This document shows, piece by piece, positions 1 through 64,000 of a stretch of DNA of 64,000 bases (position 1 is the stretch's first letter; every line of letters begins with the position of its first letter). The notes beneath the pieces were generated by a model, which saw nothing but the letters and a program-made list of their open reading frames with translations, was not told where the DNA came from and made no database searches. The translations under genes and the position numbers were made by a program. The DNA lies in assembly GCA_016933575.1 (NCBI GenBank), contig JAFGAR010000025.1, positions 52,888 to 116,887 on the forward strand, in the 5' to 3' direction. The DNA comes from Candidatus Thorarchaeota archaeon. Its GTDB lineage: Archaea > Asgardarchaeota > Thorarchaeia > Thorarchaeales > Thorarchaeaceae.

Positions 1-88
1 CAAGATTACGAAGTATATCTATTGCCTCATCAATGAGTCCCTCTTCTATCAAATCTATTGCTCTCTGAATGGTACTCTCATCTTTCAT
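1..88 (-). CDS. N-terminal fragment of a helical (TPR-like) protein running off the window edge
   Basis: Hand translation from ATG at 88 gives MKDESTIQRAIDLIEEGLIDEAIDILRNL, open to position 1. An in-frame ATG at 97 is an alternative start. Not in the ORF track. Confidence 0.55.
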   Translation of the reverse strand, partial: MKDESTIQRAIDLIEEGLIDEAIDILRNL

Positions 89-140
89 TTTAACCATGAT
101 TCGAATATCAACTACTTCGAATAATCCTTTCCCAATGTAC

Positions 141-566
141 TCACTCTGGTTTCTTAGCAGTCTGCCTTGCAATGATTGTAAGAATAATTCCAGCTGTGGA
201 AGCCGAGCTAATTGCTAGATTGAGAAAATCAAATAGAGCGGCAACTCCTGCAGCCATGTATAGAGTTCCCAGGTTTATTATGAGACCAATAAGTCCTACA
301 CCCACAGCAATACCGATGATGAATTTGCCAGTGCCAACGCGATTTGTCGTCAATAGAAACCCACCAGCAATCGCAGCAACTCCCCCAAGATCTGCAATGT
401 TCTGTAAAATTAAGAGAAGAATCGTCATTATCTCTACAGTAGTAGGGAAATATAATGTGACATAGGCAATAATGGTTCCATAGAAACCGATACTACCTGC
501 AATACCTGCAATTATGAGTAAAATTCCACCAAGAAGGCAGAGTAGGAATGATGTCCTATTTTGCAA
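141..566 (-). CDS. Small 4-TM hypothetical membrane protein
   Basis: Four Gly-rich hydrophobic segments; GGGTGA SD motif just upstream of the TTG start. Confidence 0.75.
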   Translation of the reverse strand: MQNRTSFLLCLLGGILLIIAGIAGSIGFYGTIIAYVTLYFPTTVEIMTILLLILQNIADLGGVAAIAGGFLLTTNRVGTGKFIIGIAVGVGLIGLIINLGTLYMAAGVAALFDFLNLAISSASTAGIILTIIARQTAKKPE

Positions 567-629
567 TAAATCACCCTTTACTGTTGATGCATTTGTACTA
601 TAACTCTATTTCGGAGTATAGCAACATGT

Positions 630-1475
630 TCACCAAATTGGTCTCTTGATGGCCTTTCTTGCTTCAAAATGAAATATGTGAGTATACCCTACTCTTTTCA
701 GTAGAGCTGATGCTTGGTGGATACCTGCTCCGACATCAGCCGGAGAGTGAGCATCTGACCCTATCGTCACGACAGTGATTCCAAACTCTTTGAGCGCTCT
801 TACAATATTCTCTTCTGGCATTGGCTGAGTCTGTTTCCGTCTCAGTGGCGAAGTATTGATTTCAAAACCAACATTATGTTTCTTCATTGCCTGAACGATT
901 GTCTTCAGATGGGGTTTCCATATTTCATGGATTTCTTCTCCATAAAAAATCTGACCAAATCGCCTGTATAGATCAAGATGTGCCAATATATCAAAGAGCT
1001 CTGTCTCTATTGCTTCTAGAAGCAGTGTGTAGTATTTCTCGCCGAGTTCGGGGGCAGTATATCTTGAAAAGGCATGCTCCGCCCTATCACTAGCTGAAAT
1101 TGCTATGTGATCTATAAGATGTGTTGAGCCTAGAATCAAATCAAAGTCTGTTGCATAGAATCGTTCTGGGAGTGCTCCATCCATCTCTGGAATATAATCG
1201 ACTTCTACTCCCAGACGGACTCTCAATCCTTGATCTTTATAGGTGTCATCTGCAGTTCGTACTTCAGATTCATATTCTTCAAGCCACAGATTAGAACGTG
1301 TGCTGACTCTTCTCCCCTTCACATTGACAAAACAATCATCTGTAGAAGAATCAGTATCCAAGTGTGTAGTGAACGCAATCTCCTGCAATCCTCCTTGTAT
1401 AGCCATCTTACAAAATGACTCAATGCTTCCTTCAGCGTCAATTGAATAATTAGGATGAAGATGATAGTCCATCAT
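630..1475 (-). CDS. PHP-family phosphatase (histidinol-phosphatase HisJ/HisK-like)
   Basis: Metal-binding motifs DYHLH, FTTHLD, GVEVD, GSTH, AHLD, FEINTS and GSDAH. Confidence 0.88.
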   Translation of the reverse strand: MMDYHLHPNYSIDAEGSIESFCKMAIQGGLQEIAFTTHLDTDSSTDDCFVNVKGRRVSTRSNLWLEEYESEVRTADDTYKDQGLRVRLGVEVDYIPEMDGALPERFYATDFDLILGSTHLIDHIAISASDRAEHAFSRYTAPELGEKYYTLLLEAIETELFDILAHLDLYRRFGQIFYGEEIHEIWKPHLKTIVQAMKKHNVGFEINTSPLRRKQTQPMPEENIVRALKEFGITVVTIGSDAHSPADVGAGIHQASALLKRVGYTHIFHFEARKAIKRPIW

Positions 1476-1528
1476 TGATGGCCCTCTTGGAGGCGTATAT
1501 TTCAGTATACCTATAGTTGAAGAAGTGA

Positions 1529-2770
1529 CTATTCCATCTGAATACTATCTTCCACTATAGAGATCCCAGCATGCGATACTACTTGTGTTTCAGCCTCTTT
1601 TAGAAATAATGCTACTACTGTTGCTAGCACTGTTGTGACTACGAGAAATAGAATCGAAGATTGAAGCCCATAATAGTCTCCAATGATTCCAAATATTATG
1701 GGTGAGATTGCTCCTGGAATTGAACCAATCGAGAATATGAGACCGAACGCCAATCCCCTGGATTTGCGTGGACAGATCTCTGTTTGATACGCTGTGTTTG
1801 CTGGTACTCCAAGATAAAAGAAGAAGCCAATCACGATAAGGACGAAGAGGAGTGCCATCTCTGACAAGGAATAGTTGAGGAGTAATAGAGCTGGTGTTGC
1901 TAGTCCTGTTGATATGACTAGGAACGGTACTCTTCTATTCATTTTATCCGAAAGATATGATGAAACAATTTCACCTACAAGGCCTGCGGAGAGCATTATA
2001 GCTGTCAAATATCCTGCTGTCACAATACTTTCTCCATATGTGACGACAAGATAGAGCGGCATTAGTAATGATGTACATCTGAACGACATTCCACGTAATC
2101 CCATCAACACTAATCCGAGCCAGAAATTACGAGTCCATCCATCTGGACCTTCACACCCGAGGTCTTCATCTGATTCTGCATTGAAATGTGCATATTTTCC
2201 GTTCGAGGCTCTCATCAATAGGAATGTGGGAACGAATAGAACGAATCCTATGATACCAAGAATCCTAAGCGACGCTTGCCATGTATTCAGCATGAGAAGT
2301 AATGTCACACCTAAGAATGGAGTGATTGCCATTCCTATGAGACCTCCCATCGCCTGAATGCCTGTTGCCTTAGATCGTTCTGAATGCGGGAATTTCTCAG
2401 TTAGAGCGGGAAACGAGCTGGGGTGATATCCAGAGGCACCTAAGCCAAGCAATATCTGAAAAATAACAATCCAGACGAATTCCTGAGCCATACTTGTCAA
2501 AATGATGGCAACGGACGCTCCCAAGATGCTTACTGAAATGAAGGCGTCTCTCCAGCCCCTGTCTCCCATATATCCCACCAGTAGGTGAGCAGTAGTCATT
2601 GAGAGAACTGCTGCACTCGTGATGATTCCCAAGTCTGTATAGCTTATTCCGAGATCTGTTTGAATCTCGGTGAGAAAGGGTGAGAGAGCTCCTGTAAAGA
2701 CGTGATTCATAAAATGAGAAATGGTGCATGCTGCTAGAACCGCATATGATGCTCTCGTAGCTCGTGACAA
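1529..2770 (-). CDS. MFS transporter (12 TM, FSR-like)
   Basis: 12 hydrophobic segments; motif-A-like GYMGDRGWR and YLSDKMNRR; GLGASGYHP. Confidence 0.9.
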   Translation of the reverse strand: MSRATRASYAVLAACTISHFMNHVFTGALSPFLTEIQTDLGISYTDLGIITSAAVLSMTTAHLLVGYMGDRGWRDAFISVSILGASVAIILTSMAQEFVWIVIFQILLGLGASGYHPSSFPALTEKFPHSERSKATGIQAMGGLIGMAITPFLGVTLLLMLNTWQASLRILGIIGFVLFVPTFLLMRASNGKYAHFNAESDEDLGCEGPDGWTRNFWLGLVLMGLRGMSFRCTSLLMPLYLVVTYGESIVTAGYLTAIMLSAGLVGEIVSSYLSDKMNRRVPFLVISTGLATPALLLLNYSLSEMALLFVLIVIGFFFYLGVPANTAYQTEICPRKSRGLAFGLIFSIGSIPGAISPIIFGIIGDYYGLQSSILFLVVTTVLATVVALFLKEAETQVVSHAGISIVEDSIQME

Positions 2771-2861
2771 TAGAATGAATCACATCCAGGTATTCAGCCA
2801 TTGCCAGTCTGACGTTGAATTAAACATACTGATACTGACATCTGGAGTAATTATTCAATCT

Positions 2862-2945
2862 TGAAAAATAGTGTCGGTGAGCTGGCGAACAGAGGTAAAC
2901 CTCTGGTCACCAGCATATCCGACTTCGACTCGGAAAGGTTGTTTG
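2862..2945 (-). ncRNA. Candidate structured leader or small RNA upstream of the MFS gene
   Basis: The minus strand folds as GUCGG-auau-GCUGGUGA-c-CAGAGG-uuua-CCUCUG-u-UCGCCAGC-uca-CCGAC, followed by acUAUUUUU. A TTTAAATA box lies ~25 nt upstream. Confidence 0.45.
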
Positions 2946-2961
2946 TATTGAAATCAAACTC

Positions 2962-2978
2962 CCTTTAATATTTAAAGG
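2962..2978. promoter_or_regulatory. Palindrome CCTTTAA-TAT-TTAAAGG overlapping a TATA box
   Basis: Perfect 7-bp arms; reads TTTAAATA on the minus strand. Confidence 0.45.
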
Positions 2979-3022
2979 ACAGGTTTCAAGGCAATCAAAG
3001 TGTTTGAAGATACACCTTGAAA

Positions 3023-5020
3023 CTAAACCAACAATCCTGAGCACCAGAGCACGATGCGTAAGACCAGCTGCCCATTATCAGCTTCGCCATACTCGCCTAG
3101 TAATGCCCAGTTGTCAAGCATGTAGTTGCTTCCTGTAACAACCAATCGCCCAGTTCCTTCTTTATATCCCATTACAGGCATAATTCCATAACGTGCAAGT
3201 CCATGTCCATCGCCAAGAATCTGGATTGTCGCTCCTAAGTAATGAAATGAATTCACTCCTGATGTGATTATATGAGAATCAATATCATCAATCAAAGCAG
3301 GTGTATCTCCGCTTGGAACTTCGGAGGAAGTCATTGTGAAACCAGTCCAATCAAGAAATTCGTTCAAAGCAGTCAGATTAGCTACTGATTCTGATAGGCC
3401 TACTACGAAGAGTCCTCCCCCAGCATTGTAATAATCCTCGTAAGCGTGAATCTCAGTTTCTGAAAAGGGAAGTGAATAGTCCGTCACACTTGTAGGAATA
3501 GTCTCATTCCTTGAATAGACGCAGGGATCAAGAAGAACTACTGCATCGAATTGTTGAAGGAAGCTTAGTGTGGTCAATGAACTATTACGTATCTCTGTCA
3601 CTGAGATATCATTATCGACAAGTACTTTGTAGAATTCTCTGAACTGCCCATAGATCGTGTCCAAATCCCATGGTGTATGCGATATATCAAAGGCTACTCT
3701 ACCTACTGATGTTCCAACATCAATCGAGATGGTGAGTTCTGTCACTCCAAAATCCGGCGATGTGAATGTGATGTTACCTTGGATGACTGTTGCACCAGAG
3801 TCTGGTATCTCTACTGTGATTGGGACTCTTGCTGTCTGATTGACCTCGATGGTGTTCTCAATGATGAAGACTGAAGGTGTATCACTGTCTATCTCAACAT
3901 CAAAAGTCGTGTATCCAGAGGTCAGGAGTCTGATATCAAAGGAATATGTATCTCCCTCGAATAATCGCTCAAAATCGATGGGTAGAGTGCCTGGGAATGC
4001 ATAGCTTATGATTGGTAACTCACCGTCTAATGATGTCTGTTCTATGATGTAGAGCGACTGTTGAAGGTTGAGTTTTCCTGCTCCAACCTCGTAGTCTGGA
4101 TATGCTGCCATCGAATCAGCTCCCTTCAGGAGAGCTGTCATGATGGTTCCAGGTGTATATGTAATATTGTTAGTTAGGCAGTAACCAATGAGTGCTGCTG
4201 CAGCTCCAGCTACTCTAGGTGCTGAAAAGCTTGTTCCGTAATATCGTGTACCACTACTATCAGTAATATATCCTGGTGCACAGATATCTGGTTTCATTGT
4301 TTTCTCACGGGTAGGTCCTGTGGATGAGTAATCAGCTAGTTCACCATTTTCCGAGAGCGCACCAACAGCAATACATACATCAAATACTGCCGGGGATTCA
4401 ACTGTTGTACCAGGAATTCCACTATCTCCCGAGTTACCAGCAGAAGTTGTTATTACTACTCCTTGGGAAAAAGCCCAATTCAAAGCATCCTCAATAGGAT
4501 CTCCAAGGGTTGGAGTCCCTCCAAGACTCAGATTGATGACACTCGCGTTTTGTTCAACCACCCAATGAATTGCTTCGACGAGTGCCATTGTTGTGGCTGA
4601 ACCATCATCTCCCATGACCTTCGCATTAATAATCAGAGTATTTCCTATTGTAGCAATCTGTTTGGCTATCAATGTCCCATGAGGAACATTATCTGGCCTC
4701 GAATCCGACACTGTTAGGTCTGTACTTGGATATCCATTTGCAACTGTAACAAAACTCTGTTCTGCCACCACTCTTCCCTGTAGTGAGAAATCTATGTCAA
4801 CTCCTGAGTCGATGACAGCAACTCTGACTGGTTCATATGAAGAAGTGTTTGTCGGATTATAATTCCCGATGAAGACAAGCCCTGTAGATACAACGACCAT
4901 GATGATAATGATAAGCGCGATGATTCTCGTTCCATTAGATCGTGGTTTTCGTTGTGGTTGTGCAGTTTCCCAGTAAAAGCTCACTATTGACACCTGATTG
5001 AAATAGACCGCGCGCGGCAT
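3023..5020 (-). CDS. Membrane-anchored S8 subtilase with Ig-like and GATase-like C-terminal domains (Site-1-protease-like architecture)
   Basis: Catalytic triad motifs VAVIDSG, HGT and GTSFSAP; oxyanion motif SAGNSG; N-terminal TM; C-terminal FDISH..QFREFYKVL..ANLTALNEFL domain. Confidence 0.88.
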   Translation of the reverse strand: MPRAVYFNQVSIVSFYWETAQPQRKPRSNGTRIIALIIIIMVVVSTGLVFIGNYNPTNTSSYEPVRVAVIDSGVDIDFSLQGRVVAEQSFVTVANGYPSTDLTVSDSRPDNVPHGTLIAKQIATIGNTLIINAKVMGDDGSATTMALVEAIHWVVEQNASVINLSLGGTPTLGDPIEDALNWAFSQGVVITTSAGNSGDSGIPGTTVESPAVFDVCIAVGALSENGELADYSSTGPTREKTMKPDICAPGYITDSSGTRYYGTSFSAPRVAGAAAALIGYCLTNNITYTPGTIMTALLKGADSMAAYPDYEVGAGKLNLQQSLYIIEQTSLDGELPIISYAFPGTLPIDFERLFEGDTYSFDIRLLTSGYTTFDVEIDSDTPSVFIIENTIEVNQTARVPITVEIPDSGATVIQGNITFTSPDFGVTELTISIDVGTSVGRVAFDISHTPWDLDTIYGQFREFYKVLVDNDISVTEIRNSSLTTLSFLQQFDAVVLLDPCVYSRNETIPTSVTDYSLPFSETEIHAYEDYYNAGGGLFVVGLSESVANLTALNEFLDWTGFTMTSSEVPSGDTPALIDDIDSHIITSGVNSFHYLGATIQILGDGHGLARYGIMPVMGYKEGTGRLVVTGSNYMLDNWALLGEYGEADNGQLVLRIVLWCSGLLV

Positions 5021-5194
5021 TCAAAAGTTACGCTGAATCCTCAAGAACCTATCGACATGGGTATAATTGAACCAAGCTGAAAAGCTTCAAAAGGTTCTTT
5101 CTCTAGCCGTCTAGTGTCGTAGGAATAATGGGACCATTCCAGTTTCATTTATCTGCGATAATATCATCATCTACTCCTTCAAGAGGTATAGACT

Positions 5195-8137
5195 TTGTCC
5201 ATAGAAGACGCCATCACAGAAGCATCACCACTATCGTATCATTCAGTACCTCTTGAAGAAGTGCTAAGCACACTCCAAGTAGATACTTCTCATGGTCTTT
5301 CTATCGAGGAAGCAAAAAAGAGACTGATTGAATCCGGACCAAATTCCATACCAAGATACAGAGGTGCATTTTGGCAGGTCTATATTGCCCCGATCCTAAA
5401 TTGGTTGATAACCATCTATATTATCAGTTCCTTCGCTTTGGTCTTCATTGCTTTTACTTTTCCTTCAGAAGCCAACGCAATTAGTCAAGCTTCAATCTGG
5501 CTTGGTGTTGTTGCTGTGAATGCCATAGTAGCCATGATACAACAATATCGTGCTCAGAAAAAACTAGAGGCGTTGGAGAAACTCTCTGCAGGGGAAGCCC
5601 GGGTCATCAGAAATGGAAAAGAAGCTTACATCTCACCAATTGACATTGTACAAGGTGATATTGTAAAACTGGAACAGGGTGATCGTATCCCAGCTGATGC
5701 ACGTCTGGTGAATTCCTCGAACTTGATGACTAATGAAGCATCTTTGACAGGCGAGTCTGTGCCAATTATTAAGAACGAAGATGCACACGTGGCTGACAAT
5801 GCTCCCCTAACTGATAGACTCAATATGGTCTATTTTGGTACTTATGTTGCCTCTGGAATGGCCACCGTGGTCACAACAGCTACTGGTGGACGAACTGAGA
5901 TTGGTAAGATTCAGGGAACACTTGAGGCGTTGAACACTGGAGATATTCCACTACGGAGAAAGGTCAATCGTTTGGCAAAGTACCTCGGAATTGCAGCGAT
6001 AATCCTGATGGCAGTATCAGTCATCTGGCAGGTGTTTCTATATCCATTCCTTCATGGAGATGTCTTTGACTTTAGTATCCAATATCTATCAGAACGGATT
6101 GGTGCAGGCATAACTCGGGCAATGACCATTATGCCAATTAACATCCCATTACTTACGACAATTGTACTTCTTACTGGAGTTCTTGCAATGGCAAAGAGAG
6201 GCGTTATCATTAGAGACCTCTCAGCCGTTGAAAGTCTTGGTCGCGTGAGCGTTATTTGCAGTGACAAGACTGGAACAATGACAAAGAACCAGATGACCGT
6301 GAAATACTGCTGGGACTCACAGAACCTCTTCTCTGTAAAGGGCGATGGTTATAACCCTGAAGGAGGTATCTATCTTCTAAAAGGTGCTACTAATTCCAAT
6401 CTCTTAGACGTCGAAGAGGAACTAGTTGATGATGTGTTCAGATGGAAAGGTCTCTTCCGCTTGATAAACTGCGGCGGTCTAGCAAACGATGCAGAGATCA
6501 TAACAGAAAATCTTCCAGATCAAGGAACAATATGGGTTCCCCTCGGTGACCCAACAGATGCAGCATTACTCACCCTATTTCGAAAGAGTGGTATTGATGA
6601 GGTAGGAATCAAGGAACGTTACAAGATTGTAGAAGAATTCCCCTTTGAATCTGAGTTAAAGAGAATGTCCAAGATCTGTCAGGATGAGAAGAAGTTCATC
6701 GCTTTTGTCAAAGGCGCCACAGAAGTACTCATGCCTCTGTGCGACTATGTCAATGGGAAAGACACTCCCTCAAAAATTACTCCTGGACTTCTTGAAAGAG
6801 TGAATATCCTTACGAATGATTTTGCCGCAAAGGGATATCGAGTGATCTCACTTGCATACAAACAAATGGACTCAGTCCCTACAGGCAATACAGCTCGTGA
6901 AATCGCAGAGAGTCACTTGATCTATCTCGGCTTTGCTTGCATTGTTGATCCACCCCGTGAAGGAGTAAAGGAAGCAGTCCAGGCATGCCACAGTGCAGGA
7001 ATTAATGTAATTATGATTACAGGTGATGCTGTGGCAACAGCAAAGACAATTGCAAAAGGTCTTGGTATTTTCGAAGAGAATTCTCTAGTTGCAGAGGGCT
7101 CTCAAATATATGACCTAAATGATGAGGACTTTGCAAGAACAAATGTTTTCGCTCGTGTGAACCCAGAACACAAGCAGATCATCGTAGAGCGCTATCAGGA
7201 CCAGAATAAGGTCGTAGCGATGACAGGGGATGGGGTGAATGATTCACTAGCTCTAGCGATGAGTGATGCTGGAATAGCTATGGGAATCACTGGTACCGAT
7301 GTTGCGAAGGAAGCCGCTGATATTGTCATTACAGATGATAGCTTTGCTTCTATTGTTACAGGAGTCCATCAGGGTAGAGGTCTCTTCAATAAGATACGAA
7401 TGATGATCTACTTCTATGTAGCAATCAATCTCTTTGAGAGTATCATCTTCTTCGGAGCATTGTTCATCTTACCGCACTATATTGAGCTACTAAGCACATG
7501 GCAGAGTCTCTATCTTGTTGTCACTACGCACTCGTTTCCTGGCCTAGCTCTAGTATTCGATAGAACCTCGCCTCGAGCAATGGAAGATAAACCCCGTGAC
7601 AGTCAGGAGATTATAACCCGGAATCTTGCCAAAATTATGGGTGTCAATGTAGTTCTCATGACCATAAGTGCAGCCTTAGTTTACTTCTTGACTTTTGCAG
7701 GGTACGTGGCTGTCGCTCCGGAAAATATGACTGGTTTTTGGGAGATCTTCAGACCAGCTGAACCTAATTTATTCTATGATATCGAAGGTCCCATCTGGTC
7801 CTTGCTGAAATCTACTAGCATGCTCCTATCAGTCATTCTTATCGTGGAGAGTACACTGGTTCTCCTCATTCGTAGAATCAATCTTCCATTGCACAAGAGC
7901 CTTCGTGAACCTGGAACCTGGATCTTTGTGATATTACTTGGCCTAATCTATCTAGCACATTTGCTATTGATGTATGTGCCAATGGTGAATGAGATACTTG
8001 CAACCTATGGTCTTCTCTTCTACATCATTCCTTTGACTGCCTTTGACTGGTTGATATGCATCCTATTAGCCCTCCCAACGATACTTGGTGTAGAGCTCTA
8101 CAAGCGACGATTCAGAGAACGAGATGTGGATCTTTGA
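5195..8137 (+). CDS. P-type ATPase (P2A/SERCA-like scaffold, atypical ion site)
   Basis: LTGES, CSDKTGT, KGATE, DPPR, MITGD, ARVNPEHK and TGDGVND motifs; ~10 TM. Confidence 0.95.
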   Translation: MSIEDAITEASPLSYHSVPLEEVLSTLQVDTSHGLSIEEAKKRLIESGPNSIPRYRGAFWQVYIAPILNWLITIYIISSFALVFIAFTFPSEANAISQASIWLGVVAVNAIVAMIQQYRAQKKLEALEKLSAGEARVIRNGKEAYISPIDIVQGDIVKLEQGDRIPADARLVNSSNLMTNEASLTGESVPIIKNEDAHVADNAPLTDRLNMVYFGTYVASGMATVVTTATGGRTEIGKIQGTLEALNTGDIPLRRKVNRLAKYLGIAAIILMAVSVIWQVFLYPFLHGDVFDFSIQYLSERIGAGITRAMTIMPINIPLLTTIVLLTGVLAMAKRGVIIRDLSAVESLGRVSVICSDKTGTMTKNQMTVKYCWDSQNLFSVKGDGYNPEGGIYLLKGATNSNLLDVEEELVDDVFRWKGLFRLINCGGLANDAEIITENLPDQGTIWVPLGDPTDAALLTLFRKSGIDEVGIKERYKIVEEFPFESELKRMSKICQDEKKFIAFVKGATEVLMPLCDYVNGKDTPSKITPGLLERVNILTNDFAAKGYRVISLAYKQMDSVPTGNTAREIAESHLIYLGFACIVDPPREGVKEAVQACHSAGINVIMITGDAVATAKTIAKGLGIFEENSLVAEGSQIYDLNDEDFARTNVFARVNPEHKQIIVERYQDQNKVVAMTGDGVNDSLALAMSDAGIAMGITGTDVAKEAADIVITDDSFASIVTGVHQGRGLFNKIRMMIYFYVAINLFESIIFFGALFILPHYIELLSTWQSLYLVVTTHSFPGLALVFDRTSPRAMEDKPRDSQEIITRNLAKIMGVNVVLMTISAALVYFLTFAGYVAVAPENMTGFWEIFRPAEPNLFYDIEGPIWSLLKSTSMLLSVILIVESTLVLLIRRINLPLHKSLREPGTWIFVILLGLIYLAHLLLMYVPMVNEILATYGLLFYIIPLTAFDWLICILLALPTILGVELYKRRFRERDVDL

Positions 8138-8142
8138 AATGC

Positions 8143-8157
8143 ATATACAATGTATAT
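8143..8157. promoter_or_regulatory. Palindrome ATATACA-A-TGTATAT upstream of panB
   Basis: Perfect 7-bp arms in the intergenic gap. AT-rich, so a chance match is possible. Confidence 0.3.
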
Positions 8158-8226
8158 ACTCATACATATCTGCTATAGGGATTCTATATATACCACATTA
8201 GAACAAAAAAGATTGAGGACTTACTC

Positions 8227-9078
8227 TTGACACGAATGACGACTCATAAGATTGGTCAGATGAAGACCAAGAGCAAGAAGATAGTCATGCTCACAGCCTA
8301 TGATGCACCTACAGCCTCGATTTTGAGTGAATGTGGTGTGGACATGATCCTTGTTGGAGACTCAGTGGGCAATGCTCTTCTTGGATATGAGAGTACAATT
8401 CCTGTCACCCTTGATGATGTCATTCATCACTGCGCAGCTGTCTCAAGGGCACGACCGGATTCACTGATTATCGGCGATATGCCCTTTATGTCCTATAAGG
8501 TCAGTGAGGAACAGGCTCTCGAAAATTGTGCACTTATGCTTCAAGAGGGCGGAGCTGAGGCAGTAAAGATCGAAGGTGCTGGCCGAGTTGTTGATATTGT
8601 ACAAGCTGTCGTAGATGCTGGTATCCCGGTCATGGGGCATATTGGCCTTACTCCACAATCTATCTTTCAGATGGGTGGTTACCGAGTCCAGGGAAGAACA
8701 GCAGAAAAGACTGAGCTGCTCGTTGAACAAGCCAAGCAACTTGAGGCGGCTGGAGCCTTTTCTATGGTCATTGAGCTAGTACCATCAGAGACCGCGAAGA
8801 TGATAACAGAAGCAGTTAGTATCCCAACTATTGGAATTGGAGCTGGTCCGTATTGTGATGGACAGGTTCTTGTCCTCTGGGATATGTTAGGTCTCTTTGA
8901 GGACTTTAAACCTAAATTTGTCAAAAAATATGCATGTATTCGTGATGTCATCAAGAATGCAGTTTCCGAATATGCAGAAGATGTACGGAAGGGTACCTTC
9001 CCTGAAAAAGAACATAGTTTTGAGATGTCAGAAGAAGAAACTGGACGTCTGTATGGTAGAAGTAAGCCCTCCCGATGA
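8227..9078 (+). CDS. panB: 3-methyl-2-oxobutanoate hydroxymethyltransferase (ketopantoate hydroxymethyltransferase)
   Basis: MLTAYD, LVGDS, GDMPFMSY, AVKIEG, MGHIGLTPQ, GGYRVQGR, GIGAG and DGQVLV motifs. Confidence 0.97.
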   Translation: MTRMTTHKIGQMKTKSKKIVMLTAYDAPTASILSECGVDMILVGDSVGNALLGYESTIPVTLDDVIHHCAAVSRARPDSLIIGDMPFMSYKVSEEQALENCALMLQEGGAEAVKIEGAGRVVDIVQAVVDAGIPVMGHIGLTPQSIFQMGGYRVQGRTAEKTELLVEQAKQLEAAGAFSMVIELVPSETAKMITEAVSIPTIGIGAGPYCDGQVLVLWDMLGLFEDFKPKFVKKYACIRDVIKNAVSEYAEDVRKGTFPEKEHSFEMSEEETGRLYGRSKPSR

Positions 9079-9097
9079 GGGCATGTCATAAGATATC

Positions 9098-9307
9098 TTA
9101 CTCTTCGTCTTCTACTACTTCATTGAGAACTTCAATGAGCTTGTCAGGATCGATGCCATGGGCAAGCGCACCCTGCTCAATGGTTTCATATCGTGCTGCT
9201 GCGCAGCCATAACAGTGTAGCCCTGCTTCCATGAAGGCTCCGGCAGTCTCCGGCCATTTCATAACAACTTCAGCAATGCTCATATTCTTATTTACAGTCT
9301 GTGCCAT
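9098..9307 (-). CDS. DUF1858 / hybrid-cluster-associated redox disulfide domain protein
   Basis: GLHCYGC...ETIEQGALAHGID; start moved to ATG 9307, which follows a GGTGA SD. Confidence 0.85.
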   Translation of the reverse strand: MAQTVNKNMSIAEVVMKWPETAGAFMEAGLHCYGCAAARYETIEQGALAHGIDPDKLIEVLNEVVEDEE

Positions 9308-9414
9308 TATAATCACCATTAACTATGGTTAATACTGTAAACTCGGAAATTGGATTAATATACTTTGCTTTCTGACCTATTTCTCAACCTTGATTACGGG
9401 ACTCTGATGCAGGT

Positions 9415-9837
9415 CTACAGTATCATATTGTCTAAGCCCATCTCTCGTAGGACTTCAGGATAGATTTTATAGAGTGGCTTGATTTTCGAAAGTAGTCCAA
9501 GTGCCTTGGAAACAGATCCCTCAAGCTTGACCTGTCCCCTAGCCATTGCCACCGTTGTGGAAAGTTTATCCTGCCAGAATTTGTTTGTTGTTTCTGATTT
9601 TGACCAGACCTTAATCTCTGGTTCTACTGTACTATCAAATGTTAGAGTACCAATCTCGCCATCTGGTCCCGGGTCTCTAAAATTAATGGTCAGGTGTGCT
9701 TCAGGGTCTTCAATATCAAAGCGTACTACAACTTGTGATGTAGCAAGTTTCTGCATTACTTCAGACTCTTTCTTTGCTTCTATCCAGAACTTGTTAAAAA
9801 CTTCCATTAATTGATCTTTACTCTCAAAGGCTACCAA
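9415..9837 (-). CDS. SCP2 sterol/lipid-binding domain protein
   Basis: C-terminal AMARGQVKLEGSVSKALGL SCP2 signature; TTG start after GGAGGT. Confidence 0.82.
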   Translation of the reverse strand: MVAFESKDQLMEVFNKFWIEAKKESEVMQKLATSQVVVRFDIEDPEAHLTINFRDPGPDGEIGTLTFDSTVEPEIKVWSKSETTNKFWQDKLSTTVAMARGQVKLEGSVSKALGLLSKIKPLYKIYPEVLREMGLDNMIL

Positions 9838-9912
9838 AATAATGACCTCCGATAGCACTTCCTATGTAAATTGTAGGATAGAAGTCTTTTGGGTGATACT
9901 AAAGATTGCCCG

Positions 9913-11214
9913 TTAGTTAGTAAGAAGGTATCTCTCAATCTCCCAAGGAGTAATCTCTGAACTTGGTAGGTCTCCAGTAGCTTCAATGAATTCAGACCAT
10001 TCCTGACCTCTGATTCTCACCAAAGTATCCACAACGTTCTCTCCCAAGGCACTCCTTACGATTGTACTCCTTTCTAATCTCAATAGTGCATGAACTAAAG
10101 ATTGTGGGAGTGATTCAAGAGAACCAAGTGACTTGTACACATCTCGATCTGTAGGCACCGGTGCATCAAGTTTCCGTTCTATTCCAGCCAATCCACTAGC
10201 AAGAAGCACTGCTATAGCCAAGTGTGGTGAAGATGAAGGATCGGGACATCTTATTTCTATTCTTGCTGACTTCTTTGAACCATTGAAATGAGGTATCCGT
10301 ATCATAGTACTGCGATTTCGGTAGCCCCACGCTATGCTTGTAGGAGCTTCAAAACCGGGTACCAACCTCTTGTAGGAGTTTACAGTAGGTGCAAGAATTG
10401 CTGCTAGTTCGTGTGCATCCTCTAAGAGACCTCCAATAAAGTGCATTGCAAGCGGAGAGATTCCACTAGGTCTTTCTGTTGCAAATAGATTGTTTTCTCC
10501 TTGAAGATCCCAGACACTCTGGTGTAGGTGCATCCCTGATCCGTTCTGATTAGAGAAGGGTTTTGGCATAAATGTGGCAATCAATCCTCGTCTGTAAGCA
10601 ATCTCTGAGATTATGAGCCTAGCAAGAAGTATGTTGTCTGCTGCCACTTCTGCTGAACAGTATTGAAGGCCAATCTCTTCTTGCCCCTGTGCGACCTCAT
10701 GATGATGAGACGTAGTTGGAATGCCAACTGCCTGCAGAGTCCTGATAATATCGCGTCTAAAATCCAGACCACAGTCACTGGGCTGCGAGGAGAAATACCC
10801 TCCACGATCAAGAGGAACAAGAGTATCATCATGCAGTCGCCTGACAGTGAAGAACTCGAGTTCACTTCCAACCATTAACTGATATCCCATTTTGTGAGCT
10901 TTATCTACAATCCTTCTAAGGATATATCTTGGATCACTCAGATGAGGTTGTCCTGATATTTCGTGGACCGTGCATATGATATAGGCAGCGGCAGGATCCC
11001 ACGGTTGGAGAGTTGGGGTGGCGCTAGAAGGGAGAAGGAGAAGATCGCTCTCGTTAACCGACGCATATCCAGGGACTGATGAACCATCGATAACAATGCC
11101 ATTCTCAAGGACCTCATCCAATCGATCATATCCAAGTTCTATGCTTCGAGTATGACCTAAAATATCTGTAAATAATAATCGTAGGAATTCCGGATGTGTT
11201 ACTTTACTGTCCAT
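9913..11214 (-). CDS. glnA: Glutamine synthetase type I
   Basis: DGSS, NESD, ELEFF, HHEVA, TFMPKP, NGSGMHLH, NSYKRLVPGFEAP, NRSTMIRIP and RIEIRCPD motifs; start at ATG 11214 after GGTGA. Confidence 0.9.
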   Translation of the reverse strand: MDSKVTHPEFLRLLFTDILGHTRSIELGYDRLDEVLENGIVIDGSSVPGYASVNESDLLLLPSSATPTLQPWDPAAAYIICTVHEISGQPHLSDPRYILRRIVDKAHKMGYQLMVGSELEFFTVRRLHDDTLVPLDRGGYFSSQPSDCGLDFRRDIIRTLQAVGIPTTSHHHEVAQGQEEIGLQYCSAEVAADNILLARLIISEIAYRRGLIATFMPKPFSNQNGSGMHLHQSVWDLQGENNLFATERPSGISPLAMHFIGGLLEDAHELAAILAPTVNSYKRLVPGFEAPTSIAWGYRNRSTMIRIPHFNGSKKSARIEIRCPDPSSSPHLAIAVLLASGLAGIERKLDAPVPTDRDVYKSLGSLESLPQSLVHALLRLERSTIVRSALGENVVDTLVRIRGQEWSEFIEATGDLPSSEITPWEIERYLLTN

Positions 11215-11424
11215 CAATAGTTCACCGTATGATATAGATAATTCAATTTTGAGAGAATTCATTGCACTTTATTTGAACCCTAAGGGCGCCGAAACTCGTT
11301 AGGTTTCCAGATGTCTGATACTGGGCAACGTAATTCTCTCTTGGTGTTACGTACAAGATTAGGCTATATTCATTTCCCGTAAAAATGAGAAAGTATTTCA
11401 GTATTTTCGGTGAAATATGCATTT

Positions 11425-11445
11425 AATCCGTAAAAATTTCGGATT
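11425..11445. promoter_or_regulatory. Putative Lrp operator AATCCG-N9-CGGATT
   Basis: Inverted repeat with an AT-rich core just upstream of the Lrp gene; CCGTAAAAAT recurs at ~11377-11386. Confidence 0.5.
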
Positions 11446-11458
11446 TATGGTGGTTTAG

Positions 11459-11950
11459 ATGCTGCAAATTAAACTTGATGATACCGACCTGAAAATTCTA
11501 GAAATCCTTCAGAAGGATAGTAAGAGAAGCATCGCTAGTATTGCCAAGGAAGTGGGCAAAGGTATTTCCACCGTTCACGATCGAATCAAGACGCTTCAGA
11601 ATGATGGCATCATCAAGGGATTCACTGCAATTGTATCACCTCAGACAGTGGGGCGCGAGACCCTTGCATTCATCCTTGTGACAATCAGGTATCGCGTACC
11701 GGGACAAAAGACAGTCCTTTCCCAGAGAGAGTTTTGCCAAGAAATTGCAGTTCACCCATTCGTACAGAGTGTTCATGTATTGAGTGGTGAATATGATGTA
11801 CTATTGAAGGTACGCACAAAGAACATCGAGGAGATGAACCACTTCATTGTGGATTTTCTACGTGAGCTTCCTGCAGTTGATAAGACACTGACAATGTTTG
11901 CTATGGATTCCTATCTCGATTCACTCGTACTTAGAGACCTATCTCTATAA
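11459..11950 (+). CDS. Lrp/AsnC family transcriptional regulator, divergent from glnA
   Basis: LDDTDLKILEILQKD..IAKEVG..STVHDRIKTLQNDGII HTH; SGEYDVLLKV RAM domain. Confidence 0.93.
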   Translation: MLQIKLDDTDLKILEILQKDSKRSIASIAKEVGKGISTVHDRIKTLQNDGIIKGFTAIVSPQTVGRETLAFILVTIRYRVPGQKTVLSQREFCQEIAVHPFVQSVHVLSGEYDVLLKVRTKNIEEMNHFIVDFLRELPAVDKTLTMFAMDSYLDSLVLRDLSL

Positions 11951-12192
11951 TTTTCTCTCTACATAGCCTACTGGGTTTTCAATCATTTTGGTACTTGCGT
12001 GATTTACTAATGCTCTATATTCATTATACTAAGATCTTTGGGTTGGAATTATTGGGGCAGATTTAGAATCGGAAATTGCCTCTATTTGCCTCTCAGCTCC
12101 GTAATTCTTGCCCAATTCACACCTTTAACTACCATCAGGAATTTCAAGGATAAAATTACGAGTTATATCAAAGATACTTATTATGAGTAAGT

Positions 12193-12864
12193 TCAATTGA
12201 TTTTATCATTAGGGTTTTTTTGTGCTTTTTTCTGTAATGCTTGGACATATGCCTGAATAAAATCGCTATCGGTCCTCAAACGATACAGGTATTTCATTCC
12301 GCCCCAAGACGAATCGGAAGCTTTTTTCTCTACTATTTCAAGAGATTCCATTCTATCAATTATTCCATTTTTAGAATATACACGTTTTTGTGAGACGTTA
12401 GATTCTTGAATGATACTATGTTTGTTCATCCAACCTATCTTCTCTTGTGTAGAATATTCATTTGAAAAGTCTATACCCTTATCGAGAAGGAAATCTGCCA
12501 TGGCCCTCAATACAGCTATCTCATCCGCAAGAAGGAATTTTTTCAGAAATACATCAAAATCTTGGGAAGAAAATGATAACCACTGTTCTATTGGTGTATT
12601 TGCAAGTTCGACATTCATTTTACTCGTACGATTAGCTAGAGCTTCTGTTCTTGTTGAAACAAGATAAAATGCAATTATGACAATAATGACTGCAAGTATT
12701 GAAGTAGTGATTGCAATCAGAGGCAGTAATGATAGAAACGAGATTTGATTCAGAATAAATACAGAATGAGTTTCAAATTGTGTCATTTGCTTAATCATTA
12801 CTATTCTCTGCAACTCGTTAGACACATTGAATCCCTTCACAATTACTAATCGGATTTTGAGCAA
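12193..12864 (-). CDS. Single-TM protein with C-terminal winged-helix-like domain
   Basis: TM segment LLPLIAITTSILAVIIVIIAFYLV; C-terminal IIDRMESLEIVEK..GGMKYLYRL wing. The true start is probably downstream of the ORF start. Confidence 0.6.
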   Translation of the reverse strand: MLKIRLVIVKGFNVSNELQRIVMIKQMTQFETHSVFILNQISFLSLLPLIAITTSILAVIIVIIAFYLVSTRTEALANRTSKMNVELANTPIEQWLSFSSQDFDVFLKKFLLADEIAVLRAMADFLLDKGIDFSNEYSTQEKIGWMNKHSIIQESNVSQKRVYSKNGIIDRMESLEIVEKKASDSSWGGMKYLYRLRTDSDFIQAYVQALQKKAQKNPNDKIN

Positions 12865-12948
12865 GTTTTCTGTTCAAAGGATACTTGAGAACCTTCATAG
12901 TCGCTATTCAAACTGTCTTATCAATTATCTGTATTTTTTCCGTGAATG

Positions 12949-15294
12949 TTAGTACATCTGTTTCCGTAACCGTGTTTCTTTACCAATAACTACCAAACCA
13001 ATGACAATGATTATAGATGCGGTCACCGTAGCAATAGCAGAAATGAGAATCTCAATAGTATTCTCTGTTGAATGAAGTTCAACAATAAAAGTCTGAATAC
13101 TGGATGCAACATAATTACCTGCGCGATCATAAGCAATAATCCGATAATCAACAATTGAAGAATTCGTAATTGGAGGAATTATTGCCACCCATACTCCTTG
13201 CGCTTTAGTCATTGTGATATTTACCCAGTCTGAATTGCTATGCACCATATATGAAAGAATTACAATAGTTACTTCAATATCATCAGTGACGTTTGCTCTA
13301 ATGATGATCGAATCGGTTATTGTCGGATTTTCAGGAACTTGGGTAATTGATTGAATGGTTGGAGGCGTTGTATCTTCTGGATATATCGAGAAGGTGTAAT
13401 AACTTCCTAAATTGTCATTGATTGCTGTATTGTGATTAAGAGAATCATCCTGAGCTGAAATATAGTACCGAATTGAGTCATGAACTTCAAAATCGCACAA
13501 CTCAATGTGAAAAATATCATCAAACAAATATTGCATAGAAAAACCATGCCAACCATCATTATTCACTTGGTAATAAAGAGATGCGGAACTAACTCCTGAA
13601 TTATCTCTGATTGTTGCATTGATATTCACAACATCATCAACAGTAGGCAATGATGGGTAATGAATAACATTAGTTATTCCAGGTCCAGTCCAATCGTTGC
13701 TTCTTATATAGAAGGAGTAATTGGCTCCTTTATTATCATCAATGGCTGTATTATGATTTTCAGAGTTATCAATAGCAAACACCTGATATTCTACGTTGCT
13801 TCCTGCTACAAGTGGATTGAAGGTATATTCGTAAAGATCATCCTGCACCTCTTTAAAAGTTGACGAAATCCAAAATTCGTCATTTATTTTGTAAGTAATA
13901 TTGACTGATAATAATCCCGACAAATCTCTCACATTTGTTCTCACGGTCACTATGTCTGTGTCGAAAGGAAGTGTGGGTTCATGGAAGGTATTTTCTATTC
14001 GTGGAGTTATGTTGTCAGGATTTGTGAGAAAACTAGCAAATACTGCTAGCATCTCTAAAACAAGCCCTTGTGACAACCACTGCTTCCATGTATGGATCGT
14101 CCCATCTGCCTTTTTACGCATGTATATTCCACCATATACACTATCTAATAGGTCATTATAGATAACCGATTTGAATCGATACGCTTCTTCAAGAATGGTA
14201 TCATTTGCCAGAAGGATTCCAGTCCAAAGATATCCTATAGCGGTATTGGGATCTTTTTCTCCGCTCACCTCATTATTCACATAACTTGTCCATTCCCGGT
14301 TCATCTCCATCAGATATCCTGCAGACGAGTTTGCCTTGAGTATATCATCAAATGTTTTTTGAGCATAAACAAGATACGTATCATTTCCCAATATTCGGTA
14401 TGCATCAACAAGCATTCTATAATTATCAAACCATCCCTTTGAATCCTTAATTATTGTTGTCCAGTTCGCGGCAACTCGGTTATAGAACCAACCATAGTTT
14501 TCGTCATACATGTAATTGATGTAATTATTAATTAATTCAATAGCTCTTTCCTTATAGGTGGCATTTTGAGATATTTCGAAGGTTTCCAATAGAAATCTGA
14601 TACACCATGAAATATCGTTGATGTCATTCATATCCTCAATAACAGTGAGTGTGGATGATAGAGTTGTATAATAACTTCCATCTGAAGGATCATAGTAATT
14701 TTCGACTATGAAAGCATATAACTCCTCTATATAATCCAAATAGATATTATTTCCAGTTACTGAATAGAGCTTCGCTAAAGCAGTACCAGTAAGGCATTGA
14801 AACCATAGTCGTTTGTTGCCAACCTCGATGCTATTATCCTGGGCAAGTCTTTCATAGTATCCACCATGTACAGCGTCCCAGAAGTGAGATCGATCCCAAT
14901 TCCATATGTCCTCAGCATACTCAAGATACGATTCATTCTCTGTAAATGAATAGGCTTCAGTAAGACCTAAGATGCACTGAGCATCGAAGTACGCTTTCTT
15001 GCCTACTGACCATGCATAGTCTGTGAAATTATCCCAGACTTCCACTTGCCAGCCTCCACCAAAGGAAGATAAATTGAAGTAATTAAAAACAAAGAAGAGA
15101 TTTTGAATTGCATCCTCATAGTCCTGAATGGACCATGTATCAGCAGATGCTATAGAATGCTTTACAATTGTGGATTCTTTCTGTTTAGGTGGAGTATCGA
15201 CTCCTCTCAAATACAAAATTGGGGAAAGAACTAATACTATCACAATTAACGAGATAATCCATCTTTGGCAAAACTCTCCCATCTTACTTTCCAA
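12949..15294 (-). CDS. Surface protein: AGE/(alpha/alpha)6 domain, three Ig-like repeats and C-terminal TM
   Basis: N-terminal signal/TM; repeated WDAVHGGYY, YDPSDGSYY, YDENYGWFY and DSVYGGIY; three ~105-aa repeats (P..P...D.V.I.A.V.D...Y.I.A.D). Confidence 0.78.
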   Translation of the reverse strand: MESKMGEFCQRWIISLIVIVLVLSPILYLRGVDTPPKQKESTIVKHSIASADTWSIQDYEDAIQNLFFVFNYFNLSSFGGGWQVEVWDNFTDYAWSVGKKAYFDAQCILGLTEAYSFTENESYLEYAEDIWNWDRSHFWDAVHGGYYERLAQDNSIEVGNKRLWFQCLTGTALAKLYSVTGNNIYLDYIEELYAFIVENYYDPSDGSYYTTLSSTLTVIEDMNDINDISWCIRFLLETFEISQNATYKERAIELINNYINYMYDENYGWFYNRVAANWTTIIKDSKGWFDNYRMLVDAYRILGNDTYLVYAQKTFDDILKANSSAGYLMEMNREWTSYVNNEVSGEKDPNTAIGYLWTGILLANDTILEEAYRFKSVIYNDLLDSVYGGIYMRKKADGTIHTWKQWLSQGLVLEMLAVFASFLTNPDNITPRIENTFHEPTLPFDTDIVTVRTNVRDLSGLLSVNITYKINDEFWISSTFKEVQDDLYEYTFNPLVAGSNVEYQVFAIDNSENHNTAIDDNKGANYSFYIRSNDWTGPGITNVIHYPSLPTVDDVVNINATIRDNSGVSSASLYYQVNNDGWHGFSMQYLFDDIFHIELCDFEVHDSIRYYISAQDDSLNHNTAINDNLGSYYTFSIYPEDTTPPTIQSITQVPENPTITDSIIIRANVTDDIEVTIVILSYMVHSNSDWVNITMTKAQGVWVAIIPPITNSSIVDYRIIAYDRAGNYVASSIQTFIVELHSTENTIEILISAIATVTASIIIVIGLVVIGKETRLRKQMY

Positions 15295-15640
15295 CCTATT
15301 ATATTCCTAGAATCCTGTTTTTCTATGTACAGAACAAAAAGAAAAGTGTGTCTCTTTTTTACAAGCAAGATTTGTATCTAAAGTCGGCATTTTACAAAAT
15401 AGAGTTTTTTCCAACGATTTAAATTGATTTAAAATCTTATGAAAAGAGATTTTGCAATATTATGGCTATTGAATGCTCTATTTTAGAGTAGAAAAGATTG
15501 AATCCAAAAACTTACACTTTTCTTCCGATTCTTTTTCTTTTCATGTATTCACAACAGCACGAATACAGGAGTGTATGTTATGGTGTTAGGTGGGGGGTCC
15601 TTAGAATTGCTATCAAGAATACGAGGGAGAGTCTTGAAGA

Positions 15641-16321
15641 ATGAACATTGAATCAAAAACTGAATCGAATCGATCCAATCTTACTACTGGAAAAATAGTA
15701 ACTATTGTTGGAGTGTTGATTTTCCTCTTCATTCACTTTTTATTCGGGTTAATCATTACTTTTATTGGAGGGCTTATTCAACTATGTGAAAACCAATCTT
15801 CAAGAGCAATCGTTTCTTCTTCGCGCGAAGAAGAAACACAGCAATCCTGTCCAAAATGTGCAAGCCTTCATTTCTATCACTATTCAGAAAAAGATGTATT
15901 TGGAAGAATTATTTGTAAATCTTGTGGACATCTCTTCCATTCCAGTAAAGATGTTAGAACTCCTGATGGTTCAACTTATTCAGAGGAAACAAGATATCCA
16001 CCTAAGGGATTTCCTCGTTCAATTGGACCAGATGATTGCGAGACTTCTCAGGCGGCAGTGGGTCTTGCAAATACACAGTTTGAGTTTGAAGCAGTAAGAC
16101 GTGTGATTAGAGATATGGCAGGAGTACTTGGTCAAGACAGACTTACTGACATGATTCGAACTGGTTTTACGTACATGAGTGCAAACCGGGTTGGTGCAGC
16201 TTTAGCTTGCTTTTACGAAGCCGAACTTCTTGAATTCAATGATCCCCGTTTAGAGAAGATCCGACTTGAGTTTGGGCAACCACATATGAGTTTCAAAAAA
16301 ATTGCAGAGAAGGTGCTTTAA
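15641..16321 (+). CDS. Membrane protein with TM hairpin and Zn ribbon
   Basis: Two TMs followed by CPKC-x18-CKSC. Confidence 0.7.
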   Translation: MNIESKTESNRSNLTTGKIVTIVGVLIFLFIHFLFGLIITFIGGLIQLCENQSSRAIVSSSREEETQQSCPKCASLHFYHYSEKDVFGRIICKSCGHLFHSSKDVRTPDGSTYSEETRYPPKGFPRSIGPDDCETSQAAVGLANTQFEFEAVRRVIRDMAGVLGQDRLTDMIRTGFTYMSANRVGAALACFYEAELLEFNDPRLEKIRLEFGQPHMSFKKIAEKVL

Positions 16322-19300
16322 GTTGATATTCAGAGGGGTTAAATCGCGGAATACTCAAATTGCCAGTCTAATTGTGTTACTGCTAATCAGTGTATGCATA
16401 TTTTCAATTAATCCACCAAATCTTACACTATCGACAAGCAAGACCAAATTGATCAACAGCGAAATGCTCAGTCCTCATGGTCAATCAAGCCCTTCGATAA
16501 GTGATTCATGGTCCTATAATGATTACTTAACCGGTATAGAGGAAATCTTTGACACTTTCAATAAATTCAATCTCTCAAAATACGGAGGTGGGTGGCAATA
16601 TGAAGTGACACGCGATTGGACTGATGCCGCATTTACAAATGGCAAATATATAGCACATGATTCAGAGTGTATTATGGGTCTACTGAGCGCGTATGTTTTG
16701 ATTGGAGATACGAAATATCTTGAGTATGCTGAGGATATATGGAACTGGGATCTGACATACTTCCTTGATAATACGTATGGCGGGTATTATGTAAGATTGA
16801 ACCAAGACAACTCTGTTGCAATTGATGATAAGGGTATGTTTGAGCACGGTTGGTTTGGACTGGCAACAGCTCAATTGTATAATGTAACAGGAAATTCGAC
16901 CTACCTAAATCAAATGAACTACATCTATTCTTTCGTTACAAGCAATTTCTATGATTTTGGAGATGGCAGTTATTATGGGGCATTGAGTAGAAACTTAGGG
17001 GTACTTGTATCAGATGTTGATACAAATTGGTGCGCGCCATATGCCAGATTCTTACTGAGTGCATATCTCTTCACGGGGAATTCTACATTTGGCGATAAGG
17101 CAATCGAATTGGTTGATAACCTAATGAATTACGCCTATGATTCACAGTACGGATGGATTGTGAACCGCGTATCTTCGGATTGGGCTTCATTCGTGAACAC
17201 AGCGAAAGGGTGGTATGATGTTCTCCAGACATTCATTGATGCTTATCGCGTATTTAGTAGTCCATCATATTTGATATTCGCACAAACCTGTTTTTATGAC
17301 ATCCAACAGGCAAAATCAACTGCTGGATACCTAAGGGAGATGAACCGCGATTGGACAACAACTGTGAATAATGAGCTCTTAGGTGAAGAGGATCCCGGTG
17401 TTGCTATTGCATATCTTAGAATTGCATGTGAATTGGAAAATTCAACAATTCTTCAAGAATCCTATAGATACAAAGATGCAATCTATGCAGGTCTCCATGA
17501 CCCTGTATATGGTGGAATTTACAGACGAATTTACTCAAGTGGCAGTCAGAGTACTTGGAAACAATGGTGTGGAGCTGGACGTGTCATGGAAATGCTTGCT
17601 GAATTCGCTACGCCAAGTAAAAACCAAACAATCTCAGTTTTGGTGTGGGGCGATGCAGATCCGAATGGTCAAGAAAAAGCTGGACGCACAATCGCTGAAA
17701 ATCTCGAAGAAATTGGATTGAATGTAACTTTTGTTTCAGATTTCAGTGATTTAGAAAATGAGCTCGTAGATTACAATTACCAGTCATTGATACTTGTAGC
17801 AATGCCTTGGAGTGATGTATATTCCAATATTCCCTCTTCAACAGAGAACCTAATTGAATCCCTTGTGAGTACTAGTGAATTAGGGCTTGTGGGATTTCAT
17901 GACATTATTTGGCAAAATGCAAATAATCCTATACTAGAAACTATTTTTGGCGGAACTCTAAGCTCTTTTAGAGATAGGGATTCAATATATTCAATCGTGA
18001 ATATATCGCACCCTATTGTGCAAGAATTGCCATCTAGTTTCCTCCTAGATGATGACCAATTATTGAGGGGATCGTGGGAGAGTGGTGTTGAAATTGTTAT
18101 GGAAGCTGATTACTTGCACACTCCCGTTGTAGTCACAAATGAATACGGTGGTGGGAGATCGGTCTATATAGCAACTGGGGGTGGCTCTGGCTACAGTAGT
18201 GCTATAGTCAATAATGACACAAATTTGGTCCAATTGTATAGAAATGCCGTTTTTTGGTCGTGCAATATCACGGATAATTCCGAAACACCATCATCTAACA
18301 TGGCACTCTATTTCGATGGTTCTGATGAAGTTATCATTCCAAGCGATTCATCACTCAACCCAACCTCTGCTCTCACAGTTATGGCTTGGATTCATGCTGA
18401 TGATTGGGTCGGAAATCAAAGGATTTTACAAAAAGGCGTTGATGATCAATATCGGCTCTTGGATGAAGGCAACTTGGAATTTGGTCTTGCAGGAGTTTCT
18501 GGTGGCGATATTGGAACGCCTCTACCAACAACAGGTGAATGGCATCATGTTGCAGGAACATATGATGGTTCTACTATTTCATTGTATGTCGATGGAGTTG
18601 AGAGAGTATCAAATTCTGCAAGTGGTTCTTTGCAAACTTCCAGTACTTCATTGTATATAGGAAATAAACCCTTGAGTTCGTATCCGGGGGATCGTTTCAA
18701 AGGAATTATTGATGAAGTTAGAATCTATAACAGAGCCCTATCAAATCAAGAAATCAATAACACAATGATCAATACATCACCTGCGACTTCTGGACTTGTT
18801 CTGTATCTATCTTTCGACATACTGGATGGCTTTACTTGTCCAGATTATTCTGGGTATGGGAATAATGGCACCAATTATGGTGCCGAAATTGTAACATCAT
18901 TTGATTGGAATGATATCAATCCTCATCTTGAATATCCGACAACTCCTCAGTTTGAGAACTTGCCTGCATCAATTTCAGTTGACACGTTCACTGCTCAATG
19001 GAATGAATCCACTCTATCTGGTTTTGTAATACTCTACTATGAGCTACAAATTGATACATCGCCTAGTTTTTCGAGCCCTAATGAATACAGTGTCTATGCT
19101 ACTACTTACGAATTGACGGATCTCATAGATGGTATATATTATCTAAGAGTGCGTGCTGTTGATGAGAGATTACTTAGAAGCGAATGGAGTTCTGTCAGTA
19201 CAATATCGGTGGATCTGCCAGAAATTCACTATCCCACAATACCTGAGTTTGCGAATCTGGTGCCATTTGTCAATACAAGTATGTATACCGTTGAATGGAC

Positions 19301-22300
19301 TGAATCTGAGGTTGAAGGGGCTAACATTGATTACTATGAACTTGAAATGGACCAATCGAGCAGTTTCTCAACTCCAAGTCAGTATGTTTCTGTAAGTACT
19401 TCTCATGAGTTGCATGATTTAGTCAATGGAACCTATTACCTTAGAGTACGAGCCGTTGATGATCGAGAGTTGAGAAGCAGCTGGAGTACAACAGGAACGT
19501 TCACAGTTGGAATTTCTTATATTGTACCAATCGACAGCATTCTACCAATACCTCTCTTCCATCAACATCCAAGAGGTGTCACTACATCCTATTTTTCGAT
19601 ATCGTGGTCATTACCTCAAAGCTATAATGAAAACGATTTTACTTATGAAATTCAGATTTCTGATGCGGCAGATTTCAGTGATGCATCGCCCATAATCACA
19701 ACACAAACAATGCAAATATTCACACTTGATAGAGAGGACTGGTATTACCTTCGGGTTCGTTCCTTCAATGCAACATACCAAAGCGATTGGAGTGAAACGA
19801 CAAGAATAGCAGTTCTAGTTTCCACCCTATCTATTGATAACTCTGAATACATCACGATAATTGAAAATAGTATAGACCAATTCATTATCTGGGAGATTAA
19901 TAGTCACTTTTACTTCAACTATTCAATAGAGATAGGTCATGAAATTCATGATGTTGGTTATTTCCGTGAAGAAAATGTCACACTCTCAGTACATGATTTT
20001 CCTGTGGGCACATATTACATTACGCTAACTGTCATTGATGTGATTGGCAGGGAATACCAAGCTGAAGTAGAATTGCATATCGCACAGAATTTTTCCGAAG
20101 TATTATCTATGCTTGGCACAACATCGCTTGTTGGCTTCTTTCTCTTTTTCATTGGAGTTTTAATCTACAAGAAATATCCTCGTAAGAACTGGAAAGATGA
20201 TGTACGACGTCAGGTAGAAAACACTGGTACAGTATCTTTAGAATTTCTCGCAACATCAAATGAAGTAAACGTCCCAATACTTACTGACCATCTCGCATCT
20301 GCAGATTATGCTCTAGTGTCTATTGCAGGTATTGTCTATAGTATCGGAAAAATCCTAGATGAAGTAAGAAACAAGCTATTTCACGAAGACCGGGTCGAGA
20401 TCTCACAATTCATCAATGAATATGGTTTACAACATGACCAATTTAAATCACTGATACTTAAGCACCAAAACGAATTCATACTAACTGAACATTACGTTTA
20501 TAATCGGACCAAAATAATTGAAAATCTTAAGGAACGTTTTCAGAAAACAAATTCACTTGATACTGATTTGTTCTATCAAGAAACAGATATTGCGCCTAGC
20601 ATAACCGAAACTCTGTTGAGTAAAACTGGTCTACATTGTTTCTCCTATAATGATCACACATTCAAATGTGTTGATTATGATGGATTGAAGTTCATTGATC
20701 AGGCAAAAGAGAATGGATTCGTTTTTGTGACTCAAGCTAATGAAAATTCATCAACATATCTTGGAGAACTAAAGTCGTTTCTTTCCTTGAGGAGGGAGGA
20801 TGTCGTATATAGTTCAAGCTTGAACCTTCTTGTTAGTACAAAATGGCTATCAAACTTGAGAACAGCCGTTTATGATCAAGGAAAAGTAGAAATCCAAGAT
20901 CTTGCCAACAAATACGGTATATCTCCAACCATTATGTTATCACTATTGCAATATTTCCTACAAGGTACCGTTTCATCAGACAATCAGCAGTTCTATGTAG
21001 AGTCACGTAGAATAGAGCGAGCTAGTGATGCTCCAACAACCAGATGGGTTCAACCTAGTCTGAGAACCGTATATCATTCGAACCCGCCACCTGCAGGTGT
21101 CCAATTCCAAGCACCGGTGATAAATGCAGAAGAGTCTGAACTAGCTAAATGTGTTCAGATATGTGGATGCATTTGGCTTCCAATCAGTCTTGTGATGATT
21201 TTCATTACCCCTTTTGGAAGTGCAGCTGTTATAGTTACAGCCATGCTAGCATTCCTGTGGAGATCGCTGTCAGGCAACCCAAAGAAAAATCTTGTCCGTG
21301 GACAAATTATACAAAAGCCTGCTAAATTGCAGCCTGATGGAAGATACTTGTGTCCATACTGTCTCACTCCCAAGGAATATGTTGCAGAAGAGATGAATGA
21401 TAAAGGATCGGTCTATTGCAAGGAATGCCATGCAATAATCCCTCTTAAAGTAGCATTTGAGTATCCTGCAACTGTTAGTGACACATCTGCCATTGAACCC
21501 ACTTCCTCTACATATGAAACAAGCGCTTCTAGAACTGAACCTAAAAGTACGACTAAGAGCGAAATTCCAAAACAGACACGCAGATTTATGCTTCTAGGAT
21601 GCATTGGTGTTGGATTAATCGTAATATCTTACATTCTTCAATACTATACCTACCTATTGATTTTTGAAATAGATACAATAGGGATGAGTGAGATTGTGTA
21701 TATTGCTTCAACCTCGTTAGATGTGGTCGGAAGCCTGTTATTAGCATGTGGACTCTTCGCATTACGTGAAAGACATTCTAGCTACTTCTTTGTAGCTGCA
21801 ATTGTACTATTGGTGGTTTTACCATTACGATTTTTGGTTGGGCCTATCTTGGTAGATTCTTTTGGTTTCTTGTACATATTGGCTATCTATTTCCTCCTAT
21901 TCTTGAAGTATCTGTTGATTGCATTGGGTATTTTAAAACAAAAAAGCTCTAGTGAGTATCCCTCACTATGGAATGGAACTTGGATAGTCCTTGTGGCCTG
22001 GGGATCTATTAATTCTTTCTTACCACTTCTTATGGGCGGTGTATATTCGCGTTCATCAATCGATATCGTCTATATCCCTGGTATAATTATGAATATAGTT
22101 GGAGGATTTGCCCTTAGCTTGATCTTTCTCTCGGAGATTAGAATCATTGATCCAACACCTATCATTCGTTATGCGGAAAAAATTATGGGATTTGTGATTT
22201 TAATCGCAGGGATAGGATTGTCCTTACTAGGTCTTATCAGTTGGGTAATCTATATTCCTGTTTTTAGCGAGAGCTGGTTGGGAGAAATTGGAGGTTTTAC

Positions 22301-22349
22301 TGCCATTATTGTTGGACTAGTATTGATTAGAAATGATCGAAGAACGTAA
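16302..22349 (+). CDS. 2015-aa multidomain membrane protein: AGE-fold, ThuA/GATase-like, LamG, 3x FN3, TM, wHTH/PCI-like repeats, TM hairpin, Zn ribbon, multi-TM bundle
   Basis: LamG motifs WHHVAGTYDG..LYVDG..FKGIIDEVRIYNRALS; FN3 repeats YELQID..YYLRVRAVD..SEWS; ThuA-like GLVGFH..HPIVQ..GGGRSVY; CPYC..CKEC. Confidence 0.85.
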   Translation: MQRRCFKLIFRGVKSRNTQIASLIVLLLISVCIFSINPPNLTLSTSKTKLINSEMLSPHGQSSPSISDSWSYNDYLTGIEEIFDTFNKFNLSKYGGGWQYEVTRDWTDAAFTNGKYIAHDSECIMGLLSAYVLIGDTKYLEYAEDIWNWDLTYFLDNTYGGYYVRLNQDNSVAIDDKGMFEHGWFGLATAQLYNVTGNSTYLNQMNYIYSFVTSNFYDFGDGSYYGALSRNLGVLVSDVDTNWCAPYARFLLSAYLFTGNSTFGDKAIELVDNLMNYAYDSQYGWIVNRVSSDWASFVNTAKGWYDVLQTFIDAYRVFSSPSYLIFAQTCFYDIQQAKSTAGYLREMNRDWTTTVNNELLGEEDPGVAIAYLRIACELENSTILQESYRYKDAIYAGLHDPVYGGIYRRIYSSGSQSTWKQWCGAGRVMEMLAEFATPSKNQTISVLVWGDADPNGQEKAGRTIAENLEEIGLNVTFVSDFSDLENELVDYNYQSLILVAMPWSDVYSNIPSSTENLIESLVSTSELGLVGFHDIIWQNANNPILETIFGGTLSSFRDRDSIYSIVNISHPIVQELPSSFLLDDDQLLRGSWESGVEIVMEADYLHTPVVVTNEYGGGRSVYIATGGGSGYSSAIVNNDTNLVQLYRNAVFWSCNITDNSETPSSNMALYFDGSDEVIIPSDSSLNPTSALTVMAWIHADDWVGNQRILQKGVDDQYRLLDEGNLEFGLAGVSGGDIGTPLPTTGEWHHVAGTYDGSTISLYVDGVERVSNSASGSLQTSSTSLYIGNKPLSSYPGDRFKGIIDEVRIYNRALSNQEINNTMINTSPATSGLVLYLSFDILDGFTCPDYSGYGNNGTNYGAEIVTSFDWNDINPHLEYPTTPQFENLPASISVDTFTAQWNESTLSGFVILYYELQIDTSPSFSSPNEYSVYATTYELTDLIDGIYYLRVRAVDERLLRSEWSSVSTISVDLPEIHYPTIPEFANLVPFVNTSMYTVEWTESEVEGANIDYYELEMDQSSSFSTPSQYVSVSTSHELHDLVNGTYYLRVRAVDDRELRSSWSTTGTFTVGISYIVPIDSILPIPLFHQHPRGVTTSYFSISWSLPQSYNENDFTYEIQISDAADFSDASPIITTQTMQIFTLDREDWYYLRVRSFNATYQSDWSETTRIAVLVSTLSIDNSEYITIIENSIDQFIIWEINSHFYFNYSIEIGHEIHDVGYFREENVTLSVHDFPVGTYYITLTVIDVIGREYQAEVELHIAQNFSEVLSMLGTTSLVGFFLFFIGVLIYKKYPRKNWKDDVRRQVENTGTVSLEFLATSNEVNVPILTDHLASADYALVSIAGIVYSIGKILDEVRNKLFHEDRVEISQFINEYGLQHDQFKSLILKHQNEFILTEHYVYNRTKIIENLKERFQKTNSLDTDLFYQETDIAPSITETLLSKTGLHCFSYNDHTFKCVDYDGLKFIDQAKENGFVFVTQANENSSTYLGELKSFLSLRREDVVYSSSLNLLVSTKWLSNLRTAVYDQGKVEIQDLANKYGISPTIMLSLLQYFLQGTVSSDNQQFYVESRRIERASDAPTTRWVQPSLRTVYHSNPPPAGVQFQAPVINAEESELAKCVQICGCIWLPISLVMIFITPFGSAAVIVTAMLAFLWRSLSGNPKKNLVRGQIIQKPAKLQPDGRYLCPYCLTPKEYVAEEMNDKGSVYCKECHAIIPLKVAFEYPATVSDTSAIEPTSSTYETSASRTEPKSTTKSEIPKQTRRFMLLGCIGVGLIVISYILQYYTYLLIFEIDTIGMSEIVYIASTSLDVVGSLLLACGLFALRERHSSYFFVAAIVLLVVLPLRFLVGPILVDSFGFLYILAIYFLLFLKYLLIALGILKQKSSSEYPSLWNGTWIVLVAWGSINSFLPLLMGGVYSRSSIDIVYIPGIIMNIVGGFALSLIFLSEIRIIDPTPIIRYAEKIMGFVILIAGIGLSLLGLISWVIYIPVFSESWLGEIGGFTAIIVGLVLIRNDRRT

Positions 22350-22520
22350 ATCCTTAGTATAATCCGGTCACTAAAAAAATCCTTCAATGGATAACATCTG
22401 TTAACTACAATCTAGTATCAAAAATACGCAATTGATGCCCTGCAACATGTATAGATTGTCTATCTCTCTTATAGGTTCTCTAACATCCGACCTTAAAGAC
22501 CTCACCCTGTAGTTTACCTT

Positions 22521-22817
22521 CTAAATCACTCGAAGGCTGACGCCTACCAGAGCTCGAAGTCTCTCAATCTCGTTCTGCAATTCGTGAATCCTTTCGATAT
22601 CTGCATGATAGACCTGTTTTCTCATGTCCATCAGATTGGGTACTTTTCGCAATAGTTTCTGTCTGATTAATTTCTGAAGGGCAAAGGTGACCGTTCTCAG
22701 CGGGATTTTTGATTCTCTTGAGAGATCACGTGGAGCCATCGGTCCATGAATTGCCAGATGGTCCAGTATCAGAAGAGCACTCTTTGGAAGGTCGTTTGGA
22801 GTCATCATATTCTTCAC
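22521..22817 (-). CDS. Small winged-helix (MarR-like) regulator
   Basis: LPKSALLILDHL..GPMAPRDL..IPLRTVTFALQKL..PNLMDMRKQVY. Confidence 0.8.
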   Translation of the reverse strand: MKNMMTPNDLPKSALLILDHLAIHGPMAPRDLSRESKIPLRTVTFALQKLIRQKLLRKVPNLMDMRKQVYHADIERIHELQNEIERLRALVGVSLRVI

Positions 22818-22959
22818 TATCCATTGACCTAAACGGCAAGTTTATGACGAAATAATTGCCGTTTATGTTACATGATTTATGATATGGACAATATATAAGA
22901 CTTAGTTTCTCCGTAATATCGCTATACAAGTGTGTCCTATAAAAAAGAGATGATAGATT

Positions 22960-24096
22960 ATGGCTAAGAAAAAAAAACTCACTCCAAAAGACAAAGCAAA
23001 CATGATACTCGATGCCTATACGGAACTTGGTGGAAAAGTATCTGCTGCGGAGTTGAGTAAACTCCTGAAAATCCACCCAAGAACCATTAGATACCATACA
23101 GCTCAACTCAAAAAGAAGGGCCACCTCGGTAGAGTATGGCCTCAGACCTTGGACACAAAACTTGGTCTTGGCGATTGTCTTGTAATTCTTGATATGTCTG
23201 AGGAATACCGGACACTCCCCAGAGATTTCCTCAATTGCTTTCCAAACTTCTATGCACACCTTGCAACGTTTGGAAAGTACAATGGCATTTTTGCTAGTGC
23301 AGGTTTTCCCCTTGCCAATCCTCAGATTGTTGATACTATCATACGTGCACTTGAAAGAAAGAGGATCATAAAGGATCATTTCATCCTCAACACTCTTGAT
23401 TTTGTTTCCTTATCTCCCAATCTCTCAAAGTACAATCCATCCACTGGTTGGGATTGGAGTTGGAGTGATTGGGTCGAACAATCTGAGAAAATCCTGAAAT
23501 CTGGAGAACCATCGCATCTGGAATTTGATACTAATCCAACCCCCATTGACTTTGATTATAGAGATGTTGCGATAATAGCTGAGATGAAACGTGATGGTTC
23601 TATAACACTGAAAGAACTAAGTAAGGTCTTAGACCTATCAGAGACGCAAATCGGAGCACGGATTCGACGGCTTAAGGATGTAGGAGTCATAAAGGGATTC
23701 ATGTGGATGATTGACAATACACCCAAGTCCATCTCTGTGTATAGTTTTCTAGAACTTACTGAACCAAATCATCCAATACTATCTTGTTTCTTGTATCTAC
23801 CTTTTAGAAAAGAGATCATAATGGAATCATCTGACAGGTATCTTATCCGATTAACAATGAATTCAAGTGATGTTATAGATTTCTTGAGGGGCTTTGAATT
23901 TCTTCGTCCACATTTACGATCCTATTTCATTCAGTTCGCCATTAATGTCCAGGTCGTACCTGGCGGAATGCATAGATTCTATTCACTCTACAGTAGGAAG
24001 AAAAAAGGTTGGGATATGCCTGTTGAAGATTATATCAGTGACTTTGAAAGATATCTCGATAAATTCACTGATTCACTCAAATCGAAATCCGATTAA
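22960..24096 (+). CDS. Tandem wHTH/AsnC-type transcriptional regulator
   Basis: Two HTHs (ELSKLLKIHPRTIRYH and ELSKVLDLSETQIGARIRRLKDVGVI) with a W-rich linker WDWSWSDW. Confidence 0.82.
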   Translation: MAKKKKLTPKDKANMILDAYTELGGKVSAAELSKLLKIHPRTIRYHTAQLKKKGHLGRVWPQTLDTKLGLGDCLVILDMSEEYRTLPRDFLNCFPNFYAHLATFGKYNGIFASAGFPLANPQIVDTIIRALERKRIIKDHFILNTLDFVSLSPNLSKYNPSTGWDWSWSDWVEQSEKILKSGEPSHLEFDTNPTPIDFDYRDVAIIAEMKRDGSITLKELSKVLDLSETQIGARIRRLKDVGVIKGFMWMIDNTPKSISVYSFLELTEPNHPILSCFLYLPFRKEIIMESSDRYLIRLTMNSSDVIDFLRGFEFLRPHLRSYFIQFAINVQVVPGGMHRFYSLYSRKKKGWDMPVEDYISDFERYLDKFTDSLKSKSD

Positions 24097-24167
24097 TCCC
24101 TCAACTCTCTCAATGAGTCCACTCCGCTTATATGGTTCCACATCAGCAGTAGCAATGTGAGATAGCA

Positions 24168-27100
24168 ATGGAGTCGCGAGATTCTGAACGCCCTACTCTC
24201 AGTTTAAGTGAAACTAATGAGATCCTCAAGAAACTATACGATCTATCTGGTACTGTGCATGAATTACCAAGTGAAAGAGATCGGAACTATCATGTAGTGA
24301 CAGATAGGGATGAGCGATATGTACTCAAAGTTGCTGCTGCGTCCGAACGAGAGGAAACACTTGCACTCCAAAATGCTATTCTAAAGCATCTAGCTCAGAA
24401 ACATTTCAATGTACCAATAGTACAGAATTCTCTCAACGGATTGGATATAGAACACGTCGGGTCCTCTTCTGGAGTTTCTCATTATGTTAGACTTCTCACC
24501 TATCTCCCTGGAAGAGTCCTTGCAAAGGTCAATCCCCATTCATCAAGTCTATCGACTGATTTTGGTAAGTTCTTGGGTACTCTGTCAAAGGCTTTGGCCG
24601 GTTTTAATCATCCCGGCGCTCATAGGGTGTTCTATTGGGATCTAAACCAAGCTAGTAACGTGATGCGTGAATATCTTCCACTAATCAGTGACCAATTCAA
24701 ACATTCACTTGTTGAGTATTTTCTGAATACCTATGAGACTCTAGTGCTTCCAAAGCAAGATGAACTACGGTCAAGTGTCATTCATAATGATGCAAATGAC
24801 TACAATGTCTTAGTAAGTCATCCTCATGATGATGAATCAAGGGCTTTCGGACTCCTAGACTTTGGCGATATGGTTTTTTCTCACACTATCAATGAGTTAG
24901 CCATTGGTATTGCCTATGCAATTCTGAATAAAACAGACCCGATTGATATTGCCCAAAAGATTGTCAGAGGATATCACTCTGTGTTTCCATTGAAAGACAC
25001 AGAGATTGAAGTTCTGTTTCCTCTTGTCTGTACTCGCCTAGCAATGAGTGTATCAATAGCAGCATATCAACAAAAACTTGAACCGCAGAATGAATATCTC
25101 CGAATTAGTCAAGAACACGCTTGGAAAGCACTCTCCATTCTAAGAGAAGTGCATCCCCGCTATGCTCTGTATTGTTTCCGTTCTGCGATTGGCTTGGAAC
25201 CGTGTCAACAATCATCAGCTGTAGTTCAATGGTTGAAAGATAATTCATCAGAATTATCTCATCCCTTGGAATTTCCACTTACTGAGGATAATTGCTCTGT
25301 GATTGACCTTAGTATTGGTAGCTTGGAAGTAGAGTCTCCTAATCACCTTGCTGACGCGCAAGCATTCGCAAATTTAATCGCAAAGCATCTAGAATCCACT
25401 GATGTAACAATTGGTATTGGTCGATATAACGAACCTCGTTTGATGTATCAAAGTGATCAGTATCTATCAACTGGAAGTGAGATGCGAACTGTCCATTTAG
25501 CAACAGATCTTTTTGTGGAACATGGAAGTCCAGTATTTTCAATCTATGATGGAAAGATTCACAGTCTACTTGATAATTCAAAACCACTAGATAATGGGCC
25601 AACTATCATCATAGAACACAGTCCAGCTCCTGAGAGTCCTCCTTTCTATGTGCTCTACAGCCATCTCTCAAGGAAATCACTCAATGGGCTCTCTAAGGGT
25701 CAACAAGTACGGCGTGGTGAACAGATTGCCACTGTAGGCACGCCCTCTGAGAATGGCGGCTGGCCACCTCATCTTCATTTTCAGTTGATTGTTGACATGC
25801 TAGATTGTGAAGGGGACTTCTTTGGTGTTGCGCCTCCAAGTAAACGAGAAGTATGGTTAAGTATCTCTCCTGACTCAAACTACATACTTCAAATACCTCC
25901 TTCCATCTTTCCCAGTTCCAACCTAAATCAAGAAGAGATACTCGATATTCGTCGGAAACATATCGGGCGGTCTCTCGGAATATCCTACAAGAGACCCTTG
26001 ACTATTGTCCGTGGATTTATGCAATATCTCTACGACGAAAATGGTCGAAGATACCTAGATGTTCGTAACAATGTCCCTCAAGTGGGTCATAGTAATCCTG
26101 TCATAATTGACGCGTTGACTAGACAATCTCATGTTTTGAATACGAATACACGGTATCTCCATGAAGGACTTGTGAAGTATGCGGAGCGACTGTGTTCTAA
26201 GTTGCCACTGTCTCTCAGTGTCTGTTTCTTTGTGAACAGTGGTAGTGAAGCAAATGAATTAGCATTACGTCTAGCACGAACTCATACTAGACAGCGAGAT
26301 ATTATTGCAATCGACGGTGCCTATCATGGAAACACTTCAGGATTGATTGACATTAGCTCCTACAAACACAATGGACCGGGAGGTGCAGGGGCTCCTGATT
26401 ATGTTCATGTGGTCAGAATGCCCGATATGTATCGTGGAGCTCACAAGGATACTGATGCCGGAAGTGAATACGCTAGTGAAATAGAGTCAACTATTCACGA
26501 GCTAACACACAAAGGACGAGGTATTGCCGCATTTATTTCCGAACCTCTCATGGGTTGTGGTGGGCAGATTGTCTTTCCGAAAGACTATCTCAAAGAGGCT
26601 TACAGGCATGTTCGAGCAGCTGGTGGCGTCTGCATATCTGATGAGGTTCAGACTGGTTTTGGACGGGTTGGAACTCATTTTTGGGGATTCGAAACTCAGG
26701 GAGTAGTCCCAGATATTGTCACTATGGGAAAACCAATTGGCAATGGACATCCAATAGGAGCGGTTGTAACAACGCCTGAGATTGCAGAATCCTTTGATAC
26801 CGGCATGGAGTTCTTCAGTACCACAGGTGGTAACACGGTTTCATGTGCTGTTGGTATGGCTGTTCTAGATGTCATAGAACAACAACAACTTCAGAAGAAT
26901 GCTCTTGACATTGGTCAATATCTCTTGACTCTGTTAAAATCTTTGAAAGATAGACATCCGATCGTTGGTGATGTTCGAGGGATAGGTCTCTTCATAGGAG
27001 TTGAACTTGTTAGAGACCCCGTTTCACTGGAACCCGCATCGAAAGAAACCAGGTATATTGTTGAGCGAATGAAAGATTTAGGTGTGCTAATCAGTCTTGA

Positions 27101-27230
27101 TGGTCCCCTAAACAATGTGCTAAAGATAAAACCCCCACTTATCTTTACAAGAGAGAATGCTGAACACTTAGTGACGACCCTCGATATCGTACTCTCAGAG
27201 GATCCTGTTAGAGGATCTACCCACTACTGA
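24168..27230 (+). CDS. Fusion of APH-family kinase, M23-like domain and class III aminotransferase/phospho-lyase (hydroxylysine kinase + phosphohydroxylysine phospho-lyase-like)
   Basis: Kinase IHNDANDYN and LDFGD; M23 HLATD, YSHL and PPHLHFQ; [28 protein letters not shown] and [11 protein letters not shown]. Confidence 0.92.
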
Positions 27231-27319
27231 ATTAGTGGATAATACTCGATATTGCTACTACTAAGGTATTTACGTTCTTACTTCACTGGCACAACAATTG
27301 ACAACTTTCAGTGATATCA

Positions 27320-27877
27320 ATGACAGGGCAAGTTTCTGATGAATTTCGATACAATAGTGAGACCTATGCACTTGTTGGTATAGATGGCGAAGGACTTTAC
27401 ACAGCACATGATTTGGGACTAGAAGCGAGACCAGCATCAACTGCCTGCTGGCGAGGTTATCAGATGGTCTATGATTGCAGGGATGGAAAACTAGTCTTGG
27501 ACATGATGAATGTAAATACTCATAATCCAATCTCTATAAATGGTGTAGAACCCACAAAAGGCGACTGGATGTTCAGCCATATCTATGAGAATCTTAATCT
27601 CCAGACCAAATTTACAGGTTCTATCCTTCTGGGAAAAGACTTCATAGATGCAATGTATGTACACATGGGCTTCCAGAGTGCTGAATCTTATAGGACTGTC
27701 ATTGAGATTGAAGTGAAAGATGGGTTCATTATACGTGAAACGGATGTTTCATCTACTATGGAAGAACGGAGAAGGTCTAGAAAAGGAAAACCAACTGCTC
27801 CACCTTCAATGGAAGATGATGATATTCATAGTTGGATTGTTGATCGTTTCTCACAGGATTACAAGTCAGATGAATGA
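27320..27877 (+). CDS. Hypothetical protein
   Basis: Long ORF in operon-like position (MTGQVSDEF..STACWRGY..YVHMGFQ). Confidence 0.72.
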   Translation: MTGQVSDEFRYNSETYALVGIDGEGLYTAHDLGLEARPASTACWRGYQMVYDCRDGKLVLDMMNVNTHNPISINGVEPTKGDWMFSHIYENLNLQTKFTGSILLGKDFIDAMYVHMGFQSAESYRTVIEIEVKDGFIIRETDVSSTMEERRRSRKGKPTAPPSMEDDDIHSWIVDRFSQDYKSDE

Positions 27878-27943
27878 GATGGTCATAATCATATCATCTA
27901 TGATGCAGTAGCCTCATATGGGGATACTGCATTGTGAAACGAA

Positions 27944-29092
27944 ATGTTAGTGAAGCCTGATTATTCAAACAGCATTGTTAATCTGATGAGCTCGATTGTA
28001 CAGAGTAGCGGAGTCAACAGCCCCTATTCTCCATTAGAGATTCTCCCTCCCAATGATCTTGAAGATATCGACAATATTCTGCTTATCGCCATTGATGGAC
28101 TGGGTTATAACTATCTCAAGAAAACAGGTTCTCAGACCTTCATGAAGCATCATCTTAAAGATTCTATAACCTCTGTCTTTCCTCCTTCCACAGGTTCAGC
28201 CATGTCTTCAATATACATTGGATTGGCACCACAGCAACATACACTAGTTGGTTGGTGGGTCTATCTTAGGGAGTATGGAATTGTATCTCGAATCTTGCCT
28301 TTCAGCAATGTCGTAGATTACAATGTATTTGGGACGAATATTGCACATGTTATTGACACAAATCCACTCCCACCAAGCATGAACAGAGACAACCATATCT
28401 TTCTTCGAAAGCAGATAGTTGATTCGACTTTTACCAGACATGTTGTTCAAAGTGCCAATAGGGTTGGATATACAGACATTGACGATTTCTTCCAAAGTAT
28501 AAAGAGAACTATATCAACTCCCACTTCAAATCAATACCTCCTTGCTTACTGGCCTCAGCTTGATGAAATAAATCATCTACTTGGACCATCCTGCCATGAA
28601 GCATCTGAACATCTCGTTGAAATAGATTCAAGGTTGCAAATGCTTGTAGAGGATCTTAAAGGGACTAACACAAAAATCATCATAACTAGTGACCATGGTT
28701 TCAATGATGTTCCAAAGGAGAATCAGATACTCACTCAAGATTACCCTGAATTCACGGATTCTCTGATTCTTCCTCTGTGTGGGGATACTCGCTCAGCCTT
28801 CTGTTACATACGTCCCAAACGAACACATGAGTTCGAGAAATATGTAGAACGAAATCTAAGCGATATCTGTGATCTTTTTGTGAGTGAAGATCTGATCGCA
28901 CAGCATTGGTTCGGTCAACACACGATGAATCCAAAGCTACCCAGCCGTGTAGGAGATTATACTCTCATATGCAAAGAAAATTTTGCTATCATAAACTCCT
29001 ATCCGGGCATCGAAACCCCTAATCTACTCGGCCATCACGGTGGTTCAAGTTCTGATGAGATGCTTGTACCTCTAATAGTATACGACTGTTAG
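27944..29092 (+). CDS. Alkaline-phosphatase superfamily (NPP/type I phosphodiesterase-like)
   Basis: IDGLG, SVFPPSTGSA, DEINH, TSDHG and GHHGG motifs. Confidence 0.88.
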   Translation: MLVKPDYSNSIVNLMSSIVQSSGVNSPYSPLEILPPNDLEDIDNILLIAIDGLGYNYLKKTGSQTFMKHHLKDSITSVFPPSTGSAMSSIYIGLAPQQHTLVGWWVYLREYGIVSRILPFSNVVDYNVFGTNIAHVIDTNPLPPSMNRDNHIFLRKQIVDSTFTRHVVQSANRVGYTDIDDFFQSIKRTISTPTSNQYLLAYWPQLDEINHLLGPSCHEASEHLVEIDSRLQMLVEDLKGTNTKIIITSDHGFNDVPKENQILTQDYPEFTDSLILPLCGDTRSAFCYIRPKRTHEFEKYVERNLSDICDLFVSEDLIAQHWFGQHTMNPKLPSRVGDYTLICKENFAIINSYPGIETPNLLGHHGGSSSDEMLVPLIVYDC

Positions 29093-29100
29093 TTATTCTC

Positions 29101-31320
29101 TTAGCGGCGTTTCCTGTAAATCCCAATTATCAAGATTCCAACCAGTCCAACCACAGCTAAAGGTACCAAATATTCGAAGAATGATTGTACGATGTCAAGT
29201 TGAAATTGAATAGAGGCTGTTCTATTTGCCCAATCATAGACAGTAAGATTTACGATATGTGTTCCTAGTTCTAGATCTTCAAGGGTGAATTCCGTGGGCG
29301 AGGTCACGTTTCCAATAAGAGTTCCATCTACCCTGATTTCAGTAAATTGATATCCTGAGCCCTCGTCAACCACTGTCCAGACCAGGGGTACATCTTGCAG
29401 ACTGGTTACGGTGAGGAATGGACTAGTCAGTGTTACTTCCGGATTGGTGAGGTCCACGATGAATGCATATTGGGTGCTATAGTTATTCATGGCCTCATCG
29501 TAGACTGTAATGTTGATAATGTGGCTCCCCTCAGTCAATCCCTCAAGCATGAAACCAAGCCCATTATCATTGTATTGGATATTGGTATCTTGATCGACCC
29601 AGATGACTGTATGCGAATAACCACTATGAACATCATTCACTATCCATGATGCGTAGAACGAACTCGTAGGTATTGCTTGGTCTTCATATGGTCTTGAAAT
29701 GCTGACTGTCGGAGCCACTCTATCTATATTCACTCGAAAGTGTGAAACATCATCACCAATGTTACCTACCGAGTCCTTAGCAATCACATGCAAATACCAT
29801 ATTCCTGAAGTTAGATTCTCTGAAAGGATAAGCCCATCCTCTGAAGTGTATTCAGCGTTCTCTGGGTCTGGAATGGTAGTTGGACTCGCATCTATAACAT
29901 AATAATATCCACTGATAGAATTGACTTCTGGAGGTGCAGTCCAATTAAATACAGGTTGAGGATTTGAATACCAATCCCCCTCTTCCGGATGTGTTGGGGA
30001 ATATATCTCAGGAGTCAATACTGTGCAATCATAATATGTTGTGAGCATGGGGTCTCCAACGATGTTCATGCCATAATACCATTCGAGAAAGAGGGATCCT
30101 GCACTACTACTAGAGGTCAATGCTTGAGAGAACCATTCGACAAGACTCTCACCCAACGTTGCATTCTCAGCTAATGGTCCATAAAACTCATCACAGTCCA
30201 TCATACTACCCGTCTTGCTACTTCCAATGGCAGCCAGGCTAGAACTACCACTGAATGCGTATGTCACAGCAAGATTATCCGCAGTAGTCCATTTTGCACC
30301 TGAGCAGCAGAACAGATTATAGAAATTAAACGAAGGTGGGGCTGCGTGAATCTGTGCTGAGCTCACGGTTCCTTCAGTCCCAGTGCCCCCAGCTCCAAAT
30401 GCATGTAGAGTCGGTGAACTGTGGGCACAGAGATGTCCCCATTGATAGTTTTGCAAGATTCTATTGGTCCTCCAATCATCTGCGTTTGTAGCTGTTGTTG
30501 GATCTTGGATGAGATTCACCGTATCATAAAGAAGTTCCAAATCATCTGCCCATCTTGAACCCCAGTAACCAGCCCAATCATCATCAATATAGGCAAGAGC
30601 TTGTCTTGTCCGTTGTGCACCTCCTGTCCTAAAGTTGTGAACTCGAGCTAGGTATGTATTGACATTATCAGCCACGCTTCCACCCCATGATAGACAAGTT
30701 GGGTCTATTCGACCTACGAAGATCTCAGCGAAGATATCGCTCTCAAAAGGAACCGCAGAGTGAATATCATAGACTCCATCTTGTGGTTCTGAGTCCACCC
30801 AATTACCATCTAAATCCATCAGGAAGAGGTCACAGATGAATGTCGACGCTGAGAATCCTCCATTTGCAGGATGATAGAACTCTGCATATGGCAATCTTCC
30901 TATGAGCACAGCTCCAATCAAATCATCAACATCATACCATGTGCTTAGAAGGTTCTTGAGGTCCTCTGCAGTGCTTATTGTGTTGGTGTACAGAAAGGTA
31001 TTGTAACCTGTATCGTTCAAGTCCTGCTGATATTGATTGACTGCTGACATCACAGATGGATAAAGTACGTTTTCTACTATAATTGCCACAGTCTTATCGT
31101 AATCTGACGCAGGAATCTCAACTGATTCACTAGAAAGCCTCTCAGTCTGAGACGAAAGAATCATCATATCACTTTGATTTTGAATGTTAGGTGTATTGCT
31201 GAAGATATAGCCTGTTTCATCAGTCACTGGTGGAATACATGTTACTGTTGAAATGACAAGTATGAAACATATGGTAATCATTATCAGATTGCGTGCTCGA
31301 ATCAGAGTTCTTCTCTCCAT
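29101..31320 (-). CDS. Secreted, membrane-anchored C25 (gingipain-like) cysteine peptidase with Ig-like domains
   Basis: AVLIGRLP, DLFLMDLDG, EIFVGRI; His in CAHSS and Cys in NLFCCS; NIVGDPML; C-terminal TM followed by RKRR. Confidence 0.75.
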   Translation of the reverse strand: MERRTLIRARNLIMITICFILVISTVTCIPPVTDETGYIFSNTPNIQNQSDMMILSSQTERLSSESVEIPASDYDKTVAIIVENVLYPSVMSAVNQYQQDLNDTGYNTFLYTNTISTAEDLKNLLSTWYDVDDLIGAVLIGRLPYAEFYHPANGGFSASTFICDLFLMDLDGNWVDSEPQDGVYDIHSAVPFESDIFAEIFVGRIDPTCLSWGGSVADNVNTYLARVHNFRTGGAQRTRQALAYIDDDWAGYWGSRWADDLELLYDTVNLIQDPTTATNADDWRTNRILQNYQWGHLCAHSSPTLHAFGAGGTGTEGTVSSAQIHAAPPSFNFYNLFCCSGAKWTTADNLAVTYAFSGSSSLAAIGSSKTGSMMDCDEFYGPLAENATLGESLVEWFSQALTSSSSAGSLFLEWYYGMNIVGDPMLTTYYDCTVLTPEIYSPTHPEEGDWYSNPQPVFNWTAPPEVNSISGYYYVIDASPTTIPDPENAEYTSEDGLILSENLTSGIWYLHVIAKDSVGNIGDDVSHFRVNIDRVAPTVSISRPYEDQAIPTSSFYASWIVNDVHSGYSHTVIWVDQDTNIQYNDNGLGFMLEGLTEGSHIINITVYDEAMNNYSTQYAFIVDLTNPEVTLTSPFLTVTSLQDVPLVWTVVDEGSGYQFTEIRVDGTLIGNVTSPTEFTLEDLELGTHIVNLTVYDWANRTASIQFQLDIVQSFFEYLVPLAVVGLVGILIIGIYRKRR

Positions 31321-31455
31321 TCATTCCCTTCGTCTTTTTCAATATGAACTTGTTCAAAATAGAATAGTATAGCTAATTAGTATTATATCCGATGTCATTG
31401 AGAAAAGACATATACTCTATGTTCTGAGTATTGGTTCATACTGGGGATTTCAATT

Positions 31456-32412
31456 ATGGTCTCACTCAATCAAATCCTCGAAGCTCGAGAACGAATTGGA
31501 AGTCTTACACAAATGACTCCTGTTCGTTATTCTAGCTATCTTAGTGAATTGAGCAATGCATCAGTATACCTGAAACTTGAGAATGAACAGATAACAGGAT
31601 CATTCAAGGTTCGAGGAGCTCTTAATCGGCTCATGACCTTGGAGAGCGATGCAATTGCCCGTGGAGTGATTACTGCATCAACTGGAAATCATGGGCTTGG
31701 AGTAGCATTTGCTGCAAAGGAGTTAGGAATCAATGTGCAAGTTGTGTTTCCCAAAGAGGCATCTCATACAAAGCGCGAGAGGATGGAGCAAGCAGGCGCA
31801 AAGATAATCCAGGATGTAGGATACGCGGATATCGAACCTTACGCTCGAAAATTGGCTGACGAACGTGGATTAACGTACGTGAGTCCTTACAATGATCCCG
31901 AAATCATCGCTGGTGCTGGAACAGTCGGACTTGAGATTGTAGAACAGCTAGATCATTTTGACTCTGTTGTTGTTCCTATTGGCGGCGGCGGACTCATCTC
32001 TGGAATCGCAATAGCTATCAAATCACTACGACCGGGAGCTGAGATCATTGGAGTCCAATCAGAAGTCTCACCTGAGGTCTACGAGTCGTGGCTCGCGGGT
32101 CACTGGGTTGATGCTGAAGAGTCTGACTCGTTCGCACAAGGATTGATGGGTGGGGTAGAACCTGACTCTATCACTCTTGATATAATACAGGAGCGAGTTG
32201 ATAGAATTGATCTTGTGCATGAAGAATCAATACTTCAAGCAATAAGACTCCTATATGAACAGGATGGACTGGTAATTGAAGGAGCCGGGGCTGCGTCGAC
32301 AGCAGACCTACTTCAAAGACCAGACCAGTTCTCTGGGAAAAAAGTGGTTATTGTGATAAGTGGTGGAAACATTAGTCGGGCTGATGTGCTATCGCTGATT
32401 AATCGTCAATAA
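31456..32412 (+). CDS. Threonine/serine dehydratase (PLP fold II, no ACT domain)
   Basis: LKLENEQITGSFKVRG, ASTGNHG, PIGGGGLISG and SGGNI motifs. Confidence 0.92.
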   Translation: MVSLNQILEARERIGSLTQMTPVRYSSYLSELSNASVYLKLENEQITGSFKVRGALNRLMTLESDAIARGVITASTGNHGLGVAFAAKELGINVQVVFPKEASHTKRERMEQAGAKIIQDVGYADIEPYARKLADERGLTYVSPYNDPEIIAGAGTVGLEIVEQLDHFDSVVVPIGGGGLISGIAIAIKSLRPGAEIIGVQSEVSPEVYESWLAGHWVDAEESDSFAQGLMGGVEPDSITLDIIQERVDRIDLVHEESILQAIRLLYEQDGLVIEGAGAASTADLLQRPDQFSGKKVVIVISGGNISRADVLSLINRQ

Positions 32413-32752
32413 TGTCTTCGTCAAGAAATTCCTCGACATCTTGTTCCAGTGTGGCAACTCTTAGATCTTCAAGTATTGCATCATCCATTGGTCTATTTGA
32501 CATGGTTAACTCAAGACGTCCATACCAACCACAGTCTAGGCAGGCATACATCGGTTGAAAACTCCCAATGTAACCCAGGTCTTGAAACGATGTTATTTCC
32601 TGAATCCTTGGGCTCTTGCATTCTGGGCAGATGATGATGTCTGTGAAGATTCCCTTTTTCTTCAGTTCATCCAAAGCCATTCTAGTTGCCTTAAGGCGCT
32701 GGACTTCTTTGAGCTGCTTTTCAGTGAGTTGTTTTGCAGCTTGATCAGACAC
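32399..32752 (-). CDS. Small Zn-ribbon protein
   Basis: CPECKS..YACLDCGW; acidic tail. Confidence 0.72.
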   Translation of the reverse strand: MSDQAAKQLTEKQLKEVQRLKATRMALDELKKKGIFTDIIICPECKSPRIQEITSFQDLGYIGSFQPMYACLDCGWYGRLELTMSNRPMDDAILEDLRVATLEQDVEEFLDEDIIDD

Positions 32753-32842
32753 GTTTTCACCTATTTCTCTCTGCGCATCAGCACATAAGTATCTAATGTT
32801 GTTTCCTAGATTGTACTATTGAAACGCTGCTTAATTCACCTA

Positions 32843-34459
32843 TCACGTGGACCAACCTATCTGATAGACTGCCATATTGTCAGATCCGCACACAACATTA
32901 TCAACCAGATGTGCTCGAAAAACCTCTATTACAGTTCCTCCGCGGCTACCTATTGCCCACCTGAGTCCACCAAACCATTCGACATAAAACACAATATAGG
33001 TACAATTCATCGCTTCAAGATACTCTACCTGTGATGTAAGATTTGTATAATCATGTAGAAGTGCTGGCGTGACTAGACCGTATATATCAAGGACTGTACC
33101 ATTTGTGAAGTACCCAATTGCTCCTACATCATAGGTCCCGATGACTGCACCTTCGGGTACATTCTCAACAATCCACTCTGATATCGTGACCTGCATGTCT
33201 TCGATATTGCTTGCTTGGTTTGCATGAATGTTGATGTATCCAACCGTGGCTGTCAAAGACGGCACAAAGAGAAGGAATGTAATCATGAGTGCTAATAGTG
33301 TATTAAGCTCTTGATTGGCAGGTATATCCGGACCTCTGGATTTTCCCATTCTCTCAATCACAAGTACGAGACCGCAAACAAATCCAACCGCAAGAAGGTC
33401 GAAGAGCGGAACGAGATATCTAGCTGCAAACAACAACGACATTCCTGGCATTGTAAGTCTATATAATACAAACAACGATGTCGTCAAAATCAACTCATAT
33501 GGTCTTCGTTTCAACAAAAGCAGGATAACCCCTCCAAAGAACCCAAGTGCAAGGTAGGGCTCTAGTGGCAACCATGCAGTATACCAGTAGAAATCCCAAT
33601 AGTCAATATCAATCTGAGAAACTCCCCATCTCAGCTTTGAATAGTAAGAATCGGGAAGAGGTAGTCCTGTGGTATTATAACAATGCAGAATCCAAGGCAA
33701 CACCACCAAGGCTGCCAGCACAAACATGAGTATGACTGTGAGGACTCTTTCTTTCTTCAGCCTATCCTTATACAGAACAACCAATGAACGAATTGGTAAG
33801 CACAGAGCAGCTAGCAGAACAAATTCTGGTCTGCACAAATAGGCAAATCCTGCGAGTACTCCAAGGACCAAATCGTATCTCTTATCCGGACGAGGTAGAA
33901 GAAGGAGTGCGAGAAGTATCACCATCATTGCAAGTGGCGTTTCCATCCCTGAGAGCATTAATCCTGCATTTCTAGGTACTAACACAAAGATGACTTGACC
34001 TAGTATTGCATAGTACCATCGTTCTGTATGTTGTTTCACAATCTCACCAACAAGAAATACGTCAATGATATAGAATAAGCCTGAAATTACTAAGACTGAT
34101 GTGACCACAGTATCATGATCGTACCCAAATAGAAAGATGGGTGACAGTACAACTGACCAGAGAGGCCCTGATGAACCCGTGCTCGGAATTCCCCATGCAT
34201 ATTCCCAAGGTCTGCCTTCAAAGATGGTCCTGGCATATTGGACATGGATCCATGAATCATCAAAAGAGAATCCATAAACACCCCACGATGCCATTACATA
34301 TTGAACATTTATGATCGATAAGATGGTAATTATGATTGCTGAGGTGAGTGTGAATTTCCATGAATCTACTCCAAAGGTCAGAATCCGTTTAAGAACTAGC
34401 AAAATCGTGGATAATTCGAATCTTGGTTCTGTATCAGCAGTCTCTTGAGAATCCGCCAT
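32843..34459 (-). CDS. GT-C-fold membrane glycosyltransferase-like protein
   Basis: DDSWIHVQYAR..G.PSTGSSGPLW loop; SGMETPL, RPE, RYLVP and DVGAIGY; ~12 TM. Confidence 0.8.
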   Translation of the reverse strand: MADSQETADTEPRFELSTILLVLKRILTFGVDSWKFTLTSAIIITILSIINVQYVMASWGVYGFSFDDSWIHVQYARTIFEGRPWEYAWGIPSTGSSGPLWSVVLSPIFLFGYDHDTVVTSVLVISGLFYIIDVFLVGEIVKQHTERWYYAILGQVIFVLVPRNAGLMLSGMETPLAMMVILLALLLLPRPDKRYDLVLGVLAGFAYLCRPEFVLLAALCLPIRSLVVLYKDRLKKERVLTVILMFVLAALVVLPWILHCYNTTGLPLPDSYYSKLRWGVSQIDIDYWDFYWYTAWLPLEPYLALGFFGGVILLLLKRRPYELILTTSLFVLYRLTMPGMSLLFAARYLVPLFDLLAVGFVCGLVLVIERMGKSRGPDIPANQELNTLLALMITFLLFVPSLTATVGYINIHANQASNIEDMQVTISEWIVENVPEGAVIGTYDVGAIGYFTNGTVLDIYGLVTPALLHDYTNLTSQVEYLEAMNCTYIVFYVEWFGGLRWAIGSRGGTVIEVFRAHLVDNVVCGSDNMAVYQIGWST

Positions 34460-34568
34460 CTAGAAGACTCCATTCTTATCTATAGGCTCCGTTTGGAATC
34501 GATGGTGAATATTAATGTTCACTCCTACGAGGCTAAGCAACTGTATTATTCTATACAATTACTCTGTG

Positions 34569-34946
34569 CTACACGTAGGTGATTGTCCATCTCTGATTAC
34601 AGTGTGCCTTTGACATGTGATATTCTGGATGATTGACCCCGAAAACCACTGCCTCCCATCTTCCTCTCTCAACACCACAGAGTTCAAAGAGAGCCACTCC
34701 ATTCGAATCTGTTGATTTCGAAAGTGAGAATTTTGAACCATTAGGACTGTTGATTACTAGATCAACATTTCCATGGCGCACTGGTTCTCCACATAGACTC
34801 AGAACAGAAACTGCAACTTTCAAATTTTGTTGGTCATTGACATATGAAGTGACGACATCAACGGATTCAACGCACATCTCGGTTCGATTTTTCTGGTAAA
34901 AATAATCTTCTTTAAGATAGGACTCTTCATACATCGCCATAACCAC
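34569..34946 (-). CDS. Small Ig-like domain protein
   Basis: GEPV..V..V..P....STDSNGVALF beta-sandwich pattern. Confidence 0.6.
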   Translation of the reverse strand: MVMAMYEESYLKEDYFYQKNRTEMCVESVDVVTSYVNDQQNLKVAVSVLSLCGEPVRHGNVDLVINSPNGSKFSLSKSTDSNGVALFELCGVERGRWEAVVFGVNHPEYHMSKAHCNQRWTITYV

Positions 34947-35055
34947 AATGATAGATGAGTAAAATAGATATATATAGTTTGTTTACAATTATACCAAGGT
35001 AATTCCGTAAAAACACCTATATTCATGTGTTTACAGAAATTCCATGGTGATTCAT

Positions 35056-35547
35056 ATGAGACCTGCAAAAAGAATGCTCCTTACCATCATGTTAGCTGTG
35101 ATGGTCATGTCCTTTCTCACTGGGAATGCACAGGCCACCAGCTTTAGTGATGGTGGCGGCTCACTGATGGTGTCTATTGAATCTGCGGACTATCTGGCTC
35201 TGGGTACAGACCAGATCGAAAATGACATTCTGACGGAGTTTACTTTGTCCTTACCAAATGGGTATTGGGTATATGGTTGGACCTATATCTACTGCGAAAT
35301 TGAACTACCTTCTGGCGGATACTATTACACCGAACTATTAGTGTTAGCATCCTACTCACGACTGAGTCTTACCCTTGCTTGGCATAATACTGCCACAGAA
35401 ATCGGATGGTATACATTCTTTGTATACGCGAATATTCTTGGACAGAATGTACTAAGACCTGGTACTGACTCATTGATGTTTGATCCTCCAACAGATGGTG
35501 ACGCAGGCCCTCCTCTACTCGAAATTATCCAAGTGGTAGCAAACTAG
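35056..35547 (+). CDS. Secreted hypothetical protein
   Basis: Signal peptide MRPAKRMLLTIMLAVMVMSFLTGNAQA; GGTGA SD. Confidence 0.7.
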   Translation: MRPAKRMLLTIMLAVMVMSFLTGNAQATSFSDGGGSLMVSIESADYLALGTDQIENDILTEFTLSLPNGYWVYGWTYIYCEIELPSGGYYYTELLVLASYSRLSLTLAWHNTATEIGWYTFFVYANILGQNVLRPGTDSLMFDPPTDGDAGPPLLEIIQVVAN

Positions 35548-35583
35548 CATAACGACAAGCAATAGGAACAAGGAGATCATAAT

Positions 35584-36669
35584 GTGAACGGTCTGACAGG
35601 GGCATACCTATCCCTGCTTATGGCAATACAGGAAAACCCCCTTTCAACTGTATCAGACCTTGTCAAAAGGGTTGAAGGTTCAAAACCAACAATCATTAAA
35701 CGACTGACTTTCCTCAGAGAAAACAAGTATTTCAATGTAAAAGCTCTCTTGAACAATCACAATCTTGGATTTGAGCCAATCGATCTTCTTCTAGATACAA
35801 AAAATCTGAAAGCTGTCGAAAAACTGGAAAAGGTAGCCACCAATCATCCATATACTGTATATCGAAGCCGCTGTTTTGGTTCTCATAATGGTCTCTTCCT
35901 GCAGTTCCGTACACCTATCGGAACCCGCAATCTGATCGAGGAACTTGTGAAGATTTTAAGAGATGATGGAGTCGTTACCAACGATCTCATCTTCTCAATG
36001 GGTGACGAACCAACAATCAATTCATCAATGCAACTGGATTGTTGGGACTTCAAGACCATGAGTTGGAGTTTCGATTGGGTAAAATGGTTTGAAACAGATT
36101 ATGAAATTATACGCTCGCAAAAACCTAAGGAGAAACTTGGTTCTGCACTTGAGTGGCTAACAAAGAATGATATGTACATTCTTCAACAATTGATGATTGG
36201 AGCTAAGCGACATAATGCTGATATGATTCGTTCGATTGAAGATTTGGGGATTTCAATAACTCCTCAGACTTTTGGTCGACGCCTCAAGACATTGGATGAA
36301 CAATGTGTGGAAAAGTATCGTGTGAGTTTTAATCCGCGAGCCTTTGATATTATAACAAACATTGTTATTCGAGGGGAAGGCAAGAGGAAGTATCTTCGTA
36401 AATTGTACTCGAGAATGAATAAAGACCCAATCCCCTTTGAGTCATCATTCAGGGTTTCGGACACTGAGCTATATTGGTTTGTCCGAATGCCTCCTTCTCA
36501 TCTCTCATCTCTCTTAACGAACCTCCATTCCAACCTTGAGAATATGTCTGTTTCGATTATTGATTATTCACAATCATTTCTCTATTCAATATGGCCTGAA
36601 ACCCTTGATGAGGATAATCACACTTGGCGTCAAGATCGAGCGTTTATGATTGACCAAGCCCTGAAGTAA
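35584..36669 (+). CDS. Tandem wHTH/AsnC-type regulator (paralog of 22960..24096)
   Basis: NPLSTVSDLVKRVEGSKPTIIKRL; WSFDWVKW linker; second HTH ITPQTFGRRLKTL. Confidence 0.78.
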   Translation: MNGLTGAYLSLLMAIQENPLSTVSDLVKRVEGSKPTIIKRLTFLRENKYFNVKALLNNHNLGFEPIDLLLDTKNLKAVEKLEKVATNHPYTVYRSRCFGSHNGLFLQFRTPIGTRNLIEELVKILRDDGVVTNDLIFSMGDEPTINSSMQLDCWDFKTMSWSFDWVKWFETDYEIIRSQKPKEKLGSALEWLTKNDMYILQQLMIGAKRHNADMIRSIEDLGISITPQTFGRRLKTLDEQCVEKYRVSFNPRAFDIITNIVIRGEGKRKYLRKLYSRMNKDPIPFESSFRVSDTELYWFVRMPPSHLSSLLTNLHSNLENMSVSIIDYSQSFLYSIWPETLDEDNHTWRQDRAFMIDQALK

Positions 36670-36717
36670 ATTAATTGTTACTCGGAATTCGAATAATCGA
36701 TTTACACACCAAATTAT

Positions 36718-38961
36718 TCACTTCCCGCTAGGCAGAACTATCTGAACCGAAATTGAGAGTGTGTTTCCTGACGCTAATTCCGAATGCCACTTCATAGAAC
36801 CTTTGAAGAGACCTATCAATCTTTTTGCATATCCGAATTCCACGACATCATCAGGGTACACTTCTGTATATCTTCGTATAAATCCAAGAGATTCATCAAT
36901 CTTGTGAACTCCCACTATGATATCAAGAACAATTTCTATTGAACCCTCTACATTTGGAGCCTCTTCAAGAATACCTATACCTAGCACCTCTATTGATCCA
37001 AGTCTTTTCATGACTCCGTCGAGAAGATAATAGAATCCATCTTCTAAGAGACTATTAGCAAGCACCAGTCCATGAATCCTATCCTTATCTTTGATCTGTC
37101 TAACTGAATCCGGAATTCCTAAACGATTTGCTGCGCATCTAATGGAATCTATTGCATCGATAGTCTCCAACGTGCTTCTATCGAAGCTGTTTCCTGAAAT
37201 CAATATTTGCAGATATCTCGTTAGTTCATTTGCTGATGAAATCTTGTCTAGGATTAATGTTATTGAATCTCTTCGGTCATCGGTCATCTTTACATCCATG
37301 GCCAGATTTGAGAGTAGATCGATCGCAGTTTCTTGGTGACCAACAATGGCATTTGATACCAATTCGGAGTATAGGGATGCATCGACGGTGGCGCTTTCGA
37401 ACTTCTTTGTTTCATCCAAATACATGAGGAGTAGTAGGAGTGACAATCCTATTATGGAAAGTAACATTATTGCTTCAGCTACCCACCATCCCGGTGTGGC
37501 GTATCCAAAATTGGTCTTCAGAATAATGATGACAACCCATATTGACACAAGAGCGGCTCCAACTGAATCAAAAGTAAATTTTCCTCCAGAAGATGCAGTC
37601 AAAAGGAGTATATAGGTCAGAAGACAGTAGAGGGAAATGTAACTCAATCCCAACATGATTGATAGTCCTATGACTGCTTCTGTAATTCCAAATATTCCTA
37701 TAATGACCTCAGTTCTGAGTAGTTCTCCAATGAATATTAGAATGGGAGAACCAATTACCACCAAAATGATGGTACTATTAGAACTCAAGAGTTTGTTCTG
37801 GTGTGGATTGAGTACCCTCCTTATTGCGAGGAATAACAAGAAAGATGAAAGGACACTGCCACAGATATATGGTGTTAGAGTCTCTGAAGCAAATCCATAC
37901 GCGGGAGTGAAGTGTGAAAACACTATAGCTAGCTCTGAAATCATCCAATAAAGAAGCAAGGAAATGATAGCAATCTGTCCCGGACTTGAATAGTGTCTTA
38001 ATTTGCTATAGAGTGTGTATGCCGAAATTCCTGCGAGCATTGCACCTCCCATGTGAACTATAAGAGTGGCACCAATGTCAATAATTACTTCACTACCAAT
38101 GAGTGCTTCAATTAGATGAGAAATAATGAAGGGTACGATAGCTAGGATTGTTGTTACTATTGTAATAACATAAGCAATGTTTTCATTCACACTGATATCA
38201 AGAAGATATGTATAGCTAATTGCAATATTTGCTATAATCAGAGCAAGAGCAATGAGAGCTATCGACACAATCCACATCGATGTTGGGCTTGGAAGGATTA
38301 GAATATGATTGACCGAAGCTCCAGCAAATAATAGAAAACCTATCATCAATCGAAAAGGATCGTTTGTTTTGATACTATCTCTCCTCTGGTACATTCTGAG
38401 AGCTGCAGCTAAGTACGATATCACTGCAATAATCCCAGCAAGATATCCTGTTATTAGAAAGACACTGTTATCAAATGGAAGTCTTGCAAAAACGATTGAA
38501 ACTCCAAAGATAAGCGTGCCAATGAGTATCAAGATGAAAGGAGTCTGCTTTCGCTCCCAGATGGAATTCTCCTTCTTGATGAACTGATCCAGACTACTAT
38601 AGAGAAGAATTAGAATCCCCGTTGTTGCTAAAGCCACGAGGTTCAAGAAAATCCCTGCTGTCTGCACATGAATTACTGGTATTTCTTCGGTTAGTATATA
38701 GAAGATTGCTGCCCCTGAGAACACAATTGATGCATAACCTGTACAAGCAAAAAGGGCATTGTTTGATGGTGTTGGTTCCATTCTAACTCTGTTTGCAGCA
38801 CTTGCACTTATTGCAACACATAGAAATGCAAGGATTGAGTAATAGGCTGTTGCAGCACCTGGTGTTTGCCATGGTAGGTTACTCGTTGATAGGAGAAAGA
38901 TGATTGGTATTATAATGAATAGACTGATAATCAATCTGATCCGGTGATATCTCGAGGTCAA
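36718..38961 (-). CDS. ~14-TM sensor fused to a degenerate histidine-kinase core
   Basis: ~510 aa of TM helices, then LYSELVSNAI (H-box-like), ANSLLEDGFYYLLDG (N-box-like) and AKRLIGLFKGSMKW. Confidence 0.7.
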   Translation of the reverse strand: MTSRYHRIRLIISLFIIIPIIFLLSTSNLPWQTPGAATAYYSILAFLCVAISASAANRVRMEPTPSNNALFACTGYASIVFSGAAIFYILTEEIPVIHVQTAGIFLNLVALATTGILILLYSSLDQFIKKENSIWERKQTPFILILIGTLIFGVSIVFARLPFDNSVFLITGYLAGIIAVISYLAAALRMYQRRDSIKTNDPFRLMIGFLLFAGASVNHILILPSPTSMWIVSIALIALALIIANIAISYTYLLDISVNENIAYVITIVTTILAIVPFIISHLIEALIGSEVIIDIGATLIVHMGGAMLAGISAYTLYSKLRHYSSPGQIAIISLLLYWMISELAIVFSHFTPAYGFASETLTPYICGSVLSSFLLFLAIRRVLNPHQNKLLSSNSTIILVVIGSPILIFIGELLRTEVIIGIFGITEAVIGLSIMLGLSYISLYCLLTYILLLTASSGGKFTFDSVGAALVSIWVVIIILKTNFGYATPGWWVAEAIMLLSIIGLSLLLLLMYLDETKKFESATVDASLYSELVSNAIVGHQETAIDLLSNLAMDVKMTDDRRDSITLILDKISSANELTRYLQILISGNSFDRSTLETIDAIDSIRCAANRLGIPDSVRQIKDKDRIHGLVLANSLLEDGFYYLLDGVMKRLGSIEVLGIGILEEAPNVEGSIEIVLDIIVGVHKIDESLGFIRRYTEVYPDDVVEFGYAKRLIGLFKGSMKWHSELASGNTLSISVQIVLPSGK

Positions 38962-39114
38962 GTCTTCTACTCCCTACATCTGTTTAAGAAGAAGGTCAAA
39001 TCTTCCATCACAAATATTTACGGTTTTACCATAATAACTCGTTATAAGGTATATAGAAGAAACATCCGTGATTTTGAAGACTAATAGATAGTTCTTTCAC
39101 AATAGATCTTTCCT

Positions 39115-40524
39115 CTATTCCCTCCTAATCTCTGTGAAAAAGACCTCACATAGAAGTCCAAATCGATCTTCTGCGGTTCTTTGGGAGATATCCATGAAAT
39201 TCAGTGATCCTCTCATGGAATAACACCTCACTCCTGCATTGTTATCTGTTTTTGATGAAGAGGAATCATAGAGTCCCGGTAGGACAACAGCTCCAGTTCC
39301 GTCCCATGTTACAAAGAAGTCAATAGAATAATGGTCTGAACCAGTATTAGCATGAGCCGTGCCCCCTGCAGTCGAGTTGATCAACTTGTCCGTGAAGAAC
39401 GAATTCACGATGATGTAATCGATTCTACCGAGTAGTGGTGCATATTGATGCCCATAGGTGTATCCAATTTCATCAGGATTCAAAGATCGAAAGACATCAG
39501 TGAAGTTATGGACCGCTGAAGAATATTGACCATAGGTTGCATCATCTGGGTCCACTAACATTGTTAGAGGTCCATATCCAAGGTCTTCATCCACAGTCAC
39601 ATTATCTTCGGGTGAGTAGGAGTTCAGGTCTCCAAGATAGACAATAGGTACTTCTCCAAGAGTATCCATATAGTTGATGATTCCCTCATTCTCAAATTCA
39701 CGTCTTACCTGATTATCAGAACCTCCTCCTGCTTTGAGATGGGCTCCTATGAAATTGACAGCAGTTCCATTGATATCAATAACTGCATGCACAAAATCAT
39801 GAGTGACTGTATACCCCTGATTACTATCAAGGGTTACCACAGGTATCTGTACGAACTGAAGGATTGGGTACCTACTTAGAATAGCTTCACCGCTTGTTGA
39901 GAATGCAACATTCAGCGCTGCAAGTCCGGAATATGGTAACTCATCGATAAAATAGGTATTAAACTCTCCAATCACCTGTCGCAGTCCTGCATATCCATTG
40001 TCTTCTAGATAACCAGTTTCTACAAGCATTAGGATATCCGGATTCTCTTCTTTGACGACTTCTTTCCAATCAGCATTGATTCCTGATTCCTCAATGTTGT
40101 AAGACATGATCTTGAATATCCCATCAAATTCGTATTCGGGTATTGCAGTATTATTCACCGTCACTGTAACAGTTGATTGTCCCCAATTCTGGGAATCATC
40201 TCTCGCACGAAACATTATCGTATGAGAACCATCAGACACTTGACCAGTATTCCAATTGTATGCTTGACCCACAGCTACGATCTCTCCATCTATGTATACC
40301 TCGTATCTCGGTATAGCACTCTCATCAACTGCTGAGAAACTCAGGGCAACAGCTCCGAATAACGAAGATCCATTTTGAGGAATATTAACCGTAAGGACCG
40401 GGGGCGTCGTATCTCCCGTAGGTATATCTCCTCCAGGCGTTTGAAACGCTAGATATACTATCGCGATTGATGCTACTATAACGATGAGAACTACACCTCC
40501 AATTACTGTATTTCTTGAAACCAT
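39115..40524 (-). CDS. Membrane-anchored endonuclease/exonuclease/phosphatase (EEP) with Ig-like domain
   Basis: IMSYNI, DILMLVE, ILSRYP, HLKA, GDLNS, RIDYI and GSDH motifs. Confidence 0.88.
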   Translation of the reverse strand: MVSRNTVIGGVVLIVIVASIAIVYLAFQTPGGDIPTGDTTPPVLTVNIPQNGSSLFGAVALSFSAVDESAIPRYEVYIDGEIVAVGQAYNWNTGQVSDGSHTIMFRARDDSQNWGQSTVTVTVNNTAIPEYEFDGIFKIMSYNIEESGINADWKEVVKEENPDILMLVETGYLEDNGYAGLRQVIGEFNTYFIDELPYSGLAALNVAFSTSGEAILSRYPILQFVQIPVVTLDSNQGYTVTHDFVHAVIDINGTAVNFIGAHLKAGGGSDNQVRREFENEGIINYMDTLGEVPIVYLGDLNSYSPEDNVTVDEDLGYGPLTMLVDPDDATYGQYSSAVHNFTDVFRSLNPDEIGYTYGHQYAPLLGRIDYIIVNSFFTDKLINSTAGGTAHANTGSDHYSIDFFVTWDGTGAVVLPGLYDSSSSKTDNNAGVRCYSMRGSLNFMDISQRTAEDRFGLLCEVFFTEIRRE

Positions 40525-40640
40525 GCTGTGCGTACCTCTTGTTACACTACATAATCTATACAATTTCTCTCATTCCACACTCTCATAAATGCCTTGAATC
40601 AGTATGTTGCTATTCGAACAGGAGTCTTTATAAGAGTGAA

Positions 40641-40657
40641 ATGTAATACTATTACAT
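40641..40657. promoter_or_regulatory. Operator ATGTAATA-C-TATTACAT just downstream of the TATA box of the RHH gene
   Basis: Perfect palindrome; TTTATAA at 40627-40633; identical 15-mer at 41681-41695. Confidence 0.7.
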
Positions 40658-40717
40658 GACTAATAGCTATGAGTATTAGTATGCCACTGATAATCGGGGT
40701 ATGGTGAGGTATTGGAA

Positions 40718-41056
40718 ATGTCCGGCAAAAAGAAAGCGGAGCGCGTCGCAACAGCTGAGTTGAGTCTGAGAGAGCAGTTACTTGGGAGACTGACCAGTGA
40801 GGATGGTTCCTCCAAGAAACGTGAGGTTTCTGTCATGACCCGTATGAGTGGTGATATTGTGGAAGTACTCGATGCTCTTGTCGAGCTTGATATCTTCAAG
40901 AGCAGATCCGAGGCTGTTTCAGCTTTTGTTGCTCAGTCTATAAACGATCGAAAGAATCTCTTTGATGAGATAAAGGTGCAGGCTGTTGAAATTCGCAAGA
41001 TGAGGGATTCTGCTAAACGTCATGCATTCGAGGCATTTCAAGAAGACTCAACTTAA
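40718..41056 (+). CDS. Ribbon-helix-helix (CopG-like) regulator with coiled-coil tail
   Basis: SVMTRMSGDIVEVLDALVELDIFKSRSEAV; GGTGAGGT SD. Confidence 0.82.
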   Translation: MSGKKKAERVATAELSLREQLLGRLTSEDGSSKKREVSVMTRMSGDIVEVLDALVELDIFKSRSEAVSAFVAQSINDRKNLFDEIKVQAVEIRKMRDSAKRHAFEAFQEDST

Positions 41057-41106
41057 CTGACAATATTAGTCAATCCTACATCTGTTTTCCTGAAAATTAT
41101 TATTAG

Positions 41107-41193
41107 AAAAAAGAGGGGGGATGTTATCGCATCCCCCACATGTATCCTCTGGGTAGAAACAGAGGATGTCTGCTGCCAGTTTTAGACTGGCAG
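41107..41193. terminator. Three consecutive hairpins between convergent genes, with a T-tract on the minus strand
   Basis: GGGGGATG-ttatcg-CATCCCCC; ATCCTCTG-ggtagaaa-CAGAGGAT; CTGCCAGT-tttag-ACTGGCAG. Confidence 0.6.
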
Positions 41194-41562
41194 AAGCGTG
41201 ATGGGACCACGAGGAATGCCCCATAATGGATTATAGAATGGTAGTATCTCTATTGGACCACGTATGATTCCATCTTCTGGATTATAATCTGGAGTAATCC
41301 AATAACCATCACGAGGGATGCCCCATGTTGGGTTATATGAAGGCGAAACCTCGATTGTTCCTCGGTAGTCCCTTACTTCTAGGGCTTGTCCTGAATCAAA
41401 TCCGTTTTCGGTGAACTCATATCCAGTCCCAGAGTCTGATGCAATGATCTCCACATTGCAGGAGCAGAATGCGACATAGAATATAGAGCCAAAGACAACC
41501 ACCGACAGAACCAAGAAGACTCCTAGAGCAAGTACAATTCTTGCATTTCTTGAATGACTCAT
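41182..41562 (-). CDS. Exported/membrane-anchored small protein with tandem IxPxYNPxxGIxRG repeats
   Basis: AGAGGAG SD before ATG 41562; N-terminal hydrophobic helix; three repeats plus a partial fourth. Confidence 0.72.
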   Translation of the reverse strand: MSHSRNARIVLALGVFLVLSVVVFGSIFYVAFCSCNVEIIASDSGTGYEFTENGFDSGQALEVRDYRGTIEVSPSYNPTWGIPRDGYWITPDYNPEDGIIRGPIEILPFYNPLWGIPRGPITLLPV

Positions 41563-41680
41563 TTTATCTCTCTCCTCTCTTGCATAGGCCTCTGACATCA
41601 CTGCAAAAAATCCTCAGAGTTCACACGACTTGACATCGATTTCATGACACTCCAGTTCCGTTGACTTCACACGAAAGCCT

Positions 41681-41695
41681 TGTAATAGTATTACA
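41681..41695. promoter_or_regulatory. Second copy of the TGTAATA-N-TATTACA operator, upstream of the repeat-peptide gene
   Basis: Reverse complement of 40642-40656; TTTATTA box 9 nt upstream on the minus strand. Confidence 0.7.
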
Positions 41696-42050
41696 TTATA
41701 TTTGTAATAAACATTTCTATTTCATTATTTATACATTATTATATAGTACGTAATATCTATCACAAATAGTAATATTACAAGAATAATATTCTTACTTATA
41801 ATTTAAGATATTTCAAACATGACCATCAGTCCGCCTTGACCACATTATTTGAGAATACTATAACGCTTTGAAAGAGTGTTTATATATCAGGCAACATGCC
41901 TCTAGTTGTTTATTTATCCCTCTCTAGTGCATTTTCGATTTTTGGAAAAATATTTGACTCTTTCAAAGAGTGTCTAATATACTCTCAAAGTTGCTTCTTG
42001 TCAGTAGTTGTGTCTTATGGAAGGAGAATAACTACTTCGGAGCGAGAGAT

Positions 42051-42932
42051 ATGAAGAGAGTCAATACCTACCTTCTTGGTATGATGTTGCTCTGTGGAAT
42101 GCTTGTAGCAATGATTCCACTAGGAATATCGGTACATCAAGACCGTGACGCAAGTATCACAAACGATTTGAACAGCTCATCTATTGCAGATGACTCTGTG
42201 GCCTCGTATCAACAAGCTGGCGATAGCCCGAAACACTATGCAGTAGTTGTGGGTATCAGCGATTATAAGGCCATTGGCGATCTACAATACTGTGATGATG
42301 ACGCAGTTGACTGGTACTGGTACCTGCAGAACATGGGATATGATGATATCGTTGTTCTTGGTGATAATTCAAGTTTCTATCCCAAATATGACGGACTAGC
42401 CACTGAACACAACGCGAAGCTTGCGCTTCTCGATATGGTTAGTAAAGCAGGTCCCAAGGATACGATAGCGTTTATCACCTCGGGTCACGGTTCAGGAGAT
42501 AGTAGGGGGAGTAGTCTGTTATGCATGTGGGATATCACTGCAGGTGAAGATGGTGAAGATGGATATTTCTGGGATGTAGAAGTTGCTGCCATTTTGGCAT
42601 TAGCAGTTGCTGACCAAATCTTCGTCTTCATTGATCACTGTTTTGCAGGTGGTTTTGGTGATGACTTGATGAATATGCCTAATTCTCAGCATGTCTATCT
42701 CGCTGCAACATGCGATATCATGGGTATGGGTTGGGATGCAGGCGAGTATAGTAATGGAATGTGGACATACTTCTTCCTTGAATATACACTCATCAACATC
42801 TTCGATTCAGACCCACACACTGAGATGGAACTTGCCTTTGAGATTGCTGCGGCTGCCTACCCATTCAAGGGTGGTGCACATCATCCCCAAGAATATGATG
42901 GCGACTTGGACCATATATTCCTCCTTTGGTGA
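42051..42932 (+). CDS. Secreted caspase-family (C14, metacaspase-like) protease
   Basis: YAVVVGISDY, LQYCDDDA, SGHGS (His), IDHCFAGG (Cys), GMWTYFFL and PQEYD; N-terminal signal peptide. Confidence 0.88.
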   Translation: MKRVNTYLLGMMLLCGMLVAMIPLGISVHQDRDASITNDLNSSSIADDSVASYQQAGDSPKHYAVVVGISDYKAIGDLQYCDDDAVDWYWYLQNMGYDDIVVLGDNSSFYPKYDGLATEHNAKLALLDMVSKAGPKDTIAFITSGHGSGDSRGSSLLCMWDITAGEDGEDGYFWDVEVAAILALAVADQIFVFIDHCFAGGFGDDLMNMPNSQHVYLAATCDIMGMGWDAGEYSNGMWTYFFLEYTLINIFDSDPHTEMELAFEIAAAAYPFKGGAHHPQEYDGDLDHIFLLW

Positions 42933-42956
42933 GAGCAATCTCGCCATTCTTTTTTT
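42927..42956 (+). terminator. Hairpin with GNRA loop plus T-tract
   Basis: TGGTGAGA-GCAA-TCTCGCCA followed by TTCTTTTTTT. Confidence 0.6.
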
Positions 42957-43157
42957 CCGAGGTATGTACAATTGAATAAAGAATGAAGAGATTTCTTGAC
43001 GAGATTTCATATGAAAGGTTCGTGATAGTTTTATTCGAATGCATTTTCCTGACTATGTTCAGACACTAGGTCTGTTATGATTCTGCTGACTTCGAAAGGT
43101 CCTTTTATTGGAACTCTGATTTCTGTCACTCGATAATTACTCTAGGTTGATAGTTCA

Positions 43158-44024
43158 ATGACATTCTCAATTGTTGCAGTTGATAGAGAACGGAAAGAAG
43201 TTGGTTTCGCTATTTCTTCATGCTTCTGGAATGCTGGACAGGTTGGTTTTGCCAAAATGGAGACCGGCGCAATTGTTTCTCAAGCCCAAGGCAATATGGA
43301 ATTCATCCCTGTATTCTTTGAAAAGTTGGAAGACGGTATGAGTGTTGAGGAGATTCTTGAGATTTTCAAAAACATGGATGATAAAATCGAGAATCGCCAG
43401 GTGGGTATGATTGCTTTCAGAGGAAACGCCTTGGCATTCACAGGAAGTAAGGTTTCGTCTAGTTTTCAGAAGATTGGGACAGATTACGCTTGCCAGGGAA
43501 ATATATTGGTAGGTAAAGAGGTCATTGACAACATAGCTAAAGCCTTTGAGGAGAGTGAAGGGTCACTTGCAGACCGATTGTACACCGCATTACAAGCTGG
43601 AGATGATGCAGGCGGCGATATGCGTGGAAAAATTAGTGCGAGAGTCTATGTAGAACGTGATCGAAAGAATCCTCTAACCCATGTCACAACAGACTTCAAT
43701 GTTGAAGAACACCCTGAGCCAGTTCGTGAGATTGGGCGACTTCTCGCTTTGAGAAAGAGCATAATCACTGCGTGGGAATTGACAGAGGTTGTATCTAAAA
43801 CGAATGGCAAGGAAAAAGACGATGCAATGATTGCCTTAGCACAATTTCTAGAGGATAAGAGGGATCGTGTATTCCTTGATTTCTTTTCATCACTTGCTGA
43901 GGCTTATCTTGAGGTAGGCGACCGTGAGAAGGCAATAGCGACCTTCAAGATTGTTGTAGAGATTAGTCCAAGGATGGCAACAACACTTGATGATTATGCT
44001 ATCAAAGATGAAGTCCTTAGTTAA
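43158..44024 (+). CDS. DUF1028 Ntn-hydrolase-like protein with C-terminal TPR
   Basis: MTFSIVA, GAIVSQA, RQVG, ACQGNILVG, AGGDMRG and VEEHPEPVREI; LAEAYLEVGDREKAI TPR. Confidence 0.9.
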   Translation: MTFSIVAVDRERKEVGFAISSCFWNAGQVGFAKMETGAIVSQAQGNMEFIPVFFEKLEDGMSVEEILEIFKNMDDKIENRQVGMIAFRGNALAFTGSKVSSSFQKIGTDYACQGNILVGKEVIDNIAKAFEESEGSLADRLYTALQAGDDAGGDMRGKISARVYVERDRKNPLTHVTTDFNVEEHPEPVREIGRLLALRKSIITAWELTEVVSKTNGKEKDDAMIALAQFLEDKRDRVFLDFFSSLAEAYLEVGDREKAIATFKIVVEISPRMATTLDDYAIKDEVLS

Positions 44025-44124
44025 GCCCAAAGAACCTCGCCTCTCCTATCTATGCTTGACCTATTTATGCTAATTTTGTTAATAAATACTGGAATCGAAG
44101 TATATCCAATCTGAGGTTTTTACT

Positions 44125-44892
44125 ATGGGCGCAGATTTTGATAAATTAAGAAAAGAAGTGCTTGAGAAGATGCACAAAGGCAAATCTGGTGATGTCGGAA
44201 ATGAATTGAGAAAAGTATTCGAAAAGATTGACTCATCAGAGTTCCAGCCTTTCGGTGAGGTCATGAGGGATGCTATTTTAATAGATCCAGCAATGTTCTC
44301 AGAGAAAGCATACATTCTCTTTGATAAGATGATGCGTGCAAAGAAGCCTGACAAACTGGCTGAATACGAGAGGTACTTTGTTCAGAACTTCTGCAAGTTA
44401 CCTGGGGAACAGTTCGATGTTATTTTTGATGGTTGGGTTGAGACAGGTAAATCTGTCATCAAAGGACAGGTCTTCGTTTCGAACCTTCGTGTCATTGCAA
44501 CCGGAGTTCAAGAAGCCAAGGCAGCTCGAGTAAGCGGTGGTGGTGTCTTTGCATTTCTGAGCCTAGTCCAACTTGGTAGCTACATGTACAACAAATCCAT
44601 CATGGAACAAATTACAAAGGGAATCACTGATAGCGGTTACAAGATGGTGAATTATGGTGTCTTGTATCCTATCAAGGGTGGTTACGAGATCGAACAAGAA
44701 GCCAAAGGCTTTAGAGCCAAGCAGGCTGACCGAGTCAATTACAAAGTTGATGTTCCCTATACCGACAAGAAGGGTAAGGAACAAGTTGCAGACATTGACG
44801 TTTCAATCGTTGTCAATATCAAGGATCCTGAGATTCAGGCAAAGCTCGATAAGATCGAATCGATTGTAAGAGCGAATGCAAAACCTATGTAG
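44125..44892 (+). CDS. Hypothetical protein with GRAM/PH-like segment
   Basis: LPGEQFDVIFDG..KGQVFVSNLRVI. Confidence 0.7.
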   Translation: MGADFDKLRKEVLEKMHKGKSGDVGNELRKVFEKIDSSEFQPFGEVMRDAILIDPAMFSEKAYILFDKMMRAKKPDKLAEYERYFVQNFCKLPGEQFDVIFDGWVETGKSVIKGQVFVSNLRVIATGVQEAKAARVSGGGVFAFLSLVQLGSYMYNKSIMEQITKGITDSGYKMVNYGVLYPIKGGYEIEQEAKGFRAKQADRVNYKVDVPYTDKKGKEQVADIDVSIVVNIKDPEIQAKLDKIESIVRANAKPM

Positions 44893-44915
44893 TTTCATCT
44901 CTTCTCATAATCCAA

Positions 44916-44960
44916 GAATGCACATCCTGTATTGGGATGTTGCATTCCTTCGATTTTTTT
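44916..44960 (+). terminator. Hairpin plus T-tract
   Basis: GAATGCA-CATCC-tgtattg-GGATG-t-TGCATTC, then a run of 7 T. Confidence 0.65.
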
Positions 44961-45096
44961 CTTGTTATTGCAAGTAAAGACGCTGTGTTCTAATATTCAG
45001 AAAATGTTTGAAAATCTCAGCGAGTGGTGGAATACTCTTGAAATCAGTCATGAAATCAGGTATATTAATTAATAGAGTGCTGAATAGAACTATTCG

Positions 45097-45450
45097 GTGT
45101 TTACAATGAGGAGCGCATTCAATGGCTTTTCATGTCTGGGTTTCATGTTTATCCTAGGAGGTAGCGTTCTTACCATTCCTGGGATTATGTTTAATGGGGA
45201 CATAATTGCTACATGGATTGGTGCAGGTGAGTTAGTAATCGGAATCATCCTAGTCATAGAGGAGGTCATATTTACAAGACGCTGGAATAGGATGGTTGGA
45301 ATAATCCGGAACCACAATGAAATTACACTCCAAGAAGCTGCTGCTAAGACTGGAACTACTCCTGATAAGGCGCGAAGCCTAATCTATGAGGCATTATCCT
45401 TAGGGGAATTATCTGGCAGATTTGATGGGGAAATCTATTCTCAATCATAG
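45097..45450 (+). CDS. 2-TM protein with C-terminal PCI-like winged helix
   Basis: Two TMs, then EITLQEAAAKTG..ARSLIYEALSLGELSGRFDG. Confidence 0.72.
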   Translation: MFTMRSAFNGFSCLGFMFILGGSVLTIPGIMFNGDIIATWIGAGELVIGIILVIEEVIFTRRWNRMVGIIRNHNEITLQEAAAKTGTTPDKARSLIYEALSLGELSGRFDGEIYSQS

Positions 45451-45690
45451 ATGCTTTCATGAAAGAACTTAACCACAGGGTATCGATGAATTTCTTACAG
45501 TCATCTGAAAGTATTGAGCCGCTCTGTTTTTTGACGTCGGAGAAGTTTCATCCATCTGAAAACATGAAAATAATTGTCACAATCTCTACTGGGTAAGCTA
45601 TAAGTAGTAGAATCTGAACGCCAACCCTAGGAAATCCAATTTGTTTCTGGTATCGGAACGAACTTGGATGAATGGATTCAGTGATATATT

Positions 45691-46968
45691 ATGAGTCGAA
45701 AAGTGTGCATCGCAGGTGGAAGCGCAACTCCCTTCGACTATCCCATGTATATAACGCCAGAGGCTATGGCTGCCAACTGTATTGTAGAAACGCAACACGA
45801 TATCCCTGACTTTACTCTCAGGGACCTTGATTTTATGGTATATTCGCATTTCTCAGTACACTTTGGTAAGCAGCTCTGTCCTGAATGGGTGATCCATGAT
45901 CACCTTGGGTTAGTCGGGTTACCCCACGTGCGTATTGAAAACGGAGGAAACACCGGAGGGTCAGCTCTCTATGGTGCATTCCTTGCAGTGAAGTCCGGTC
46001 TCTTTGACTGTGTTGGTGTCTATGGTTGGGAGACCATGGATAATGTCACGCAGTCCCAGGGTAGTGAGTTCATCGCCCTCGCTTCAGACACAAGGTACGA
46101 GGCTTTGGCTGGTGGAATCTATCCAATATACTATGCTGCAATGGCGTACAAGTTCATGAAAGAGAACGGTCTGACTGAGGAGGACTTTGCTCTTGCTGCC
46201 ATGAAGAACCGAAACTACGCAGCAGACAATCCAAAGGCGCAGTTCTACAGGAATGACTATACCAACCCGGAGTCGCCTTACTACAAGAAGACACTTACTG
46301 TCGATGATGTCATGGAGAGTCGTCTCATTAGCTATCCCCTCAAGAAGCTTGACTGTTGTCTGATGAGCCGAGGTGGTGCTTTTGCTCTCGTCACCAGCGA
46401 GGAGTGGGCCAAGAAGCACGCTCCTAATAATTACGTGGAAATTGCTGGTGCTGGTCTGAGTAGCTGTACCATTCGTGCAGGTGACCGTATTGACTTTCCT
46501 GGTTGGAACGAGCAGTATGGCAAGGGATATCCTGACATGACTGAGTTTGCAGCCTGCCGCAAGTCAGGTGAGGTTGCCTACGACATGGCTGGTATCGAGT
46601 ACAAGGATGCTGCCAAGAAGGTCGACGTTGCTGAGGTCCATGATGCCTTCAGCAGTTCGGAGACCCAGATCTACAAGGCGCTTCACTGGTGTACCACCGA
46701 GACCGTCAGGGACTTTGTCCGCGAGAAGCAGACCTTCATCGATGGTGCTGTACCAACCAATGTCGGTGGTGGGTTGATGGGCTACGGGCATCCTGTCGGG
46801 GCAACCGGTATCATGAGCGCTATCGAGTGCATGATGCATCTCAACGACACTGCTCCCAAGAAGCACTTGAGCTCCAAGACCTATGTCAAGGATGCGAACA
46901 CTGGTCTTGTCAACAGTCACGCAGGTACTGGAACCAGTATCTCGAACTTCATTCTCAGGAGGCCGTAG
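45691..46968 (+). CDS. Thiolase-like protein (SCP-x/archaeal type) lacking the N-terminal catalytic Cys
   Basis: KNRNYAADNPKAQ, PLKKLDCC, AEVHDAF and NVGGGLMGYGHPVGATG; ENGGNTG where CxSG is expected. Confidence 0.9.
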   Translation: MSRKVCIAGGSATPFDYPMYITPEAMAANCIVETQHDIPDFTLRDLDFMVYSHFSVHFGKQLCPEWVIHDHLGLVGLPHVRIENGGNTGGSALYGAFLAVKSGLFDCVGVYGWETMDNVTQSQGSEFIALASDTRYEALAGGIYPIYYAAMAYKFMKENGLTEEDFALAAMKNRNYAADNPKAQFYRNDYTNPESPYYKKTLTVDDVMESRLISYPLKKLDCCLMSRGGAFALVTSEEWAKKHAPNNYVEIAGAGLSSCTIRAGDRIDFPGWNEQYGKGYPDMTEFAACRKSGEVAYDMAGIEYKDAAKKVDVAEVHDAFSSSETQIYKALHWCTTETVRDFVREKQTFIDGAVPTNVGGGLMGYGHPVGATGIMSAIECMMHLNDTAPKKHLSSKTYVKDANTGLVNSHAGTGTSISNFILRRP

Positions 46969-46970
46969 AG

Positions 46971-47636
46971 ATGGTGGAGGATAAACGACTACACAAGATT
47001 CCAGGGCATAATGATGTCAAGTGGGATAATAGAAATGCTGACAAGTTCCGCGGTGATGTCAAGGAGACCGGTATTGGGTTCATGGGTTGGGATTATGATA
47101 CCGCTACTGAGCAGTTCAAGGTCTATCTGCATTATGACCAGCTCTATTACTGGAAGTACGCAGAGGTCTCGAAACTCGGTAAGGGCTTCGTTGACGGCGA
47201 GTTCTGGGGCACACAGTGTCCCAAGTGCGGCGATAAGTTCTTCCCACCGAGGGTGAATTGTTGGAACTTGAATTGCAATTTGGCTAGGTCGGTCTGGACC
47301 GAATTGCGTCAGGAAGGAGTCGTGCATACTTTTACAGTCGCTGGGTGGTCTGGAAAAAGCTCGCTGAAACGATTACCTTTCGTGCTTGCCTATGTCATTG
47401 TGGATGGTTGTAAGACTGCCATTGCAAATGAGCTTCGCGGATTAGATCCCTGGGATGCTGAGTTTGGCATGCCTGTCAAGGTCGTCTGGAAACCCAAGAA
47501 CGAGAGGCAAGGAACCGTGACTGACTGGCACTTCGAGCCAGCTGACGACTGGAAACCCGGACCGATGAATCCAGAGAAAGAGCGCATCAAAGAACTCTGT
47601 CAGCCGGTCATTGAATGGGTCAAGACTATGAAATAA
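46971..47636 (+). CDS. DUF35 family Zn-ribbon/OB-fold protein, partner of the thiolase
   Basis: CPKCGDKFFPPRVNC..C, GVVHTFT, PFVLAYV and GMPVKVVW; ATG 2 nt after the thiolase stop, with AGGAGG SD. Confidence 0.92.
   Translation: MVEDKRLHKIPGHNDVKWDNRNADKFRGDVKETGIGFMGWDYDTATEQFKVYLHYDQLYYWKYAEVSKLGKGFVDGEFWGTQCPKCGDKFFPPRVNCWNLNCNLARSVWTELRQEGVVHTFTVAGWSGKSSLKRLPFVLAYVIVDGCKTAIANELRGLDPWDAEFGMPVKVVWKPKNERQGTVTDWHFEPADDWKPGPMNPEKERIKELCQPVIEWVKTMK
47550..47636 (+). repeat. R0: intact 3' end of the DUF35 gene, template of the dispersed direct repeats
   Basis: Encodes WKPGPMNPEKERIKELCQPVIEWVKTMK*. Confidence 0.9.
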
Positions 47637-47640
47637 ACTA

Positions 47641-48297
47641 CTATTCGCAAGAGTTGGCTGCAAGTGCCAACTCCCCTCTTTCTCTGCATAGTGAAGGCAC
47701 ACTACTAGCGGACCAACGAGTCACTCTCTCTCCATATATTACAAAGAGTATCAGTACGATTATGGTCAAAAAACCTGCAGCTATGATAAGAGGAGCAATG
47801 GGGAAATCAGTTGTGGTGTATGTTGAGCCTTGTCTACATATTGAAATCTGATGCACGTTGGAGATGTTCCAGTTGTCTAGACTATCATTTGCAAAGAATT
47901 TGATATCCCAAATGACGACAAAGGATGGTTCATTCATGGTGTAATTAAGAGGCCAAGCTACAAAGTCATCAGGATCCCCTGTTGACATATCTCGTTTCAT
48001 AGTAATATTGTTCCACTTGCTACTCGAACTATTCTTGTAACTCCCGACAACAAAACTCACGCCATCTGGATCTGTCACTTCAACTCTAAGTTCTAGTGTC
48101 AAGTTGACTGGTCCAGAATTGGGAACTAGATCTACGAATTCCGGCATGAGTGTAAGGTCGAACGAAGGACCTGAGGATTGGCACACATGAAAGGTGGATA
48201 GCTGATTGCAATCAGCAGTTCCCCCAACGCTTGACTGTAGTGACACTATCACCAATATGATTAAGATAAACACACCACTACGGGTGAAAGTCTTCAT
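47641..48297 (-). CDS. Secreted Ig-like protein with C-terminal TM (cassette 1)
   Basis: Signal MKTFTRSGVFILIILVIV; VTDPDGV..W.NITM..FANDSLDNW; C-terminal TM. Confidence 0.72.
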   Translation of the reverse strand: MKTFTRSGVFILIILVIVSLQSSVGGTADCNQLSTFHVCQSSGPSFDLTLMPEFVDLVPNSGPVNLTLELRVEVTDPDGVSFVVGSYKNSSSSKWNNITMKRDMSTGDPDDFVAWPLNYTMNEPSFVVIWDIKFFANDSLDNWNISNVHQISICRQGSTYTTTDFPIAPLIIAAGFLTIIVLILFVIYGERVTRWSASSVPSLCRERGELALAANSCE

Positions 48298-48342
48298 GGA
48301 ACTCCCAAACATTCTAAGACTCGTTTTGGTAATAATCTTAAT

Positions 48343-48389
48343 GGAATTCATCCGACTATGTCTTCGAATGGGTCGAGATCATGAAGTAA
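48343..48389 (+). repeat. R1: decayed copy of the DUF35 3' end
   Basis: GAATGGGTCGAGATCATGAAGTAA matches R2 at 22/24; followed by a terminator-like hairpin. Confidence 0.8.
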
Positions 48390-48399
48390 TTTTGTATGA

Positions 48400-48444
48400 A
48401 AATGAGCTGGAGTTAATGGCTCCCCGCTCATTCTTCCTATTTTT
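48400..48444 (+). terminator. Hairpin plus T-rich tail following R1
   Basis: AATGAGC-t-GGAG-ttaatgg-CTCC-cc-GCTCATT, then CTTCCTATTTTT. Confidence 0.55.
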
Positions 48445-48455
48445 AAAATAATGAA

Positions 48456-50045
48456 TTAATGCTTCTTCCAGAAATACGGAAACCATACTAAAACAGTAGA
48501 GACTATTCCAACTACAATGAAAGTTGCAATCAAAATGGAGAGTGGATGCGCAAGGCTTGGTGAATAGAATGAATAACTCAATGCAAAATGAACTAAGAAT
48601 AGTAAGAACGCCAATACCAAATACCTATTCCCACCAACCCACGATATTGGTAGTCCTTTCTCGTGTGCATACTCCACTTCAAGAAAAAATGGATATACTA
48701 GAAATGCAAATGCTCCCAAAGACAATGAAATATTTGAAACAGCAAAATTCTGTGTGATTGCAATTAGAGATGGGCTCAAAATACCCGATAGAAACGCAAA
48801 TGTGGTCCACATAATTGGCTCGAGAATGAATGCTAATGAAAAAATAGTCCACCCTATCTGATTATTCTTAGTTGATGCTTTGGTGATTGATTGTGTGGCA
48901 ATTGATGATCCATATGCCATCAGAAAGCCACTGAATGACGCTAATATAACATGAACAAATCTACCCCAACCAAGCTGTAGAATTGTCATTCCAAATTCAG
49001 ATGTTGTCTGTAACCATGAACCTGCCACGTTTTCAGCCGTCATAGAATTAAAGATTCCAGTAATGTTTGCTGATGATTGAAATAGTTCAATCATTATATG
49101 AATTGGTGAAACAATATTAGCTAAGATAACACATAGAACTATGAGAACCAAGTATATTGGTACGGATATCTTCATAGAGGTTTCGTTAGCAATGAAAAGA
49201 ACTGTACATATTAGGATTGCAAACAAAAGCACAATGTAGGGGAAATAGATTGGATTTGTGAAATCTATAAATATTATTGAAAAACCTGTTACAAATCCAC
49301 ATGTAAATAGAGGAAGTGTGTAAGCTGCCACTTTTGGATTTGTAGATGCCTTTAAGAGATGAAGCCATAGTGCATCTTTAGTTTTGCTGGCTTTGGATGC
49401 AATCTCTTCAATTTTTCTTCTTCGCTTGATAATGATATCATATAGGACAACTAGTATTATCAAGTAGTTCAGCAGTGTTGTACCACCAAGGCCAAGAAAC
49501 ATTGTGAAAACGCTTAATCCAAAATAGACTGATGCAATGCCTCCTGTCGTGTGATTTGTCCCTTTGAGTAGTCGATTGTATTGCCAGAAAATTAACAAAA
49601 TAAATGATATAATAGCACCAATTGCCAGAAGGAGGGCGGACCAGCCAAGGATAATTGCTAGCATATCAACTGGGTGTGGACTAAATGCACTGAAAACATA
49701 GTCCCACCAAATTCTATGCCCCTCTGGATCTTGGGCATAAATTCCACCTTGTAGCACGAAATAGATATAGATGAATGTGAACCACATAAAATCTAAGAAT
49801 TGAGTAAGACTACTTTCTATTCCAAAAACTTTCTTTGGTATATTGAGTTTGATAATTGCTACACCAAACGCAATTGCATTAATAATTGCTGCATATTGGG
49901 GTAGACCAAACAATGCAAGTGTAAGTGGTATGAACATAAGGAGCGCAGCAACAATTTTAGCTAATGTCCTATTAGTCGATTTTTCATCTTCATCTAGAAT
50001 TGTAATTGTATCGACAATCGTATCGACAAATAGCTCTTTACTCAA
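48456..50045 (-). CDS. Orphan polytopic membrane protein (cassette 2)
   Basis: 529 aa, ~14 hydrophobic segments, AT-rich; no recognisable motif. Confidence 0.72.
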   Translation of the reverse strand: MSKELFVDTIVDTITILDEDEKSTNRTLAKIVAALLMFIPLTLALFGLPQYAAIINAIAFGVAIIKLNIPKKVFGIESSLTQFLDFMWFTFIYIYFVLQGGIYAQDPEGHRIWWDYVFSAFSPHPVDMLAIILGWSALLLAIGAIISFILLIFWQYNRLLKGTNHTTGGIASVYFGLSVFTMFLGLGGTTLLNYLIILVVLYDIIIKRRRKIEEIASKASKTKDALWLHLLKASTNPKVAAYTLPLFTCGFVTGFSIIFIDFTNPIYFPYIVLLFAILICTVLFIANETSMKISVPIYLVLIVLCVILANIVSPIHIMIELFQSSANITGIFNSMTAENVAGSWLQTTSEFGMTILQLGWGRFVHVILASFSGFLMAYGSSIATQSITKASTKNNQIGWTIFSLAFILEPIMWTTFAFLSGILSPSLIAITQNFAVSNISLSLGAFAFLVYPFFLEVEYAHEKGLPISWVGGNRYLVLAFLLFLVHFALSYSFYSPSLAHPLSILIATFIVVGIVSTVLVWFPYFWKKH

Positions 50046-50112
50046 CTACATTCCTCCTATATTCTCAAATGAAACTTACACTTGTTAATGAATTTTGGTA
50101 AAATCAGACAGT

Positions 50113-50199
50113 TGGAAACCTAGCCCAATGAACGAGGAGAAGGAGCGCATCAAAGAACTCTGTCAGCCTGTCATTGAATGGGTCAAGACCATGAAGTAA
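50113..50199 (+). repeat. R2: displaced copy of the last 29 codons of the DUF35 gene
   Basis: 75/87 nt identical to 47550-47636 without gaps; encodes WKPSPMNEEKERIKELCQPVIEWVKTMK*. Confidence 0.95.
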
Positions 50200-50297
50200 T
50201 CTTGAGACTTGAAAGAGATGGTGAACTCCAGCTCTCATTCATTTTTTTAGTTAATTTTCAATTGAATCACTAATTCTAGATTTCATTGAAATCTGGT

Positions 50298-52607
50298 TCA
50301 GGTATCACTTACCATACCCTGCGGAATAATTAGAGCTTCTCTTAGCTCAAGCCCCGTAGTTGTGAAATAACTTCTACCGGTGTAAGTTACTTTGGGATTA
50401 TCTCCGATCAATAGAACACGTAGAGGTAAGGAAAACTCAGCAATAATCAAATCGATGAGAGTGGAAAGAGTCTCACTGTCCTGTGCATCATCTGTGATTT
50501 GGGTATGCGTTTCTTCAAGAATACCCTTCTCTTTGTAGTAGAGGAATATTGTATAGATTGCTGTTAAGATGATATAGCCAATAAGACCAAGAAATATTAG
50601 CTTGAAGAAATCAGGGAATAATAAGCTTTGAAATGAGGAGAACAGCTGATACAGTAGTATCCAAACAATCGTTGTTATGACTAGTGCAATCCCCTCAAGT
50701 TTAGGATATGATGAACGTGTCTTCCATACTCTTTCGAACTCCTCTTTTGACCATGGTATCCTATGCTTGAATTTGACCATTACCACGCGAATGAATGTAT
50801 GCATGAACATTGATACCATTCCGAGCCTAAGGTATTCGACTGGAGCATTAGTATCAGTGATTGAACCAAAGGCAGTGCTACTATGTACTCTCTGGTCAAG
50901 ATGTGCAATGAGAAAAGTCAGTTGTTTCCGATTGAGTCCATAAAATCTTGTGGACTTTCGAGCCTTGAGGTATCTGCAACTTCCAACTAGGAAAAGAGGA
51001 AGCCCAATTATAAAACACCCAAGGGAGAATATATTCATGAAAGCTCCCATGGAAAACAATGCTGAGAAGAGAAAGTGAGTCATAACCCCTAAGAACAACA
51101 ACAATCCACCAATCGCTGCATATAGAATCGTTTCATATTGCTCTGTATACACTTCTCGTGCCCTGCTAGTTATTTTTCTAGCAAAGTCTTCGTGACCTCT
51201 CGCTTCGAGTAGTTGTTGCCAGTCTGGCGAAATCCTTGGAATTTCAATCGCTTTATACACAGATTCAGGTTGTGCTTTTTCAACGATAGATTCATCTGAG
51301 TAGTCTTGATCCTCCCTGAATCCAAGAAAGTTGAGACTTCGCTTAATTATCTCTTGGTCACCAAGTCGTCTAGCTAAGAGGAAACGGTCTCTTGTTGATA
51401 GAAACGCAGCTACAACAAATACAAAAATAGCGATTATACTCCACACCATTAGAATATCCACTACATCAATGAATTCCAGGCCTGCAATTGTAATTAGAAC
51501 TAAAAGACTGAGACTGAACATGAATCGCTCAATCCGTACTCTTTTTTGAAACTCATGTTCTGTAAGCAAGTACGAGTTGTACTGACTCACTCTAGGAGGA
51601 GCGTATCTCCCTTTCTCATACCTTGATGAATACTGGTAAACAAACAGACTGATCACTGGGAGTATGATTGCTGGCATCATGAGAAGAATCCCTTGAATGA
51701 TCTCGATACTGACAAGGACCACCAATGATATTGCAGAAAGTAGACCTATACTCAAGAATAGTGTAACTCCAATGTAGATCGATCTTGATAGATTACCAAA
51801 TCTACCCTGAGTGAATTGTAAAGTCTGCTTAGCAAACTGAATGTCATTGTTAGAAAAAGTCTTCTCCGAATTGAATTCAATATCCCTTCCAATAGCATCG
51901 AATATTCTCTTAGAATACGAGTTTGATTTGTAAATTGAATATAATGCATTGAGAGAATCCTCGTTCGAGTCTACAGATACACGTCTTCCAAGACCGACGA
52001 GAAGTTGTAGTGTTCGACCCGTTGACAGTGAACCAATCTTATCACTTGGCTCTTTTTCCTGATTACTGGTGTGGGTATATGTGGGAGCGCATTTTCCTAG
52101 GCAGAAAATGAATGCTATCATCATGATAAGATACCCAAACTGAATCGCAACAAAGTCTACAACAATATCAATAATGAAAGGTAAAGAAGGTTGAAGCCAA
52201 CCCGATAAATCCGCAAGCGTTAGTAATGACAGTATTCCAGATATCAAGAATACTGCTAGAGATACTCCCCATTTCTCATATATCCCTCTGACAATCATGT
52301 ATGCTATTATTCCTGAAAGTAGAATGGGTATTAGATCTGCAAGTGCCATAACCGAGATCATTACTAACTCCAAGAGTGGTATCGAACCTACAGTATATTC
52401 TATGACTATTCCTACAAGGATGATCGGAGCGGCAACTAAGAGATGGAAACCGAGAAGAACCAGTAGGCCGATAAGTTCTCCCTTCTTTGGATTCCTTCCC
52501 AACTTTAGATGCCCTCTCTTTCGTGCCTCATCTACCAGGTATGAAACTGTGAAAAAAAGACCGAACAGTAATGGAAACCATTGTACGAAAAGTTCACTGA
52601 TTGTCAA
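50298..52607 (-). CDS. Orphan polytopic membrane protein (cassette 3)
   Basis: 769 aa; repeated TM hairpins separated by soluble loops. Confidence 0.75.
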   Translation of the reverse strand: MTISELFVQWFPLLFGLFFTVSYLVDEARKRGHLKLGRNPKKGELIGLLVLLGFHLLVAAPIILVGIVIEYTVGSIPLLELVMISVMALADLIPILLSGIIAYMIVRGIYEKWGVSLAVFLISGILSLLTLADLSGWLQPSLPFIIDIVVDFVAIQFGYLIMMIAFIFCLGKCAPTYTHTSNQEKEPSDKIGSLSTGRTLQLLVGLGRRVSVDSNEDSLNALYSIYKSNSYSKRIFDAIGRDIEFNSEKTFSNNDIQFAKQTLQFTQGRFGNLSRSIYIGVTLFLSIGLLSAISLVVLVSIEIIQGILLMMPAIILPVISLFVYQYSSRYEKGRYAPPRVSQYNSYLLTEHEFQKRVRIERFMFSLSLLVLITIAGLEFIDVVDILMVWSIIAIFVFVVAAFLSTRDRFLLARRLGDQEIIKRSLNFLGFREDQDYSDESIVEKAQPESVYKAIEIPRISPDWQQLLEARGHEDFARKITSRAREVYTEQYETILYAAIGGLLLFLGVMTHFLFSALFSMGAFMNIFSLGCFIIGLPLFLVGSCRYLKARKSTRFYGLNRKQLTFLIAHLDQRVHSSTAFGSITDTNAPVEYLRLGMVSMFMHTFIRVVMVKFKHRIPWSKEEFERVWKTRSSYPKLEGIALVITTIVWILLYQLFSSFQSLLFPDFFKLIFLGLIGYIILTAIYTIFLYYKEKGILEETHTQITDDAQDSETLSTLIDLIIAEFSLPLRVLLIGDNPKVTYTGRSYFTTTGLELREALIIPQGMVSDT

Positions 52608-52764
52608 ATCTCAACCCTCTCCACATGATTTGATTACGTTAAGTGCAATATATCAACTTTCCTTATCAAAAATCAACAGAAATCACTTGTACTTTATTCT
52701 ATTGCAGTGTCATTGACTAGATGTTCAAATCATCTTATGGTTCAATACTCGGTTCGTTGGATCT

Positions 52765-52828
52765 GGAGAAGGAGGGCATGAAGGAACTCCATCAATTCGT
52801 GATTGACTGAGTCAAGACAATGAAATGA
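52765..52828 (+). repeat. R3: decayed copy of the DUF35 3' end
   Basis: 49/64 nt identical to R2 without gaps (EKEGMKELHQFVID*VKTMK*). Confidence 0.88.
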
Positions 52829-53026
52829 TTTTGAAACACTTTGAGTGGTCTTCTTCTTTTTATGTGAATCTGTATTAAATTCTTACAAAATCAGATTAAT
52901 TTCAAGATCTTCCTAACAAAACTATTCTCTGAATGCTTTACATACCATGAGCAAGATGAGGACACTGGAGCTATGAAGTACATCTTTATATCAATTGTTT
53001 TGAATAGTATTGTGAGGTTAAAAGAA

Positions 53027-53230
53027 GTGACCACTAGAACGATTCCAGTGTCAGAGGAGGTCTATAAACTACTGGAGAAATTAAGACTTCCTGGAGAGCG
53101 ATATGATGACACAATCCTTCGTCTCGCTGGGATCAAGGCACGTGGTAAAGACTTTGACAGAGCATTCAAAGAGGCACTTGATGCAGTTGTGAAAGAGGAT
53201 GCAGAGCTCCTTGAGAGACTTGCACAATAG
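53027..53230 (+). CDS. Antitoxin (archaeal VapB/DUF217-like RHH)
   Basis: TRTIPVSEEVYKLLEKLRLPGERYDDTILRL; tail EDAELLERLAQ typical of Doc-associated antidotes. Confidence 0.8.
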   Translation: MTTRTIPVSEEVYKLLEKLRLPGERYDDTILRLAGIKARGKDFDRAFKEALDAVVKEDAELLERLAQ

Positions 53231-53246
53231 AGTGTAATCTCTGGAG

Positions 53247-53639
53247 TTGTTTACATTGCGATACCTCACATTCGATGAGATTCTACAGATTCATAGAAGA
53301 ATGATAGAGGCGTTTGGTGGTGAAGATGAAATTCTCTCAGAAGAGGCTCTTGAGAATTGTGTTGCACTACCTATGATGGCCATCTTTGGAACAGAAACAA
53401 GTACATCATTGTGGTCAAAGGCAGCAACGCTTTTACATTGTATAGCTAACAGACATCCCTTCATTGATGGGAATAAGAGAACTGCTTGGACTGCAGCCAA
53501 AGTCTTCCTACTATTGAATGGATTTCGGTTGAGTGCATCTCCAGAAGATGGAGAGAGTAAGGTATTGGATGTCGTTAAAGGAGTTATCGATCTGGAAAAG
53601 CTCGCATATTGGATTGAGACCCATTCTGAATCGGTGTAG
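53247..53639 (+). CDS. Doc/Fic family toxin
   Basis: HPFIDGNKRTA motif. Confidence 0.92.
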   Translation: MFTLRYLTFDEILQIHRRMIEAFGGEDEILSEEALENCVALPMMAIFGTETSTSLWSKAATLLHCIANRHPFIDGNKRTAWTAAKVFLLLNGFRLSASPEDGESKVLDVVKGVIDLEKLAYWIETHSESV

Positions 53640-53695
53640 AAAATGAGAGTGAAATTCTCTAGTCATTTGAGGGAGCTTACCATTCACCAATAATA

Positions 53696-53717
53696 CTATA
53701 TGTAGATATACATATAG
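53696..53717. promoter_or_regulatory. Probable TA operator CTATATGTA-GATA-TACATATAG
   Basis: Perfect 9-bp arms, 18 nt upstream of the antitoxin start. Confidence 0.6.
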
Positions 53718-53735
53718 AATCCATGGGTAAGTTAC

Positions 53736-53948
53736 ATGGGTCAAAAGAATATACCTGTGGATTCTCATACGTATGAGATTCTGAAATCTCTCAAACGTCC
53801 AGGTGAGTCTTTTCGCGAACTCATTCTCCGTCTTATACAAGGTCAGGGAGATAGGGTCCTGCGGCATTTTGGTGCTTGGCAAATGGAACAGGATGAGCTT
53901 AATGCGATTCAAGACTCTTTAGAAAAGGGTTGGACTGGGTGGGATTGA
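53736..53948 (+). CDS. vapB: VapB-like antitoxin
   Basis: KNIPVDSHTYEILKSLKRPGESFRELILRL..FGAW; TGATG overlap with the toxin gene. Confidence 0.85.
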   Translation: MGQKNIPVDSHTYEILKSLKRPGESFRELILRLIQGQGDRVLRHFGAWQMEQDELNAIQDSLEKGWTGWD

Positions 53949-54355
53949 TGAAATCCATTTGCCTAGATACAACAATTCTCGTTGACTTGGAACGAGGAAT
54001 ACCCTCAGCGAAGGAGAAAATTGAGGCGATGTTATCAGAATCATATCGATTATCTACAACCACAATTAACCTCTTTGAGATGGCCTTTGGAGCTCATAAG
54101 TCCAAGATGAGTAAAAAAAATCTCAAAGATCTACTTACACTTTCAGAAGATCTTGATGTCTGGAACTTCGATATTTCCAGTAGTTTTCTAGCAGGTGAAT
54201 TACTACACAAGCTTGAATTGAAAGGAACTCCCATCGGATTCAGGGATGTCTTCATTGCATCGATTGCTCTTACAAATAGATGCGACAAGATTGTGACCTC
54301 TAATGTGAAAGACTTTTCACGCATTCCTGGAATCTCAGCAGTAGAATACGATTAA
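53948..54355 (+). CDS. vapC: VapC PIN-domain ribonuclease toxin
   Basis: LDTTILVD, NLFEMAFG, RDVFIASIAL and VTSNVKDFSRI motifs. Confidence 0.92.
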   Translation: MKSICLDTTILVDLERGIPSAKEKIEAMLSESYRLSTTTINLFEMAFGAHKSKMSKKNLKDLLTLSEDLDVWNFDISSSFLAGELLHKLELKGTPIGFRDVFIASIALTNRCDKIVTSNVKDFSRIPGISAVEYD

Positions 54356-54521
54356 GACTAGGAAGACCATAGATATCGTAATCACCTTCAAGGAATTCTC
54401 TATGAATATTTTCATTTGTTACTCTCAATAAATGAAACAATTGAAGTGAGAGAGAGAGTATGCAAAGGTATAAACTGGAAGGAATGCTTTAGAATGCGAT
54501 TAATAGTGGGAGATATCTAAG

Positions 54522-54947
54522 ATGCCTAAACTGCCTGAGACACGTAAAAAACGTTACATGCAGAAGATACACCATGGTCGGCATAGAATCGCACTTGTTG
54601 AAGAATGGCAGATGGAAAAGGTATCGGACTATGATATAAAGAATCTACTGGCAATAGAGAAGGCCGCTCAAGAATCGATTGAAGTAGCCACAGACTTGAT
54701 TGCGATGATTCTAAAAGATACATCAATCCCACCGACTGATGATTATACTAATATCTCGAGGCTTCTAGAACAGGGTCTTATCACAGAAGAAATTGGGAAG
54801 ATCATGAGAAACGCCAATGGCCTCAGGAATCGTCTTATTCATGTGTATAACGATATAGAGATCGAAGTGCTTCTACAGAGCATCAAACGAGTGCTTCCCG
54901 GAATAACCAAATTTTTGGATGTGGTAGAAAAATGGTTGAGCAAGTGA
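54522..54947 (+). CDS. HEPN (DUF86/HepT-like) RNase toxin
   Basis: GLRNRLIHVY fits the RX4HXY motif. Confidence 0.88.
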   Translation: MPKLPETRKKRYMQKIHHGRHRIALVEEWQMEKVSDYDIKNLLAIEKAAQESIEVATDLIAMILKDTSIPPTDDYTNISRLLEQGLITEEIGKIMRNANGLRNRLIHVYNDIEIEVLLQSIKRVLPGITKFLDVVEKWLSK

Positions 54948-55372
54948 TTTCTAGCATTAAAAGTGAACTTGATTGGATGCAAGAGATAGATCAAGTTGAT
55001 GCAATCCTTCTTTTTGGCTCTCAAATTGAAGGTACTGCCACAGATAGAAGCGATTACGATATCTGTGTTGTAGCTTCGACTCTACAATCTGAGGATGAGC
55101 AGGCAGCACTACTCGGCAAGATCTGGGGGCAAATAAATGCAGACAAGTTTGATGTCTGGCTTTTCGAAGAGCTACCCTTATACCTCCAAATGGCTGTTAT
55201 CGAAAACCACGAGATACTTTTTTGTGCTGATATTCCAGAACTCTTCGAATATTTCTATCAATTTAGAAAAGAGTGGAGTACACAGGCGCACAGGCAGTCT
55301 CTGACTTTTGAATTTGGTATAGATCCAATGAAGCTGAAGGAGATCTGGAAAACAGAACCCAAATCCATCTGA
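54932..55372 (+). CDS. Minimal nucleotidyltransferase (MNT/MntA-like antitoxin)
   Basis: LLFGSQIEGTATDRSDYDICV fits GSX10DXD; FEELPLY. Confidence 0.88.
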   Translation: MVEQVISSIKSELDWMQEIDQVDAILLFGSQIEGTATDRSDYDICVVASTLQSEDEQAALLGKIWGQINADKFDVWLFEELPLYLQMAVIENHEILFCADIPELFEYFYQFRKEWSTQAHRQSLTFEFGIDPMKLKEIWKTEPKSI

Positions 55373-55408
55373 ACCTACTCCTATTCGAAAAAACATGCCC
55401 AAAAAGTT

Positions 55409-55433
55409 TTGAACGAGTCAAGACCATGAAGTA
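55409..55433 (+). repeat. R4: short copy of the DUF35 3' end
   Basis: TTGAACGAGTCAAGACCATGAAGTA matches R2 at 23/25. Confidence 0.8.
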
Positions 55434-55550
55434 CTTGTTATAATAGAGGACCCTTGCTGATTTGATTGAACATGCTATCTGAAATCCATTCGTACAAAGT
55501 GAACGCAATTGTCAAGTACTTGTTCGGTCAGTAGTCGCATGGTTATAGAT

Positions 55551-56051
55551 ATGTGCACAATTTCCAAGATTCTGCTAGATATGATAGATCATGAGGGTCG
55601 TCAAACTAGATTTGTCATGACAGCTGCTACAGGTTCTGATCTTAATTTCAAACCCTCAGATGGGATGCGTTCTTTGTTCGATGTGATGAATCATTTGGCT
55701 GAGATTCCAACAATTGACCTACAATTCTGCTCAATGCAATTCAATAACTTTGAAGAAGTCCATGCAATGGAAAAGGAGCTTCGCAGGAACACGATTGATG
55801 AACTGCTTGCACTCTATGACGAAGGGATGGAGGCTATTCATGAATTCATCTCAAAACTCTCTGATGACCAACTTACGGAGAACAGTCTGAAGCCATTCGA
55901 TTTAGAAGGGCCACCAAGGAGTTGGGCTCATTATATCCCGGAGATCACGACTCATCTAGCAATGCACAAAATGCAGTTATGGATGTACCTGAGACTTGCT
56001 GGTGCTCCTGTAAATATGCGGACATACTATGGAGTTCGCCAGAACGATTGA
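55551..56051 (+). CDS. DinB/YfiT-like protein
   Basis: FKPSDGMRSLFDVMNHL..THLAMHKMQLWMYLRL; alternative start at 55539. Confidence 0.85.
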   Translation: MCTISKILLDMIDHEGRQTRFVMTAATGSDLNFKPSDGMRSLFDVMNHLAEIPTIDLQFCSMQFNNFEEVHAMEKELRRNTIDELLALYDEGMEAIHEFISKLSDDQLTENSLKPFDLEGPPRSWAHYIPEITTHLAMHKMQLWMYLRLAGAPVNMRTYYGVRQND

Positions 56052-56117
56052 ACTCTTCAGGTTCTGCCATACTGGGAACTTTTATTGAACGCCTCACCTG
56101 AAATAATATTCTGCTTA

Positions 56118-56170
56118 GCATGAAGGAACTCTCCAACCATGTCTTCCAATCAGTCATGAGTATGAACTAG
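56118..56170 (+). repeat. R5: heavily decayed copy of the DUF35 3' end
   Basis: 36/53 nt identical to R2 without gaps, stop codon in register (MKELSNHVFQSVMSMN*). Confidence 0.7.
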
Positions 56171-56428
56171 ACTCTCAACAAAGGAGCTGGATTTTGATAT
56201 CTGAGATGAATTGATCAAGACCAACAGTGTGGGAAGAAGATCTCTAAAATGCCTTAGTTTTAGCCATTTCGCCAAAAATAGCATTGAATGAACGCGTTTT
56301 AACGACGGGAAACTCCAATCTAGCAAAGAGATTATTGTTTCTAGCTCGGCGTTCTTGAGAATATTGATTATTTCACTGCTTCGATTTCAATTCATGTGAC
56401 CTTACTGATTAGGAAGTAGAGTAATCAA

Positions 56429-57186
56429 ATGAAAGAACTGAGAGTCAAAGGCTCATACCACAACATGGGTCTTCAATTTGGAAAGTCACTCTCATCTTTG
56501 CAAGGAATCAGGACTGGATAAAATCAGATGTGGAGGCACTGCATGTCATCCATGCAGAACCTGAAAACGGTCAGAGGAGTGTGGGATTTAGCTTCGGTGA
56601 TAATGGAAGATATGGTGGACAGAATAAAGAAGGTCTAACTATTGCGAGCGCCTATGTCGGGATGTACGCTGGACAATACCCGAAACCTGGAATCAGGATG
56701 AACATATCTTCAAGATGGGCACTGGACAACTTCGCTACTACTGAGGAGACTGTTGACTATCTCTTGAAGATACCTCATACTGAACCTGTGAACTTTCTTG
56801 TCGCTGACGGTATGGGTACCATTGCAAGGGTCGAAACATGTCCAGAGAAGACAGCAGCTAGATATCTGGAGAGCGGATTAGAGGTTGTAACTGTCTTCTA
56901 TGTAATTGATGAGATGAAACATTTAGATCGACCTTGGCCCGAAGATTTTCTCTTCTATGAATACGATAAAAGGGTGAAGAAGTGGTTCGAGGAAAACAGA
57001 GGCAATATCACTGTGGAAAAGGTCAAGGCTCTGTGCAGAGACCCGGAGAATGGCATCTGCGAGTATTATGGCAATCCTGGTGATAGTGATGAGATAACAA
57101 TCTGGTCATGGGTTGCAGAAACAAGTCCTGCAAGAATACAGATTTCACCAGGTCCCCCATGCCATACAGACTACAAGAAATTGTAA
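56429..57186 (+). pseudogene. C45 (acyl-CoA:6-APA acyltransferase-like Ntn) peptidase with internal deletion and frameshift
   Basis: ATG 56429 gives MKELRVKGSYHNMGLQFGKSL. Another frame then reads LIFARNQDW..GQNKEGL..NFLVAD..GPPC. The segment carrying the nucleophile Cys is absent. Confidence 0.75.
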
Positions 57187-57277
57187 ACCATATCGTGTTG
57201 TGAGCAGAGTGCTATAAAATTGCACGCAACTTCTGGCATGAAATCTGAAACGCATCAACTCAGATTTCGTTTTGACA

Positions 57278-58063
57278 CTATTTCTTTCCGAAGAAATACA
57301 TCACAGATGCTGCAGATGAACCTGTGACTTTCACTCTCTCCTTGATTGATTCTCCCACTTGCCTTAATTCATCATAAGAGGGATGATCAATTATTCGAGC
57401 TAGATCTGCATCAATATCCTTGATTACGTAATCGACATTCTCCTTTCTATGTGGGTCTTCACAATCAGGTGCCTCTTTACAGAATAGGCATTTGACACCC
57501 CATGAGGACTCGTAGACCTCTACAGCACTCAGACCCACCTTGTTGACTGCGTCTCTCAATTCCTGACGAGATAAGGCCTCAAAATGAGGGATGCCTAAGA
57601 TGGTATCGATCTTCACATTCAGATTATGTTTATCCCTGTCCACTCGCTGCGCCTGAGTCTGTTCTCCATCAGAATACAATTCTTGTATGATGAAACTGCC
57701 TCCGGGTTTCAACACTCGATACATCTCAGCTAGTACAGTGTCAATATTCTCTAGGTGATGGATTGAGTATGAGATACACACTGTATTAAAATGATTGTCC
57801 GGAAATGACATCGTTTCAGCATTCATCTCCATCAAATCCACTGGAGCATCTTTGAACTTCTCTTTTGCTTTCTTCAAGTCACCTGCTAAGATGTCTATTC
57901 CTACGAATGATTTGTACTCTCTCAGAGTTTTCATCAAGGTGGTGATGAAGTCGCCATCCTGTGTGCCTACATCGAGGATAACTCCGCCAGAGATAGTTCC
58001 GAGTTTCTCTCTGACTTTGATTGCACCAGATTCTCTAAGTCCATCAGGTAGATCTGCGATCAA
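57278..58063 (-). CDS. Class I SAM-dependent methyltransferase
   Basis: ILDVGTQDG, VGIDI, FPDNHFN, SIHHL and EMYRVLKPGG motifs. Confidence 0.9.
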   Translation of the reverse strand: MIADLPDGLRESGAIKVREKLGTISGGVILDVGTQDGDFITTLMKTLREYKSFVGIDILAGDLKKAKEKFKDAPVDLMEMNAETMSFPDNHFNTVCISYSIHHLENIDTVLAEMYRVLKPGGSFIIQELYSDGEQTQAQRVDRDKHNLNVKIDTILGIPHFEALSRQELRDAVNKVGLSAVEVYESSWGVKCLFCKEAPDCEDPHRKENVDYVIKDIDADLARIIDHPSYDELRQVGESIKERVKVTGSSAASVMYFFGKK

Positions 58064-58280
58064 CTCAGGTTGCCTCGAGAGATTCTGGTTTCTTCTTTGA
58101 CTTCAATCCTTCGAACAACGTAAACCGCCATAGAATAGGTCACGATCAAGATGTAATATCAGGAATACGTACGATGAGATAATGAACAAACTTCTGAACT
58201 TAGCTTCGGATATCGGAAAACAGCGATACGCCAAATGTATATGTGAGGAAAGTACGTACGCTGAATATCATTCAGAAAGT

Positions 58281-59312
58281 ATGGTGTGGTTAGAATTGAA
58301 GATCTGTGCAAAGTGTGGCCTTTCAAATGATGTGATGCGGAAGTATTGCAGACGCTGCGGAGCACCGCTCATAAAGACAGAAGAAGAACCAGTACCGGAA
58401 CCAATTCAGGAACTGGAAGAAGAACCAATTACTCCAACACCCAGTGTTTCAGATGATGAACCGCTCGTGCGTCCAAGTACTGTGGCATCCTCATATGAGG
58501 AAGAACCACTTGTTCGCCCAAGTGCAGTTGTTTCTGAACAGGATGTGGTGGCGGCTGTAGAACCTGAACCCCCTGTTGTGGTTGAGGAACCTCTTAGCTT
58601 TGAAGAACCAAGTGAAGAAGTGACTACGGAAGAAGTAACCGAGAGCACTAGTATGGAATATGAACGAGGTAGGGAAGTTGTGGCAGACATCCTAGAGAAG
58701 GTCAAAGCTGCAGAGGCTCGTCAACGAGCTGAAATGGAAACAGAATCACCAGTGCCTGATATTGAACCACCTCCACCAGAACCTCTAGAGATTGTGGAAC
58801 CGCTTGCATATGATGAACCAGAGCCTGAGATTGCGATAGAAGAGCAAGCTATTGTGGAGGAACCAGAACCAAGAGAAGATCTCATTACCATTGAGGCTCC
58901 TTCTGTAGCATCACCACCAAGACCCACTCTTGAAGATGAGATCTCAACTGACGGCAAGATACGATCTTTTGAATCGGATATTAACGCTAGCAAACTTGAA
59001 CTTCAACAGCTCCGGTCCGAGTTTGATACTTTGCGTTCACATCTCGATGAAGAGGTTGAGCGATACCACACTGTTGCTGAGGCAAAACGAATTCGTGCTG
59101 AGAGTATCGAGCGAGACTTGGACCTCGCCAAGAAGGAGTACAACGATGCCAATAAAGAGTACAAGAATGTGGAGAATCGCAGAAAGAAGGAACTATCTGA
59201 TGCTGAGAAGCGTATTAATGATGCAGAGAAACGAATGAGGAAAGCAGAAGAATCAAAGGAGAAGCGCATTCAGGACATCGAGAAGGAAATACGAAAACGA
59301 GAGGAAGGTTAG
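58281..59312 (+). CDS. Zn-ribbon, Pro/Glu-rich linker and long charged coiled-coil protein
   Basis: CAKCG..YCRRCGAPL; duplicated EPLVRPS; ~115-aa E/K/R heptad tail. Confidence 0.78.
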   Translation: MVWLELKICAKCGLSNDVMRKYCRRCGAPLIKTEEEPVPEPIQELEEEPITPTPSVSDDEPLVRPSTVASSYEEEPLVRPSAVVSEQDVVAAVEPEPPVVVEEPLSFEEPSEEVTTEEVTESTSMEYERGREVVADILEKVKAAEARQRAEMETESPVPDIEPPPPEPLEIVEPLAYDEPEPEIAIEEQAIVEEPEPREDLITIEAPSVASPPRPTLEDEISTDGKIRSFESDINASKLELQQLRSEFDTLRSHLDEEVERYHTVAEAKRIRAESIERDLDLAKKEYNDANKEYKNVENRRKKELSDAEKRINDAEKRMRKAEESKEKRIQDIEKEIRKREEG

Positions 59313-59490
59313 AGCATTACACAATAGCCGAATCTAAGACCTTTATTGCATCTCAGCTCAATCAATGTACCATTATAGTGATATAATAATCATGAATACA
59401 AGAATTAGTAAGATATCGATTTAGCCGATTTCTGATATTCTATAAGGATAGTTGTTTAATTATAATAATCCTAAATTTGAGGACTGTCTT

Positions 59491-59844
59491 ATGAGTGAAA
59501 CGAGAAAAGATCTTACAAGTCTAAAATGTGTCCCATGCAGAGGCGGAATCCCTCCCATGCTTGATGTGAAGATTAGTAAGATGCTTCCATCTGTTTCGGG
59601 GTGGGAACGAATTAAGGAAGATGGATATGATAAAATTAGACGTAGCTACAAATTCAAGAATTTTGTAAAGGCAATGGAATTTACCAACAGAGTGGCTGAA
59701 CTCGCTGAGGAACAAGGTCATCATCCAGACATATTCATTTCATGGAATGTAGTGGAGTTGACTCTTTGGACACATGCTATCAATGGTCTTCACGAAAATG
59801 ATTTCATAATGGCAGCGAAAATAGATGACATGAAGACAGAATAG
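59491..59844 (+). CDS. phhB: Pterin-4a-carbinolamine dehydratase
   Basis: KCVPCRGG, FKNF, AEEQGHHPDI and WTHAINGLHENDFIMAAKID motifs. Confidence 0.93.
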   Translation: MSETRKDLTSLKCVPCRGGIPPMLDVKISKMLPSVSGWERIKEDGYDKIRRSYKFKNFVKAMEFTNRVAELAEEQGHHPDIFISWNVVELTLWTHAINGLHENDFIMAAKIDDMKTE

Positions 59845-59863
59845 TCTGACTGTGTTAGCGATT

Positions 59864-60460
59864 CTAACCCGTTTCTTTGACAAGTATCTCATTCAGAAGT
59901 AGTGTTGCAACCTTTTGCCAGGTCTTCTTTGCATCGGAGGTGTCAGCGCCAAGGAATACCGAGCTTAGGAGTCCATCGCGAAGAGCGATTAGCCCTCTCC
60001 ATACAACACCTACGTCTGCACTTCTCTTGATGACACCTTGATTCTTTAGATCTTCAACATGCTTAGTGAATTCAGCATAGCTTCTATCATAGATCTTTGT
60101 CATTCGAGTCTTGATTGCTTCATTTCTTGCCGCTTCGAGAAACATATCAAGACCAAATGAACGTGCTCTACTGATTTTTGTTTCAAAGAACTCTTCTGAG
60201 GCAATGTACAGGGGATTATCAGAGAGAATAATGGACATGACCTCATCCTTCTGTACTATAAGGGCTGATTGAAACACATCAAAGAAGAGTTGTTGCTTGC
60301 TTTTGAAATACTGATAGATGGCTCCTTTGCTGACTCCTAACAATTCTGCAATATTATCCATACTTGTTTGATGGTATCCATTCTGAGCAAACGCCCTTGT
60401 AGCTGCTTCTATTATCCTCTGTTTAGCTTTCTCCTTATACTCTGGTATTACTTTTGGCAT
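59864..60460 (-). CDS. TetR/AcrR family regulator
   Basis: RIIEAATRAFAQNGYHQTSMDNIAELLGVSKGAIYQYFKSKQQL. Confidence 0.95.
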   Translation of the reverse strand: MPKVIPEYKEKAKQRIIEAATRAFAQNGYHQTSMDNIAELLGVSKGAIYQYFKSKQQLFFDVFQSALIVQKDEVMSIILSDNPLYIASEEFFETKISRARSFGLDMFLEAARNEAIKTRMTKIYDRSYAEFTKHVEDLKNQGVIKRSADVGVVWRGLIALRDGLLSSVFLGADTSDAKKTWQKVATLLLNEILVKETG

Positions 60461-60502
60461 AGCTCTCTCGACCTCGAATAGATGAGATCTTTAATAGTTG
60501 CT

Positions 60503-60553
60503 TGACTAATAAGGTTAAAAAGTGACTTATTAGTATTTATACTGACTGATAAG
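60503..60553. promoter_or_regulatory. Three TGACTNATWAG boxes with an exact 20-bp period (probable TetR operators)
   Basis: TGACTAATAAG (60503), TGACTTATTAG (60523) and TGACTGATAAG (60543). Confidence 0.65.
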
Positions 60554-60584
60554 TATGTTTTATTTGTGATGAGGTGATAATGCC

Positions 60585-61190
60585 ATGACTGATGAGATGT
60601 TCTATAGAATTCTCTTTGTTACGCTCTATGCCTTCTTCTTCAGTATCCGCGGATACTATCGTTTCGTAAAACCAAAGCGTGAAAAATCAGATGTAGTCGA
60701 TGAAAGAAAGCCATTCGGAAAGGCAGAGGTAGTAATGACTATCGCGATTCTTGGATACTTCGCTTCAGTAATCCTATACCTGTTGAATCTGGCTTGGTTT
60801 GCATGGACACAGATTCCCAACTATCCAGAATTTATCCGTTGGATTGGAGCAGTACTGGCCTTCACCAGTACACCGTTTCTCTGGTGGATTCATAAGACTC
60901 TTGATCGTCAATATTCTGCTTGCCTACAGATCAAGGAGAGTCATTTGCTAATCACTGCTGGACCGTACGCTCATGTCCGTCACCCGATGTATACAATTCT
61001 GAATTTGTTCTCATTTGGAGTCTCTTTAGTAACTGCAAATCTCTTCACAATTGGCTTTGTTATACTTACAATAATCCCATTTCCATTTGTAGTGCAGAAA
61101 GAGGAAAAGATGTTGTTAGAGACCTTTGGCGAGGAATACTCTGAATATATGAAGCGGACAGGTCGTTTCTTTCCCCGTGTAAAAGGTTAG
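60585..61190 (+). CDS. Isoprenylcysteine carboxyl methyltransferase / PEMT-family membrane protein
   Basis: LITAGPYAHVRHPMY and EEKMLLETFGEEYSEYMKRTGRFFP motifs. Confidence 0.9.
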   Translation: MTDEMFYRILFVTLYAFFFSIRGYYRFVKPKREKSDVVDERKPFGKAEVVMTIAILGYFASVILYLLNLAWFAWTQIPNYPEFIRWIGAVLAFTSTPFLWWIHKTLDRQYSACLQIKESHLLITAGPYAHVRHPMYTILNLFSFGVSLVTANLFTIGFVILTIIPFPFVVQKEEKMLLETFGEEYSEYMKRTGRFFPRVKG

Positions 61191-61277
61191 AGTATGATTT
61201 GAAATCCATTGTTACTGTTATAGTGACAACAATTTCATATGCTAAATCTGGCTATATTCACCCCTGAAGGATGCAGA

Positions 61278-61997
61278 ATGAAACGGCAAACGATACGAAA
61301 GGTAATCCTATTCATCTCATTTATACTGTTTCAGTCTTTTCTATTATTCCATCTCTTCTTCTCGCCAGTTCTTGTCATCTTCGCAGCAGCTCAAGGAGTG
61401 ATTAACGGTAGTCTTGTCATGTTCTTACTTCTCTTTCTAACATCTCTATTCTTTGGCCGCACTTTCTGTGGCTGGGTGTGTCCTGGTTCAGGACTAAACG
61501 AGCTCTGCGCACTGGCCACTACAAAGAAGGCACCTCTCGGGAAGTATAGAAAAGCGAAATACATCATTTCAGGGGTCTGGCTTTCTGTAATCACCCTATT
61601 GGCTTTTAATGCTGGAGGATTTCATACCCTTGACATGTTCTATGGTACTGGAACCTCTACTCTTAGTCAAGAGCTAATCATGTTCTTTGGTGTAATTGCA
61701 TTGATTGTACCTGCTGCCTTTGCAATTGGAACAAGAGCTAATTGAAAATACATCTGCTGGCTGGCTCCATTAATGATTACTGGAGCAACAATCAGAAATC
61801 GCATTGGATGGCCAGGGCTTCATCTAGTATCTGATGCTGATCTATGTGAACAGTGTGGAATGTGCAATGATGCTTGTCCTATGCATCTTGAGGTTATGAA
61901 TGGTGTTTTGGATGGAAATCTCTACAATAAGGAATGCATATTGTGTGGTAGTTGTATTGATACTTGCCCAAATAGTGCCATCAGGTATGCCTTTTAA
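61278..61997 (+). CDS. 4Fe-4S membrane protein (NapH/MauN-like) interrupted by an in-frame TGA at 61743-61745 (selenocysteine or nonsense)
   Basis: GRTFCGWVCP; GTRAN*KYICWLAP; CEQCGMCNDACP and CILCGSCIDTCP. The two track ORFs are in the same frame. Confidence 0.85.
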
Positions 61998-62117
61998 TGG
62001 CATTAGTGTCGAATTGAATATATATTCAAAATAATACCTTTTTTTTCCTAAAAATAATAAGTCCTTTTTAATTTTGTGTACTTACACTCTATTCATTTGA
62101 ACGAGGAGACAGTTATT

Positions 62118-64000
62118 TTGAAAAGGAAAAGCGTGTTACTAGCAGTAGTAGTAGCATCTCTCTTTATGCTTGGAATCATGATATTTCAAGGCGAGGCACC
62201 TGCAGTGGTCTCACTTGGAGAATCATCATTACAGATTATTGAAAATCCCGTAGATATCCCACGGGTTGCTGATGAAGTTGATGCAGCTGGGAATATGCTC
62301 ATAAATGTCAACGAGAATCCAAGTTTTGAGGACTGGACTGGAAGTGGACCCGCATCCTATGATTGGGCTTCTGCCACTGCTTATCGTGAGGCTGATTTTG
62401 CATATTCAGGTTCAGGAGTCACTGGTAATTATGGACTATTGATTGAGTCCGAATCATCATCAACCACAGATGGAGGAGGTTACGTATCTCGTCAAATACC
62501 TTCATCTCCATCTCCATTGGTAGAACCTGGTATCTCTCTTAGTTTCGACTGGAATGTTTTGGAAAATCAAGCATATGATGGGGGCGGTCGCACCTTCATT
62601 ATAGTATCAACCTATGATGGAGTATCAAAATATCGTAACATAAACTATATTCTCTCGGGTAACAATCCTATCGGTAATTATACTTCTGATGCCTATTTTT
62701 ATTTGAATGATACATTAGATGAATGGCACTCGTTCAGTAGAAGTATCACAGATGATTACATTGCCGTCTGGGGAGCAGGTGACCTGTCGAGTAGTCAATA
62801 TGTTGCATATGTTCAACTTAAGACATATGCGTCCGCTGGAGTCTATGGAATCATAAGTGTAGCATTTGATAATATAGTTCTCACAGATGGTTCATATTCA
62901 TCATGGATTGCAAATGGAGATTTCGAGACAGGAACGCAATCACCATGGGACGCAAGTAGAAGTTCAAGGGCTTACCTAGAACAGAGTACAGACAGTACTC
63001 ACGAGACCTATTCATTGAATATGTCCATTCCTGAAATCACAGCAGGGAGTGGTAACGTCAACACCTACAAGGAGTTTGACTATCCTGGTGGATTCTTCGC
63101 ATCATCCCCGGGAATGATGTATTTTGACATTGACTGGAAGTATAATGATACGCCAAGTGCTTCGCACCAGAGTGGAAGACTGACATTATGGACTCGAAAT
63201 ACCACGAGCAGTTACTGGCTCAGCATCTATTTTGGAACAATGGATAATACTCTAAATGCATTATCCAATTACACCAGTCAATACTTTTTCAAGATGCCTG
63301 GTTTTGGTACAAAAGACATATGGCAATATACACGTATTGACATCTATGATTATCTGAGTTCTGCAGGTTTCTCTAATGTGTCACTATATCAGGTCGAATT
63401 TGCTATTCAGAATAGTGCACCTGGTGCTTCAGTCTTTCTCTTACTTGATGACTTCCAGATCATTACCTATCCACTAGGAGACCCTGGATTTGAGGAGGAT
63501 TGGTATCAAGATGCCGTTACGCCATTCGCTGGCTGGGATGACTATAACGGTGGCCCAACAAATATTCTGAGGTCTACTGATGCATACCAGGGAAATTATG
63601 CCTGTAAACTGACTGGTGTATATCAGAATACAGTAGGAGTATATCGTGATGAGGACATACCGGTCAACCGGAATGATCTCACTAATTTCTCATGGCGTAT
63701 TGATACAATTGGTAATGATAATGCTTGGGCAATAGTTCGAGTCCTGTTCACTGATAGTCACTATTTCAACTATCTTCTGGGAGGCGGTTCTAGTCAACCT
63801 TTTGGGAATGCTAGCGCTTCTTGCACATTCTATGTTGAATCCTTCAACAACACAGGAACCTGGAATCTTCTTCAACGCAATCTCACTGCAGACTATGAGG
63901 CAGCATTTGGGTCATCAGCAAATCTAGTAATCGATCAGTTAGTTCTACGGATGTCTGTTGGAACGAATGGCGGCCTCACAATCCTCTTTGATGAGATGCA
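62118..64000 (+). CDS. Large secreted protein with repeated CBM4/9-like (galactose-binding fold) modules, truncated by the window end
   Basis: GAGGAG SD and TTG start; signal MKRKSVLLAVVVASLFMLG; NPSFED, NGDFETG and DPGFEED in one frame at all points checked up to 64000. Missing from the ORF track because there is no stop. Confidence 0.85.
   Translation, partial: MKRKSVLLAVVVASLFMLGIMIFQGEAPAVVSLGESSLQIIENPVDIPRVADEVDAAGNMLINVNENPSFEDWTGSGPASYDWASATAYREADFAYSGSGVTGNYGLLIESESSSTTDGGGYVSRQIPSSPSPLVEPGISLSFDWNVLENQAYDGGGRTFIIVSTYDGVSKYRNINYILSGNNPIGNYTSDAYFYLNDTLDEWHSFSRSITDDYIAVWGAGDLSSSQYVAYVQLKTYASAGVYGIISVAFDNIVLTDGSYSSWIANGDFETGTQSPWDASRSSRAYLEQSTDSTHETYSLNMSIPEITAGSGNVNTYKEFDYPGGFFASSPGMMYFDIDWKYNDTPSASHQSGRLTLWTRNTTSSYWLSIYFGTMDNTLNALSNYTSQYFFKMPGFGTKDIWQYTRIDIYDYLSSAGFSNVSLYQVEFAIQNSAPGASVFLLLDDFQIITYPLGDPGFEEDWYQDAVTPFAGWDDYNGGPTNILRSTDAYQGNYACKLTGVYQNTVGVYRDEDIPVNRNDLTNFSWRIDTIGNDNAWAIVRVLFTDSHYFNYLLGGGSSQPFGNASASCTFYVESFNNTGTWNLLQRNLTADYEAAFGSSANLVIDQLVLRMSVGTNGGLTILFDEM

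Follow-up and report, generated by a model that had tools for sequence, protein, structure and literature searches.

Gene cassettes punctuated by copies of a host gene's 3' end form a hypervariable island in a Thorarchaeota genus

Results

Anchor Operon and Repeat Copies

The window, the whole 64,000-nt stretch of Candidatus Thorarchaeota DNA analysed here, holds a thiolase-DUF35 housekeeping operon and a convergent TetR gene, and accessory units accumulate between DUF35 and TetR. Synteny of the thiolase gene is kept in all relatives. Orthologues of DUF35 share 82–90% identity in 13 genomes of the genus, and the protein matches named Thorarchaeota/Promethearchaeota proteins. TetR is also the far flank in G013 and G005.

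45691–46968, + strand: thiolase-fold gene, Cys-less (IENGGNTGG), first in the anchor operon (Pfam Thiolase_C_1/Thiolase_N; translation)
46971–47636, + strand: DUF35 / ChsH2-type Zn-ribbon OB-fold gene, 221 aa, the anchor (Pfam OB_ChsH2_C, zf-ChsH2)
59864–60460, − strand: TetR regulator running convergently to DUF35; it is the hot spot's conserved distal flank (Pfam TetR_N)

The original prediction described six copies of the 3' end of DUF35 in this region. A repeat-family search and a profile search recovered all six in place on the + strand, together with a seventh (R6) that had been missed and that forms part of a methyltransferase cassette. The seven co-oriented copies, R0 included, span 47550–58156.

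47550–47636, + strand: R0, the last 29 codons of DUF35, with a conserved 24-nt core at 47613–47636
47651–47673, + strand: R0 hairpin, GAGTTGGC / GCCAACTC, a compensatory variant of the family stem (fold −16.5 kcal/mol, z −2.4)
48359–48389, + strand: R1, short relic tail, about 31 nt of it gene-like (repeat and profile search)
50113–50199, + strand: R2, long relic tail, 86% to R0, open frame, two residue changes
52742–52828, + strand: R3, decayed long relic tail, 70% to R0, one in-frame stop
55407–55434, + strand: R4, core-only relic tail without hairpin
56118–56170, + strand: R5, decayed relic tail with only the 5' half of the hairpin stem left
58124–58156, + strand: R6, core-only tail closing the methyltransferase cassette

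Profile E-values ranged from 5e-13 to 3.5e-4. One repeat family in the window had seven copies, and a second paired 50113–50202 (86% to R0) with 52742–52831 (70% to R0). The 20-mer GAATGGGTCAAGACNATGAA, allowing up to three mismatches, occurred 5 times against 0.01 expected by chance. Across the whole 3.47-Mb assembly, copies of the DUF35 tail are confined to the array; the repeat is therefore not MITE-like.

The anatomy of the repeat differs in several respects from that first described. It had been said to end at the stop codon, but it continues through a variable spacer of about 10–15 nt into a hairpin (stem base GAGCTGG/CCAGCTC) and a CT/T-rich tract, and the hairpin covaries among copies. 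The repeat unit is the tail plus terminator hairpin plus T-tract, and not the codons alone. Hairpins had been noted behind R1 and R2, with R0 thought to abut its cargo directly; however, R0 has its own hairpin with compensatory stem changes, followed by a CT-rich tract to about 47686, and the earlier reading arose because a minus-strand ORF reads through it. R0 is the same in kind as the other copies. R1, described as 47 nt, is gene-like over only its listed length; its hairpin lies at 48404–48429 (fold z −3.8), with a T-tract to about 48445. R2 is followed by an imperfect hairpin (50215–50234) and a T-tract to about 50248 and shows the two residue differences from R0 that had been predicted, while R3 has kept its T-tract and lost its hairpin. 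The array, placed by the prediction as ending at 57186, runs on for about 2.7 kb to about 59860, up to TetR.

Cassette Cargo

Between the tails lie the following genes and cassettes.

47641–48351, − strand: cassette 1 cargo, orphan ORF, 236 aa as called
48456–50045, − strand: cassette 2 cargo, orphan ORF, 529 aa
50298–52607, − strand: cassette 3 cargo, orphan ORF, 769 aa
52973–55372, + strand: three toxin-antitoxin (TA) pairs (Pfam)
55509–56051, + strand: DinB-family cassette (Pfam DinB_2)
56530–57186, + strand: AAT-family gene, acyl-CoA:6-APA acyltransferase-like (Pfam AAT)
57218–58156, − strand: methyltransferase cassette, gene at 57278–58063, ending in R6 (Pfam Methyltransf_11)
58182–59312, + strand: 376-aa Zn-ribbon / coiled-coil protein, here within the array (weak Pfam matches only)
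59452–59844, + strand: pterin-4a-carbinolamine dehydratase, the last cargo gene (Pfam Pterin_4a)

The three large orphan ORFs of cassettes 1–3 gave no match in the Pfam search, so Pfam did not confirm the Ig-like protein of the original prediction. The predicted TA pairs and DinB gene were confirmed by Pfam, the pairs being VapB-like/Doc(Fic) at 52973–53639, VapB/VapC(PIN) at 53736–54355 and HepT/MNT at 54522–55372. No recognisable tail was read in the intergenic sequence between these three pairs; HepT/MNT forms a separate cassette directly behind a tail in G024 and G007.

Much of this cargo recurs in related arrays. Homology of cassette 1 to relatives covers 47690–48385, and the cassette with its tail is the eighth unit in G001 and is also present in G012, L057, L066 and L082. 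The DinB cassette has a 90% identical copy at another position in the G001 array. The methyltransferase cassette is found in G001 (two copies), G014, G009, G041, G006 and L054; its cargo-tail junction is identical in three of the relatives' copies, and it adjoins DUF35 tails in five relatives. Homologues of the 376-aa protein lie in or beside the arrays of at least seven genomes, and beyond TetR in G013 and G005. The pterin-4a-carbinolamine dehydratase of G017 lies within its array, behind a tail.

Distribution Across the Genus

A search for R0 in sister genomes, which the original prediction had proposed as a check, found the tail motif in 23 of 28 genomes of the genus, mostly as co-oriented multi-copy arrays, and on 29 metagenome contigs. 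Cargo behind the DUF35 orthologues proved variable and bounded by the same repeats. In G008 the site is empty: the DUF35 tail and hairpin are followed directly by TetR. Elsewhere, sites between the same flanks (thiolase-DUF35 and TetR) are occupied by 1–11 tails with differing cargo. The proposal of a gene-capture hot spot anchored at the DUF35 3' end is borne out by these patterns, and we found neither a scattered repeat, nor fixed syntenic cargo, nor an assembly artefact, the three outcomes that had been named as counting against it. With conserved flanks, variable cassettes, an empty site and partial repeats of the anchor gene 3' of the inserted cassettes, the DUF35–TetR interval is a genus-wide additive, hypervariable island.

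About 50 array loci contained 122 relic tails and 21 functional DUF35 genes. Units had a median length of 1378 nt (minimum 0.44 kb), and their cargo fell into 143 clusters, with 130 ORFs in the same orientation as DUF35 and 98 in the opposite one. The same cassettes recur among genomes at other positions and beside other neighbours, and duplicated cassettes were seen within single arrays. The 97%-complete G001 carries an array of 11 tails, in which the first unit (9 kb) encodes a HerA/FtsK-type ATPase and an HNH-NUMOD3 nuclease (618 aa). A heliorhodopsin is among the array cargo of one relative. A second array with a different repeat unit was observed in the genome to which the window belongs.

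Relic Tails and Junctions

R2 had been predicted to be a once-functional gene end, and the open DUF35 frames of the relic tails, their conservative and synonymous differences and their matches to alleles of other lineages show this for the relic tails in general. Many are nearer to other genomes' functional tails than to the host's own (0.84–0.87 vs 0.62–0.69 in G001; 0.86 vs 0.68 in G024). From the open frames and this likeness it follows that the tails diverged as parts of working genes; the displaced copies are former working 3' ends of DUF35. The types of gene-end allele mostly agree with the tree of the upstream gene, and there is thus no clear sign that the working end has often been replaced.

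The left ends of relic tails, at the right-hand junctions, are variable and near-continuous (18, 20, 21, 23, 25, 27, 28, 29, 31 ... 409 nt) with no fixed point, although there is an excess at 26–31 nt, where the core alone forms the commonest relic class. Between G009 and L059, which share a 96–98% background, an extra cassette has its left bound inside the core, and homology resumes only at the T-tract, with the spacer and hairpin linked to neither neighbour; this implies at least two junction classes. Ends of homology form two classes, one near 0 and the other near +50. Of the recent exchanges, the best resolved is that between G018 and G019 (97.8% over 1984 nt), where both junctions lie within the same 10 nt or so around GTCAAGAC; other junctions map to −19..+3. 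Within the core, synonymous sites of GAA, GTC and AAG are nearly invariant among 12 functional genes, a weak signal from three sites.

Recombinase Search

The lack of a recombinase in cis, as predicted, extended to the array ORFs and array contigs searched. The 739 ORFs from about 50 array loci included neither a tyrosine recombinase nor an IntI-type integron integrase, and these loci with their 122 relic tails yielded no integrase or integrase fragment. Among the 28 genus genomes, PF00589 was detected in 9 (absent from 19), PF00239 in 9 and rve in 3, never on array contigs; the one PF00589 match in G000 lies on a 1.4-kb contig. Viral and metagenome scans gave no attP-bearing element.

Discussion

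Proposed Homology-Driven Displacement and Its Rivals

The original prediction offered two mechanisms, homology-anchored recombination and a trans-acting recombinase, and the evidence leans to the former. Our tentative preference, and the likeliest of the readings considered, is that no dedicated recombinase is involved and that the arrays arise by homology-driven displacement and shuffling; how the DNA recombines, in which direction events ran and by what route DNA was transferred are given here as we infer them. The punctuation is a portable homology box, made of the last 18–400 nt of DUF35, the stop codon, the spacer, the terminator hairpin and the T-tract. Donor DNA would come from related cells and carry a DUF35 end with its trailing genes. 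On the left it would recombine within the conserved thiolase-DUF35 genes, and on the right it would join a variable point in the 3' end of the resident gene (homology-facilitated illegitimate joining) or a point within an existing relic box. The incoming piece would supply a working gene end and shift the resident end downstream as a truncated relic. Where several boxes are present, homologous recombination and gene conversion between the best-conserved blocks (the 24-nt core, the stem base and the T-tract) could add, delete, duplicate and reorder units of 0.5–3 kb within and between lineages. Selection may have kept the hairpin and T-tract, probably as a two-way terminator that insulates the units. 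Given that they are not co-oriented, the cassettes are probably expressed from their own promoters.

The displaced gene ends fit the serial capture that had been proposed, but insertion at the gene end is not the whole of array growth; at the repeats, cassettes have also changed order, been duplicated and been lost. Homology-driven displacement is supported by relics that are former working gene ends, by their variable left ends, by the two junction classes and by the lack of recombinases. A general pathway is a simpler account of a second array with another repeat unit than many specific enzymes would be. Several points count against homology-driven displacement. In the organisms studied, homologous exchange works poorly on 20–90 nt at 75–90% identity, illegitimate recombination facilitated by homology is an infrequent event, and we know of nothing on recombination or DNA uptake in Thorarchaeota. 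The agreement of gene-end alleles with the upstream gene tree and, weakly, the near-invariant synonymous sites of the core also speak against it. The model has no account of how unrelated genes first enter a unit, the prevalence of core-only tails weighs against it, and the G018/G019 junctions lie as a site-specific crossover would leave them.

These last two observations are what a site-specific exchange of cassettes would explain, by a recombinase encoded elsewhere (on a virus, plasmid or rare element) or belonging to an unrecognised family. Crossover would take place at the 24-nt core, with short arms ATGG/CCAT around GTCAAGA, with units leaving as circles and inserting again at any core, in the manner of CALIN cassettes or cis-mobilisable elements. 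The remaining junctions near the core and its reduced synonymous variation fit such a reading, and it is clear from CALINs that arrays lacking an integrase can be served in trans (PMC9668308). The core is also the minimal part kept in every detected unit, albeit partly as an effect of ascertainment; its inverted arms, at just 4 bp, speak against the reading. We consider this reading possible but rather unlikely: the searches turned up no candidate enzyme, with each of the tyrosine, serine and rve recombinases absent from at least 19 of 28 genomes, including G001, and from every array contig, and no attP-bearing element came to light. Against it, too, stand the second junction class, at the T-tract and with a hairpin module linked to neither neighbour, and the cassette tails, whose likeness to once-functional gene ends crossover at the core would not yield. 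A broader version, which we hold to be unlikely, is a dedicated cassette-exchange machinery in Thorarchaeota that uses a host gene end and terminator hairpin as its recombination site (here the 24-nt core around GTCAAGA and the GAGCTGG/CCAGCTC hairpin, with different units used at different anchors). Such a machinery would amount to a functional counterpart of the integron that relies on an unrelated enzyme and serves several chromosomal platforms per genome.

Classical tandem accretion, in which the units are remnants of elements that had their own integrase and a DUF35-mimicking attP and later lost the integrase, seems improbable to us. Co-oriented direct repeats of the target 3' end bound each unit, and such repeats with older copies farther away are the textbook footprint of tycheposons, Alteromonas tRNA islands and Dehalococcoides ssrA islands; within the window, copies are more decayed the farther they lie from the gene, and the first G001 unit has mobile-element-like genes. 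Yet about 50 loci hold no integrase, integrase fragment or intact relative at the site, the units are too small for an integrase plus cargo, the same small units recur intact in different contexts, and repeat lengths vary continuously instead of taking a single value for each element family. The HNH-NUMOD3 protein in the gene-proximal unit of G001 could instead point to homing, in which naive alleles would be cut at the DUF35 end by a free-standing nuclease and then repaired from the occupied allele, as happens with mobile ORFs that duplicate the C-terminus of mitochondrial genes. This is the least probable reading, and a very improbable one: the nuclease is not recurrent among the cargo clusters, most arrays lack such a gene, and repair would co-convert flanks rather than place junctions in the core and T-tract.

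Comparison With Known Systems

The locus may be said to behave like an integron or a tRNA island built on another principle. As an analogy, the "integron-like" label of the original prediction stands; as an assignment it fails on the lack of IntI, of an attC-like site and of co-oriented cassettes. The repeat hairpin is 20–35 nt long without RYYYAAC/GTTRRRY boxes, whereas attC sites are imperfect palindromes of 55–140 nt with R''/L''-L'/R' boxes. Integrase-less attC clusters (CALINs) have been reported in Asgard MAGs (PMC9668308). As in integrons and CALINs, cassettes of one to three genes are each closed by a structured repeat, their order varies and TA cassettes are common. Unlike them, the DUF35 repeat derives from a host gene end, and the cassettes face both ways, so that no single promoter drives them. 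Integron and CALIN cassettes are co-oriented and mostly promoterless.

Additive flexible genomic islands of marine Alteromonas bacteria, anchored mostly at tRNA or tmRNA genes (PMC4898812), share a fixed hot spot between conserved genes, small cassettes whose numbers and kinds differ even between close relatives, a partial direct repeat of the anchor gene downstream of the cassettes, and near-identical cassettes in diverged backgrounds. The present anchor differs in being a protein-gene 3' end with a terminator hairpin, in an Asgard archaeon, with up to 11 relic copies per array and recombinases absent from most genomes. Tycheposons of Prochlorococcus tRNA islands carry a tyrosine recombinase and usually a replication module (bioRxiv 10.1101/2020.12.28.424599). 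Their islands resemble the DUF35 array in repeated insertion at one gene 3' end, older units pushed inward, partial target copies and a cargo of niche and defence genes; in the DUF35 arrays, however, the 739 ORFs gave neither of those modules, units are much smaller and the length of the repeat varies.

Tandem accretion and cis-mobilisable elements (CIMEs) are described at protein-gene or ssrA 3' ends (PMC5704250; Dehalococcoides ssrA islands, PMC3146451), likewise as tandem integrase-less units bounded by att-like gene 3'-end repeats and mobilisable in trans in principle. Those units are found beside intact elements that bear an integrase at the same site, and their att core is defined, while no helper was found for the DUF35 array and its junctions do not appear to be confined to one position. 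A published model with the same logic as our favoured reading concerns T6SS effector-immunity clusters of Vibrio cholerae and rhs C-terminal displacement, for which homology-facilitated illegitimate and ordinary recombination were proposed, with no integrase (PMC5361080). There too, the upstream part of the gene serves as homology anchor, a new 3' end arrives, and old ends with their neighbours are shifted as orphans. In those arrays the displaced 3' end is a variable, selected toxin domain and the cargo an immunity gene, whereas the DUF35 end is conserved and merely restored, and its cargo is unrelated to the anchor.

Implications

The locus is a repeatedly used entry point for accessory genes throughout the genus, apparently integrase-free and in genomes mostly without tyrosine, serine and DDE recombinases. 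Across arrays, the cargo includes TA pairs, surface proteins, DinB and methyltransferases. The sequence signature of the locus is searchable in metagenomes, and the arrays account for breaks of MAG contigs at the DUF35 locus in these organisms and offer natural markers for strain-level population studies. If the process is purely homology-driven, conserved gene ends and terminators can act as portable recombination handles and assemble integron-like arrays where there is no integron; should a hidden enzyme be responsible, it would be a new kind of cassette recombinase.

A Repeated DUF35 Gene End

The original prediction held that the terminal codons of the DUF35 gene (its own 3' end, R0, at 47550-47636) recur downstream as co-oriented direct repeats. 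Repeat and profile searches recovered every reported copy, as well as one that had been missed. The anchor genes (assigned with Pfam), the relic copies or "tails" (R1-R6, numbered by distance) and the far flank are as follows.

45691-46968, + strand: thiolase-fold gene, directly upstream of DUF35
46971-47636, + strand: DUF35/ChsH2-type gene, 221 aa
48359-48389, + strand: R1 tail copy
50113-50199, + strand: R2 tail copy
52742-52828, + strand: R3 tail copy
55407-55434, + strand: R4 tail copy
56118-56170, + strand: R5 tail copy
58124-58156, + strand: R6 tail copy, newly added here
59864-60460, - strand: TetR gene, convergent with DUF35

All seven copies were found by the profile search (E-values 5e-13 to 3.5e-4), and the 20-mer core GAATGGGTCAAGACNATGAA occurred five times with up to three mismatches, against 0.01 expected from shuffles. 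Throughout the 3.47-Mb assembly that holds the window (G000, 215 contigs; the window is positions 52888-116887 of contig C140), tail copies were confined to this array, which rules out a MITE-like spread. A likeness of the core to the tRNA T-arm was rejected as too loose to use. DUF35 orthologues came from sources with the taxon names Thorarchaeota or Promethearchaeota. The repeated 29-residue C-terminal tail (47550-47636, residues 193-221) extends past the OB-fold domain and is peculiar to the Thor clade; alignments with DUF35 homologues of Hel-, Hod- and Lokiarchaeia cover only 87% of the protein and exclude the tail. The thiolase partner (45691-46968) lacks the nucleophilic cysteine (IENGGNTGG) and keeps HDAF and GHPVGATG; its activity may be aldolase-like or non-thiolytic.

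The repeat had been described as ending at the stop codon. Alignment of the window copies with those of relatives revealed that the unit runs on through a variable spacer of 10-15 nt, a hairpin and a CT/T-rich tract, which we term, together with the tail and stop codon, the box. The base of the hairpin stem is GAGCTGG/CCAGCTC, and the inner stem is variable yet complementary. Across 66 copies, 94% of cells in the five basal pairs were paired, and the basal stem showed 16 double-sided changes compared to 4.1 in shuffles, with none of 500 shuffles as high. The commonest stem variant, GAGTTGG/CCAACTC (12 of the 66 copies), is also that of R0, whose hairpin lies at 47651-47673. R0 thus does not abut its cargo directly, as was first proposed; it seemed to do so because a minus-strand ORF reads through the hairpin. 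The terminator-like hairpins reported after R1 and R2 are indeed present, while those of R3-R6 are wholly or partly lost; among 122 relic tails, 103 have kept theirs. Genome-wide, the strict hairpin was detected at just three positions, so it is a feature of this locus and no general type of terminator. Rfam gave no match in the region 45000-61000.

Extent of the Array and Its Distribution in the Genus

A related genome, G008, has an empty site: behind the DUF35 stop codon come the spacer and the hairpin before, 48 nt on, the 3' end of a convergent TetR gene is reached. In the window this TetR gene marks the far flank, as it does in two other genomes (G013 and G005). Given this common flank, the window array spans 47637 to approximately 59860, where TetR begins, rather than ending at 57186 as initially delimited. 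These limits take in an AAT-like gene, for which the other DUF35 arrays examined yielded no homologue, and three genes that other genomes carry within or next to such arrays: those for a methyltransferase, a 376-aa Zn-ribbon protein and a pterin dehydratase. The 376-aa protein (58182-59312), which has an N-terminal zinc ribbon and a coiled-coil but no clear family, occurs within or beside the array in at least seven genomes. Among public reads, only the probable source sample holds this locus, as Logan contigs; these are interrupted between 46230 and 54671, with both flanks at ~12x coverage. Strain heterogeneity at the array could produce this pattern, which is no evidence for it and bears neither way on excision or empty junctions.

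The core motif (up to two mismatches) was present in 23 of the 28 genomes of the genus, with control counts of 0-1. Most of these genomes carry several co-oriented copies on one contig; G001 has 11 tails over more than 30 kb. Another 29 genuine array contigs came from a metagenome scan, with as many as 9 tails in 12.8 kb; the other 12 of the 41 matches were chance hits in high-GC bacterial genes encoding E-W-V-K-T-M. Over 42 non-redundant loci with 112 tails, the median tail spacing was 1378 nt (interquartile range 865-1942, minimum 436). A less closely related Thorarchaeota genome (72% identity in DUF35, 1.55-Mb contig) has one tail, whose hairpin differs, and lacks an array; two of its loci were identical and so offered no polymorphism.

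The cargo amounted to 280 ORFs in 143 clusters, of which 130 and 98 were oriented with and against DUF35, respectively. Its kinds (Pfam over the 143 representatives, the 25 commonest of 157 families) include toxin-antitoxin pairs, methyltransferases, GNAT acetyltransferases, DinB and TetR, as well as TPR, NosD and PKD surface proteins. As the original prediction anticipated, relatives combine the same repeats with different cargo, in shuffled positions and beside other neighbors. The first cassette of the window is the eighth in G001, and the DinB of the window has a counterpart of 90% identity in another unit of that genome. HepT/MNT lies directly 3' of a tail in two genomes (G024 and G007). 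The methyltransferase unit appears in at least six further genomes, twice in G001, and its cargo-tail junction is common to three of the relatives' copies. Genome-wide scatter, fixed syntenic cargo and an assembly artefact, the three alternatives to the original prediction, therefore all fail. An ordinary chromosomal gene can also turn up as a cassette: heliorhodopsin is a DUF35-array cassette in G001 (L021:5216-6040) and lies at an unrelated locus in G000 (C45:5140-6096), with 80% nucleotide identity and homology restricted to the gene and 60-80 nt on either side.

Relic Tails and Junctions

Relic tails of sufficient length, among the 122, keep the DUF35 reading frame, and their differences are conservative and synonymous. 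They match allele types of working genes (e.g., ...CQPVIEW... and ...CAPVYEW...), and many are nearer to another genome's working tail than to their host's own. They thus diverged as parts of functional genes, in line with what had been claimed for R2. The left ends of relic tails vary almost without gaps between 18 and 409 nt, and lengths of 26-31 nt, the core alone, are overrepresented. Gene-end alleles are largely congruent with the tree of the upstream gene and so do not clearly prove that gene ends were replaced; a single mosaic tail turned up, in array locus L088.

Two genomes, G018 and G019, have one cassette in common (97.8% identity over 1984 nt) between unrelated flanks, and on both sides the switch falls within ~10 nt around GTCAAGAC in the core. 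In other genome pairs the right-hand switch lies between -19 and +3, a placement blurred by spacer indels, which confound ungapped change-point mapping. Genome G009 and array locus L059 differ by one cassette, with 96-98% identity to either side of it. The left junction of this difference lies in the core, but beyond the cassette homology returns no earlier than the T-tract, and the module of spacer and hairpin differs and goes with neither neighbor. Among orthologous loci, homology stops in one of two places, close to the stop codon or ~50 nt past it. Junctions both in the core and at the T-tract point to several of the box's conserved blocks as sites of exchange, instead of a single nucleotide.

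Search for a Recombinase

No recombinase had been visible in the sequence, and our searches agree. Pfam detected none in the window array or in the larger ORFs of three further arrays (G001, G005 and G042), and jackhmmer seeded with the genus's own tyrosine recombinases found none of this type in 739 ORFs (≥80 aa) from all array loci. For serine, DDE or novel recombinases encoded by single-copy cargo, the negative extends to the 25 commonest of 157 Pfam families. Across the 28 genomes, PF00589 occurs in 9, PF00239 in 9 and rve in 3, generally on short contigs and in no case on an array contig. G001, which is 97% complete and has the longest array, is without any tyrosine recombinase. Viral and metagenome scans with the core yielded no episome bearing the core and none bearing an attP; the single viral match lies inside an unrelated coding region and is compatible with chance. 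ORFs of ~615 aa beside tails in four genomes were considered and rejected as recombinases: three are HExxH surface-protease-like cargo, and the fourth, in G001, is ~20% identical to these and has no Pfam match. A 9-kb gene-proximal unit of G001 (L022:8560-13499, G001:C10) encodes two large proteins, a HerA/FtsK-like ATPase of 1028 aa and a protein of 618 aa that combines an HNH domain with seven NUMOD3 motifs; the unit may be a defence or mobile-element module. Altogether, 19 of the 28 genomes, one of them 97% complete, have no Pfam-detectable tyrosine recombinase; unless MAG incompleteness accounts for this absence, they would be without a XerA-type chromosome-resolution enzyme, an unusual condition among archaea.

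Mechanism of Capture

We tentatively favor a recombinase-independent, homology-driven route. DNA imported from relatives would be anchored in the conserved thiolase-DUF35 genes and would supply a working gene end together with its downstream neighbors. The right end of the import would join the resident 3' end at a variable point, or inside an existing relic box, so that the old gene end would be displaced downstream. Homologous recombination and gene conversion between boxes could then reshuffle, duplicate and delete units. Such a route would account for once-functional foreign tails with continuous left ends, for multiple junction classes and duplicated units, for the lack of recombinases, and for a second array with a different repeat in the same genome. 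That array, outside the window (G000:C139:~800-11200), holds eight co-oriented copies of a unit of ~70 nt, which has a hairpin of its own and ends in a T-rich stretch; the copies lie 0.9-3.5 kb apart, and smaller repeat families lie on contigs C38, C214, C152 and C155 of the same genome.

Several observations sit uneasily with homology-driven exchange. Junctions and tail lengths cluster at the core, synonymous variation is reduced there, short and diverged homology would have to suffice, and gene-end alleles largely follow the upstream tree. A serious, if less likely, rival is a site-specific enzyme that works in trans on the core. Classical accretion of integrase-bearing elements fits poorly and seems improbable, the locus lacking what defines integrase-borne elements. 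Homing endonucleases are a poor fit of still lower probability; the one nuclease-like gene, that for the HNH-NUMOD3 protein of G001, does not recur among the cargo clusters.

The homology route corresponds to the displacement model proposed for T6SS/rhs arrays (PMC5361080). The locus shows the former working gene ends and variable right-hand junctions expected of sequential displacement, and the features of an additive flexible genomic island (PMC4898812). It also behaves like tycheposon/tRNA islands, and like cis-mobilisable elements and ssrA islands. Integron cassette arrays, mostly integrase-less clusters, have been reported in Asgard MAGs (PMC9668308). Of the integron-like platform originally proposed, the array resemblance and the capture hot spot stand, but the locus has no IntI, no attC and mixed cargo orientation and is thus not an integron. 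Our literature search turned up no account of arrays of this kind in Asgard archaea. The locus is a real, lineage-wide gene-capture hot spot, and the evidence on its mechanism leans toward homology-driven exchange.
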